Shown in pieces: positions 1-64,000 of a stretch of DNA of 64,000 bases (within the stretch, counting starts at the first letter, position 1; the number at the start of each line of letters is the position of its first letter). The notes beneath the pieces were generated by a model that was given only the letters and a program-made list of their open reading frames with translations, was not told where the DNA came from and did no database searches. This DNA is from Raillietiella orientalis (taxonomy: Eukaryota). Made by a program: the position numbers and the translations under genes. The DNA is taken from assembly GCA_036172245.1 (NCBI GenBank), contig JAYWIR010000032.1, forward strand, positions 558,001-622,000. Reading direction: 5' to 3'.

Positions 1-798
1 TTCTTTCTTTCTTGAATGCTGGAAGCTGTTGACTGGGTGTCGAGAAGCCTTCTAGTGAAATGGTCGGCGTACTGAAAACGATAAAGAGATGATTTTCTGG
101 TGACTTGGAGAAGTCCTGCATTTGAGGGATCTCACATATACATTCACAGAAGAGCAAAACGCGGCAAAGCAAGAGTACCGTTCAATGGGTCTTGGGTTGC
201 GGAAATTCACGTAGATGACAAGTGCCAAACATGTCAACAAACAGAAAGTGAGCAGCCGAAACGTCTACTGTCGAAATCCATAGCGCAGACAATCTTGACG
301 TACATAAGCAGAAACGGATGCATTCTGCCAAAAATGAGGAAGACATGCAATGCTTGCTCCTTAAAGACTAGTGGGATGAATAGAATGGAGTCAACTGATC
401 CTGTGCGTCTTATAAGAATACTGAAAGCGAGGAGATTGACTGTCAACTCGAGAAAGCTGTTCCGGGGCTGAACACCACTAAAGAAGACCATGCTCGCTGC
501 CAACAAGCAGAGGATGGCAAGGAGCAAAGCTGGTACTAGGCAGCGGAAATGAAAACCTGAGTTGTTCTCTTGGGTAGTTACGGGGATAATCAAAGACTTT
601 GGGGAAGGAAAGGTTGGTTAGCAAAGAGCGGCTGCGAAAGTTACGGAGGAGGTGAGGTGAGTCTTAAAGCCCGCGTCTTAGAGAAGTCTTAACGGAAGAG
701 GGACGATAAGAATATGCGAAGATCTGATTCATCCCACGTGCAAAGGAGACAGAATAAAAGTCCACAATGAATAGGAGCGTACTCGCCCTTGGCTGTTA

Positions 799-1916
799 GT
801 ACTGGTCAACTCGAAGCAGTTGGAATGGAACGAGATGCGCAAGAAGCTGACCCCCATTCTCATGAAGCCGGCAAACGTGTAGCAGTACTTGCTCGAGCGG
901 AAAGCCATCTGCGGCGACCTCTTCCGCCTGCCGCTGGCCGGCATGAGCTGCGGCGGCGTGAACCGCGTGTGGTAACTCGTCTTCATGGCTATGAAGTTCA
1001 TCTGCCTGGTGTGCCTGGAGCGCCTCATGCCACACTCCTCCTGTCTCCGATGGCCCTGAAAAGCCCTCAGTTTCATCGAAGTTGTGCAACAGATGTGGAA
1101 GTACTACCAGAAGCTCTACTTCGGCTTCCTACTCTGAAAGTACCTGACCATGGAGGCCTGCAAAAAGTTCGCCAGGAACGAGACCTACATCTATGACATG
1201 TGCAACAGGTACATTGAAGAGTCGGTGGCTCTGATGAGGCGGGGAGGGAACTTCAGACCCAATCTCCAGGAATGCGAGATCAGCATCCTGAAGGCGTTCA
1301 TAAGCACCTTCGACCTGGACCCCGGAGGTATACGCACAACGATGATTGACTTCATCTCTGCAGGGATCGACAACACCGTCAACACCATCCTCTTTACGCT
1401 GTACCAGCTGGAGAAGAATCAGGAGGACCAGGAGAAGGTCAACGCAGAGATCCGCACTATTATGAGCCCCCAGGACTATATGGACGTGGCATCCTCAACG
1501 ACGCCACCTGAAGCACTGCATCAAGGAGACGTTCAGCTTGATGCCCACCATAACGAACATCGCGCGGGCGCTTCCCGAGGACGTCATCATCCAGAACTAA
1601 CACATTCACGCGAAGGTCCTCATATGCTGCCACACCCATGTGGTCTCTAGGACCGAGGTCAACTTCAAGGACGCACTGTGATTCGTGCCAAAGCGGTGGG
1701 CCTGAGAGCCGGCCAACCCGTTCCCGGGGCTGCCTTTCGGCTGGCGACCCCGCATGAACGTAGGCAAAAGGATCGCCGAGCAAGAGGTCTCCGTGCCCCT
1801 AATCAAGGGGCTGCTCCACTTCCGGGTCTCCTACGAGGGTAACATGGACACCGTCCGCCAGTTCCTCGTCATCCCCGAGACGCCGCTGAGGTTCCTTTTT
1901 CTTTGAAAGGTCGTAG
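799..1916 (+). pseudogene. Mitochondrial-clan cytochrome P450 pseudogene, shade/CYP314A1 (ecdysone 20-monooxygenase)-like; 5'-truncated and intronless
   Basis: Stitching frames gives LVNSKQLEWNEMRKKLTPILMKP (C-helix WxxxR, 826-840), LYFGFLL*KYLTMEACKKFARNETYIYD, I-helix DFISAGIDNTVNTILFTL, K-helix LKHCIKETFS (ExxR Arg lost), FVPKRW (PERW), heme loop PFGWRPRMNVG (1733-1765; Cys replaced by Asn, AAC 1757-1759) and C-terminal QFLVIPETPLRF. In-frame stops at 880, 1598 and 1679 among others, plus frameshifts near 1030-1090 and 1500. Closest to shade from recalled sequence (YYGLGLWKYF..DFARAEDLIYD; DFIAAGIETLANT; EFLLAPKTPL). Confidence 0.88.
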
Positions 1917-2181
1917 AGTTCTTGAGGAAAAGACCTTTCCAGATCGCGGAGATTACTCCGGATCCCAACTTGGATGCATCCTCTCAGATCTGTTTCCGGA
2001 ACTTCGCTCCAGAGGCAAATGAAAGGAAGATTCGATGGTCGAAGAGGGCACATTTCCGACTTAGCTTCAGATCGAAACCGGGAAATCATTATTGCCTAAC
2101 GGCCGCTCCTGTACTGGGAGCGGTTGTTACTTGAAACCGGCCTGCTTAATGCAGGCTGCTCACTGCATTCCCCCTCAAAGA

Positions 2182-2392
2182 CGGGCCTATTTGAAGTCTC
2201 TCCCACCGCATTTTTAGATCGCATTGTTGGATGCCGTGCTGATCGCGTGCGCTGACGTCACGCCACGAAGCCGCGCTTGGGGCGGGCCTATTTGAAGCCT
2301 CTCCCACGGTATTTTTAGATCACATTGTTGGCCGCCGTGCTGATCGTAATACTCGGACATCACTCTGCGAAGTCGGACTTGGGTGGACGGGT
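2182..2392. repeat. Diverged tandem duplication, ~101-bp period (2 units)
   Basis: CGGGCCTATTTGAAG(T/C)CTCTCCCAC..ATTTTTAGATC(G/A)CATTGTTGG..GCCGTGCTGATCG starts at 2182 and again at 2283. Confidence 0.85.
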
Positions 2393-4215
2393 CTGAGTTC
2401 TCTCACCCCTCAGTTTCATTTTCTCTTTCAGTCTGGGAAGACATCGAAGACAAAAGGATAAAATCTCTGGTCCTGGGGGATGCTTCACTTTAGAATGGAG
2501 GAGTGCTTTCAGACGAACGTCCTCCGGCACTCCTCAGCGTTGCAGGAGGGAGCGAAGAACAGAAATTCAGGCTTTCTGGTAGTGCGCAGGGTGCACGAGA
2601 TTCCTTTTTCTTCGTCGAGGTCGAGGGCTGGAAAGAGGCCATCGTCCTGTAGTCCTTCGGAATCAATCTGAACCAAAAATAGGTTGCTCGCGTCGAGTCG
2701 CGGGGCGCTTCGGACTCGGCTCCTGGACCGAGCCCTCTTCCGTTCGCATCTGAGAGGAAAAGATTGTCGTCGGCGAGAGAGCTGCGACGGCTGCGCGTTT
2801 CCGCGGTCGCTTACATCCTGTCGGGATACCGAGGAAGACGGGAAGGCGCGGACGTTTTTGTTTTTGCGACGACACCCGAAGATTTCGTCGCATTTCGGGG
2901 GAAGGGGGGGGGGGGGGAGAAGGAACAGTCGCGTTTTCGCCACTGCCACTCACTGTCCATTCATCATCGCTGGCAGTTGATGAATTGGCCTCAACGAGTT
3001 CCTCCGATGATTTTATTTTTTTTTGTGTGTTTTCCTTTTGTGGAGTGTTTGCTTCTTATCCGGGTGTGAGGAGATCTCGAAAGCTCGGACATCCAGCTGG
3101 AAGCGGCGGCGGCGTTCCCTTCGAGCTGGAGGGAGAAGCCGCTGCGGACCGGGAACGGTCCACTTCTTCGAAGCAGCCAAACCCGGTTGCTCCTGAGACG
3201 GTGCCGGGGGCGTCCTTCCCTCACCCGGAAGTGGAACAACTGCGTGGAGGGAAAAGCAGCAGCGCGACCTCTTGCAGGCTTCTCCTGGAGACCGGCGGCG
3301 GAGTAAAAGGCGACACTGTCGCAATCCTCGCAGACGCGCGCTCCACCTCCACATACGAGGAATGCCCGCCGCATGCGCACGCAAGCGCGCAGCTTCGACG
3401 CGCACCGGCGAGCGAGGAAGGAACGAAGCCTCTACGTCGAGCTTTTTATTGTGGTGTCCAAGGAGAGCCAAGTTGACACACCACTGTTTGTTCCTGCTGA
3501 TGCGTTTAGAAATCAATTCGGGGAGAATTACTCTTGGTCGCATGTAAACGACAGAGGGGGAAGGCAAGAACGCTGGCCAATTCCACAAACAAGATATTGT
3601 TAGTAGTCTTGCGCGCTCGCATTTGCATAAAGCTCGTTCGTCGCGGGGCTGGGATTTCGAAATTCCTCGGGACGCGTCCGCTCTGCACGGGGAGAAAACG
3701 TTCTGTTTACACGCGCCTCGAGCAAACACAGAAATCCGGGGTGCCAGACCCGGAGTTCCTGCGGGACGGGGGCGATCTGGCTCTCGAAGTGGCAGAAGGC
3801 GCCTGAATGGCGGAGTGGAGCGATCCGTAGATACAGGGGGGGAGAGCCACGGCACGGGAGGCACGGGAAGAGGAGATGCGCTCCCGCATCTGTGAGGTGA
3901 ACCGCCGCCTCGACTCTCTCTGGCGGGCGGTTCGTTGAAGCAGGGGACACCCTTGGGCGTTGATATGGGAGTAGAAAGGCAGTGACGGTGGCGCCGACAC
4001 GAACAGCAAAGTGCCGCACGTCCTACCCGTCTATCCGAGCTCCAGTTTGGGAAACAGATGGGGGAAGGGTTGATGGGTGGATGTAGCCTGCCTGGACCAG
4101 AAATAGGGACAAGCGATACGCCCCGCACATCTGAAGTCCTTGAGTGCGGCACCTACAACTCTACGACAGGGAGCACAAGCCCAGGATCTTAGAGGACGGA
4201 AGAGTGGACGATGGG

Positions 4216-4545
4216 TTGACACCCGGTCACTCCGGGACCTTTATTTATAAAAAGTGAACATAAAAGTGAACATGTCTGTGGCAGGATATTTGATTCTGCC
4301 AAGTCAATCATAAGAACTAGAAGGAATCTGCCTAGAAGGAACTAGAAGGACAAACAAAAAAGAAAAAATTAAATAAAAAGATACAGTCAATAAATGGGGG
4401 GTTCGGGAAAGGGTCATTGTGCCGGAGGGTGTCCTCTGGATCCTTGTAAGGATGTTGTCAAGTCCCTGTTTCAAGACTCCCAGATGGGATCATCTTGACA
4501 CTACCCTCATGAAGAGGGCAGCAGATTAGATGGCTTCCCAAGGAC
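4216..4545 (-). mobile_element. 5'-truncated L1/Tx1-like non-LTR retrotransposon 3' end (copy A) with 10-bp TSD
   Basis: Minus strand reads AI*SAALFMRVVSR*SHLGVLKQGLDNILTRIQR, homologous to the ORF2 C-termini of copies B, C and D. It ends TATAAATAAAGGTCCCGGAGTGACCGGGTGTCAA. Direct repeat GGACGATGGG at 4206-4215 and 4546-4555. Confidence 0.85.
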
Positions 4546-7500
4546 GGACGATGGGAGATCCCGGCTGGCAGCTAAAAGACACCCTGATGGAGTCTTGCGA
4601 CCGTGTCATCTGGCTCGACGCATGCTACTCAGTGGAAGGCGTGCTAATGGAAAAGAGGAAAACATTGGATAGACGTGCTTTTCCCTTCAACTTCAGGGAC
4701 CTCAGAGTTAGCTCACGTATTGGCGTATTGAGATCCTGAAATCTCGAGAAACAGTTGGAAATTTCGGGAAAGTACGCGGTGAAAACGATGTCGTCCGGAA
4801 TCGAGCACAGCCGGGACATCTACCGGAGACAACGGTTACGACTCCGGACGGCGGAGCGCCCACATGATCGAAGCAACAGAAGTCTTTAGCGCCACGAGAC
4901 TCTACAATAGTGTGTGTATCAATGATCTTCAGGAATGTTGAAAAAAGTCTCGTGGTGATCTTGTCCATGGATACCTCAGACTAGCCAAGGCTTCCAAGGA
5001 AACACTTCAATCTTAGCCAGAAGCTTCAGGATGTTCAACCCCATACTACCGTTGGTGCTATGAGCACGAATATCTTTCCTGAACCGCTGATGAAACCCAT
5101 AATTCTGGATCAGGTGGAGGCTACCGATGTGAGGAAGTGTTCTGCAAGGAAGACGCTGACGAAGAGAGAATGCTCCAAGGGCAAGCAAAAAGAGTGATCC
5201 ACAGTAGCCTTGCCCCGAAAGTCTCTTAAAGCGGAAATGATGCTTGGGTGGTGAACGGAACGCGGGAATCACTCTCTGGACAAGAGGGGCATAAATGAAA
5301 AGCAAATACGCAGAGGACCTCGGAAAACTACTGGAAACAAGCAGACGCGATAAGGAAGGGTGGCATTCACAGAACCGATGATGTCCGTCCAAAACACGTT
5401 GATGCTAGTGACTTCTCAGGACTCCAGGATAACTTCTGATGCTCTTCTCTGATGGGAAAGGGAAATCAGTTTGAACCTGTGCCTATAAAAAAAATTTAAA
5501 AAAGCACCATTTCGATGCTTGCAATGCTCCTGGAACAACGACGAACATCAAGAGAATCTGAAGGCACAAAGTTGAGAGTGAAACTCACCCTGGATCTGTC
5601 TCTCTCGAAGACTTCTGAATCCACAAGAAATGCAATAGCCACCGGTGTCCAAGTAATGAAAGCTGAGAGGATGCAACTGCAGTCGAGGTATCATCATTAC
5701 AACAATGATTTCAAGATTTGTGAATGTCATGAATACTTAAAATATGAACAAATATATGATATTGTACGTTATGGTAAGGAAAGACTGAGATACAGTAGAC
5801 ACGAACAATCCGTTAAAGGATTGCAATGCAGTATTCGTACGATGACTCAACTTGCGTCATAAGCTAAAATCGCCAAGAATTTACCTTGTAGTCTTCAATA
5901 TTCGAGATCACGAAATAAAGTGTGTATCAATGATAATGTTCATTAAACATTACAATGATGCAATGTTCAGGTAAATCAAACACACGGATCAAAATCAGTC
6001 GAAGATTTCTTATTGTTCAGTGTGATTAATGAGCACATTTTACATCCTATAAGTATTGGATTTGATTCCACCGATTCCGAAGAGCCGTCATGTGAAAGTC
6101 GAAAGAGCTCTCTTCGAAGCGCTCTTCAAACTGTGTTTGCATACCTCTACACCTCTATACATGTTCATATTGAGCTAATGAAAAGAAAAAAAAACTCATT
6201 CAAGTGGTTCATCCCAGAATGAGAGGCTGCGTTTAAAAGGAAGCGTACGAAACCGAATCTTAGTTCAAAGGAAATGAATTAGAAATTGGCATCATTGAAG
6301 CTTATTCAACGGAACATCGAGAGGAATCGCGACGTAGGGGGTTTTGGAGATGGATGGCAGACCGAAAATTCGATGTGGTCTTCAAGAGCACCGAGTGTGT
6401 GGGACGCGTGAATGTATGGATGGGAAAACCACACTCACGCTTCGTGCGGTCATTCAGAAGTCCCTCTTCTACAGAAAATAAAACTTATAAAATCTTTATC
6501 GTTTCATTCCATGGTTTCGTTGCACAGAGCAAGAGGAAATCTATCCGTTTTCCCTATTAATCATATTTCTTTCAACTATGTCACGAGATGCCTCCCTGTC
6601 ATCAGTTTTTACAGGAGTACCACTTTATTGGAAACAGTAATATCTTGAATCTTGCAAATGCTTTACGGATGTACATGCTCATCCGCTCAACTGTTTCATT
6701 CCAGAAAAAAAGTGTCATGATAAACTTTAACTCCAAGTTTCCTTTAATCACAAAAATCTGCTCATTTTCCTTCGAGTTTCATAAATAATCATCATAAATA
6801 CAAGTGCTTTATATTTACGATCGTGATTCAAAGCTTACGTCATCCAAGAAACTTCACTTCCTTTTCCGGACATCGGCGTACTCGGAAGAATCAAATCTTT
6901 TCAGCCGCTCTTCCACATTGTCTTGTTCGATCTAAATTTATGCAAGAAAAAAAAAAAAGCAAAAAGTCGCTTTGCTAGCAGAGTGCATTTTCTGGACATT
7001 ACGATTCTTACACGCAGAAAATGATATCACGTACCTGGGTACCACCGTGCACTATTCTTCCTTCAAGGAGAGAATAATGACTTGAATCAGACAGCCTTCA
7101 CACGTACTCGGATTAGGAGTGGCTTGTACACAAAACAAGGTTACCCTTTCTCTACTTTCTGATAGTGCATTCGAACCATGCGCCCTATTTTCTGAGTCGC
7201 TTTACATTCTGAGAAATCATATTTTTGTGTTTCTGCATCAACCGACATCAGGAAATTCACAACAAAATCCTGAAGCTTTTGAAAGGAAAGGTTCATCGAG
7301 TTCTGAACAAGTGCATAAACAACCGCGAATAAATCGACGTTGTCAAAGTGACAAACACGTGTATCCATTCCTATGTCCAACAAAGTCAGTGCTTACTTCC
7401 CTTTTGATTTATCGATCTGTTTTTTATAAATCGGTGCTCGAATGTTTTCTACCCGTTTCATACTAATCTAATAAAGATTTTGTTTGTTAAAATTTTCCAT

Positions 7501-7944
7501 ATTGCGCAGGTCGAATTTTAGAATGTCACTTCGAAAGTCACGATAATCCTGGACACTGAAAATCGTGCTCAGGAGACGCCGAGATAATGTGACCTGACAG
7601 GAACTGAAATGTTTCTACATAAAAAGGTTTTAAAATGATGAAGCTTAAGAGAAAGTCAGATGCATTTTTTAAACCATGGAAAATAATTAATTAAGCACTT
7701 CCATATATGGAAGCAAATATAAAAAAGTTTGATGAAATGCATGCATGCATGTGCCCATGTGATGATGATGTACGATTAAAGCATGGTTTAGGATAAATTA
7801 TTCCATGTGATGATAACGTTATGCATGCCTTGCAGTAATCCAGTATGTTACGTCTTCAATATCCATTCTATGTCTCGTTCATTTCTCCACTCGATCGGTA
7901 AAATCGGTGATGTCTCAATGCAGTCTTGCACGGCAAACTATGCC

Positions 7945-8150
7945 GCGCATTGTTGCGTGCACCCGCCTGTGAGCCAATGTCGTGTAGCGTTGTGCTCTGG
8001 CTGCGCATTGTTGCGTGCACCCGCCTGTGAGCCAATGTCGTGCAGCGTTGTGCTCTGGCTGCGCATTGTTGCGTGCACCCGCCTGTGAGCCAATGTCGTG
8101 CAGCGTTGTGCTCTGGCTGCGCATTGTTGCGTGCACCCGCCTGTGAGCCA
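7945..8150. repeat. Minisatellite, 58-bp unit x ~3.5
   Basis: GCGCATTGTTGCGTGCACCCGCCTGTGAGCCAATGTCGTG(T/C)AGCGTTGTGCTCTGGCT starts at 7945, 8003, 8061 and 8119; units nearly identical. Confidence 0.97.
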
Positions 8151-11100
8151 GTAATGCATAGTTCCATGCCACAGCTACATCTTCGAATCACATTCCTTTT
8201 GACATTTCTGTTGCATCGGAATAGAAAATGAATCAGCAAACTTATGTAAATGTAAAAGGTGTCACTATTAATTTAGATTTATGGATTTTCTTTAATCTGC
8301 ATTTCTGGAAACTGAGGAAAACTTGGACAATGAATGAAAGTAACGAGAAAAATAAACAAGCATGATTTTTGCTTATAGGATGGGGGGAGGGAGAATCAAA
8401 AATCCTCATTTAAAATAAACAGGCGGACTCCAAGAAATGCATTGCATAATGGATCTCATCCAATTAGATTCCAGTTGAATTTAAGGTTTTTTTTCCCCCT
8501 CCACTAAGCTTAGGAGCATAAGTTAGGCATGCCATTTATTTCCTACAAGCATCGGTTGTTTATATGATCTTCGCTTTCTCATACAAAATGAATCTCTCAT
8601 TATGCAAGCAAAGCGAGAAGAAAATCATATCGTGGGGAATCACGAGAATCGATCTAGTTTACTGAATTCAATAGGCTACTTGCATGATGAGCGCATTCTC
8701 CGTCATAGGGAATGCCTCATTTCGTCTCATACTGAAGGCTTGGGTGCGAAAGCCGTATTCAAGAGGAATGAGATCTTCACGTGCCGTGTCTGATTTGGAA
8801 ACATTAAGTGCGTTTGATAAACCAACAACAGTCAAAACCGCAGTTTCAAGTAAGACGTGTTTTTGTGAATGCGCTTTTGTAAAAATGGGTCTCGATTGGC
8901 ATCGGCAAGGTCTCAGTGCTGAATCGAAAACATCCTCAAACTTACCGGAAAAAGAAATACACCAAAGTGACGCTCTAGCGATGCACTGAAGTTCTGAAGC
9001 GAGGCATTTTCTCCTATGACCTTACGTTCGCAGATTCGCTTATTGTGACGATTCCTAGAATTGTTTTGCACACTGAAAATGAATCACCACAAATTCTAAG
9101 GCAACGTGCTCCTCTTATGTTTCCAAGAACAAATAATTCTGGCATCATTAAACGGGAGAGCGCAGTGAAATTTACTAATGTATATCTCTCCTAATGCTTT
9201 ACATAATGGCAAAGACGACTATTATGCAGGCACAGTAGCAAATCCGCTACACTTTACAGTTTGGATTCTCCCAGTGTGAAAAATTGCTTGCAAACAAACA
9301 AGGAAAACTTTCCAAGAGAGCGAAGTTATCCTTTGAATCAGTGCATCCGTGGAAAAAAAAAAAAAACCTTTTGTGAGTCGTAATTGCCAACCCTCTCTGT
9401 CTCCCAAAGTAGCGTGAGGGACAAAGTTGAGTTCCTTCATGTTCACCCATGCCTGAAGACATCGAGACTACGAAGCGCCGAGCTGGGAGGATGGAAATTA
9501 CATTGAAACTTTTACATCACATGGCGTCTTCGATGCACTCCTCGGGTCAAAATGCCATTCCGGTTTGTGGCCTGTGGCTCAATCAGCATTTCATCATTGC
9601 TTTCAGAAACGCAAGAATATTCACAAACATGGTTTCCTCGGTTGTTTGCACTTCGATTTCTGCACACGGAGCTCCACCAGTAAAATCACAACCTTCTTTG
9701 CCTACCTGCAAATGAAATTTTACTGAATTATCTGCTTGTCGCACAGAGTGCAGAATATTAAATAAGTATTTTTCCACAGAGAGCTGTAATCATCAGATGT
9801 CTTGCAATTTGCTTTTAAATTAGCCATCGGCAATGCACTCCATGATTCCTCGTCTAAATTTAATTGCATAATTGTGGATGGAGAATCGGATTTTTTTGTC
9901 CATCTGCCTCAAAAACCAAGTGGTGCTACGGAGCACCATTATATCTGCAGGTGCTCTCTTCCAAGTACGGTTTCCGCAATAGCTGGTTCATCAAAGCTTT
10001 TCTTGTATGCAGGGAGATATCAACTGCTGCATGGGGGGAGGGGGAATAAAAACACGTGCTCTTGGAGAGTTCTAGTTTTGTCCACAGATCGAGGAGGTCT
10101 GTAAATTGAAGCTGCACCAGGAGCTAACAAGATGCAAGGCACGATCTCACCTTGGCAGCACCGCATCCAGCTCGCTAGAAACAATCTCTGATTCTTCCGA
10201 GTACCAGTGCCATACTGCCTTCCCGAATCACTTCTACAGCCAACGAAGATGGAACCCGATTTTCCCAACCTCATCTTCCATTACTTCCACACACAGGGGG
10301 AGAACGAGAAATCCATAGGAAACAAACCTGGAATGATGCAGAAGAGAGCCACGAATGAGAATGTTTTTGAGCATTCGAAACCGTTGAGATGTAAAGCCTA
10401 ATTAGCATGTCAACTACGTTAAGAAGGATGACTTGAAAAAAATCAATCAAACTTCATTCAGGTCTCTTCCGCCATTACGCGTGCGAGTCCTGCCATAGCA
10501 CGTCCAAGCGAAGCGAGCTCTTCATTTTTTTTTTCTTTTCCCTGTGTTGTTTCACTGACTTCAGATTTTCCGTGCCACCGGAAAATGTTCGAAATCTGGA
10601 AGGCACCTCCTGCTTCTGCCGGGCAGCATAGTGTTGCGAAGAATACGGGCCTGTGGCTCCTTGTTGGTCTCTTCTACGCTTGCACTCATCTTCAGAGATG
10701 TCAGATAAAAGGGTAGAGGAGAGAGAGCATGAGTCAGTGCCGCAGGGAAACGGAGCTCAGTAAAAAAAAAAAAAAACAGAATTTTTAGTTTCCTTGTCGC
10801 CTTCGAGACCCGTCTCTTGCAAACGCTGAACTTCTCGCAGTCACAGCTGCAATGCTCACGTTTTTCATCTTAATCTCTTGCAGATTGACCAATTTCATCT
10901 TTACGGTTCGGAGAAGGTGCCGAAATAAAGCCTCTTGGAGTCGTCCTGGTCACGGCAGCACTGTCCGCAGCCTTTGGGATCGTCCTCAGCACCTTCCTCA
11001 TGATTCGATCCCTGCGGAGAGCTGGAGAAGAATTCCTGGAGCTCAGACACGAATCCATGGCGTTTGGGGAGTGCTCTCTTAGTGAAGAATGAGCAGCCAT

Positions 11101-12259
11101 TTTTCACTTTTGCCTTCCCCTCTCATCCTCCCGTGTGCTGCAGCGGACCGGATGATGAAGAACTGACCAGTGTGAGCTAAAGGTCCTTCCGGTGAAGAGA
11201 ATAGTATCCCTCCTGTCTCGAAAAAGACCGCCGGTTGCCTTTTCCACGAATAGCAATAGAGAGCATTGGAAAGTGGTTCTTCACTTGTGACATTCACATC
11301 TTCTGATGCCGGATAGCATCGGAAGATGCAAAACTGCAGGGGGTGTTCGCTCATCTTAGGGAATTTGCATCAGTCAGCGCAAACGAAATATCCAGATTCC
11401 CTACGAGAAGCACCTCCAGGCGGACATCCGAATTAGGGGTGTTCAGTTTCAGCAGTTTGCAGCATGCGCAAGGAAGTTCAAGTGGGTGTGTGCCAGCGAC
11501 GAGAGGAACTGAGGTCAGGTTGCCTGGCAGCGGATTTGCGGTCCGCTGGGAAAATCCTTTGGGAATCTAATGAAGATCACTGTTTGGTCCCTTTTCATAA
11601 GAGTTCGTCTGGATAGCAAGGCTTCGTAACCACCGTTAGGCACGTCGACTTTCGTAAACATTTCCGAATGTGGACAGATTTCCGTGACGTTTGAGCACGG
11701 CGTTGACTTTCATAAATATTTATCGAGGAAAACCACGGGAAGCTGGAAAATTCAGCCATGCCATCTGGAGTGTCGTCGCCCGGCAATCCTGCTGAGTGCG
11801 GGAGTTCATGAGGCAGCACCCTGATGGGTCATTTGAATTCCGGGGGATCTTCCCCGTTTCCGAGTTCGGCGAAAAAGCAGTCTCAAGGAGAAGAAAGAGG
11901 AACGGCGGCCGGGAGAGAGCGCGCGTCCCTGGTCCGAGGAAAGCCGAGATCGGCCGTGATCTCTCGAGCTGGCAGCCACCAGGCTTTTTTTTGTGTGTGT
12001 GTTTTTTTTTCTTCCTCTCTCTACCTTTCCGGTCTCGAGCTCAGATGTTTATCCAACAAACGAACGATGCCCGACATCATCTTGTTTTCTTATTACGATG
12101 ATCGCATTTTTAAATGCCTAGTGAGAGGATAATAGACAATTTACGAGGAGGACATGCTGAGAATGCACGAAGAGTGACCAGTCACGCCGGAAGAGTGGCT
12201 GCCGCAATCCGAGAAAAGACAATGCGTTTGATACTTCTTCAGCTGACGCGATTTTGGCG

Positions 12260-12365
12260 AGCGCAGCGCGCGCGCGCGCACAACTCGAGCCACGGAGGAG
12301 GCGCGCAGATTTTCTCTCTCTCTCTCTCTCTCCCTCTCTCTTTCCCTCTCTCCTCCCCTTCCTCC
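12260..12365. promoter_or_regulatory. (CG)n run plus (CT)n/GAGA tract; candidate promoter or regulatory region upstream of the NR0A gene
   Basis: GCGCGCGCGCGC followed by a long TCTCTC tract near the start of the GC-rich block, ~5 kb upstream of the ATG. Function is inference only. Confidence 0.3.
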
Positions 12366-15300
12366 GCATTCTTTTTGCGGGATGGATCCCGCGCGCCTGC
12401 GCGCCGCAGAGAAAAACCTCTTGTGTTCCTCGGACCTCCCATTTCGAGAGCTCTCGTGCGCGGGTTGCGCGGATCGTCTCCGGAAAACCGGCACGCAACT
12501 CCCGATTTATTGGGTGGAATCTCTCCTTCTTCCTTTCTTCGTTCACCAATTTCGAGCACCAGCTGATTGCGAAAGAAAGCGATGCGCCGCAATTAAGGAG
12601 AACGCGTATCGGACGTGCGTTCGCAGTCGAGGATTGCGGGCGCGCGCGCGAGCGCCCGGCAGTGGAAAGTCCGCTTTCCCGCCACCGAGGTAAAAACGAA
12701 TCGATCTCGATGGATCCGCCGCTTTTTTTTTTTTTTTTTTTTTTTCTTTCTTTCTTTTCTTGATGGCTCTTCCATAAATTCGGATGCGGACAGGCGATGG
12801 ATCGGGATGCGAATTCCATCTCGCGTCCATGCTGACCACGATGAATGAAGCAGAGAGCCTTCGTTCGATCGAGGTCCTCTCGCGCAAAGCAGATAAAATA
12901 CATAAATAAATAAGCAAATGCGCGCGGAGGCAGCATGCGGCTTTCGAGATGCCGGACTGTCGCGGCAAGAAGAAGTCATCTCTTGCAGTTTTGGCGATTC
13001 GAGTGAGTTCCCTTGCAGCGCTCATCGGGAAGGGCCGCGAGGGAGCCCACGACTCTCGCCTTTCCGAGTCCGCCCAAGACAAAGATCTGTTTAGCAAGGA
13101 CCCGAGCAGGTGCAGCTCGCGGGAAAAAAAAATTCCGGGGATGTTTCAGGGAAGCTTCCACGGATTTTATTTGCTCACCGGTTCGTTCCGGCGAACCGAG
13201 CGATTATAAAAACTCGGATGGATTTTTACCGCCTGATTTTTATCGCGCGCCTTCAGATAAATCCGGCAAACAGCGCTGCTGTTTTCCGATAGAAATCTCC
13301 GTGAGGCGAACTCCTGAAAGGTGTTCCCTCGCATCTTGATAACCCATTTTCACACAGGAATTCGTTCTGCAATCGCAATGATCACAGTATGTGTACGTGA
13401 GAATGTATTTTTTATTTTTATTTTTTTTTCTTCCTCTTTTCTTCCCTCCCTCTGTGGGTCGGTAGAAGATCGTGATTTCGCTTGAATTTTTCTCAAGAAG
13501 GATGGTGGTCATCCGCAGAAAGAGAGAGAGAGAGAAGGAAAAAAAAAATGTTTCGAAAGAATAAAAGACATGGTTCGTTACGTGCTCCTACCAGATCCGA
13601 GAGATTCTTCATTCTGGGTCCATCGCTGGTGACGGGCATTTCATTGTGTGCTCCTCCAAGAAAGCCCCTAGGCGAACTGCTGCCGTTCATTCACAACGGA
13701 GACGTCGTTCGGCTCAGCATTTAGAGTACTCTGTACACCTCAGCGAGTGTACCGGACGCAGCCGGATACGAAGGAAAGATGTGGTCAGTTATAAAGGCGC
13801 ATGAGTTATGAATCGGTTAGATGGCGGCAGAGTGGAACCAACGCGGAAGGAGATCGCGGTGTCGCACTGTCGTAAAAGGAAAAACGACAACAACAGCAAC
13901 AAAAAGAAAGCCACAGATACATTCGGGTCCGTTGTTTCAAGGCGCAGAGTTAGTAAAGAAGCTGGTTGCAGACTCCAGATGACGCGGCAGCGCTCGGCGC
14001 AAATGCCAAGGGCCTTGTGTTTGCACTTAGAGGCCATGGAGTTGCCCCACCCGGTCATCTGACTGCTATCCTCAGGAAGCAGAGTGGGTAGTCGGTGGCT
14101 TCCCTCTCGTTCGCTCCTGCTTCAGCGTCGCTCAGGGCCGCCATAATCCCGCGAATGCATCAGAGAGCTACGCCTGTCTGCAGGGCATCCCGCACAAAGA
14201 GGAGTCGTATGACGCCCTTGGCTTCGCCGTTCTGCAATGCCGTCCCAGAAAACGATTCTACAGGGCAGAGGGTCATGAAAGAGGAACCAGGAAGGGCAAC
14301 GCCTGCTCGCCTGCTCGAAACTTCTGCTGCTGGAGACCGCCGAACCCTCATTGCGTCTTCTGGGAGCATTCCGATTCCTCCCTCGCCCTCCCGACGACCG
14401 GCAGCTCATCGTAGATTTGCGAGCTCTTCGCGGCCGAGCTCGGAGGCGAAGCCTGCCTATTGCCCACGTTCGAGGGAGCTACCAGCTCATTCTCCCCGGT
14501 CGCGGCAAGCGGTGGACGGGGCAGAGAGGCAGGCAATGAGAACACCTAAGAAGGCCCGGCCGCCAAGACCAGAGCACCCAATGCAAGGAAAAAAGAAAAA
14601 ATAGAAAAAATAAAGGAGGAAAAGGAAATTTTGCTCGCAAAACCTCACGGATGGATCATGAAAATTCTGAAGAGCAGGTGAGAAGCGACAAGAGGTCTCC
14701 TGGGATGGGTTCATGACATGCCCCGGCCAGAGGGAAAAGCGCGCGCACGTATATCAAAACGTTTCTCTCGGCGTAGATGTTGTCGAGTGAAGGAGGGGGG
14801 CTGCTAACCTGAGACATCCATCCAGAGAAGGTCCTGAGTTCCATGACCCGCCACTGTTCGCACGTGGACAGGAAGGTCGCACCTCATATTCGAACCTGCT
14901 CCAGGCAGCATCGCACTCCGGGTTGCTTGGAGCTCCAAAAGGACCCTTGCTTGGTGTGGTCTTCATTCCCAGCAGGACGGCTTTTGAACGGAAAGGCAGG
15001 AGTATTACTGGAACCCCCCCTCCCCCACACACACACACAAAGGCATGAGGAAAGCGTCGATGAAGACTTCTGGAAGATTCTGAGTTCGCCTTGCCCGCAA
15101 AATGCGGGTCAATCAGCATACGAGTCTGCTCAATCGCATCGAAGTGGGGACTGGGAGGGTCGAAGAGACCTGCTCTCCGTCAGTGCTCTCCTACAGATCA
15201 CCTTAGCGAGCTGCCAATTTTTCTGGCGCCCGGTTGCACCGGGGAGTCTCTTGACGCTTTTTGTCGGCGAAAGGGTACGAATCCTTCCGTGTAAGGTGGC

Positions 15301-17228
15301 AGGTGTTCGAGTGGATGGAAGGGTCGCTGGCAACCCCCTGGGCGGTCCTCAGCACACCTCGCGGGATGCTGGGGCGAGCCTTTCCGTCTTTCAGGTCCGC
15401 CTGTCTCATCATCCGGCTGGAGAAGGAGAAGGTCGTTGTGTAAATGGCGTTACCTTGCCTTCCGCGTGACCCGGTAGTTCGCTGGACGCCATCGCGCCTC
15501 CTTCGGGTGTTCACCCCAAATCCGCGTTTCCATGGATGGGGAGGGGAGAAGTAGGTCTTCCTTCATTCATTCCCGATGTGCCTGCACTCGATGCGAGCGG
15601 GAATGACCCAAGAGCTGGCGCGAACAGTCGAAGACCTCAAAGGACATAGAGACCACGGCCCGAAGGGGCCCATCTGGGATCTCCCCCTGCACCCGTGCCT
15701 ATTCAGACAGTCATCCCGTGGCTCCTACCTCCCTCGTTCGTCCTTCGCCGCGCGTCTGACTGCAGCGTGAGAGGCGAACGCTGGACCGGACGCCGTCGAG
15801 TGTTCTTCGGAGGCCAAGCACATCCGAGGAACCTTGACTGCTTCCCTCCCTGGTCCCACCTGGGAAGATGCGGCGGGGAACCGGACCACATCCTTCGAAG
15901 GACCAGCTGCGGCCCGCGCCCACGCTTCCATGCGGGGGCGGTTCTTCCCTCTCCCCCCACCCGCCTCCGATCGAAAGGGGAAGGCGGAGGAGATACGAGG
16001 TTCGCGGTCCGGCGGCCTTTCCAGGGGATGGGGTGAGAAAAAGGGGGGGAAGAGGAACGGATTCCAGGAACGAGACGAAAACCTCCGTTCCGCAGCCCTC
16101 GCGTTCCCGGTTCGCGCAAAGTCGACGCCTCCTGGAAACGAGTAAAGCAAATTGAAAACGGTAAGCAGGACCACCGGACTCTAGAACTTTTCCATATCAA
16201 TCAACAAAATGATGCGATCGAGATAGCCCGAGGCTCCGCGGAGGGCGAGTCAGGCAGGTGCGCCACAAACCAGATTGAATTCAGTGCTTGTATCATCGGC
16301 CATGGGTTACGTGAGTTTCGTGAAACTGTCGCGCATCCACCGCGTGTGACCTCGCCGGCTCGGGTGACCACAGTGTTGTTGTTCGGCGGAAAAGAAAAGA
16401 AACGAAAAGAAAAAAATTTTTTTTTTTTTTTTCGCGCAAAGGGTAAAAATCCTGCCGACGAGTTCCAGCGAGGAGGAAGGTCGAAGGTTCCTCCTCTTTC
16501 CCCGATTTTGTTTTTTTTTTTTTTTTTTTGGTTTGTTTGTTCCCTGCTGTTTTGTTTGCTCGCACACGTGCTGCTGCGTGGTGGTACGAGGAAGTTTCTT
16601 CCATGATTCTGTCCGCTGAGGTGAGTTGCGTCTGGATGAGTGAGGTGGGAGGAAGAGGAATTGATGAGGGTGCAAGAGTGATGTGGGAGAGATGGTTCGC
16701 TGGCTGCAGGCGCGCCGGTTCTGCATCCCAGGGAAACGCGCGCGCGCATACAGCACACACACACACACACATGAAGAAAAAGCTCAGCTTTGCAAAGACT
16801 TTTTGCCCTCCGAGGTGACCATGGAAACGAACTCCTTGCCTCTGAGGAACAGTTCTTTCTCCTCGCATGACACACACGGACTGGCAAGCAGGAGTTGTCT
16901 TTTCATTTCGAGACGCTGGTGCGTTGGTGCGGCTCTTCCGCAGTGCTTCCGCTCACGTCTTCTTGAAGAGTTAAATTTCGTGTAAAAAAAAAAGATAAAA
17001 AAAAGACTCTCCCCCCCCCGAAAAATGACGCATGTGTTTCCTCCCCCTCCTCTCCAGCATCCACAGCTTGACCAGGAAACTCGTCCACTGTGATCGAAGC
17101 TTCCAAAGTTCGGGCTGGCCACTCGAACTGCTCGTTTCATGGTCATCCTTTGGACGGAAGAGCGGTTGCTCTGAGCGCTTGGCGCGGGACCTAGTTGTTG
17201 ATGTCTTCTATAAAAAGTGCCGTTCCAG

Positions 17229-17306
17229 ATGAATCAGCTATGCAAAGTTTGCGGGGAACCTGCTGCAGGCTTTCATTTCGGAGCGTTCACCTGTGAAGGA
17301 TGCAAA
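17229..17306 (+). CDS. knrl: Knirps-family (NR0A) nuclear receptor, coding exon 1 (first zinc finger)
   Basis: [26 protein letters not shown] is the canonical knrl/eagle N-terminus. The ATG directly follows an acceptor-like TTCCAG (AG 17227-17228) and the exon ends at a consensus donor GTAAGT (17307), phase 0. Paralog identity (knrl vs eagle vs kni) is not resolved. Confidence 0.97.
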
Positions 17307-20300
17307 GTAAGTCAACGGCCACTCTTTGCTTCTTCGAGCGGATCCCTGTGCATGCTGTTCCTCTTCCTCCCCCTCTTTCTCTTCCCGCGCAGAAGACCCG
17401 TCCACCTCGCACTGAGGCGGACTTTCCTCTTCGGGCCCGGAAGGACAGGGAGAGGGAGGGGGGAGCAGAAGACACATATCGGGCTGGAGCTCGCCGCCAG
17501 CCGCGCTCGCCTCGCGCCCCGCGTGTAGCGCGGGGGAAGAGAGGATTCCAGAGATGAGAGCTGCTCCGCTTACTGGCTGTCACATGATCTCGGAGGCGGC
17601 CGAGACGCGCGCGCCGGCGCGGAACCTCGCCGTTCGGGTAAGCGGGGGGGACGGTGGTGGTGGTGAGCGCATGCGCTCGAGGTGCCGGAAATGAAACTGA
17701 GGATCTCGGGATCGGACGAACGGCATCCGACGCGCAGGATGCTGGAGGAGGAAGGATGCGCGTGTCCGGTTGGTTCATCGGAGCGCGCGCGCAGACGCCT
17801 CCGGAACGATCCTGAAGTTTGGGATTTTTCCCTCGTCTCCCCTTGATCGAGTTTCGCTGAGGCTCGGCATCCGGCTGCCCATCGCTGTGCGTGCGCGCGC
17901 GGGAAAGGGTGGGATGACTCCTCACGCTTGGCGCGGGGAGGGTGGGTCACAAATAACCACGATGCACCCTCAGTTCGGATCTCGGATGCATCGCTCTTTC
18001 GCTGCAGAAGAAGACGCGCACGGCTCTCGGATGATGCGAGGAACATCGTTTCGGTGATCTGCGAAACTCAAGAGAGGTTCGGGACGACAATCGCCGTCCA
18101 AGGTCTTTCCTATCCGGCGAAGACCCCGGCGGTGACCCGAAAATTCGGGCCGCAATTCGGTCCATGAGTGGGACGGTTGCACTAAATCGGCTTCCTGTGT
18201 TTGCATCCCGGTCCCTCGGCGACGGTTCTGCTTGGAGACAGGCGGTCCACGGGTGCTCTTCGTCTTTATCGAGAGAGGACAGGCGGTGGCGGCGTACTGC
18301 TGAGGGACATCATCGGCCTCGTCTTCGGTTTCATCTGGAACCGGATGGAAACGATGCTCTGGATTCGTGGTTTCCGGGATCCGCAACCGATCAATCCGCA
18401 TGAGCCCGCTGACCTACAAGTGCCTGCCCTGAGGTTCAGGAAGCGACCGTGCGGCCGCGTTCCCAGGGGGGGCCGCCCGGAAGCGGCTCGGGCGCTCGGA
18501 TACGGCGCCGCGGCTTCCGAGTGCCTCCTCGGCTTTGCACGCGCCGTCGACCGAGACTTCTCTTCGCGTTTCTCGTTTCCTGTCGGGCATCCAGCCTCTG
18601 AGCCGCAACGGGGAGGTGGTCTCCTCCCCTTCGCTCTCCTGCGCGCGGAATGGGTGGATCGGAAGGCCTCAGAGCGCCCAACTGCAACCCCTTCCCCCCG
18701 GTCGCCCGTCCGGTCGCAGCGCCCTGGTAGCAGATGGACTCCCCGATCCACCCGAGCGTTCCGGGTGCGAGGCTCACTGAGCCCGGGAAGGGAGAAGAAG
18801 GAAAACCCGACGAATCCAGGTTCTTCCACCCTCCCTCGGCGGACCGCCGCCGGGCCGAACCAACCTCGCTCGGAGCTTCCCCGAGCGGCCACCAGGACTA
18901 GCGTCGCCTGAGTTCCGCGTGAAATGCGCGACTTGCGTCCACCGGGAACAGAAAATTCCGATTAACGAAACCATAAATATACCGGATCTCGTCCTCGTGG
19001 ATCTCCAAGAATATTTCCTAATTGCGAGGAATTTCGAAATTTCCCCGGGTTTTCCTCCCTTAATAGAATGAAAATGAGGAACTCTTTTGCTTCGGAAACG
19101 AATGGCATCCACTTTATGATTTATGCCTCTTTCTCTCTAACGAAGGCCCCAATATTCCGAAACGCACAGATGGCTTTCAGATTTCGCCCGTCTGAGCATA
19201 ATTGAAGATTAATGCTTTCGATTTGTCCGGGAGGGAGGACAAAGCGGCCGAAACGCGCTCGGACCCGCGCTTTGGGGTCGCGTCCTGAAGAGACGTCCAC
19301 TGGAGAGGCCGCGCGGGGGGAGCTCTCGTTCGGAAGGGGGGGAGGGAGAACGTGAACGCGTCCGCGTGTCCACGTGCGTTCTGAACGCCGCGTACTTGCG
19401 GCGTTCAGGATGGAGCGGCGTTTGCGAAGAAGACGTTGGCGCGCGGAACGAGGTCCACCACCCACTCCCACACGGGGAACGCGCGAAAGGACAGCCGGGG
19501 AACGGGTTGCTGCTTGCGCGCCCTCCGCCAACCACGGAGGCCGGCATTCAGGGACCCCGGACGCGCGCAAGAAACCCGCCGGACGCAGCAGCAGCGCGGT
19601 GCAGTGCAGCCGCCGGCTCGCACGGCTGAGCGTCGAAGATGGCCCGTTGTCACGGGCAGTGGTGGCTTCGGGGCTCAAGTCGGGTGTGGAATTCCTTACT
19701 CTAGGAAACAAGTAGCCGGGGAACGGGCGTTTTCGTTTTCCCCAAAGGGTCAGCCATCGCAGCCAAACGCGCGTCCCCTCGGAACCCCAGGGTGGACCGA
19801 CGCTTGACAGAGAACCGGAAAACAGATTTCTGGATTCGGTTGCACGCCGATTCGAACCGCCCGGAAGAAGAAGAAGAAGAAGCGAGGTTTGCTCTTCGTT
19901 TCCGAAAGCTCCTGATCTTGTAGGAAGAAGGCTTAAGGATCAAGCAGGAACGGAATGGCAGCACGGATTCGCAACCACAACTTTCTGAGCGCAATCATCC
20001 CAGAACCTCTTACAGTCCAGAGTCTCAAATGCAAATGTAAAGAAATCCAAAAGTGTTTCGAAGGCATTTATGCAAATTGCAAGAGCAACGCAATTTCTGC
20101 CTCTGTCTCTCTCTCTCTCTTTTTTTTTTTTCTTCCTTCGAAAAGCAAGCTCCAAGAACTTGAGCTATTTGCAGTACGAGAGTTTCCCCCCCCCCCGCTT
20201 GGAGGTTCATCAACGTTTGCCTGCGCTGGACAGAATCCTGCGCCTCGGCTTGTGAGGAGCTGCATCTTGCGATGAGCCGCGACCGCTCGCCTTGTTTTGG

Positions 20301-23300
20301 CGTTCGAGGATCGGGTAAGCCCCTCCGTTTTATTGCCAGAAAGTGTTGCTGGCGATCTTGGTCTGCGGGGACCATCAACATCCGAACGATTTTCGCACCT
20401 CCGCGCGAGGGAAGCAGCACTTTCCGCTCCGTGGTGAGACGGAGCGATTTTTCTCCCGGCGCTTCGGATGGCCAACTCGGAAATGCTACCGAGGCCACGA
20501 TGCATACAGATTGATACAGAAGGAGTTTGCAGGAACGCAACGAGTTGCGGGGCAGCGAAGTGCCGCTACCAAGTCCACCGTCAAAGGATGGTGACTTTCC
20601 CCCCTTGGGATTCTGGAACGTCAGCATTCGAAATCTCCGCGGCTCGTGCGGCCCATCTCTCTTCCTTTTCTCCGACGGAAAATCTTGGAAGCCGTTCGCT
20701 TCGCGCGGCCAAGTCGGCGGCTCGCTTGCTTCCCCATGAAGATGAAAGAACAAGCCCAAGTCTGGAGCGGTTGAAATTCATCTCTCGACAGCATCCTTGC
20801 GATTGTGGCTACGCTTCCTCAAGGTCACATCTGTCTTCTTGCTTCTTGGGTTCGTCTTCCAGCGTCCAGTAAGCAAAAAAATTTGGAATCAACATTCTGG
20901 AAGCGCAGTCCGGGAATTGCTGGATGCCTGCGTTCGGAGCATTCCTGGTACTTGGCGGCGCCTTGCTTGGATCCCAGGAACTTGCAGAGACACCTTCAGG
21001 AAATGCGAAGAAAACAGGTGCGCTCATTAGCAACGAAAGTTTCCCAGAGCCGACGCTCTCGAAATTTCGCCTACCCTCGCGGTCGGGAGCACCTGGAGGG
21101 TCGGCTGGACGAGAGAGGGACGCGACATGGTCCCGCATTATCCTCTGCCTACGGGTGGGTGATCCCAGCATCTCGTCGCATAGGAGGGGAGAAGGAAAGG
21201 GGGGGCACAAAGCCCCGCAGACTGCCTGATAATCCTCTGGACACGCGTATTTTCGGTCGCGCGAGGTTCTCCTCGCTCCGTGGAACCCTTCGCGTATCTG
21301 TTGCGTGGCTATCAGGGAATTACCGTTCGCTCCTGTGCGTTCACCGGCGACGGCTTGCATGCCTGGGGGTAATCGGAACAGATTTTTCGACAGATCTGGA
21401 AGTCAGCAATACTGGTTTATGAAACGGTACTTGCAGTTTTTGCTTCCCTCGGAACCAAGAAAGAAGAGATTCAGTTAGCAGGAAACTAGAAACGAGAAAC
21501 TGCGTTTTTGTGAGCAACACGAAAAGGTCAAGCAGAAGGGAATGTGGGTGATCGCACGAGCGGCCGCCCATTCACTGAGTTCGTCCCGAGCTTCGTCTGG
21601 ACCGCGATCGAAGGATTCCGCAGCCTACAAGCACGTGGTTTCGTGGGACGGGGCGGAGCGCATGTCTCCTTGGAAACGTGCATCCCGGCCACCCGCACAG
21701 GTCGACGCCGCACGCGGGCACCCGTGGTCGGGGAGAGCAAATGAAACTGAGCTTGTGGTCGTCTCGCTTCCAGGGAAACCGACAGGCACGGAAGCAGGAA
21801 ACTGGTCACACCAGCGCGCGTCACCGGGCCCGAGAGATGAATGAACGACTCCCGCTCCGCGCCCGCGCATCCGTTTTTCTTCATGGAATTTTCTTCGGAA
21901 GAAGAGCGTCCGTCCACTCCGTTGTGTCGCAGAGAGCAGGAGAGATCTTTGATGAATCTTATTCCTCTGCTTGGCGAGAAACTGTCGTGTGCGTTCCGTT
22001 GTTACCTCTCTTAGCGTATCGTCATCTGGCAGGCCATGTCCTTTCGGTTGCAGCCGCTCGAAATCCTCGGCGCCACTGTCTCCCAGAGTTGCCCCCTTGG
22101 CGAGAAAAATCCCTCGCGATTTATTTGCCTTCCCTCTTCCTTTTATCCGTTTTCAAATGCAGAACGCGGATCGAAAGTGCATGGGTCCATATTCTGCTCT
22201 GGTGCTCTCGCGGATTTTCTGTTACGAAAGTCCGTGCGCATCTCGTCCAGCATTCTTTTTTATTAGGCACCTCGCCTACAAGAAATATAACAACAACAAC
22301 AGCAACAAAAAGACATGCCATCATGTTTATGGCCTTCTATCGCTATTTCCGAAGATGGAAGCGCTGACCCAATTGCAGGGGTAGTTCGAGTGGATGCGCC
22401 ACCCGAAGCACCCCTGCAATTGGCTCCGCGCTTCCATCTTCAGTCGTCTGCGCCGTTCTTCGTCTGCTCCTTTTCCTGGTGCCGGTTGGCAGCGAAGGCT
22501 CGGACTGCCGAAAACCAGAGTGGAAACCAGAGTTAGAGCCAGTGGCGCGCGCCTGTGTACACGTACACACGTGTGTGTACATGTGCCGCGTGCGCATGTG
22601 TGCTGAAGAGAGGAGGGGGACAAGAGCAGGCGGGTGAAGTGTTGAGGGCTGGAGTGGAGTGGTGTCGAGGGTAATTAAGAACCGGGAAAAAGCTCAGTAA
22701 TTCAGGAGCAAACGGTCTTCCGGTAGACGACGGCAAACAGCGTCTTCGAAGGGAGCGCGGTTAAGTAAACACGTCTTGTGGATTCTGCGGGAGGACTTTT
22801 TTTTCCCGGGGAGAGCGCTTGCGTTTGGCTCCAGCCTGCAGCGTTTGCTCTCGAAAGCTCATCCGCGCATCTTTTAATCGAGCCTGTTCCCACTGCTGTT
22901 TCGCAACGGAGAAGAGGGGAGAAGGAAGGGGAGGAAGGGGAACTTCGAGACGAGAGGGCAGATATCTCGGGCTTCTTGTTTCCCTGGAGTATGTGCTCGA
23001 CAGCCAGCAGCGCCCACCCGCTCTCCACCGCCGCCGACAGAGAGCCTGCGGTCCCACAAACTGATCCCTGCGGTGGCTTCTTCCTCCTCTTTCTCTCGCC
23101 TCTCCTTCCGATTCCCGCTGGCGGAAGAGACCCAGCCTCTGCGAACTGGGTCGATTTCAAAGGCACGACGCGCCACCCGGAGGTCCGCCGGAGAGGTCTT
23201 CGAGGAGTCCGCGCATGCGCGGCTCCAACCGTGGGGCTGGGGAGGGGCACACCCTCCGACTCGGTCGCTCCTTGGTGCGGAGCATCCTCTATTCAGGGCA

Positions 23301-25029
23301 GGAGACGTGCCGGATTTCGCTCTCGAGATGCGGAGCAGCCCTGCTGCCCGGAAGGGTTGCTGTCTTTTCTCTCTCCCTCCCTCTCTCTCCTGCGCGCTCG
23401 GAGCGCTCCCGACGGCGCGGCCTATGCGAGTCACGTAAAGAGCGCCCATTTGTTTGTGCTTTACGCACCTAATGAGGCATCATTTCACCAGTGCACGGGC
23501 TGGCTAGCCGTGGGACCACGTGGAAGCACCCTATCTGGCGTCGAGCCGTTTCGCCGCGCGCGAAGGCCCGCGTCCCTCGGCGACGGGCGGAGGACACACG
23601 AGCCGTCGCGCGTTGCCCTGGGAAGCGACGGCGCATCCGCGCGCTCGCTTCCCCCCCGGAAGGGGCAACCGGGAGCGAGGAGGAGGAGGAGGGAGTGCCT
23701 CTAAAGTTCTCCTCCTCTTCCTCCCTTCCTCCTCCTCCTTTCCTCCCCAGCGGGGGACCTCCAGGGAAAAGGGAGGAAGGCTGCTGTTGCGAGGATGCTC
23801 AACGCCGAGGCGCGACGGTGCCGCGCGCGCGATTTTTCCAGCAAATTCCTCGCCGCTCTCTCAATTTGCGCATTACTGTACCAGGGCACACTCCCGCGTC
23901 CATTTACACAAAGAGAAGATTTATGGTCGATTCGAGATGCAGAATGAAACCTGAATTATGCAGTTGTACGTAGCTTTTTTTTTCCTTTCCTGTTTCCTTC
24001 CTCCTCCTCTTCTTCTTCTCTTTCTTTCTTTCTTTTTTTTCGTCCTCCTCCCGTTCTCGAAAGAAAAAAAAAAGTTTTTTTTTTTTGCTTTCGCAACCGA
24101 CCCTTCACGTCTGCGATTGCGCGGCAGTGCTTTGCCAAAAATGGCCGCTCCGTCAGCGGCAGTCCGCATCGCGGTCCTCAAGGTGCGAGGAGGGTCACCA
24201 GTTCTCGGGACAGGCAGGCTGAACACCCTGCCTCCAGCCTTCACCTCCCTCATCCCCACTCCCCGATCCCCCGTCCTCCAAAACCCCCCTCCCTCAAAAA
24301 AAAAGAAAAAAATTAAAGAGAGGGCGCTCCCGGATCCACGTGAGGAAACGCCGAACCCGTTTCTCTCTCGGCGGCACCGGCTTCCCTGTCCGGTCGCTGG
24401 AAACGCCCGCATGCGGTCCAGCCCGACGCGGAGCACTGGGAGCCGCATCCCCCACCCTTCGTTTACCGGGAAGCCTGGCGAGAACGCCAGCGCCGGGGAC
24501 TCAGCCATGGGTTCCGGGAAGCGGGTCGCGGCAGATCGGAGGTGGACTGATCGCTGCCGGAGGGGAAGGGGAAGAAGGCCAGCTGGCAGGCGGAAAGTGG
24601 GACGCATCTTCCTACCCTCCTCCATTTCCACTCCGGGGATGGCGGTGCTGGCGCCACGGCCTTCAGCGTGGGCGGCCCCGCGCGCGCCCGCCCCGTGGTT
24701 CCTTCGACCACTGTCTCCGGCGACGCCTGCTTCCAGTCGCTCGTCCCGTGGAGCCGCGGGGTTGCCGCTTCCAGGACGTCATGCCGGGAGAGGCGCGACC
24801 CTGCGGCTGCTGCCGCTTTACCCCGGAAGAGGCGGCCGTCGGACTGAGGAGCCAGTCAGGCTCTCCCGGAAGCGGCAGATAGCGCGAAGCCTGCAGCTCG
24901 CGAGGTCCATCCCTGCGGCCGGGATGAAGGAAATCTGGGAGCACTCCAGTCGTCCGCGAAGACCGACAGCGGGGAGGCAGGGTGCAGTGCGGGAGGACGG
25001 GATCATCATCATGGCTGCGAGAGCTCTCT

Positions 25030-25420
25030 ATGACCAAGGCGGTAATGATGGTTACTGACCATGACGAAAAAGATTATGATGATGACAAGGAGGATGACGA
25101 TGATGCCAAATAACATCAAAGACGACAGTAATAATGATAATAATGTGATAATGATGATGATGAGGAGGAGGAGGAGAAGATTTCAGTGATGTGGATGAGG
25201 ATGACAATGTGGATAATGACCATGACCAAGACGCCTGTTGATGACGGTGATTGATGATTGAGGACGAGGAAGAGGAAGAGGAAGAGGAGGGAGAGAGGGC
25301 GAGGATTGGGACGGCGACGAAAACGCTGACCACGCAACGGGAGCATCAGGTGTAGTGAAGAGATAAGGAAAGGATGAGAAAGCAAGCAGGAGGAGGACGA
25401 CGGGAATGAGGATGGTGAGG
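25030..25420. repeat. Degenerate (GAT/GAC/GAG)n purine-rich low-complexity tract inside the intron
   Basis: Runs such as GATGATGACAAGGAGGATGACGATGAT and GAGGAAGAGGAAGAG; no coherent + strand ORF. Confidence 0.8.
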
Positions 25421-26739
25421 ACTCCCTCGCTCCTTCCTGTTCTGCGCTCTCTCGTAACCTCCAGGGGAGACTCCCTGGTCACCTGCTGTAGGGTCGTCGG
25501 GTCGTCCGCGGTGCGCCTCCTCGCACGCTCTACTTCCTTGTTGTGGGTCCCTCTGGAAACTTTGGAGTGATGGCGGGGGGCTTCCCGCGCCGTCCACGAG
25601 GCGGGTCAGGGGAGGAGCAGGGAAGGGAAGGAGCTCGGAAAACCCGAGTTCCCGGTTCCCCAGGCGATGCTTTTCGGACGTTCTTCGAGGTGGCCTAACA
25701 GTGAGAGCCCGGAGGCATTCTCCAAGAGTCTCGCGCGTGATCTCCTGGGAGTCAGCTCTCGGTGCGCTAGAGCTGCTGACCTCCCGGAAGTGGTTCCTCG
25801 AGACGGATTTCATTCCCCCCAGGAAGTGAGGTCGAGTAGGACTCCCTGTGGGCGCTCCGGGAGGCCGAGAGGTGCGCTCGAATAGCCGACGGTTGTTTTC
25901 GGCCGGAAGGTCACAAATCGATCGCGGAGGGCCGCCCAGGATGCCTCGCGGGAGTCAGCTCCCGGTGTGACCTTCATCGGCTCAGGAAGACTCGTGTGTC
26001 TCTCTCGAGGAGGGAGGAGGGTTCATCGCTCAAGTGGTCCCTAGATGTGGACAGATAAAGGTCGAAGAGTCACTCCCTCCGTCATCCGCCCCCGCGCCGG
26101 ATGATGAGGGACGCGAGAGAGCTCGCCGCACCTCACAGGGCGGGCTCGCGCGGCACCGCGGGTGCAAGTCGACTCGTCCTCGGGCCGCAGCTATCGAGGG
26201 AACCAAGGACCTCCACAGGGGGCCCTCATCGCGAGGGGTCGAGAAGGAAAGGGGGTCGCGCGGTACGGGGGAAAACGAGCACAGCCCGCGCAAACGCCTG
26301 GAAGCCTCTAGGGGCTTCCGGGTGCTCATGACGGAGACGCAGGGTGCCACTACGGCCCCATTCGAGGAGTGAAGGGCCCGGCAGTGCGCGGAGGGGGTCG
26401 GGAACCCATCCCCAAAGGCTGTGTCTTTAGGGAAAACAGGAAAGGTGCAGCCGGCGTCCCACCGGGGGAAGAAGAGGAGGCGAAGGGCTGGAAGGAAAGG
26501 CGCTCGCCGCTCGGGGTCTCGGAAGCCGTGCAGAAGCGCTCATGCGCCGTACACCGAGTACGCGCGCTCGCCAGTGCGGCGGGGAACGCACGTGGGCCTC
26601 TGTAAGTCCTGCGGAAGTGGCCGGGGCACAGTGAACATTCGACCTCGTGAGCACGAGGTTGCGCGGGAAGCAGAGAAGAAGGGATGGGTCCCGAAAGAGG
26701 AATCTTCCGGGCCACAGCCTGCCAGCAACTGCTACGTTT

Positions 26740-27021
26740 CTATTCCTTCCCTCTTCATATGTTTCTCTACCATTCTTTACCTTCCCCTCCTCGTTACAGT
26801 TACCCTTTCCTCCCTCCAACTTTTCTCCTTTTTCTCCTTCTGTTCATCTTCTTCCTTCTCCTTCCACTTCCCTTGCTATGCTTCTCCTCCTCCCTTTCTT
26901 TTTTTTCCTTTTCTCCCTTCCTCCTCCTCCTCCTCCTCTCGTCATCTTCTTTCTCCTTCTGCCTTCTTCTCCCTTCCTTCCTCAGTTTGCTTCTAACGAG
27001 TTGTCTTTTCCACCCTTCCAG
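26740..27021 (+). promoter_or_regulatory. 3' splice region of the 9715-bp NR0A intron: extended polypyrimidine tract, branch point and acceptor
   Basis: ~250 nt of almost pure C/T, AG-free from 26800 to 26983; CTAAC branch motif at 26993-26997; acceptor TTCCAG ending 27021. Confidence 0.85.
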
Positions 27022-27927
27022 TCGTTCTTCGGGCGCACGTACAACAACCTGCAGACCCTGAACGAGTGCAAGAACCAGGGCCGATGCGTCATCGACAAGA
27101 AAAATCGCACTTCCTGCAAGGCGTGCCGGCTGAAGAAGTGCTTCGTGGTCGGCATGTCGAAGAGCGGCTCCCGGTACGGGCGACGCTCCAACTGGTTCAA
27201 GATGCACTGCTTGCTGCAGGAGCAGGCCGCCAAGCATGCGGGAGGCGGCGGCGGCGGTGGTGGTGGCGGTCCTGGGGAGGGCCAGCACAGGGGGCTCCCC
27301 TTTCCTGGGGGCTTCTCCTTCAATGCTCTCTTCAACTTGCACGACGGCGGACTGAAGGTCGTCGACAAGGACGCCTTCCTTCCCGCTCCCCCCTCTATGC
27401 TGTCTGCGTACGCCTCCGCTCCGGGAGGCGGTGGGGGGCCGACCGCCCTGGACCCACGAGCGGCCGCCGCAGCAGCCGCCGCCGCCGTCGACGCGGCTGC
27501 CGCGTCCATCCACCAGAGCCTCCTCTTTCCCACTCCGACCTACTCGCCAGGAGGCAAGGTCGCGGCCTTCTCCTTCGTGGAAGGCCGTCTTCCTTTCGCC
27601 GCCCCCGCCGCCTTCGCCTCCTGGGTCTCTCCAGTCCCCCGCCCGCCGCAGGAGATGGAAGAGGGCGGACGCTCCAAGGCGCATCCTCCGGATCTATCTC
27701 CACCCCACGGTGACCTCGGAGCGGGCGCGTCTCCTTCCTCGTCCCCGGCTGCCCCCGCCGCCGCTGTGGCGGGCAAGCGCGCTGGTGGCGCGGGCGGAAG
27801 CAACGGGGACTTCCCCATGGACCTCTCCCTGAAGACCGCACGCGGAGGCGGAGCCGCCCACTTCCTTTGCCAGCCCCAGGCGTCCGCCATGCCCCTGGAC
27901 CTCAGCAGGAAGGAAGAGATCCGGTGA
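27022..27927 (+). CDS. knrl: Knirps-family (NR0A) nuclear receptor, coding exon 2 (second zinc finger, kni-box, repression tail); spliced protein 327 aa
   Basis: [68 protein letters not shown] continues exon 1 in frame. Poly-Gly and poly-Ala tracts follow, then PPDLS (27685), PMDLS (27814) and PLDLS (27892); stop TGA 27925-27927. No ligand-binding domain, as expected for NR0A. Confidence 0.97.
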
Positions 27928-28085
27928 CAGAGAGCCTTCCTCCCTCTTCCCACCGCGGTCACTCCGCCAGAGGCAGGAGGGAGGCATCCCCTCGTACCCC
28001 AGAGGAGCACTGCTGCCATCTAGTCAAACGCAAGCAACCCGTTGATCGCCCGGAGGGCGGACCGAAGAGCCCGCCGCACACCTCC

Positions 28086-28091
28086 AATAAA
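28086..28091 (+). terminator. Candidate polyadenylation signal of the NR0A gene
   Basis: AATAAA ~160 nt after the stop codon in otherwise GC-rich sequence. Confidence 0.45.
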
Positions 28092-31000
28092 GAAAGCTTC
28101 ACCGCCCGGCGCGCGGGCTTCGTCTTTGGGGAGCGCGCGCGCCAGCTAGGGATCCGAGAGACCCAGAAACTCCTTCAGAGGGAGTTTCAACTCCTTGATC
28201 CCGGCTTCCTGGTCAGCCCTCTACGGGTGGTTCTCGCTTCCCTGAGCAGAGCAGATGAAGGAACTGCGCGGGTGAAGCCTGCGGTGGTACCTTGACGTGG
28301 GCGGGCGACACTTTGTTGCCCCCACCTCCAGTCCTCTCCCTATGCCCGCCTTTGCTCTCTGGGATCGCCCGACCTCTCCTCTTTCTTCCTTGCACTCTTT
28401 ACTCCCACCTCTGCCCTCTCTTTCTTCGATGGAGGACCGCAGGAACGGCAGCGGCGCGCCCGCTCGGAAAAAGGGCAGAGCGCGCGCTGACCCAAGCCCA
28501 GCGCCACCACGTTCGCTGCCCAGATTCATTCTACCGAGGTTTATTGGAGAAGAAGGTTGCCTCTGGCACCCGGGAGCCGCCGCCCATTACTGCAGAGTCC
28601 CTGAATTGCTCCGTCTTGAGGCTGAACAAGAGGAGCTGCTTATCGTGTCCTTGCTTTGCCCTTCCCTTTCCCTTGTACCTGGGTCTCTGGTCCTAAAGCT
28701 TGCCCTCTTTAAGCCCCTCTCAAGGCCTCCCTGCTTCGCTCCCGTTCGTTCGGAGTGTGCGTCTCTCTGCCAGTGGGAACGTCCAGTGGGAACAGCCATT
28801 CTCTCCCAGGACGGTGGGGAGGGATCGGGGCTAGAGTGGCCCCTGTTTGCCGCCCGAAACGCTTATGCAAGAGAATACCGAGATAATAAGGTTTTGCCGA
28901 GAATACTCGCTGCGGGGTTTTAGAGACCGCCGAAGGGAACGGGAAGGGTTCCTGACGGGACGCACTCGGACATGCCCGTTCTTCCTTTTCTTCCTCCTCT
29001 TCCATTCCTCCACGAGTTCCCCGACCTCATAACTGCTGCTGCTTTTCCTCCCTTACTCTTCCTCTTGTCCTCTTTTTCCTCTCCTTCCACCCTTCCCTTT
29101 TCTTTACTTCCTTATCTTCCTCCTCCCTTTATCTTCTTTCGCATTCGAGGAGGAAATTCGAGGAGGCAGGAGGAGACCCTTGCCTTGCCCTCACCGTTCT
29201 CCATCTGCCCTGTTCCCGGAGCCTCGAGTGGTCGAAACGGAACTTGGAGGCATGACCGTTGGGTAAGGGAAGAGGGGAATTTCATAGCAAAAAACCGGGG
29301 TGAGGAAGCCGCCTCCTTCCCGGCCCTCCTGTCTCGGGCAGCGCCCGGCTTCCGCAAAGGCACTCAAACGGAAAGAGTTATCTGCGGAAGCAGCCTCAGG
29401 GGTCGCGTGCCCTGGGGCAGGGGCTCCCCCTTCTCCTGCCTTTCCTCGATGGCGGTGCGGCCGCGAAGGCTCAACAGCGGGGAGGGTAGGGAGCCGTACC
29501 CTCCCACCGCTCCGCGTGGAGGGGCCACGCCTGATGAACCTGGAGGATACGGGGTCTCTTGGGACCTCCCTGGTCTCCCTAATTTGTCCTCCGAGAAGGT
29601 CTCTGGCCTCAGGGAGCGCCTCCTAGGGAGATTTTCGTTCCTCCCCTTCCTGCCTCCGAGCGCCCTTCTGGCAGCCGGGAGGAAAGTCCTTCCCATCCGC
29701 TCCTCCTTTCCTTGCTGGCAGCCGGGAGAGAGTCATCGGCTGGGTCGCCGCCCCCTGCTACCCCCGCTCTCGCCCACCCTCCTCCCCCTGCGTGCCTTCG
29801 GCCGGCCCGCTAATCCGCAGGCGCTCCGGGCGACAGGACCAGCCGTCCCTGCGCTAATTAAAAATTCCGCGGGCGGCCGCCCCCTGGCGAAGCCCCGATT
29901 TATGGCTTCCTGCGAGTCCGTCCCGGGAGAGGTAGGCGGCGCCCCCACCCTCCAGGACCGCCTCTGGGAAGTGTGCCGGCGAGTTGCGGCCGTCTCCGGG
30001 CCAGCCGCTCGGAGTGTTCCGCAACCGCGGCACATCCCGCGGGAAGGGAACTTCCTTCCCTCTCTTCACCATTCCTCCTCCTCCGTTTCTTCCCTCCGGC
30101 AACGAACGGCGGAGGTCGGGCGACCCGTTCCTGCCTGAGCGGTGGATCCTCGCGCAGCTCTTTCCGCGGATTCTGCACAGTCATCCGCCGATAAATCATC
30201 CCTAGCGGGGGCGATCTCTCAATCGACGACGGTCTCCTCTGAAGGAATACCCTGACGACGGGAGGCCCCACACCCGGAGAGGGCGCCGGGTCATCTTGCC
30301 TCGCTGCGGGTGCCCGTCCGCCAGACGGAGCCAATCCGAAGTCCAGGAGCGCTCGGAGGGGGAAGCGGCAGCTGCCGGCCGGGAGCCGTGGCAGCTGGGA
30401 GGCCTCCTGGCCACCGCTGCGGCGGGAAGGTCCGGGAACGCCGCTGCCGCCGGGCAGCATGCCCAGTGCTGCCCGCGCGCCTCAGCGTAACGAGGGGCGG
30501 AGCGCACGTCCACGGCTTCGGCGCTCAGGACCGGCGCGCTCGAGGGCCGGCCGCCTGCCCCAGAGAGAGGGGCGCTCCGGAGGCAGCCCGCGTGACCTCA
30601 ATCGGTTTCCTACCGGAGGAACAAAGGACGACGGAGCAGGGAAGACGCGGTTTCCTCCCCCTCCCCCCCACTCCTCCTCCCAGGGGACGCCTGGATTGAT
30701 TAATGGAAATGAGGCGACGGGAACCGGCCAAACAGAAACAAATAAGGGAAATTGAATTTTCGGCAGGCCCCCGTGCGCCGTTTGCAGCGGCCGGCCCGCC
30801 GCGGCAGCTCAGGCGCCGCTCTCAATTAGGCGCGGGGCGCCCCGCGCGCCGCGGCGTGGAAAGCCCGCCGTTGCCGGGCGACTAGCACGCTTCCGCGCGC
30901 GGGCCGGGAGAGCGACCTCGGGGCTGCGCGGCCGGCCGCTTCCCGGGGAGCTCAGACGCCTCGGTGGAGGAAAGGGGGAGGAAAAGTAGCGCGAGAATGA

Positions 31001-32655
31001 CTACCCTTGTGGGGTACATCCGAGCGCTCGTCCACCTATCTCCTCACCGCCAGCGGAAAGCGACTGCTCAACGGCGGCGAAAAACACCCAGACAACTTCC
31101 CCCGTTCCTGCCCCTCCCCGCGAGGATCGGCAGCATCCTCTCCGATCGCCGAAACGGCGGCTCGGTCACTGCTGCTGACCCCATCCTGCTACTTCGGGTC
31201 GCGGTGAATGCGAGGGAGCAGCTCAAGTCGAAGTCTGGGAGGGTCCTCGTCAGGGGAAAGGAACGGGGTAAGGGGGTTGCGGTGAAAGGACGATCGTGAG
31301 AAAACGGAGCGACCCTTTCTGTTTCTGGCCGGCGGTTGCGCTTCTCCTCTCGCCCGCGGTAACCCTGCTGGGGAACTCCGAGTGACCGGATAGCGCCGTG
31401 CTGCCCTTAGAGGTCTTAGTTGCCAGATACAGCTTCGGGTTGTCCTCCACTCCCGGAAGCTGGTCACAACTTGTGCTTCCCGTTCTCCTCGCCAACGGTC
31501 GGGAAGATCCCGAGCAGTCGGCTCCTTGATTGCACAGAGATTTCCTTCCGGGAAACCTTGAGGTGGATTCCCAGGACTTTCCTTGCCCAACGCAAAGCTC
31601 CAGAGCTGCCGACGGCTTCCGGCCTCTTCGGAAACGAGACTCACTTTTCAACCCCACCTCTCCTATCGGGAGCTGCAGCAGAGATAGCCCGGGCTTCGAA
31701 TCCATTCGCACATCTTGCAGCGGTTCTCATGGGATGACCTTGCATTTGATTCCCGTATCGGCTGAATCATTCCCACAAACTTGGCCAAGTAAAAGAAATG
31801 CACGCTCATCTGTCTTTTCCAAGTTCGGGTGATGAATTACCAGGGGCGAGAAAAAGGAAAAAAACGAAAAGCAAAAAAAAAAAACAAAAACAAACGAGGC
31901 AATGTTTATTCTTTTCAGGAAAGTTTGAGATGAAGGCAGTCTCGCCGGAATTAATTTATGTAGATGAAATCATCTTTATTTATGAAAATTGGCATTTTTT
32001 CCTCCTCCTCATTCGTTAAAGTACACAACGATCGAAAGCAAAACAACGCGGTTCGTTATCCTTGCGAGCACAGCGTCGGGATACTCGGCAGCATCCTCGT
32101 ACACGGAAATGATTGACAAGTTCTCACGGCAAAGGAAAATCATCCAAGTGAGCACTTTTGTAACCATCGCGCGCTGTGCTTTCGAAGGAAATCTTTCTCT
32201 TGCTTCAGATCGCGTGCTGCTCAATGGGCTCACTGCATTCTCTGCAGCTTCGGCTGGAAGACATCGGACAGGAATTTGAATGTTCAAGTTCACTGGTGCT
32301 TCCGATATCGTCAGGTGCCCCACGAAAATCTCCGGTTGCTTTTCGCGAGCAGCTTCACGTTAGGTTGACAAGTGATCCCACGCGGTGGCTACACCAATGC
32401 GTCCGCTATATCCTTGCCATACCATCATTGCATTACCTCGTGAACATCGTTGGCAGATTGATCTCTTTCTCGTCGCAAAGCATTGTTTTCTAAGGTCCCC
32501 AGTGGTCTCGATTACGGACAAAAGTCTGTTTTCATGCTCGTGAACTAAGCAGGTTGCAACAATCGGCGCTGCAACTTTTAGAGATTCAAAAATGTAGATG
32601 CCAATGGGCCTTGTAAGTTTGCATTTAAAACGTATTTCATTATCGGGCAATGAGT

Positions 32656-32910
32656 CTTCCCAAGCCTTTCGTCGAGTGTTTCATTGTTGAGCAGCGAATC
32701 TTTCAAAGCCTTTCGTCGAGTGCTTCATTGTTGAGCAGCGAATCTTTCAAAGCCTTTCGTCGAGTGCTTCATTGTTGAGCAGCGAATCTTTCCAAGCCTT
32801 TCGTCGAGTGTTTCATTGTTGAGCAGCGAATCTTTCAAAGCCTTTCGTCGAGTGCTTCATTGTTGAGCAGCGAATCTTTCCAAGCCTTTCGTCGAGTGTT
32901 TCATTGTTGA
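32656..32910. repeat. Minisatellite, 44-bp unit x ~5.7
   Basis: (C/A)AAGCCTTTCGTCGAGTG(T/C)TTCATTGTTGAGCAGCGAATCTTTC repeated head-to-tail with no unique spacers. Confidence 0.97.
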
Positions 32911-33699
32911 ACACTTTGATTGCCGAATCGCGGAGGGCACTTCGAATTCAGGGAATCGCGAATTCAGCAAGTGTGGCATTGCTGCGAAAAATTCCTTCCA
33001 CAAAACATTTCGCTGCATGACTTCAGCTCAAACACATTAAAGAAAAAGTCCCTCAATCCCAAGAGCATAGCGACACCTGCATGCATTCCTCAGCCCCTTG
33101 AATGATGTCTTTTTTGGAAATGGACATAAACATTCGCTTTTGAACTTCCAGAAAATCTGCGCTTTTCGAAACACTCTCGAAAGATCTATTGCAATTAGAA
33201 TGGAAATGAATCTCTGAAGCGTGATCTTGTAAGGAACTGCTCTCTGATTTCAGAGTATTTCGAAATGGGAAGATCCGAATATACGGTAGAGCTTATTAGT
33301 CGAACTCTTAACGTAGTCAGATTTCTAAGCTTCACTTGCTTTCGTGCTAACACGTAATGGAGAAACGGCCTTCTGAAGTACCATGCTGAGAGCCATAGGA
33401 AGAAAGGCATCCTAAGAAAGTCATCCTAAATTGAATGTAAGTGTGAACGAAATTCATGAAATGAAATCAACTGCAAACATAATTAATTGCTAATTCATAT
33501 GATCAGAAGTAAACAAAAAAAACACTTATTCGTCTTCATTTGATTCCCACGAAGCGGCTGCATCTTAAAAGACACAGTGCTCATAAAAGGAAAAACAGGA
33601 AATTGGAAGTGTTTCGACAAGACTTGGCCAGTGCATGATGCTTGGTTTTGTTTTTGAAGGGATTCAGCTCAACCTGACTTTGTGGATGCTTCCAGGTTT

Positions 33700-34150
33700 G
33701 CGGATGCTCATCAACACATGTGCTTTTGCACCTCACGAGCAGGCTGCCTGTGTACATAGGACAGGAGCCAGTCATCCATTCGAGTTTCCAAAATCACGGT
33801 TGACGTTCTTTCGTTTTGTGTCATCTTCCGAATCATGGAAGCGTCACGCGCTGATGCAGGCTAACCTGAATTGGGGTTCCCATGGTGATCCACAGCTTAC
33901 ATTTCCAAGATGCGGGAAAAGGAGAACGGAGCCAAAAGAACAAAATTTGATGATGGGAGCTAAAAGAAGATTTTCGCACTGGATCCATGTCACTTTGTAA
34001 AAAAACCCATTCCGGTGAGGACGATGCTCTTCGAGCGGATGTTTGCGGTGAGCGTGTTCGACACATCGCTGGCAAGTCAGAGTTCACGTGCAGCGTGATC
34101 TTAGAACTTTTTCCCCGAAAAGAGGGGGGTGCTCGCGTTGTCGACGTGAC
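33700..34150 (+). pseudogene. Possible heavily decayed C2H2 zinc-finger gene fragment
   Basis: Linker/finger-like remnants VHRTGASHPFE..KRH, HGDPQLTFPRCGKR, THSGEDDALRADVCGE and AGKSEFTCSV across two frames; most Cys/His ligands are lost. Confidence 0.3.
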
Positions 34151-34932
34151 CAGCTGCAGTCCAAAACAGCCATGCGTAATCCAGCCACGACAGCTCAAAA
34201 CCAAAATTTATCGACTCGAGAACCCTGGAAGCGTAATGCTCCGTACGTGGAGCAGTCGAAGAATCATTCCAAGGATTCCATTCAGATGCTGGAACCATCC
34301 CAATGCAATTTCATTGAATTGCGTTCAGAGCGGAGGGCAGAGGGACTAAAGGGAATCTGGAGAAAGGGCTTCCATGATACTCCACGACCGCAGCACGACT
34401 TCCAAGGGGATGCGTGGAACGCTTTGGGATGCTTGTCAGAATGGTTTCGCTGCAGATGTTTTCGCGCGAAGACCGTCCCAAAGTTCCCGCAGGATCTCCC
34501 TCTCGCTAAGCGTGAAAATAAAATAAGTCTGCCATCTTTGCAGAGAAAACCATCGAAAGCGACCAATCATGTACGTCTCTCACCAGTTCACTGCTTTAGC
34601 CTTTTGGGTCTCCACTTCCATCCCAAATACATCTGAAGACTCTCCCTGTCTTCGGCATTCTCAAACTCAATCACAATTATTTTTATTTTCGAGGAAGATA
34701 TCGCCGGTTAATTATGGAAAACGCCGAGGAACAGCATTATGCACCATTTCAATCAAGCTCACCATTTGGGAATGGCTCTAAACCTATCATCATCATGTAA
34801 TTTCGTAAGCCGATCGTGAGCTCATCGACTATACTATAACTGCAGTTTATCACTTTAAAGCACCAAATCCAAAAGCCTTTATGAATAAAAATCTGGAAGC
34901 ACGTGCTTGGTGGGAAGGCGATGCATGATGAA

Positions 34933-34998
34933 GATCAGCGACGACATGGATGGGTGGGCGTCTTGGATGACGCCCACCCTTCCATGTCGCCACTGATC
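34933..34998. other. Long hairpin (30-bp arms, 6-nt loop)
   Basis: GATCAGCGACGACATGGATGGGTGGGCGTC-TTGGAT-GACGCCCACCCTTCCATGTCGCCACTGATC; 3 mismatches. Confidence 0.9.
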
Positions 34999-36914
34999 AA
35001 GCTCCAATTAATCCATAATCTGTTCTTTCCTTCTCTCAGATAAGGGCACAGGAGCTAGTGTGAATCCTTGTTTCATCTGGGATCCAGAATTCGATGTATT
35101 CTTGAAGCATCCAAGATTTCTTACCACCCTGGAAACCGGAGTCTTAAAGAAACTATTCAGATGCTGGAAGATTGTTGTCCTTCCCAGTGAAAATCATGAT
35201 CCACGTCAGTACGGCTCACCAGGATACATCCCCCATGTAAAGTGCTCCATGGGAACGCGCGGGTATCAGCCATTTGGTGAATTGAAGATGTCAAGGGTTG
35301 ACGGTGGGCAGCAAGTCAATAAAAATCCATTGCTGCTGACCGCAGTGGATATCAAAACCATCGTTGCTTCGTGATTTGCCAACACTCTTTCCAGGTGGAT
35401 CCTTTTCGTTCGCGTCATCCTTTGAGCAGATGCCTAGGAGATAGCAATTGTTCAAGATATCTTTCCGCGAGACATTTCCGTTCTTTCTGAACTAGTGTAA
35501 ATGCAAGCCACAAGCACGGGCATCATGCCGTGGGTTTATTCTTGCGGATTTATCGTTTTCACAAATCCCATGACAATCATGCTGCACGATTTATGGTGAA
35601 AGATAAGCCCATTTCTTTATTAACGATACACCAACTCAGGTAAACAAATGGTTCACCCGCAGAGACTCTGCTTGTTTTCATAATCACAGCCCAAGAAGCC
35701 AACACACACAACATTTTTCGCCGTCAATTAAGATAGCTTTCATGAGCAGCAAAGCGGGGAGAACCGAAATATCTGGAAATTGCTCTGCTGGCGCTCGAAA
35801 AGAGTGGACGTTCGGCGTTTAGCAAATTTAGCGCAGCTTCTGTTCATTTGCAAGAATTCATCCTGAACAGCTCATTGTAAAGAGTGAAAACATTTTTCTA
35901 AAAGGTGCCCTTCGTATAAGGTCGTCCTACTGGACTCTCGAGCCAATGGTGCCCCCAATCCGATGCGGAGGACGCTATCTTGTCTTAAAGCAGATTTTCA
36001 GCACATCGGAAAGCTCCTGTCTTTGGCAAGATATTTTCCTGCCCCCTTACTTTGTCGTGTTAAAAGCTGAAAACCCAGTTACGTTTCTCTTGACTACAAG
36101 ACTGACCATCCAGTGTCTTCTTAGTTTCCTCTTCCGATGCTGGAAGAAGAAAAAGAAAAAAAAACAAAGAATGAAATCGGGCCTTTGCTTGCTTCTTGAA
36201 CCAAGTGCAAGAGAAAGCAGAGGTCAAGCACGGGTCATACGAAAAAGCAAGGTGGTGTAACCAAAAGCACATATGCTACAGAGGCTGCATGTTCCAGCAG
36301 AAGAATGCAAAGAAGGGTTGTTTGAAATCAAAAGTGAATTTGAAACCTGAGAAAGAAGCAAAGCCTGTTAATCAAGGAACAGCTGCAGCAGTGAATTGTT
36401 AGCTTTACATCTCGCAAGCATATTAAGATATTCTTGGGAGGGTCTCACAGGGCTATGAAACCATAGAAACCCTGATCTTGAAAGACAACGGTTTTTCGTT
36501 GCACACTTTGCACCGATCCGCAGGGCAATCAACAAATAGAGTGTACTGTTCGTTCTTGAGGATTTCTCCGAACCAACCTGCATCCCAAACTGGAGACAAA
36601 TTACACCCTTGGCTCCCAGTTGTTCCACGGATGCAGACACGAAAAGCCGGAAGATGGTTTGGATCACAAGACATGCCGGCTGCTTCGAGCAAACCGACAG
36701 GAGATCTGTGTTCCATCTAGGTTTCTCGGTTCAAGGAGCTGAAAGGTGCTCAGCATAAACAAATGGAAATTTTAAGTCCGCTCTTGGGAAAAAGATAATC
36801 CTTAGACGCGAGATGAACGAAGAATTGAACGTGGCTATAGATACTGTCCGCTCATCCAGGCTTCACGCGTAAGCCCACTGACTGTTGCGAAAATCTTTAA
36901 TCATTACCACTTCT

Positions 36915-37034
36915 GGATTGAAGCTCGATACTTATCTTGCTGACAGCCAAAATTCCATGGTCATAAGGGAACGGATTGAAGCTCGATACTTATCTTGCTG
37001 ACAGCCAAAATTCCATGGTCATAAGGGAACGGAT
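36915..37034. repeat. Perfect 58-bp tandem duplication
   Basis: GGATTGAAGCTCGATACTTATCTTGCTGACAGCCAAAATTCCATGGTCATAAGGGAAC at 36915 and 36973. Confidence 0.97.
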
Positions 37035-39481
37035 GAGAACATTCCATAGAACTGTTTCTCCGACACAGATGTATGTACTCCTTGCTCTCATGCATTTACA
37101 CTCCTGGCATTCAGTATCAGTTTACGATAAGGGAAAGGTGGACCTTTTTCCCGTGGCACCATCTAAATAGGGTGGGTTTCTCGGGGGTCTGTCGAAAGAG
37201 CTCGATGCGACCATTCGGAAACACAGCTCGGCAGCAGAGATTTCGAGTTGTACTGACTGTTAGTATTGCGGCCGTGGGGCAATGGTTCTTTCTGCTCTTG
37301 CGCAAGGGTTCCTCCTCTGCAGCTTTGTTCCGTGCGCGGCTGCACACTCTTACAGCGGCTGCTGCTGGATTTGGATGGGACTTCGATCTTAGGAGAAAGC
37401 TGAAGATCGTCGTCCACTTTCGTTCCTGGAACTCTCTTCCTAATTGCAAGTAGATTACGCGGATGCTGGAGATCCCTTTCGGAACGAGGCCATTCCGTTT
37501 GATTTCCATTTGGTCACCTGCATGAGCATGCTTGGAATTTCAAAGATCTGCACTCATGTTCCACAAATTGCCTATGCTGAGGAAGCGCGTGTGAGACTTG
37601 GCATGGCTTGATGTGTGCCCCGTGGAAAGCTGCTGTCTTTTTTTCGCTCAACGTGCTGCCCATTCCTTCCTGCTACCATTCTACTTGAAAAACAATTCTG
37701 AAGCAAACTGTGAGGGAAGATTTTCGCCTTCACTGGCAGCTTCTTAGGGTCTGTTTCCATCCAGAACGAGTCCCTCTGTGCACTCACGAACCTGGGTATG
37801 CGTAAGGCGTTGTTGGTGGTTTGGGACTCTCTCCGAAGAAGAGGATTTGATGAGAAACATGATTTTTTACCAGCAAGGAGGGAAATAATGACAAGACTGG
37901 AAAAACAAAAGTGAATGATGTCCGAGAGGGACTGCAGCAGGAATAGCAGCTCATAGAAAGAGAAGATGGATCGTCTTGAATCTGGTTACCTAGGGAATCA
38001 TTCCCACGAATTAAGAGCAAGATCTCAGTTCGACATCTGAAGAAGAGGACACTTCTGAATTTTCGTAATTCTTTTTAGCAATGATAAAGCTTTGAATTCA
38101 AGTAAAGCCCAAAGATATAGTGCAATCTTCCCCGTGGAAAGGCCGCAATAGCATCGGCTAAAAAACAGACATCTGCTCAGAAGAATCTTTCGGACTGAAA
38201 GGGAACTTCAGGATTACTCTGGGATAATCTTGCAAAAAGGAACCTGTAACGTGCACAGGATAAACAGACGTCTTTTGTGATCCACGAAAACATCCCGCCA
38301 CGAGAAACTCATTCGGTATCCGATTGCAGTTGACGATTCGGTCACGGCATGCCGGAGACCACGCACCTTTGGAACCCGCCGAGGAAAACACGCTCTAAAG
38401 GTGCGTTCTGTGGCTTCCGAAAATGCACTGAGCACGTAGGCAAGGAGACTTCAGAAGTTCCGAGACGTAGGCAAATATAAAACGCCCCGAAAAGATCTTT
38501 CACTTCTCCAGTAGCTGGTCATCTCCCGTTGTAGACAGTTTCGTCGCGCATGTGTACGCAGGCGCATTACGATCTGTTCCACTTCCTTGTATTGTGTTTC
38601 CGTTCCTCACATTCATGCGGAATGCACTGCGAATGAAGATCGAGAGCACCGTGCTGTTCTCATGGACCTTTGCTCCACATCAGGCCTCCAGAATTCCGCT
38701 GGAGAACTGGCATCGAGATCCGAGCCGACGACGTTTCCAGACGAGCTGGCAACCAGACCCTTGCACCCTCCTTGCCGCCAGCCCTGTGATGGCTCACCGG
38801 AGCCTGCCCTCTTCAGGAGCACTCCGGAAGGCAGTGGGTGGCAGCTTTGGGCCCGACGCATGCATGAGATCTGTCCACTTTAAGTAGTTGCTTCCGTGGT
38901 CACTCTACCCTGCTGTTCATAGCAACCTACACATTTCATGGGATCTGATGGGTGCGTAACTCGACGTCTGTTTGATCTCCCAGAACCAATTCTGTTTGCC
39001 AGAATGCATTTACTAGTGGCATTCAAGGATCCAGTGTCCAGCGTTCCAGAAAGCCTGACTTCTTGCTCATCTGAATTTCGAGAACGCTTTGCTTCCGCGT
39101 CGACGAGCGGGGCAGCTATCTTGGGACGGTTGCGATGACGGTGACGGTAGCGATGGATGACAATGATGGAAGGTGACGTTCGCAATGGTGATGATTAATG
39201 ATGTCTGTGATGGCGACGACGGAAACGATAAAGCCTTGGAGATACCTACTGGTTTCATCCTTCTCCCATTCCAGTTTCGAGCTCTTAAGACCGATTTGCG
39301 CGTTAGGATGGCTGCAGGCATTCACCAGAGTCACGTCTAGAGGCCTCTCGACGGGAGCTGCAATTGCAACCATGAAGTTGCATCCGTGCCATCGTTGCGG
39401 CACGACAGCTGCTGAAAATCACCACGCAACGAAGGGAGGTCACTTGGATGGCCCCACCTACATCAGGGCGGCTGCAAGGCC

Positions 39482-39802
39482 CCCATCATAGCTCTGACCA
39501 CCTCATCTATCCGACTACTCATAACCTATTCATCTGTTTCTCACATAGCATGAATAAACTCCACAATAGATACATCTTCCACAATATGAATTACATACTT
39601 AGCTATCTATTCCATCAATACGCTTAGATGCATCATACTCCTACAAAAAAGAAACACACATTCACTAACTCATATCCTAACCTTCAGCTCCTTCTCCACC
39701 CCACCCCTACTATTCCTCATACTTCTAAACCTCTCCAATAAACCCCCCATACCAGATTTCCTACCAAAATGAATAACCTTAGAGCTAATCCCTACTCAAC
39801 CT
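39482..39802 (+). pseudogene. ND2: NUMT: nuclear copy of a mitochondrial ND2 (nad2) fragment
   Basis: G-poor, A/C-rich segment. In the invertebrate mitochondrial code it reads ALTTSSIRLLMTYSSVSHMAWM...TMWITYLAIYSI...LLNLSNKPPMPDFLPKWMTLELI in one frame. TGA codons at 39551, 39587 and 39770 fall where ND2 has Trp (..AYSSIxHxGWM; ..LPPxxGFLPKW). The SLGGLPP motif is degraded. Confidence 0.9.
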
Positions 39803-40213
39803 GGAAGAGGAAGCCAAGGAGACCACCGGCATCCACCGCCGGTTGATGGGCGGTTAGAAACGGCGAAATCGGTGATCCTCCCTTTGTTGGTCCCTCCCGG
39901 TGTCCCCTCCCTCCCTTTGTTCTTTCTTTTTTTATATATATTCCCCACTCTTATTTCGCTTCGTAGCTTTCTTGGTGTTTTTTGTTTTTATCTTAGTGCC
40001 TACGGAGCGAAACCAAAGATCCCTGACCCTTCCCACCCATTTTTTTTTTTTTTTGTTACCCACTTGTCCCTCCCCCATTCCGGACTCTCTGTTGTTCCGG
40101 CCTGCGTGACGGTGGACCCTCCTCAGCGTTTCTTGTAGTGTCGGTTGGGAACTTTGTTCCCAACTGGTTTATTTTTTTATAAAGGAAACTCTCCGGCGTG
40201 ACCGGCTGGAAAA
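39803..40213 (+). mobile_element. 3'-UTR/terminus fragment of the L1/Tx1-like family (copy E); 5' boundary uncertain
   Basis: T-rich UTR-like sequence ending TTTTTATAAAGGAAACTCTCCGGCGTGACCGGCTGGAAAA, the same terminal motif as copies A-D. Confidence 0.6.
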
Positions 40214-40450
40214 CTTCAGCAGAGTCAGCGCTCACCACCTTCACCACAACTCTTGTGTGAGGCAGGGAGGCAAATAGGTGCTCCAAGACAGTCTCCGTCG
40301 TGTGCTTCGTCACTTTCGATGCCTTCGATGGTGAGAAGCGAAAGTTTACCGTACTGCTGGAGGCGGGCTCCATTGAAGGATGCCACTTCTTGTGATTTCT
40401 CCAGCAGCCGCAGCTTGGTGGTGGTGGGAGTCGAAGTTTACGGATGCTCA
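40214..40450 (-). mobile_element. Possible decayed L1-type ORF2 C-terminal (zf-RVT) fragment
   Basis: Minus ORF has TTETVLEHLFASLPHTRVV, resembling the ETxxHLFxxCPxxxxVW motif. Confidence 0.3.
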
Positions 40451-43400
40451 CTTTACGCATTCCCACCCGAGAGTTTTGGGCTTTTCAAGTGGCTTGAAAG
40501 TAACTTAATTTATCTTAGAGCGCGCGATCCTTAAAAGGGTATACGGAGGACCATACGAATGTACGGGCTATCTTTAGGCTGCCCCATGCGCGTGCATAGG
40601 AGACACCAGAGTGAGATAAGACGCCGTATTTTCCAGGTCCGAGGGCCGGGGAGCTCAACGAAAGAGTGGTGAGGGAGAGGTCTTGTTCTTCCTGTCTTGG
40701 AGCTTCTCGGCGAGCAGTCCCGCGCTACTGAGGTTTTGATGCTCAGCCAGCCGTGCTGTGCCCGCGACGGAAAATGCTTGAGATGACTTGGATGGCGGAA
40801 GGGGAACAAACCGAATCAAGGAGAAGACTGCTCGGCGTTTGGGCGCTGCACTCTGACGAGCTGTAAAAACGCCTCACGGCTCGCTCCACAGCTGTGCACA
40901 AAATTTTCTGTGTGTGTGTGTGTGTGTGTTTTCCATTCAAGTTCTCCGAAGAAAAAATTTGTTCCATGTTCGCAGAATCACCAGGAAGGATCATTTCTGG
41001 ACACCAGGAAGTGGAACATCTTGGAAACGTCGTATGCCTTCCGCTACTAATGAAACGGCGTTCGGGTGAGCTCCACCTCCGACCGCTTGCGAAAGTCCCG
41101 TGGACGCCGGCCGGTGGCAACCGTGAAATGGAGGGAGAGCACGGAAAGGTCTTCTTGTCTTGAAGAAGCTTCTCGGCGAACAGTTCCGCACTGCTCAGGA
41201 AATAGAGGGAGGGGTAAAATCTGGCACTTTCCGTGGAAGAAGAACGCAGTTTCGTGCTTTCCAGAAAACCAATAAAGAGTAGCAAAAAAATAATGGAACC
41301 GGGAAGAGTTCATTTTGGGGAGCTGTATATCAGCAGGTCATTCCTGACAAATTAAGCGCAGATTGCTCTTCTGAAAGGGGGGAAAAAATTAAATAATTAA
41401 GTCCGGATGAATGTGGGAGCAAGAGATTCAACGTCCATTTTAACGGAAGTTGGAGGGAGACGAGATGAATTTCATCTAGTTTAGCTTTGCAATTTTTGAG
41501 AGTATCGTGATCATGGTCCTCGTTTCAGATGGATTTTCCACGGACCACGACGTCCCTGGGTGCAAACTCTGTTGCTAGGTGACGAGGGTTCCGTGTTTAC
41601 AAGGCGAAGAGAGCATTTACGCCACAGAAAGGGGGGGGGGGGAAACGGAAAAAAAAAAATTCCAATTTCTATTGGATGAGCGCATCTTTTTCCATCAGGT
41701 GGAAATATTCCAATTCCGTGATAAAAAAATAAAATAAAATAAATGAGGTTGTCGGTCAAGTCTTAGATGAGCGGATTACTTGGAGGAGATGGACCCGTGC
41801 GGAAATGCGGACGAAAGAGCGAGCAGCCTGTGCGCGAAAAAGCAGTGCATCAAGAGGAACGGGTGCTACCTTTTCGAAGCTTCAGCAGGGCTTTTGGTCG
41901 GGGCTTCCGTGAGGTCGCGTTTTTACTCATCAGGCGGACCGAAAAAGTCACCAAACACGATCCACGAGACCTGGGACGAGCAACCGGTTCGCGCCCAGAA
42001 CCGAGCCAAAAAAAAAAAAAAGAAAAGCCGCAGGCAGGGAAACCTTGAAACTCCAGGTTTGACTTGTAGAGTCCCCCCAGTTCCTTTTCCCGCCTGCGCC
42101 GCGGCGAAGGCCTGGATGGCTGCACCCTCCCTCGGCTGGAGCGCAACACCGCGCACGGGTGTCCCTCCACCAGCAGCGCCTCCGCGTCTGGCGCCAAGCG
42201 CTCGGGAGTCGCGCGCCACCGCGAGCGATTCCCTCCTCTCGGGAGGATGCAGCCCGCCGCACCAGAGAGACAGCGGCCCGTGCGTATCCGGCGGGGCTGT
42301 GGAAGACCTCCCCAAGCCGTGGCGCAGCTGAGGCTGAGTTATGATTGCTCCTGAAATTAGTTACTGGGGCGGAGAGTTCGTGATTCGAAAAGGACAAATT
42401 ACAAAAAATGAGGAGACGAAATGAATCGATTTCATAAATGCATTCATCTTCAGCTCCGTCGTAAATTTCATCAGCCCATCAATAGAAAGATGGAGCGACA
42501 CGACTTTTTATCAAAAACCTTCGAAAACCGGAAAACAAAGAGGCGCAAATCCTCCTCCTATTAGAAACTTTTCGGGCGAGCGCCACAGCCGAAGAGAAGC
42601 CACCTGTAAATTCTCGTGGTGCACGTGGTGTGTCAGCCGACGCAAAACGCAGCTTCTCTCGCTCGCGCAGGGATCAGCAAAAAAGAGGCGCGCGCGCCAA
42701 AAAAAAAAAAAAAAAAGGACTCAAACGTAAACTGGCCGTCATCAAGAGGAACTCGATCCGAAAGCCGGAGACGCCGCACGCTCGCTTGGACTCGGAATCG
42801 TCCTTTGCTACGGGGAATTTATGGTCCCGCTTTCAGGAACGATCCCCTTTCAAACCGGGATGCAAGCAAGATTCAGTGCTTTCCAAATGGAGTTCGACAC
42901 AGCCTGCTGTCAGCCGTTCTCCCGGCATCCTCAGGAAGAGGGAGCATCGCCTCCTGCGCGCAACCCTTTCGCGGTGCTTTCGGTGGGGAGACTGCGTTTT
43001 CTCTGAAAACAAGAGGTTCCCGCCAGGCCGAACTGCTCCTTTCAGATGGGGCAGTTTCCTCAGGAGCGATTCCTAATTAGTCTGTCGTGCAAGGACCGAT
43101 GAAGAAGGAAACAGGGATAAGGCACCCGCTCGGACGTACCGCTCCATCTCGAAGAAGATCGCGGACGTTGCCCAAGCGAGTAAACTGCCCTCCAGTTCCC
43201 GAGTGACCCCGTGGAAACTTTGGATCAGGTGTCTGAATAAGTGTGCCTGAGCGAAGAGAAACTGTCGACAAACCAAATTACCCCCACCGCTCGTCGGGCC
43301 TGGGGAAAATGTCCTCACGGGGAGAGCACGAATGTCTCTCTGGGAGCGTTCAGGGTCCTTCACTGCTGGCTCAGCTATTTCGAAAAAGATTCTGAAAGCT

Positions 43401-44779
43401 GGCAGAGCGTGGCTTCAAGTGACAGAGGCAGTTGCCACGTGCCTTCTGGTGTCTCCAAGTCACCTTTTGGATTGTAACAATGGCCGCCAGGCGGCACGAG
43501 GACAGCCCCGGAGCTGTGCTGAGAGTCAAAACGAAGAGGGGGGGGGGGGGAAGGAAAAAAAAAAATCACACCGTGTGAACGCGTTCAGGAGATCCCCACG
43601 CAGCATGCGGCGAGGAAACACCGGTCGCTTGGTCCAGCGTTTCGTGCGGTCCGTAATTCATCCGTCTCTCTGCGCTGCTTCCAACCCCGATCTACAAGAC
43701 CAGCTGGTCATTCAAAGGCGCTCGCCCTGTGATTCATTCGCCAAGCTGCAGACGTGAGGCCTCGTATCGTAATTCAGCCGACACGAAATTTTTCGCCGTC
43801 TTCCCATTCATCCGTGGAGCGCCTTCTGTGGTTTGCGGTTCCATTTTCCAGAGTCGCATTTCCAATGGAGGATAGGCAGGCTGCTGCTGGCGCACCCACC
43901 GGCGTTCCTGGAGAACTGGGGAAAGCCCTTGCGGCACTCCCATCCCGGATCGCCGAGGCGCCGTTATTCGGAATCGACGAAAACGGAAAATCGCGCGCTA
44001 AGGAAAGGACCGGCGCCAAGGAGACCAGACTTCTCTGGAGACGTTACTAGGGAGGAGTTCGAGCAAGGCCCGCCGCCGCCGAACGAAAGAGGAAACGGAC
44101 AACAGGGACGGATGATGGGAAATCCTTCCGGGCTCTTCTGTTTCCGGTTTTTTGAGGGAGTTTCTTTCTTTTTTTGGTTTGCCAGGTACCCAAGAACTGT
44201 TCCTTTAGGGGCTCGAGAAGTTATTTGACACTGACCACGCCACCAGAGGGTAGGTGCGACTCTACATGTTATAAGAGATGACCCAAGAAGGACCACCCTG
44301 TCAATCTAGGAAGGCTCCGGAGGAAGGGGCCCGATTCTCTCACGTTTGGGTGGGAACCCCGAAGGCAACACTCTGCCCTGGTTGTCTCCGAAGGGAAGGG
44401 AACTTCCTTATTCCTTCTGAAGGGACCTTCCGGAGGGTACAACGCGTCATTTCTTCTCCGAAGGAGACCCGGAAAGGATGAACTCCATGTTTCCTCCTCT
44501 GAAAAAAACCCCGAAAGGGGCGTTTTCAAATTTCTCTGAGGGACGCCTCCCTGAAGGAAGCAGCACGCTCGCTGGCACTCTGGAGAGGCGTCGTACCCCC
44601 GAGGGAGGCATCAATCAGCAACCATTACGGCTTCATTTTCACAACTGGCGGGGAACGCTTTGGAAGAACCGGAGGGGAAGCTTTGTGCACGGGCAAGATT
44701 ACAGCCGAGGGGAATTCCATGGCTCACTGATTCCCGGAAGGACCTTGGAAGGTTAATTTTCAATCTTGTCCAATCAACG

Positions 44780-45505
44780 AGGCCATCCGTCTTCCACCAG
44801 TGCCGCACCCTCCCCTTAAAGTGACAGGAATCGACGTTGATACTGCTGTACTGGGTCCTCCTGTGCTACGCCCGCCGGCATCAGTGGATACGGGGGAAGA
44901 GGGTGAACTCAAACTGCGCAAGGTGCGGGGAGCAAGAATCCCTCCCGTACCTTCTAGTGGACTGTGAGGACTCTTTTCCGCGACCCTTGGAACCCCCGGC
45001 GGCAACGCCACAGACGTTTGAAAGCTCCTCTTCTTGAGAGATGCCCTCATGCCGGCAGACAGCATCCCTAGCAGCACTGCGCTGCCCACGCGGCGGGCCC
45101 GTGGCTGCATGAAGCAGCCACGCCAGAGAACAGAACGACAGGGATGCCATCTGCTTTGCTGTCCTCTTCATGAGAACAGCGTCAAGAAGGTCTCACCTGG
45201 GAGCCATGAAACAGGAACTTGCCGGCATCCTTACAGGGATGCAGAGGATACTCTCCAGCACCCAGTGGTCCCTTCCCGAACCCCTCCATTTTTTTGACTG
45301 TATTTTTTTTGGTTTTCTTTTCTTTTTTTTTTTGATTGTCTTCCCTTCCCCTGTGATGCCAAGGCGAGCACCACCTCCCTGAGTGCCAGATCCCGGCAGG
45401 TTCCTTCTCGTTGTTGTAGGTAACGAGGCAGGATCGAACGTCCTGCCACATTCGTGTACGTTTATTTTATAAATAAACGCCTCGGCGTGACCCGGCTGGT
45501 GTCAA
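44780..45505 (+). mobile_element. L1/Tx1-like retrotransposon 3' part (copy B)
   Basis: LLYWVLLCYARRHQW..NCARCGEQESLPYLLVDC (zf-RVT-like CxxC..E..[H]L..C), then AICFAVLFMRTASRRSHLGAMKQELAGILTGMQR. Terminus TATAAATAAACGCCTCGGCGTGACCCGGCTGGTGTCAA. No TSD found. Confidence 0.8.
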
Positions 45506-45546
45506 CGAGTGCTGCACTCGAAGCTTCAGTTCGACCAGCGCCCTCC

Positions 45547-45666
45547 TGCGAAGGGATAGCGAACCCACGACGCACCCATTTCTCTGGCGTCGATTTTTTC
45601 CCGGGTGGGATTCGAGCCCGCCACACCTGATTGGACGCGCGGAGACCGTAGCCACACGGCCTCCAA
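45547..45666 (-). mobile_element. tRNA-derived SINE (copy 1)
   Basis: Minus strand has an A-box-like GTGTGGCTACGG, B-box GGCTCGAATCC and a 22-nt core AGAAATGGGTGCGTCGTGGGTT identical to the copy at 50252-50386. Confidence 0.7.
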
Positions 45667-46199
45667 AGCGGGTCAGCTCTTTGAACGGAAGTATTTCAAT
45701 CGTCAGCTCTTGGTTCCGAGGTTCCGGGATTCGAGCGGGTGGGTCCCCACGGCTTTTCGTGGGTCCACGGCAGGCAGGCGGCCACGAAGGCGGTGGAGAA
45801 GAGCGACAAAGTCCGCCAGTCCTCAAGCAGGAGTCTGAAGATGCTTACGAGCCCCTGCTTCGGAATCTTCGGCGAGGGCCTCGAAGAAGCCCTCCCTTAG
45901 CATTCCATCGGCTGGGCTACCTCCATCCATAAAAATTTCGCGAAAGTCGGTGTTTCTGTTGCGACATCAAGGCAAACAAGATTTTTCCAGAAGAGGTGCC
46001 ATTCCGCAAATCATAAAAGGTCTCCGTTTATTTGGTCAGCAAACATAAAGACACGTCTGAAGAACGGCTTCCTGTCCTGTCCAGCTGAATTGCTCGCCGC
46101 GGTGCAGGAAGGTCCACCTCGGTCCTTCAACGTTCACTCGCGTGTTTGCTTTCGACGACCACTGATATCATCTCCCTTGGTACTTCCGAAAGCTCAGAA

Positions 46200-46950
46200 A
46201 GATGGGGCTTGGGCGAAATCGTCGATGGTGGCGGTTGATGCGACGTGGGCTGGACGGCCTCATGGATCCGCTTGGGGATCCCACGGACAGGTACTTGAAG
46301 TACTTTGGCGTTCCATTGGGGTACTTCTATCCTGCAGAAGTCTGGTCAGGCCGTCTTCAGAGGTGTAGTTGGCGATCGATCCAACCCTCCTGGAGGGAAA
46401 CTTTTACTTACAGGAACTGGCTGCCGTCTGGAACACGTTTGCTGCTCCTCTCCCCTCCCCCTACTTTTTGTTTGTCCCCGTCCCCCCCTCGAGGTGAAAA
46501 TGCAGACAAAGGACCTTCTGCGCATCGCCCTGTGGGGCAACGGGAAGGCCCGAGTCCCGCTGAAGGACTTATGTGCTCCGCGTCGGGATGGCGATCTGGG
46601 CCTTCTGATGCTGGAGCGGATGGAATGTCAGCTGCAGTGGCGAGCCATGACCATCGCAGCGAAGTCACGGAGCACCCTATGGTGAGTTCTGGCACGTCTC
46701 CTTGCCATACGCGAGGCCAGGTAGAAAAGACTCTCGTCTGTCCTCTCGTGCTCGCGCCCCAACGTGCGAAGATGCAGTCTTCTCCTGGGTCTCATGGTCA
46801 CCCTGGCGAAGGAGAACGGCCGGATGGTCTTCTGCTCCGCCAACTCTAGCGCATGGCTAGAGGAAGCAGTTGACGCGTGGGCGAAGTTCAACGGGACGGG
46901 AACCGAGAGGTGGAACTGCCTGCGACTTGGCATTCCGAAGAAATGCCGCA
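46200..46950 (+). mobile_element. L1/Tx1-like ORF2 fragment (RT domain 7 and thumb)
   Basis: RYLKYFGVPLG (KYLG motif), then after a frameshift ALWGNGKARVPLKDLCAPRRDGDLGL (the FLW..R...L..P...GGLG motif typical of L1/Tx1) and WLEEAVDAWAKF. Confidence 0.8.
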
Positions 46951-47517
46951 GAAGTCGCTATGTTGATCCGGGATCCAGCCTTTGGTGTTCTGATGGAGCT
47001 CAGGAGGCCATCACTCGTGGTAGCCGCTACAGCATCACTTTCGCTTCAAAAATACCGGGAATTGCCTCCAGTTTTTGCTGCACATTCTTGCGGGGGCGGG
47101 AAGGACAGACCATGGAACCTTTCAGCTCCCCATTAAATTCGCTGCACTCTGCCGCAGAGTTTCTTCCATTAGCCTGAACCTCCTCGCGAGATGATGGAAT
47201 TGTCAAAGGCATCACACTGCGGTGAGCCTGATAAATGTGAAAGCGATCTTCGTGAGGATGAGCGGAACGCCGAGGACTGACCGAGACGGCTGCGTCCGTT
47301 TGAATAAAGTCTCGCGGGTGAGTACCATTCTCATCTGCTGCCGATGAAGCAAAAAAAACTTCCTCCGCCCCGATCACGGTTTTTACGACTCGGTGCATTC
47401 AGCTTTTAGTGGCGGGACTGCACGTCACTCGTGACTGACGTCAGTGCACTCTTGCGGCGATCGCACGAGTGACAATGCCAACGCTGCAAACCCATCGGGA
47501 CGGAAAATCGTCGGGTC

Positions 47518-49794
47518 GTGGGCCACGAGCTCGTCAGCCCAGATGCATCTTCGCAAGGCACCGACACCCATTTCGGATTCTGCGGGGCCGATTCGCCTTT
47601 GATGCCTTTCGGTGAACGACGATCCGTTACAGAGCTCCGACTGATTTTGGCCGTCATGGGGTTGACTGCTTCGGCGAGAGCTTGTCTCGTAGCAACCCCA
47701 CGCAAACCGGGAGCCTTTCTGTTCGTCTACCGAGCGAAGTCTCCCGACCGATGGGAAAAGGAGTTCAGGAAGGTGACGCCACTCATGGTTACCGCTTGCC
47801 GGACGCCGGTTTCCGGAAGCACCATCAGGAACGCCCCCTTCCGTCGACCGGCCGCTTCCGAGGTTCCCATCGACAGAACAGATCGATGGGAATACCCATC
47901 CTCGGCTTGCCGATGTGCGCTTGGAATTCTGCGATCCCCGCCGTTGAATCGGAACGCCATTGGCGGCGGGAGGCGCGAAACTAGAGAAAGGCATGATCTG
48001 AGTGGACGCTCTGCTTCTGGACCACGTCAGACGAAACAGCGTCCTGATTCACTTTAACGCTTCTTCGAGGGCACTTTTCCAACCCCAGAAGCAGAAAAAA
48101 GATAAGCGCAGGTTTCGAAAGATACCCCCCACCCACGCTGCCCGTGCCCTTGTTAGGCTCGTAGATAAGGTGGGTTCTCCGCCCGCTTTTTGCAGCGTGT
48201 GTGACTCGTGGTCATCTCCGCACAGTGCGCACGCCTGCCATTTCCAATCCATCATAGGCACTCGAGGTGTCAAATGTTCGCCCTACGGGAAAAGCAAGCG
48301 TCCGTCGTTGCCCGTTCCCTCCCCAACGTGCCTCGTCTGCTCTCGTGGGCTCGACCGCGTGATGCATCCAGATCGATGCCCCCTATTAAGTAGCATTAAA
48401 AGGCGAACGATGGACCTCCTCAGAATCGGCTTCTGGAACACAGTCAAGTCCTGAGTCCGCCTACAGGACTAGTGAGCTACGCGCCGCCGCGGAGAACTCG
48501 ACCTCCCAGGCTCCCAGCGTCACCTGACGCTGGGAGCCTAGAGCGGCAGCTCCAGTGGAGGACGCTTGCCCTGGTGGCAGAGCATTGGAGCACCAACTGG
48601 TGCGAGCCTGCACGACACGTGGTCAAGCGACCCACCAACTACGCGGTACTGTCTTCGTTCCTGGCGCGGCAACGCTGAAGCAACGTGTCCCACTGCGGAA
48701 TGGAGCTCCGGCGGGTGGTGATGCTGACCAGGGTCAACAACTGAATCTTCTATCGTTCCACGAACAGTAGTGCCTGGTTGCATGAAACCGTTCTCACGTA
48801 GGCCAAGAACAACGAAGCGAGCCCGGAGATGCGGCAGCGACTGCTGCACTCCTCCTACAACAACTGCTCGCTGCAGGACATCATCGTACAGCCCACCATG
48901 TGTGCGTGGGTGCAAAGAACCTCCCTAGCCTCTGCACTACCCTCCTTCAGGGAACACCTGGCCCGCCAAATAGGAGGCCATTTGCCAAATAGGTCATCGG
49001 ACGACGGAATTGGGCGGTTGGATCACGGACCAGCTCACGGACGCTGCGACCCCAAGTGCCCACCGAAGGGACTATTGCGCTGGGGTCAGCTGCTGGAAAT
49101 ACCACATGAAGACCTCGAGTGAACGCTGAAGAACAGCTGAGCCACAGGGAGGCGGCACTTCTGCTGCTGCACTGGGGTCTCCCGTGCTACGCCCGTCCGT
49201 CTCACTGGACCCGGGGGACTGTCGACCTCAACAGTTGCAGGTGCAGGAAACGGGAATCCCAGCTCTCGCATCTCTCCTAGACTGCGTTGCCCTCCGGTCC
49301 CTGTGGTTACACTACCCTTGGTGCACCGACGAGCAGTCCCAGGGACGAGATGAAGAGCCCTTTCGCCTGCCGCATCCCCAGCAGCTCCTTGCTGCCGCCT
49401 ACGCGGGATTGCGGCGTTCCGGAGCTACTCGAGAGGAGGACGGGTCGATAGACAACACGCATCTGCTTCGCCCAGCGCTTCATGAGGACGGCAGCAAGAT
49501 GACCCTACCTGGGACATACTCGGATCGAGATTGCAGGTATCCTGGAAAGGATGCAGAGGACGCCCTTCAGCGGACAGTGATCCCTTTCCGTGCCCCCCAG
49601 AGTGTTTTTTATTAAATATCGATTTTTATTCTTTTTTGTCCCTCTCCCCTCCGCTGCCGAGGCGAACCTCGCCGACCTGTGTGCCGGTTACTCTGCAGGT
49701 TCCGAACATTTTCGGACGATGTAGGGCCGATGGTTCTACGCATGTATGGTTATTGTTTTTTATAATAAACGTTCCGGCGTGACCGGGTGATAAA
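47518..49794 (+). mobile_element. Internally deleted L1/Tx1-like retrotransposon (copy C); 5' end approximate
   Basis: ORF1-like region with knuckle CSVCDSWSSPHSAHAC (~48190-48240). ORF2 start MDLLRIGFWN at 48410 (APE endonuclease N-terminal motif); RT core absent. C-terminus LLLHWGLPCYAR..CRCRKRES, ICFAQRFMRTAAR; terminus TATAATAAACGTTCCGGCGTGACCGGGTGATAAA. Confidence 0.8.
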
Positions 49795-50251
49795 CCAGAC
49801 CGCATTTTCTCAATGCCCCCCTCCCCCTACGTTGCGCAGTAATTGGGGCGAACAGCTGTGAGGCACAAAACGCAGAGGAGGGAGGGCCCAGTACGTTTCC
49901 GAGGCAACGGCAAGTGCGCATCCGCCGCTGGTCGTGCGGTTTGGTTCACTGCCCGATTCGCGTTCAGGACAAAGAGGAACGGACAGAGCGTAACTGCCGC
50001 AGGGGGTTCCAAAGAGGACGGAGTTCCGAGGCTGCTCCTCCGGGTGAATTCCGAAGAGCTTAGACTGAATGACATTGTGGAATATCGGCGCGAGGCGACC
50101 CGGGGCGCAAACGAACGCACAGAATGCAGCACTCAAAGAGTGGGGTGAATGTTGGCAGACGATCTCAGGAAGGCAGAAGAGAGCATTGGATCTCGATCGA
50201 CGATGTCCTCCACTCACGCGGCATTCTGCAGAGTGTTCTTCAGCCGCCTCC

Positions 50252-50386
50252 TTGGCGGTCGTGTGGAGCGGCGGTAGGCGTAGGATTCTCCGCAGGCGTA
50301 GCATCAAGCGTTGCGGGTTCGAATCTCGCAAGGGGAAGAATCCACACCAAAGAAATGGGTGCGTCGTGGGTTTCCCTTCGCAAAAA
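50252..50386 (+). mobile_element. tRNA-derived SINE (copy 2)
   Basis: A-box-like TGGAGCGGCGG, B-box GGTTCGAATC (50316-50325), shared core AGAAATGGGTGCGTCGTGGGTT..CCCTTCGCA and a short A run. No proper cloverleaf. Confidence 0.7.
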
Positions 50387-50999
50387 TTCAAAAGCATCCC
50401 TGAGAGGTTCTCTTCAAAGAAGGACACAAAGAGCGGTTTCCTCGAGAGAATAAATTCAGGAGCCCATCCTTTTCAAGTTCCCTTCGTAGAAGAAATGACG
50501 CGTGCTCCCCTCCGAGAGTTCCCACCAGAGGGAATAAAGAAGAGGTTCCCTTCTAGATTCCCTCCCAGGAGTGTGAAGAGTGAACTTTTCCTCCGGAAAA
50601 GTCCGCTTCTTGATTTATAGGGTGGTCGCCTCCCATGGTACCCCCACCAACTCGAAGAGTTGCACCTATCTTCGGATGGCGTGGACAGTGTCAAAGGGTT
50701 TCGTGCCTCCTCTCCCTGATGAGGCAAACGGTTCCTGTGCATGTTGTCGCCAAGAGGCTAGAAGAGCAAAGAAGGATGACATGTTGATATCGGTAATTTT
50801 TATTTTTTCGCTTCTCCGCCGAACAGAAAACTCAATCATCCGCTGCCAGAAGCGACCGTTCCTGTTCGGGAAAATCCTTGGATGTTCAAAGAGAGACGCT
50901 TTCCTTGAGCAATGCTAATAGATGCTTGGCCAAAGCTTGAGTGAATGGGGGTGGTCTTCCAGCCTCTAGTATGATGAAAGCAACTCAAGAAAAAGCCCT

Positions 51000-51940
51000 T
51001 GCTTCTTCCCTGCATCGCTTCCTTCACGTAAGAGCAACCCAAGGGATCCTGGACAGCATCCGAAGTAACACTTGGCATTCTCCGAAGGGAATTCATCAAC
51101 GTGTGTTCGGAAAGCACAACGACAGCATTCCAAAGATGCGCGGAGGAAAGAAGGATAGATGCGTACTACAAGCCTTTCGATGTCGGCTGTCCGATTCAGC
51201 TCACGCCACCATCATCGGACCGTGGGACACCTAGAGCAACGGTATTTAGTAAGAACCGGGAATCCCAGAAGAGCACGGTTCCATGATCAAGTGAGCGAAG
51301 GGCTTTCATCCAAGGAGGAGCGGAACAAAGGGAGCGGGCTCTTTGCGACCCTCACCATCCCAGTGCCCTGCCCATAGGTGATGATGCGGACTCCGAAAAT
51401 CCTTCTTCGCATCCGCGTCGGCTGCTGCATGTTCTTGGGTGTTTCCTCCATGGAATATCGTGGCCATACCTTACAGCCAACCACAAGGCGCAGCCGTGTG
51501 ATCTCTAGCTGCTGCATCACCTTTTCATCCTGGGGTCCACAGGATTCAAGCACATTACGACTCGGGGGGTCACTTGAAGTCAACAAGGTGGCAGGGTGGC
51601 ACTCGAAATTCGCCCGGGGTGCTTTGGAAGAAGTGTAGAAAGTACCCTTAGCCATGTTGTTGATCAACTAAATGTTGGTAAAAGTGTTCCTCAAGGTCCC
51701 GAGCAGGTGGGCTTCACCTACTAATATGACCAGACAAACTTCTTCCATAGGGAACTCTGAGCAGCCCAGTACGGACGACACCATTCTAAAAAAAAAGGAT
51801 TGCAAGGTGGAGGAGGACGCAGAAAACGTCGGGGATGACCATTCTTGTTTCCTGGAGCAGTGCCAGATCTGGATGGAGACCAGAGTCCATTGCGGGGAGT
51901 AGATTTACATCTCCAGCAGGTGAGTCGATGCGTCCTGTCT
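51000..51940 (-). mobile_element. Decayed non-LTR APE endonuclease and tether region
   Basis: RLTCW.., HPDLALLQETR (51843-51875), LVDFK (GDFN-like), SLDHGTV (SDH-like, ~51281-51294) and a downstream IPW occur in the expected order; many frameshifts. Confidence 0.6.
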
Positions 51941-52199
51941 CCGAGGGCACGCGGGAGACCGCCACTGTATTTTAGCTCAGGGGGCAGCATCTCGTCCCAA
52001 ACTTGCCATCTTCTGTGGCCACGTTCTTATTCGCTCCCGGATCCGGAGCACGTTGAGCCGAGGAGCACAAACCTCTTCCCCTGAAGACATGGCTCGCCCG
52101 TGGTCCCTGCTACTCTCCATCGGGGAAAGGAGGACACTGCGCTGAAGGTTGCAGGCAGCTGCTCAAACTTTTTCCTCAAGTTCGCACCGAATGCGCTGT

Positions 52200-52460
52200 T
52201 TCCGACGACGATCTCACAAGCGTCCATCTTGCTCTCGCACGAGATGACACTTGTCTGTCCGATACCGGCAAGCTTCTCATGTCCACACTTTTCTTTCAGG
52301 ATTCCAGCAAGACCTTCCGACATCCGGCGCACTCGATGTCCTGCGGTCCTCCCCACTTCAGTTTTTGCTCGATGCTGTGGTCGGAACTGTGCCTTCGATC
52401 CCTCGAGGAGCATGTCGGAGCACATGGTTTCCTTACCGATGCGTTCCCCGCATTGCTTAG
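52200..52460 (-). mobile_element. Gag-like remnant (Gypsy/Mag-type zinc-knuckle region)
   Basis: DHSIEQKL followed by ECAGCRK and EACRYRTDKCHL across frameshifts, resembling DxxIxxKL and CxxC..H..CRYRxxxCHxC. Confidence 0.35.
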
Positions 52461-55400
52461 AGGTCTTCAGTTACTCTTCTTACTGCCTTGTTGTCTCTGA
52501 CGGACACTGGCACTCCTTTGCCTGGGAACCGGTCATCTGCATGTGAGTCCCTGGAGACATCTAATGGAACCGGAAGCAAAGTGGCAGATTTATGCAATCG
52601 AAACACCAAGAGTGGATGCACCTGTGAGGTCAAACAGCGCCGAAATTCGAACCAGAAGGAGGCTCCATAACTTCCGTTGCCAAAAACTGGTCCGTGGCCC
52701 AAACCGCGGTGGTGGACGTGCAGCGCTTCTACGATCCTGAATGAACCTCGAGGGAAACCTGAGAGTGCACCTTTTCGCGGTGCGCGCTCCAGAACGAGTT
52801 CCGCCTTCTCTCAAGATCATCACAGTGACATCACAAGGGAAGGTCAAAGAGAGAGATTGCTGCTTCTTCGGGTACTGGAAAGGACCGCTTGCAGACCGCG
52901 TGGGCTCATTGAGTCGCCGAAGGTGGGAATCGAAATTTCTTTCCTTCTTCAACCCAGCTGCTGGGACACAGCCCGCTTTTCGCAGCAGTTCGACACTCGG
53001 CTCCACGTGCTGCGGCGCAGCTGACTCGCGCTCTCGCGCGCTTCGAAGGGTTCAGGAGCGAGGGGGAATGCACGCATCTCCAGAACTCCATCCGTCCTAG
53101 CCGAGAGGATGACATATGGCTTCGAGCACTTCAGGACAAACAAATGAGTCCCCGTGGTGAGTCCGAAGAGGGGAAATCGACCGCGGTCGGGGCGAAAAGT
53201 AGGTGCCTTATTAACTGGGATGTTTCGTGGAAACGCATGAGCGCCCTGAAGAAAGGGACCAGTGGCCATCGAAGAAGAGATCGAGAGCCCAGTTGAATCT
53301 GAAACGAAAGCAAAGCGTCCACGGGCCGTATGCTCCACGCTGTTTTTGTTTTTCCAATTTCCCAGAAGTTCCTCATGGAAGAATCCACCCCGTTCAGTTT
53401 CTCCAGGGAAAGCATGAATCTTCTTTTTCACCACTTGGTGCTTGGGCGGAGCGAGTGTTTGCCCTGCTGTATCCAAATAGGTGAGAAACCCGAGACTCGA
53501 GCTGCCCTCCACAAATGAATGCAATCCATCCTGAAAATCCAGAAGGTCCCAGGCATCCTGACGTGCGTTCTGCGAATGGGTTTCGTCGTTGGCTGCGCTG
53601 GACAGGCGAAGACTTCTTGCTTCCGTTTTTTTCTTATCAATCTACTGGAATCCACTTTCAGTTGGATGATTCTCCAAAGTTCTGGAGATGGATCAGGATA
53701 GTATAGAGAAAACAAAAACGTATTTGTTACCAGGAGGGTAAACCGGAGTCGGAAATAGCTTGTTACCTGGCACTGCTGTTCATCCACCCGCCATGGGGGT
53801 CGAACGGAATGGATGGTGCTTTCCGATATCCAAAGATCAATGGAAGTACCCAAGGATCCAAAGACCTGCTCGGTGTCCGGGTGTTAGATTAAAAGACCGC
53901 CGCGCGCGGCCTCAACGGGAGCAACAGAGAAAATTCCCGCTACTGCACACACAAAAAAATATTCCTTCCCCCCCCCCCCCCATTCGGACGGCACACCTCC
54001 ACCCTTGAGCGGTCGCCACGGACCAGCCCCTAGCCATCAGCGACAAGCTTGGGCAGGTCGAGGGAAGGGTGTGAGGTGTGGAAAATTCCCTCTCTCGTAT
54101 TTCTACACGTGATCCCGAAATAATGATAATAATAATAGAACCATAAAGGCAGCCGTTCTCTTTCGGATGCCTCCTCGGGAAGTTTGCTAATTAAACCACG
54201 AGAGGAAACCTCATCAAAGAGCGCGGATGAGAAAGACACAGATGTTCGTCTTCTTGGTCTGACTAATCGGTTTGCTTGGTCATCCGGATGTTAACCCCTC
54301 TCGCCGTTGCGAATGCAGCATCCGGATGCTTGGCACCGTGCCTTAATTTAATCAAAGTAAGGAAAGGAGACGGCCGCGCCTCACGGCCGGCAAAGAGCCG
54401 CAAGTTAATGGCCGGAGCTCCTGGCATCCTCCTCCCCTCTGGACCGAAAGAAATAGCCGCCTCGACGTTGCTTTTAATCGCGCCCATGCTCACTCCGCAG
54501 CGCTGAAACGCTCCAGCATCTTCTTCGTCATTATGTTAATTGCAGATGAAAGCACGCTTCTCAAAGCGTTTCGCTCCCAAAAGGGATCTCCTACGATTAC
54601 GGTACGCCAGGGAGTCCTCCCGAATTCGTGCTCCGCTGTTTCCATCTCTAAACCATCGAATTAAACGCTACCCATTCTGAAGAGGCAGCCAGCTTTAATG
54701 GACCACACACGCTCTCGAGATCCTAAGGCCTGTGGTGTTCCTGAAGTGAGGTCTTCTCCAGTGGGCTTCTAGAGCGGCGAAGGGTGCCTTGAACGTTTCG
54801 CGGATGCGGGAGGCAGGTAATGCAAGGGTCCCGTCCTTCCGGCCAACAGGGAGCCCATCGCGAAGCAGCAGCCGAGTGAAGGGTTCGTGGCTTCCGTGCC
54901 GAGTGAGAGAGACTGGCTACGCGTGCGCGGGCCTGATGGGTACAGACGTCTTCTTGGAAGACTCATCCTTTCTCTTTTCGCTCCAGGGACCGAATTTTGC
55001 GGAAGATGCAACAACAGCCGGTCCCTGATCATCTAAATCTCCTTCTCATCCCTCATCCCACGTGAGCACTGGAAGGCTGCATTTCTCTCTTCTTCCCTGT
55101 TTAGCTCTGAACCTCTGGGACGAAGCGAGGAGAAAAGAGCTGGAGTTCGTGGAGTTCACCCTCTATCTGGGATCCCCCGAGAAAATTCCCATCCTTTCCT
55201 AATGGGGACGTATCTTTCGGCGGCAAGTGACTGTCGTGGAAGCGTAGTAACGCGAGCGGCCACCCTGTGGTTTGCAAGTGCCTTGGACGGCTCTAGGTCA
55301 TCTTCTCAGCGGCAGCGGCAGAGGTGGTAGGGGCACTGTGGGAGAAAGGCAACCGGCACAGTGTAGGCCTCAGACGATGCGGATTCCAAGGGAACGCTCC

Positions 55401-55902
55401 GTAGGACCTGTGTCCGATAGCTGGTTCTTTGAAGTGGCTTCAGAGGGCTGCTTGCGAGAAGCAGACTCACCTCAGAGGTCAATGGTTTCATAATGCGGGA
55501 TGAAATAATGGACGACGTTACCGCGTCCATTATTTCATTACCGTCTTCAAGATCGCCAAGCACGTACACCGCGTCCATGGCTGATGCGGGATACCTGAAT
55601 CGCGGCCTGCCCGATGTCTTCCTTTCTTGGTGGGCTTCGAAGTCCGAGCTGCCGGCGCAACCGCCTCTCTTTTTGGTCTTTAACCATGAAAGCGGGAGGG
55701 AAGGAATCTTCCGAGACTGGCAAGCCTGCTCGCCCGCCAGACGATCAGCGGAATCAGGGAAGGGCACGTTCCCGAGCTCGCTGGTAACAGCCGGAGTAGA
55801 CTGCTGCCGAACAACCTGATCTCTGAAGTCCGACTGGATTCCACTGAAGATCCCCAAGGCAGGTACTTCAAGTACCTTGGCCCCCGATGGACAACTCGGA
55901 CG

Positions 55903-55984
55903 CTGCCGAAGCATGGTCCAGCTGTCTTAGGAAGGCTGAGAGCCATTTCAACCTTCCTAAGACAGCTGGACCACGCTTCGGTAG
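55903..55984. other. Near-perfect ~82-bp palindrome/hairpin
   Basis: CTGCCGAAGCATGGTCCAGCTGTCTTAGGAAGGCTGAGA-GCCA-TTTCAACCTTCCTAAGACAGCTGGACCACGCTTCGGTAG; 22 consecutive perfect pairs in the core. Confidence 0.92.
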
Positions 55985-56649
55985 TGGTCCATTCCCCCAT
56001 GTCAATTTCAACTTGGCGGAATGGACGGCAATCTGGAACACTTTCGCAGCTCCCCCATCTCCCTAAGAGACGAAGCTCTGAGATAAACGCCTGCAGAGGA
56101 AAGTCCTCTGGGGACCCGCGAGGTCCAAGATCCGCCTCAAAGACTTGGCGGCTCTGAGTCAGGATGCCGGTTTAGGCATCCCGACCCTGGAGAGAATCGG
56201 GCCGGAGGCACAGTTTTAAATACTGGAACCTTGTGCCAAGCTGTGAATTTTCCCGCTTCGTGCGGCAGAGCGCCTCACCCTTGAGAGCAAAGGACCGGCA
56301 GCAAAGGACTCCTACCGTTGTTGCCACGCTTCCGGCAGAGGATGCGGGATTGGGCTTCCCCCTGGGGCAAGAGTCGCCTCCCTTCTGGAAGTCCATCCGT
56401 GGATCTCCTGCCTTCTCCCGGACTCTACTGCTTGGCAGCAGGAGCCGGTCCTGTCCTGGGCTGCGTTCCAAGGAATGCTCCCAGAGGAGCTTCGTTTCCT
56501 GCGACTCCTCCTGAACCATTTTTTGGAGGAGGTGCTGCTGCAAAAACAAGCTGAGGACGCTGGCCGCCGCGTCCCTTGCTGCAGCGCTGTATGCTCCACT
56601 TCGTGTTCGGTCTCCCTCCAGACTTTCGGGTGGTTCGAGACACTGGCCA

Positions 56650-56980
56650 GGGAGAGGATGAGGCATCGCAGCTTCGTGACCTCGGATTCCCGAATTCCCT
56701 CTGCTTGAGCGAGGGAGCTCCTCGCAGCGAACGGGGAACGCCGCCGTGCCGCGCACATCCGACGGTCATTCTGCCCGCCGAATCAGGTGTCTTCCGCGAT
56801 GCCTCTGGCCGGAGTGGGGTAAAACCCCTCCGAGGAGCTCGGTCTGCTTGCTGGAGAGAAGGGCTGCAGCCAATCGCATTCCTGAACGCAGTACTGCCCA
56901 CTCTGATGTCGTTCGAATTATGACCGCGATTACGTCTTTCCTTCGTGACCCGGAGAAAATAGCCCTTCCTTTGTTTTGAT
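56650..56980 (-). mobile_element. Decayed RNase H domain of a non-LTR retrotransposon (I/Nimb-like)
   Basis: AIFSGSRR..IAVII (IYTDGS-like), RLAAALLSSKQTELLG (Sx.QAEL-like) and GNSGIRGHEAA (HxGIxGNExAD-like), in the correct order. Confidence 0.6.
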
Positions 56981-57206
56981 CTCGCTGCAAACACTGGTTG
57001 GAGACCATTAGCATTCAGATTGCTTGTTTGCCTTCAGATTAGCATCAGTGGGATGGGACTCGTTGAAGAAGGTTCCAGATCCTGGTGGAACTCGGTCCAG
57101 CGGTTCGATATCCCGAGCTAAAGACGCCCTGTGCTCCGCTCATCCCCAGAGCTGAGACGCAGTCGGGACAGGGAGGAACCAGAGTTTCGTGCGGCGGCCA
57201 CTTTGG

Positions 57207-57983
57207 TCTATCGCCCGGTAATGCTGGGACGCTTATTATAAAAAACAATAACCATACATGCGTAGAACCATCGGCCCTACATCGTCCGAAAATGTTCGGA
57301 ACCTGCAGAGTAACCGGCACACAGGTCGGCGAGGTTCGCCTCGGCAGCGGAGGGGAGAGGGACAAAAAAGAATAAAAATCGATATTTAATAAAAAACACT
57401 CTGGGGGGCACGGAAAGGGATCACTGTCCGCTGAAGGGCGTCCTCTGCATCCTTTCCAGGATACCTGCAATCTCGATCCGAGTATGTCCCAGGTAGGGTC
57501 ATCTTGCTGCCGTCCTCATGAAGCGCTGGGCGAAGCAGATGCGTGTTGTCTATCGTACCGTCCTCCTCTCGAGTAGCTCCGGAACGCCGCAATCCCGCGT
57601 AGGCGGCAGCAAGGAGCTGCTGGAGATGCGGCAGGCGAAAGGGCTCTTCATCTCGTCCCTGGGACTGCTCGTCGGTGCACCAAGGGTAGTGTAACCACAG
57701 GGACCGGAGGGCAACGCAGTCTAGGAGAGATGCGAGAGCTGGGATTCCCGTTTCCTGCACCTGCAACTGTTGAGGTCGACAGTCCCCCGGGTCCAGTGAG
57801 ACGGACGGGCGTAGCACGGGAGACCCCAGTGCAGCAGCAGAAGTGCCGCCTCCCTGTGGCTCAGCTGTTCTTCAGCGTTCACTCGAGGTCTTCATGTGGT
57901 ATTTCCAGCAGCTGACCCCAGCGCAATAGTCCCTTCGGTGGGCACTTGGGGTCGCAGCGTCCTTGAACCGTGCCGTGGTTTAA
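57207..57983 (-). mobile_element. 5'-truncated L1/Tx1-like retrotransposon (copy D) with 9-bp TSD; inverted near-identical partner of copy C
   Basis: 57233-57962 is the reverse complement of 49039-49768 with 3 nt differences. Direct repeat CCACTTTGG at 57198-57206 and 57984-57992. Confidence 0.9.
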
Positions 57984-58687
57984 CCACTTTGGCGGCTACT
58001 TTGCGTTCCCGAAGCGCGCGCCTCGATCCCGTCGTGAACCTGGAACATCGCAAGGAACCACGGAAGCGATCAGAGGGAGCGAAAGATGGGAGGGAACTTC
58101 GCTGCTCTGGTATGCTTGAAAACGTATGCTCCTTAATGGAGTATCCGAGACGGGTAGCTCCGGAGAAAGGCTGCACTGCGCTGATCGAGACGCACAGACG
58201 AACCGCTGAGGAGGAGAAATAGGAGGGAGGGGTACCAAGTTCGGTCGAAGATGGCTTGCGGGAGCCTGAAGAAGGCGCTTGGGAAGGGCACATTCGATCT
58301 TCTCGTTGGTGGGATAAGATAAACCGAGGGGAGGTCGTGGCATTTTGCAAACGCGCTTGATCTTTCGTCAAAATTCAAGCGCTGTGGGGGATCCGCTCGT
58401 GTTGCGGTATCTCGGGACGGCGGAGTCGCAAGCTCTCACCGCGTGCTCACTTCCTTCCGGGGAACAGGGAAGCTGTCCGGCACGACTCGAGGAAAGGAAA
58501 ACGATCATGGATCGAAAGTAAGAGGAATCTGTTTGAAGTGGCCATGTTCCTTGAGGAACACATCCCATTCATCAGGAAGGATCCACCAACTACTATGCCT
58601 TATATTGCAACTCCCTATGTTTTAGAGGGAAGCCAATACACTAGTAATAAATAATCCAAAGGGGGTAGAAAGAAAAATTTGTCCCGG

Positions 58688-59143
58688 GAAGCGAATCATT
58701 CGCTTCACCGTTTCCAGAACCAACTCTGCGATTTTAATTACTGGGAATGCACGTGATGATCATTTACTGCAACTATGCAGATTCTTGTGGTCCCTTTGCT
58801 TTTAAGTGAGCCTCCCAGAGTCAAGAATCCTCACGCCGAACTGGTTTCCCAGTTCTTGCTGTTTCCCTGAGCTCCCGAGAAGGAAAGCTCGCGGTTCTCA
58901 CGTCTCCTTCCTTCCCTTTGAGCTCCTTCTGGGGAGCTGCCGGAAAGTTCTTCTGGGGCAAGGCGACGAGCAGGATGGCGCACTCCCAGAGAAGACCGCA
59001 TGCCGAGTGTTGCTTGGCTTCCGGGCGTTTGCTCCACTTTAGAGCAACATCTTTATAGTTGCAGTAAGTCATCTTCACGTGCATTCCCAGTAATTAAAGT
59101 CGCAGAGTTGGTTCTGGAAACGGTGAAGCGAATCAATCGCTTC
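58688..59143. mobile_element. MITE/foldback-like element with ~95-bp terminal inverted repeats
   Basis: 58698-58782 vs reverse complement of 59049-59133: 6 mismatches in 85 bp, extendable 10 bp outward. Interior of ~265 bp has no recognisable product; no clear TSD. Confidence 0.75.
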
Positions 59144-59399
59144 ACCGTTTCATTCGCTCTAAAATATAGAGATCTGTCATATAAGGCATAATAGAAGGTG
59201 GTGGGTCCTTCCTGATGAATGGAATGTCCATTTCCTTCAGGTTAATTGCTGCATCCTCTTTTGAGATGAAGCTGCAATCATCTTCACTTGCTCTCTGAGC
59301 AAAAGGAATCGGGAATTCTGTCATCCTTGTGCGTGAAGGATCCCCTGTAGTCCCTTTCGGTTTCTTGCTCCTCGATGATGCTCGATACTGAAGTACTTC

Positions 59400-59950
59400 C
59401 GCTCTCCCTCTTGTCCTCCTTCGTTTGAGTTACGAATGGCACGACCTGCGAAGCGACCCGTTGCTTTTTAGCGCTCCCGGTCGCCGCACAGTCCATGGGC
59501 ACCACTTGCTGCCAGCACAACACGGGAAAACAGGCTTTTTTTCCTGCGGGACAGAGCAGTGGGTTTCCTGGAAGGCACGTCAGCATTTTCGAAGAGTTGG
59601 AGTCGAAAAAGCGGTCATCCGGTCATCGGTCATCCTGACCATTCAGATTCTTCGGAACCGAGTCTCGCTGTCAACCCTTGCACTGAGAGACCACACCGGT
59701 CGAATTCCCGGAGACGGGCTGAAACGAAACGTCGCCTCGGCCACCAAAGCGACGGACGGACTCGTAGAATGCAGTCCAATTCTCCCAGAAGATCCAGATT
59801 TCTGTCTAAGCGAACGGGCGTTTCCTTTTCGCTGGCGCCCCACCGACACGAAACCAGACCGTGGTTGTACAACTTCTTCATGCACTGCCGTTCAGGAATC
59901 ACCAACGTCTGTCTTCGACCCCTCGCCCGTATTCCAAGAGGGCGTCTCGG
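59400..59950 (-). mobile_element. Possible decayed Gypsy (K02A2.6-like) integrase fragment
   Basis: TLVIPERQ (~59885-59905), RVRPSLWWP..EFDRC (~59740) and KSLFSRV (~59520-59540) follow the order of the integrase H2C2 and core motifs. Confidence 0.4.
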
Positions 59951-62900
59951 AGGATACACCGGAGTCCTGCCTGCTCGCCTCACGACTCCCGACTCTCTTT
60001 CCGGATGCTTCCTCAGGGAGTTTCCGTGGAAGAGAAGCACCGGAGTGATCGTACGCTCCTGTCATGGTGCCCATCCTTTCTGCAGGCCGAGATTTATTTC
60101 GAGATCATTCCGAGTGCCACTCATTCCGAATGAATTCTGCTGGGCGGGGTCAGATTATGGCCGAGTGTAAACAAGACAGAGTGGTCTCGTGCAACCTTTG
60201 ATGCTGCGAACGCCATGCTTGTCATTCGCCTGAAAATAGCTCATTTCCATTCCGCCGCAGAAATCCAGTCGAAACCTGTTTTCCTGATTCCCCGTTTTCG
60301 TCCACGAGTTTCCCGAGGAAAACTCTCGTGAATGATTTTCTTGTTTTTCCTTAAAATGTACCGTCGGGAGGAAACACAAATTGTTTGCTTTTGTTTTTTT
60401 TTAATCGGCTTTTCTCCGTGAAAAACAAAAGGGGAAGACATCGAGCAGCGAAGCATCTCCTCGAGGAGGAAAAAAAAAAAAAAACGGAGACACGGGCGAC
60501 ACTCGGATGCTGCACTGCTGAGCTTTGCAGATGGGTTCGTTGAAGCCGTTCGGAGCGAAGGGCTTCGAGGTGGAAAGGTCCGTCGTCACCGTGAGTTTGG
60601 CCGTTCCGACGACGCCCCTGCCTGCTCCTCCACGAATCACCGTCCACGGGATCGTTATGCTGTGACGCTTCCGTTTTCGCTTCTCGTTTCCTCAGCTTCT
60701 TCACCATCCCGAGGCTTCCTTCGCCCGGGAAGGGATCCGTGTTCGAAAGGTGCAGCATCTCCGCGGCGCGCCGCCTTGGTCAGGTGGATTCGGGCTGCAA
60801 CATCTGTCCCACCTGTAGCGCCCGACAGGTGATCCGCGCCTGGCTGGTGGCAGGACCGAAAACTCGAAAGGTCGCCTTTTTGTCTTGCTCTCCTGGCAGG
60901 CGGAAAATACGATCCGTCGAGATCTCTGCTTGTTTTCCCGTCCACTGATGAGCTCATGTTGCCCAGGGGAGCTTCCATTATACGGTCTGTTACGAGATCT
61001 CCATAAAATTCCGCCTTCCGGAACTCCGGGATGTTTTCGTGCTCCAGACGCGGATGCAAACAGGTTGATTCTTTCAGAGGTTTTGTTTTCTAAACTGCAA
61101 ACCCTCCCTCCTTCCTTTCGAAAGAAAAAAAAAAAAAAAAGGCGATATCCTCTTGGAAAAGGAGTCGGCCACATGCGCGCGGGTTGCGAGTTCGCTGAGC
61201 CATCTGCGGGCAAACTGAATTCCTAATTCGACAGATATTTAGTCCCATCGGCGGAACTCAGTCTCCATCTGAGGGAATCCGCTGTCGATCAAACAACAGA
61301 AGATCATGACGGTCAGAAAAGAGGTCATCGGGGAAGACGAGATGCTTTCCGAAAGGATGGAAGAGGAGGCCGCGTATCCAGGGAGGGGCAGTTCGAAAGA
61401 GCAGCACTTTCTGTTCGGGGTGGCTGTCCGAAGGACTTTAGAAGCCAAAAAAAGAAAAAAAAAAAAAAAAAAAAGGTTTTAATCGGAAGCAGGAATCGAA
61501 AGGAGCGGCCGTTTCGGAGGCAGAGCGGGGATTCTGGAGAAGGGGAGTGGATGCAACGGAAATGGCGGATGGCTTCAGGGACGTGGAATGCGAGCACGGA
61601 AGACTCGAAGCCGCATCAAGTGCAGACGTGCGTTTCCCATCTCCGCCCTCGTGTGCAATCATCGCAGCACCTCTATCCGAAAACAAAGAGGTTCTAAGAG
61701 GAGGGGGGCAGCGATTGTGCGGTATGTCAGCTTTTGCACGCAAAATCTCCGTCTCCGCGCTGAGATCTGGAATGTCGGAGCGGTCGCCATGGTGGGTCCA
61801 GACAAAACAGAAAGTCTGCCGAGGGAGAAACTCCCAAACGGTTCGGAAATGTGAGGTGCCCGCGAATAAATTGAAGAGGGGCTCAGCATCGTCCTGTTTG
61901 CGAGGGTGCGTTCACAACTCGAGAGCCGCACTTGTCCAGGTGACGTGTTTGCCACCTGTGCCACGGAACCGCCATCGAGGCGAATGGAGAGCATCCGCAC
62001 CCGGGAACCCGATATGGGAGGTGGTTTCCTCTGGCATGGAGGAAGGAAGAAAAAGAAGAAGAAGAAGAAGAAAAAAAAAAAAATCAATTTGTCCCTCGGA
62101 ACCTGTGAACAGCATGCAGTCGATTGATCCTAATTATCAACCATAAAACCACCTCCCTGGGTCCTGTTTTCTGGTTTTCACACCACGGAAAGCTGACTTA
62201 ATGCTGGATGTTAATTGGCGTAATTCAATTTGCTCAAGGCTCGACCATATTTTATGCGTCTTATCTTTCGCTGGAGTTAAAAGAATGGAAGTAATTTAAC
62301 CGGTTAATCCAGCCGGACGGAAAATACGGACGCAGTTTTCCTGCTTGTGCGTGTTCAACATCAGCAAATCCACAAGAGCTTCCTCCCCCCCCCGACTCCT
62401 CCCCCCGCCGTTTCCTTCCTTATCTTTTTCTGGCGTCGAATTCGATCCTAGAACAACAACAACACATCCCGGTGTTGAGTTTGTCGGCGAAAACAAAATG
62501 AGGGATTTCGCGTGCTCTCATGCGACCGGCCACGAGCTCGACGCGTGAGACTTCCAGCCTGCATTCCAGCCACTGGAAGACGTCGGGAAAACAGTGGGAA
62601 CCGTTGCCTTCCTTCAGAGCTGGAAGTGGCTTACTGGAATGCAGGCGGATTTCTGTTTCGTCGTCTTTTAGGCGATTTATGATATGGCAGGAATGCGGCG
62701 GACCTCGGCCGCAAATCGGAACGATCAAGAGTCTGCCGCGGACCGATTTCCAGCTCCTCCGCGGAGGAGGAAGTGGACGTTGTGTTGTCCGAGGTGATTC
62801 TCGCTTTCCATTCGGTTAGCTGAGATGCTTTGCAAATATTTTGAAGATGATGGGAGTCATCCTGCAAATGGAATCGGCCTCGATGCCCATTCGGTAATTT

Positions 62901-63076
62901 CATTTGTTTCAAAGGTAAATACCCAATTTGATGGTCATGAATTACCTTTCATCGGCTTGTAATGCCAAAGCGCATGCTTTGCTAATAGCAAGGTCAGGCT
63001 CACGAATTGTGTCCGATGCATGACGCAGGACCGGGTGGCTGGAAAACGCACCGACCGAGGAGGACTGGAAAAACAA

Positions 63077-63103
<27 letters not shown>
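63077..63103. repeat. (GCT)9 microsatellite
   Basis: Perfect trinucleotide run with no convincing coding context. Confidence 0.9.
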
Positions 63104-63107
<4 letters not shown>

Positions 63108-64000
63108 GAGCAGCGTTTGGAGACCACGAACTCCGCACGTTCAGCGGAAACGAGATTAGACGTTGTGGAAGAGCGATCCCTATGGAAATTTCCATGGATC
63201 GTAGACGACGATGAAAGACGAATCATCCGTCTGGGAAACAGCCTTCGAGAATTCTTTAAGTGTTCCGAAATGAGATGCACTTCCAGAACTGGGAATTCTA
63301 AACATGAGTGGCGGCTTTGGGCTCGTAATTCACGGAGACGGGAAGATGAGTTTCGAACGAGGGGACTTTTCGGAATTTGTTGATGTCTGCGGTTGTCCCG
63401 TCGATGTTGATGTTTCGCGTTCTGATCCCGAAAGAAGGGGAGTCGAGACCTCTTCAAAGCTCCGGCAATTCTCGTTAGGAGTAATGGATTGAAAAATGAA
63501 TTTGATGGCCACAACCTATTGCATCATCGGGCACGGCGAAGTATGGAGTAAAAAAGCGCGCAGTGGTCGGGAGAAATCCTGGAACCCGACTGCAAGGCTG
63601 AGTTTCCCAACGGTGGACGGCAGCTGACCGCCAGCGCCGTGAAGATTAGCGCGCTGTACTTAACGAGATCTGGCGCGAGAAAGACAACGACGTTGCATTG
63701 GAACAAGAAGAAGGGGGGAGGGGGGAAGAAAAAAGAAAAAAAAAGGTCTGCAGAGCAGTTTCTCCGCCTATTGGAGATTCCTTTGGACGTAACTTCAAAG
63801 TTCTGATACTCTGAGTTTGGCAAGTAGGTGCTGTTCTGTCAAATTGTAGGGAGCAATCTCTTTTATAGCTCAGGAGATTTTGATGGAAAAGTTCTGAAGC
63901 CGAATTTCTGCAATTAGATGTAATAAAACTTCTGATCCTAAAGAATCTGATTCGTCCGAAACCGAATTGAATGATTCAGCAGTGCATGTTATTAGGCAAA

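Follow-up and report, generated by a model that had tools for sequence, protein, structure and literature searches.

Copies of an old LINE family in the genome of Raillietiella orientalis are paired off along contigs, such that many are nearly identical to a partner elsewhere on the same contig while their ends remain diverged. The distribution of identity suggests that this is probably the outcome of repeated non-crossover gene conversion limited to nearby templates in cis. As all of the copies come from a single assembly, we infer conversion from this pattern only.

Structure of the C/D pair

The window analyzed here (64,000 nucleotides of contig JAYWIR010000032.1) contains two LINE copies in inverted orientation, C and D (Table 1). 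Positions 49018-49794 of copy C align without gaps to the reverse complement of 57207-57983, with 18 mismatches in 777 nt that fall mostly at the ends: 8/21 in 49018-49038, 3/730 in 49039-49768 (at 49377, 49444, and 49445), and 7/26 in 49769-49794. This confirms the near-identical 730-nt core with diverged ends reported in the initial annotation, and similarity beyond the aligned block is at chance level. The edges are themselves homologous, as copy D has the family majority base at 14/21 and 20/26 positions. Within the core, C and D share the same 12 indels relative to the family column majority and 58 rare bases (present in <10% of other copies), whereas the two edges have no rare base in common. 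A third copy, L003, which lies 188 kb away, has 42 of these 58 bases in common with C. It also shares the part of copy C that reaches 5' past the overlap with D, to approximately position 48378.

Copy D retains both copies of its TSD (CCACTTTGG at 57198-57206 and 57984-57992), which supports the earlier view that there was no net crossover; an overlapping 13-bp alternative with one mismatch (57193-57205 / 57991-58003) scores equally well. For copy C, no TSD was found above the control level (score 5). The pair shows no sign of function. Sixteen stop-free frames of the spacer gave no Pfam family below E 0.07, nothing was found in five short frames of C, D, and neighboring copies, and eight of nine frames in another Pfam set lacked a significant family. 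A tRNA search of the window found none. The spacer includes a 1.9-kb sequence with one other copy, and the two differ along a 150-bp diverged edge and are ~99.5% identical elsewhere.

Table 1. Features of copies C and D and of the spacer between them (positions in the window)
Feature	Position	Strand	Remarks
Copy C, 5'-truncated LINE 3' end, ~1.4 kb	48378..49794	+	Family domains seen in other copies
Copy C content: ORF2 end (zinc-knuckle region decayed) followed by 3' UTR	48378..49794	+	
Segment of C missing from D, 99% identical to L003 (G000:C32:795565-796946)	48569..48928	+	356/360 columns identical
5' edge of C/D overlap, homologous, apparently unconverted	49018..49038	+	13/21 identical
Homogenized core, copy C	49039..49768	+	727/730 identical to D
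3' terminus of copy C, apparently unconverted	49769..49794	+	19/26 identical to D
Spacer of decayed repeats	49795..57197	.	16 stop-free frames vs Pfam
Two-copy 1.9-kb sequence within spacer	51221..53123	+	Twin at G000:C32:459859-461770, direct, 147 kb away
TSD at 3' end of copy D	57198..57206	-	CCACTTTGG
3' terminus of copy D, apparently unconverted	57207..57232	-	
Homogenized core, copy D	57233..57962	-	
5' truncated end of copy D, apparently unconverted	57963..57983	-	
TSD at 5' end of copy D	57984..58003	-	9 bp perfect (57984-57992), or 13 bp with one mismatch (57991-58003)

Identity of the LINE family

C and D belong to an old L1/Tx1-like LINE family and are 3' ends truncated on the 5' side. 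The clade name is based on domain order and PDB ranking, and copies of this family are ~80% alike. A longer copy, L194, matches the non-LTR-type reverse transcriptase domain RVT_1 (E 7e-13), and the best PDB matches are R2 and L1 ORF2; the reverse transcriptase region is absent from C and D through truncation. The C-terminal CCHC zinc knuckle that follows it (zf-RVT) was recovered in 5/5 copies tested at E 7e-6 to 8e-4, all just below the curated cut-off, and a CCHC pattern is present in 34 stop-free frames. No AP-type endonuclease was found in any focal-family copy examined, the longest of which is ~2.2 kb. A 1,199-aa relative with an N-terminal AP-type endonuclease is 64% identical to the focal family over its C-terminal 310 aa, and its best PDB match is human L1 ORF2. 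The 5' ends of family copies scatter over >800 nt and the 3' ends coincide, consistent with 5' truncation, and short, variable TSDs were identified in 27/95 copies (control 0.7%). Related LINEs with an intact ORF2 also exist.

Homogenized partners in cis

Our sample comprised 138 family copies from one assembly. Between contigs, none of 9,174 pairs reached 88% identity. On the same contig, 35/50 pairs closer than 200 kb reached 90%, a fraction that is inflated because the copies were drawn from best-40 match lists, which twins (the members of homogenized pairs) enter together. At 200-400 kb the count at or above 90% drops to 1/19, and beyond this to 0/202. The contrast between cis and trans is strong (Fisher p 4e-87), with the proviso that the pairs are not independent. 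Counts free of this selection are lower. Of four copies queried individually, one had a homogenized partner, and in an unselected 464-kb stretch, 13/60 repeat intervals had one, two of which also matched in trans at 85% or more.

The C/D pair is not special within the genome, as the 138 sampled copies include 31 such clusters, this pair among them, each with a private core on one contig; the conversion that had been proposed as a one-off local event is therefore better seen as one case of many. In a tree of 135 cores, 29/30 supported small clades are confined to one contig, and most have long shared stems and short tips. Insertions that are independent, with their own TSDs and unrelated flanks, group by position, contrary to their insertion history. 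Copy L004, 48-56 kb away from C and D, is 81-82% identical to them, yet it is 94% identical to a copy 54 kb away, and neighbors at 67-82% identity remain unconverted. A nearest-neighbor rule was ruled out, as the partner is frequently not the closest copy. The conversion model accommodates such partners only through a presumed history of escape.

Orientation has little bearing on the pattern. Below 200 kb, 15/23 direct, 13/17 convergent, and 7/10 divergent pairs are homogenized, and homogenized pairs extend out to 150-320 kb. Fold-back between inverted copies, the mechanism that the initial annotation favored, is therefore unnecessary, and palindrome-type conversion was rejected because its requirement for inverted orientation does not hold here.

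The same behavior is seen in other sequences. For a second family, 7/10 cis pairs closer than 200 kb reach at least 88%, and none of 404 trans alignments reach 85%. A third family, represented by a match table only, has a cis partner with 86% identity at 87 kb, and its other long matches are at or below 79%. Three two-copy sequences resemble the LINE twins, diverged edges included.

Edges, TSDs, and mosaic tracts

Mismatches were counted by position in 26 independent twin pairs. The outermost 30 nt have 154/780 at the 3' end, equal to the level of unrelated copies (20%), and 93/780 at the 5' end. Interiors more than 200 nt from an end differ by only 1-2% (258/18,539), while trans control pairs differ by 15-27% throughout. 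The ends of D depart from the family majority at 13/47 positions, which hinted at extra mutation at tract edges; this was ruled out, as the 3' edge distance to the family majority is alike in twins (14.5%) and in solos, the copies lacking a partner (13.6%). TSDs are also about equally frequent in twins (10/37) and solos (17/58) against a control of 0.7%, those of twins often have one mismatch, and three twin pairs have distinct TSDs at both members. Swapped TSDs were not seen in a small sample of eight testable inverted pairs, save one case explained by a shared flank.

Identity in twin pairs is mosaic and tract-like, and it fails at the edges of homology. Across 350 interior windows of 100 nt, 213 have 0-1 mismatches, 55 have 2-4, 27 have 5-9, 33 have 10-14, and 22 have 15 or more, whereas none of 2,138 trans windows have fewer than five. 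C and L003 form a patchwork of segments at 100%, ~90%, and ~65%, and in many pairs stretches of 500-1,038 nt match perfectly. The core differences have the spectrum of ordinary divergence (transitions, 239/392 vs 2,906/4,865; CpG context, 29% vs 29%), with 29 gaps in 23,739 columns. In inspected pairs, the shared sequence ends at the 3' terminus of the element and the flanks are unrelated. Some pairs have perfect ends (3' of L087/L019; 5' of L025/L021 and L098/L104). In addition, 17 bp of the 5' flank of L015, including the L015 TSD, recur in its twin L010. Plain conversion predicts neither observation. Twins have a higher GC content than solos (58.3% vs 56.9%, p 7e-4), and the excess is located at CpG sites, of which 10.0% are lost in twins and 15.6% in solos (p 9e-6), with no significant difference outside them (p 0.28, 0.19). 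Lower methylation would produce the same CpG result as GC-biased resolution.

Origin of the homogenized pairs

Repeated cis-limited conversion would mean that C and D inserted separately and long ago, as members of a LINE family now dead, and that they have since served repeatedly as repair templates for each other, with C doing so also for the copy 188 kb away. The pathway would be non-crossover homologous repair, probably gene conversion of the SDSA type. Tracts would seldom extend into the last 20-60 nt because homology stops there, so that only the core would be reset and the edges would still show their full age. The choice of template would be confined to roughly 200-300 kb of the same DNA molecule in either orientation, perhaps through chromatin looping, and it would depend on sequence, with similar partners going on converting and drifted neighbors having escaped. 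Of the initial annotation, non-allelic gene conversion between independently inserted old copies is supported, whereas fold-back as the mechanism and a one-off local event are not supported.

A single recent conversion that tolerated mismatches and replaced ~730 nt in a copy already 20% diverged, with no long history of exchange, is unlikely, although it comes closest to the wording of the initial annotation. Such an event would fit the abrupt shift in D from 3/730 to ~30% mismatch and the perfect runs in many pairs, and the D core could come whole from C, including the 42 rare bases that C shares with L003. However, intermediate divergence in 115/350 interior windows needs events of many ages, as does the C/L003 patchwork, and a process this tolerant is at odds with the neighbors left unconverted at 67-82%. 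Overwriting a 20%-diverged copy also sits poorly with the 89-100% identity at which reviews, as excerpted in PMC8230782, place efficient gene conversion. Across the family, the data indicate that events recurred during its lifetime, though copy D itself may have undergone a single recent overwrite. We consider it very unlikely that assembly or polishing wrote the consensus of one copy into a nearby one. This is one unverified assembly with long perfect runs, and polishing could remove the last differences between copies that are ~99% alike, but copies at 80% identity are readily distinguished, and a pasted consensus would leave only 100% or 80% segments instead of the graded series observed. 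The core differences, with their transitions, CpG context, and few gaps, look like real divergence, barcode gap filling is made less likely by the finding that none of the 808,940 bases examined is an N, and no long-read step is known to favor same-contig partners at 5-320 kb.

A recent local duplication, with the second copy arising by templated insertion at a break and the diverged ends being scars of the junctions, is highly improbable as the origin of the pairs. In its favor, three twins have just two copies in the genome search, and L010 shares 17 bp of 5' flank, TSD included, with L015; templated insertion may be the source of a minority of pairs such as L010/L015. In the inspected pairs, however, sharing stops at the 3' terminus next to unrelated flanks, the ends are homologous to the family and normally aged, and D as well as both members of three pairs have TSDs of their own; even the two-copy twins have homologous diverged margins of 20-200 nt. 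Recent retrotransposition is extremely unlikely, whether by a recombinant active subfamily or by dead copies mobilized in trans and reinserting near their source, even though the related LINEs with intact ORF2 could provide the enzyme. The 31 private single-contig cores, with no trans pair at 88%, argue against it, as do TSDs that are no commoner in twins than in solos and are often mismatched. Target-primed reverse transcription starts copying at the 3' end, yet the 3' ends are the most diverged part. The initial annotation had named many genomic copies with the C/D core as a finding that would count against local conversion; among the best 40 matches listed, the best outside the window pair and one same-contig copy was 78%, which leaves conversion unrefuted and, with the lack of sampled trans pairs at 88%, led us to reject a recombinant active subfamily.

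Comparison with known systems

Gene conversion between neighboring Alu elements (Aleshin and Zhi 2010) has been reported as a statistical signal with a range of ~10 kb, and, in the excerpts cited, dispersed non-LTR copies are likewise homogenized more when close, with partial tracts yielding hybrid copies (PMC8230782, PMC6598467). Unlike in that account, here whole copies of 0.6-1.4 kb are raised from 80% to 95-99.5% out to 150-320 kb, and no sampled trans pair exceeds 87%. Concerted evolution with escape (Teshima and Innan 2004), in which recurrent conversion holds divergence low until it becomes clock-like, is summarized in PMC6598467 and PMC3924837, and it fits the tree seen here, with its long stems and short tips, as well as the pairs that have partly escaped. 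In those summaries it is described mainly for gene duplicates, whereas here independent dead TE insertions pair off, with partners chosen within a family that offers thousands of candidate matches. Arm-to-arm conversion on the primate Y and in rotifer and springtail palindromes also gives near-identical inverted copies without net crossover, but as outlined in PMC7953838 palindromes need inverted orientation and long arms, and here the arms are ~1 kb and direct repeats convert about equally.

In humans, ectopic conversion declines with donor-acceptor distance, most steeply from 100 kb up, and shows GC bias; the contrast between intra- and inter-chromosomal conversion is ~2-2.4-fold in allele frequency, and trans conversion is detectable (bioRxiv 10.64898/2026.08.26.747289). 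Conversion drops with distance here as well, but in fixed sequence the cis-trans contrast comes close to all-or-none and the drop is complete by ~400 kb, a comparison that is loose because allele frequency and fixed sequence are different measures. Reporters in mammalian cells have revealed a cohesin-dependent homology search inside the damaged TAD (PMC12701822), and this orientation-independent, cis-limited search over hundreds of kilobases may be analogous in scale to what we see. Titles and abstract openings, from a search with most subscription journals outside it, contained no account of the family-wide pattern.

Implications

Gene conversion itself is known, and between transposon copies mostly as a weak, short-range signal; it is the strength and the sharp range here that are unusual. 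At least a fifth of the old repeat copies have apparently been made nearly identical again to a partner, which can lie as far as a few hundred kilobases away and, in our sample, is never on another contig. As the same pattern holds genome-wide to ~200 kb, near-identical copies need not be young, and such copies, young-looking duplications, and palindromes tell little of age or activity in this genome. The sharp fall-off offers a handle on the distance over which broken chromosomes look for a template in an actual germline, which until now has been addressed by reporter studies. We suggest tentatively that the germline homology search may be confined to ~200-300 kb in cis, perhaps by looping, and may act so frequently that dispersed repeats of any family, from a few hundred bases upward, become locked in partnerships that could persist throughout the history of the family. 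If this is true, dead repeats would be a direct record of the reach of the homology search and could be mapped to chromatin domains, and dating transposons and duplicates by their similarity would fail on a large scale in this genome.

An inverted pair of LINE copies with a near-identical core

The two inverted copies, C and D, align without gaps, and similarity beyond the aligned stretch is at chance level. The mismatch counts of the initial annotation proved exact (8 across the 21-nt 5′ edge, 3 across the 730-nt core and 7 across the 26-nt 3′ terminus), and the observation itself is real. All 12 indels relative to the family majority are common to both cores, as are 58 rare bases, with two private to each copy, while the edges have no rare bases in common. 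The target-site duplication (TSD) reported for D is present and can equally be read as an overlapping 13 bp with one mismatch, which has the same score; for copy C, TSD scoring gave nothing above the control level. A third copy (L003), 188 kb off, resembles C as a patchwork, with identity along the length of about 65%, 99%, 87–95%, 100% and 88%, and at window 49444–49445 D agrees with L003 and C differs.

A search of the eukaryotic assembly (210 Mb, 491 contigs) with the C/D repeat gave 3,330 first-look candidates. Copies of the C/D family have a common 3′ end and a variable 5′ end, one longer copy contains a non-LTR reverse transcriptase (RT), and all five copies tested had a zf-RVT match just below the cut-off. 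A related LINE with an open ORF2 of 1,199 aa is 64% identical to the family over the last 310 aa, and its top-ranked PDB entry is human L1 ORF2. Taken together, these features mark C and D as the 3′ parts of dead LINE copies, L1/Tx1-like by domain order and PDB ranking. More frames of at least 1,000 aa are present among related LINEs, and, given such long open frames, younger relatives of the family may still be active.

Features of the window and of related loci
Feature	Location	Strand or orientation	Remarks
Copy C	window ~48378–49794	+	reaches further 5′ than the overlap with D
Copy D	window 57207–57983	−	TSD at 57198–57206 and 57984–57992
C/D alignment	window 49018–49794 / 57207–57983	inverted	core 49039–49768 / 57233–57962
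Older related LINE 3′ end	window 44808–45501	+	67% to both C and D (over 45148–45404)
Second older related LINE 3′ end	window 4215–4539		70–79% to 44808–45501, inverted, 41 kb apart
Spacer block, 1.9 kb	window 51221–53123		twin at G000:C32:459859–461770, direct, 147 kb off; no Pfam match
Short MITE-like element	window 58560–59227		inverted arms 58688–58782 / 59049–59143 (92%) and 58560–58631 / 59153–59227 (81%)
Imperfect hairpins, 66–91 bp	window 22351–22441, 34933–34998, 55903–55984
Tandem repeats	window 7942–8150, 32632–32913		units ~58 and ~88 bp
Nuclear-receptor exon	window 26635–27927	+	zinc finger of the C4 type (E 1e-13 to Pfam zf-C4); frame presumably knirps-like, which would suggest an arthropod
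Nested twin pairs	G000:C32:606000–797000 (681/687, 669/696, 658/689, 663/719, 628/716, 606/795 kb)	mixed	around 670–700 kb
Flank of L015 within its twin L010	L010:1289–1306 (G000:C27)		17 bp of 5′ flank, including TSD; 51 kb apart
Related LINE L227	L227:411–4010 (G000:C83)		ORF2 with endonuclease, RT, zinc knuckle
Family copy L103	G000:C2:4696004–4697517		short internal segment flipped near 3′ end

Homogenisation in cis across the family

The initial annotation treated C/D as a lone event, but pairs of this kind recur across the genome. We aligned 138 family copies, taken from five hit lists plus one partner found separately, and left out 8 of the 9,453 pairs because they shared fewer than 300 columns. 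Among these copies, the 9,174 pairs on different contigs (trans) had a mean identity of 79.7% and a maximum of 87.0%. On the same contig (cis), identity was at least 90% in 4/4 pairs less than 10 kb apart, 5/5 at 10–30 kb, 9/11 at 30–60 kb, 6/10 at 60–100 kb, 11/20 at 100–200 kb, 1/19 at 200–400 kb, and 0/202 beyond. There are 31 clusters of two or three copies, every one on a single contig, which together hold 67 of the 138. Of the 30 small clades with support in a tree of 135 cores, 29 were confined to one contig, and most had short tips on stems of ~0.1.

Because twins (copies with a near-identical cis partner) come into a hit list together, this sampling makes their counts too high. In an unselected sample of 464 kb around the window, a cis partner of at least 85% was found for 13 of 60 repeat intervals, two of which also matched that high in trans; among intervals with more than 100 trans hits, 7 of 20 had a cis partner, and 4.2% of all bases lay inside such pairs. 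When four family copies were queried singly, a partial twin turned up for one of them, 4 kb off, and no full-length trans match of any of the four exceeded 84%. A fairer estimate of the share of copies with a cis twin is a fifth to a third. The nesting of some twin pairs (Table) could reflect a contact domain or mere repeat density.

A second and older family gave 404 trans alignments, all below 85% (the highest at 79.3%), and 7 of its 10 cis pairs within 200 kb were at least 88% identical. The top match of the third-family query was in cis, at 86%. Three sequences that a genome search found just twice have cis partners at 5.6, 30 and 147 kb with diverged margins; one is the 1.9-kb spacer block, in which the first 150 bp are ~25% diverged and the rest is ~99.5% identical.

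Origin of the twins

The edge profile, distinct TSDs and mosaic identity of the twins point to gene conversion as the correct type of explanation, as the initial annotation had proposed. In 26 independent pairs, drawn from the 32 with identity of at least 93%, the outer 30 nt had 154/780 mismatches at the 3′ terminus and 93/780 at the 5′ terminus, vs 258/18,539 more than 200 nt inward, while 25 trans control pairs had 15–27% mismatch all along. Twin 3′ edges deviate from the family majority about as much as the edges of solos, copies without such a partner (14.5% vs 13.6%), so these edges are just old. In retrotransposition the 3′ end is the first to be copied, yet it is the most diverged part of the twins, so this process cannot account for the profile. 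TSDs were detected in 10/37 twins, 17/58 solos and 0.7% of controls, and three twin pairs have a different TSD at either member. Interior windows of twin pairs range from identical through fully diverged, which, with the C/L003 patchwork and the D/L003 agreement, points to numerous events that differ in age.

The fold-back route suggested for C/D is not supported, as orientation makes no difference (15/23 direct, 13/17 convergent and 7/10 divergent pairs affected). Swapped TSDs were absent from 8 testable inverted pairs, except in L010, where the flank piece of its twin suggests copying beyond homology followed by closure by end joining. An artefact of assembly or polishing is a less likely source of twin identity: core differences between twins have the mutation spectrum of trans pairs, gaps are rare in twin cores, the 808,940 bases examined contain no N, and identity is graded rather than two-level. 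Polishing might still have erased a few real differences within the longest perfect runs.

Most probably, twins arise when breaks are repaired without crossover and a neighbouring copy serves as template. The template would sit on the same chromatid or its sister, and conversion would begin while copies are young and similar, and go on in pairs staying similar. From a two-copy balance at ~1.4% interior divergence, conversion would outpace mutation roughly 100-fold at each site, a figure biased upward because pairs were selected at ≥93%. The 27 cis pairs within 400 kb that are not twins have a slightly higher identity than pairs in trans (81.2% vs 79.7%; p 5e-4), as expected after early escape from conversion. 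Distance alone does not set partner choice: the family copy L004 lies between C/D and L003, yet is paired with another copy, and the older LINE 3′ end 3 kb from C is not homogenised. CpG sites are lost at 10.0% in twins vs 15.6% in solos, with no significant effect at other sites, which could reflect repair bias or lower methylation.

Comparison with known conversion

Conversion among transposable element copies is already established. Earlier work describes Alu conversion within ~10 kb (PMC8230782, PMC6598467, both citing Aleshin and Zhi 2010), a model of concerted evolution followed by escape (PMC6598467, PMC3924837), and palindrome conversion (PMC7953838). Compared with the Alu range given in those citing papers, the old LINE copies here are homogenised in cis over 200 kb. 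According to a 2026 preprint, human ectopic conversion falls off between 100 kb and 10 Mb, and its cis/trans gap is 2–2.4-fold (10.64898/2026.08.26.747289); here, by the different measure of fixed sequence identity, 0 of 9,174 sampled trans pairs exceeded 87.0%. In mammalian cells, cohesin loops guide the homology search (PMC12701822); the cis range here matches the scale on which they do so, and might be set by similar loops. In the part of the literature covered, we found no account of old LINE copies homogenised almost completely, and solely in cis, over 200 kb. The underlying process is ordinary, and what is unusual is its strength and sharp cis range.
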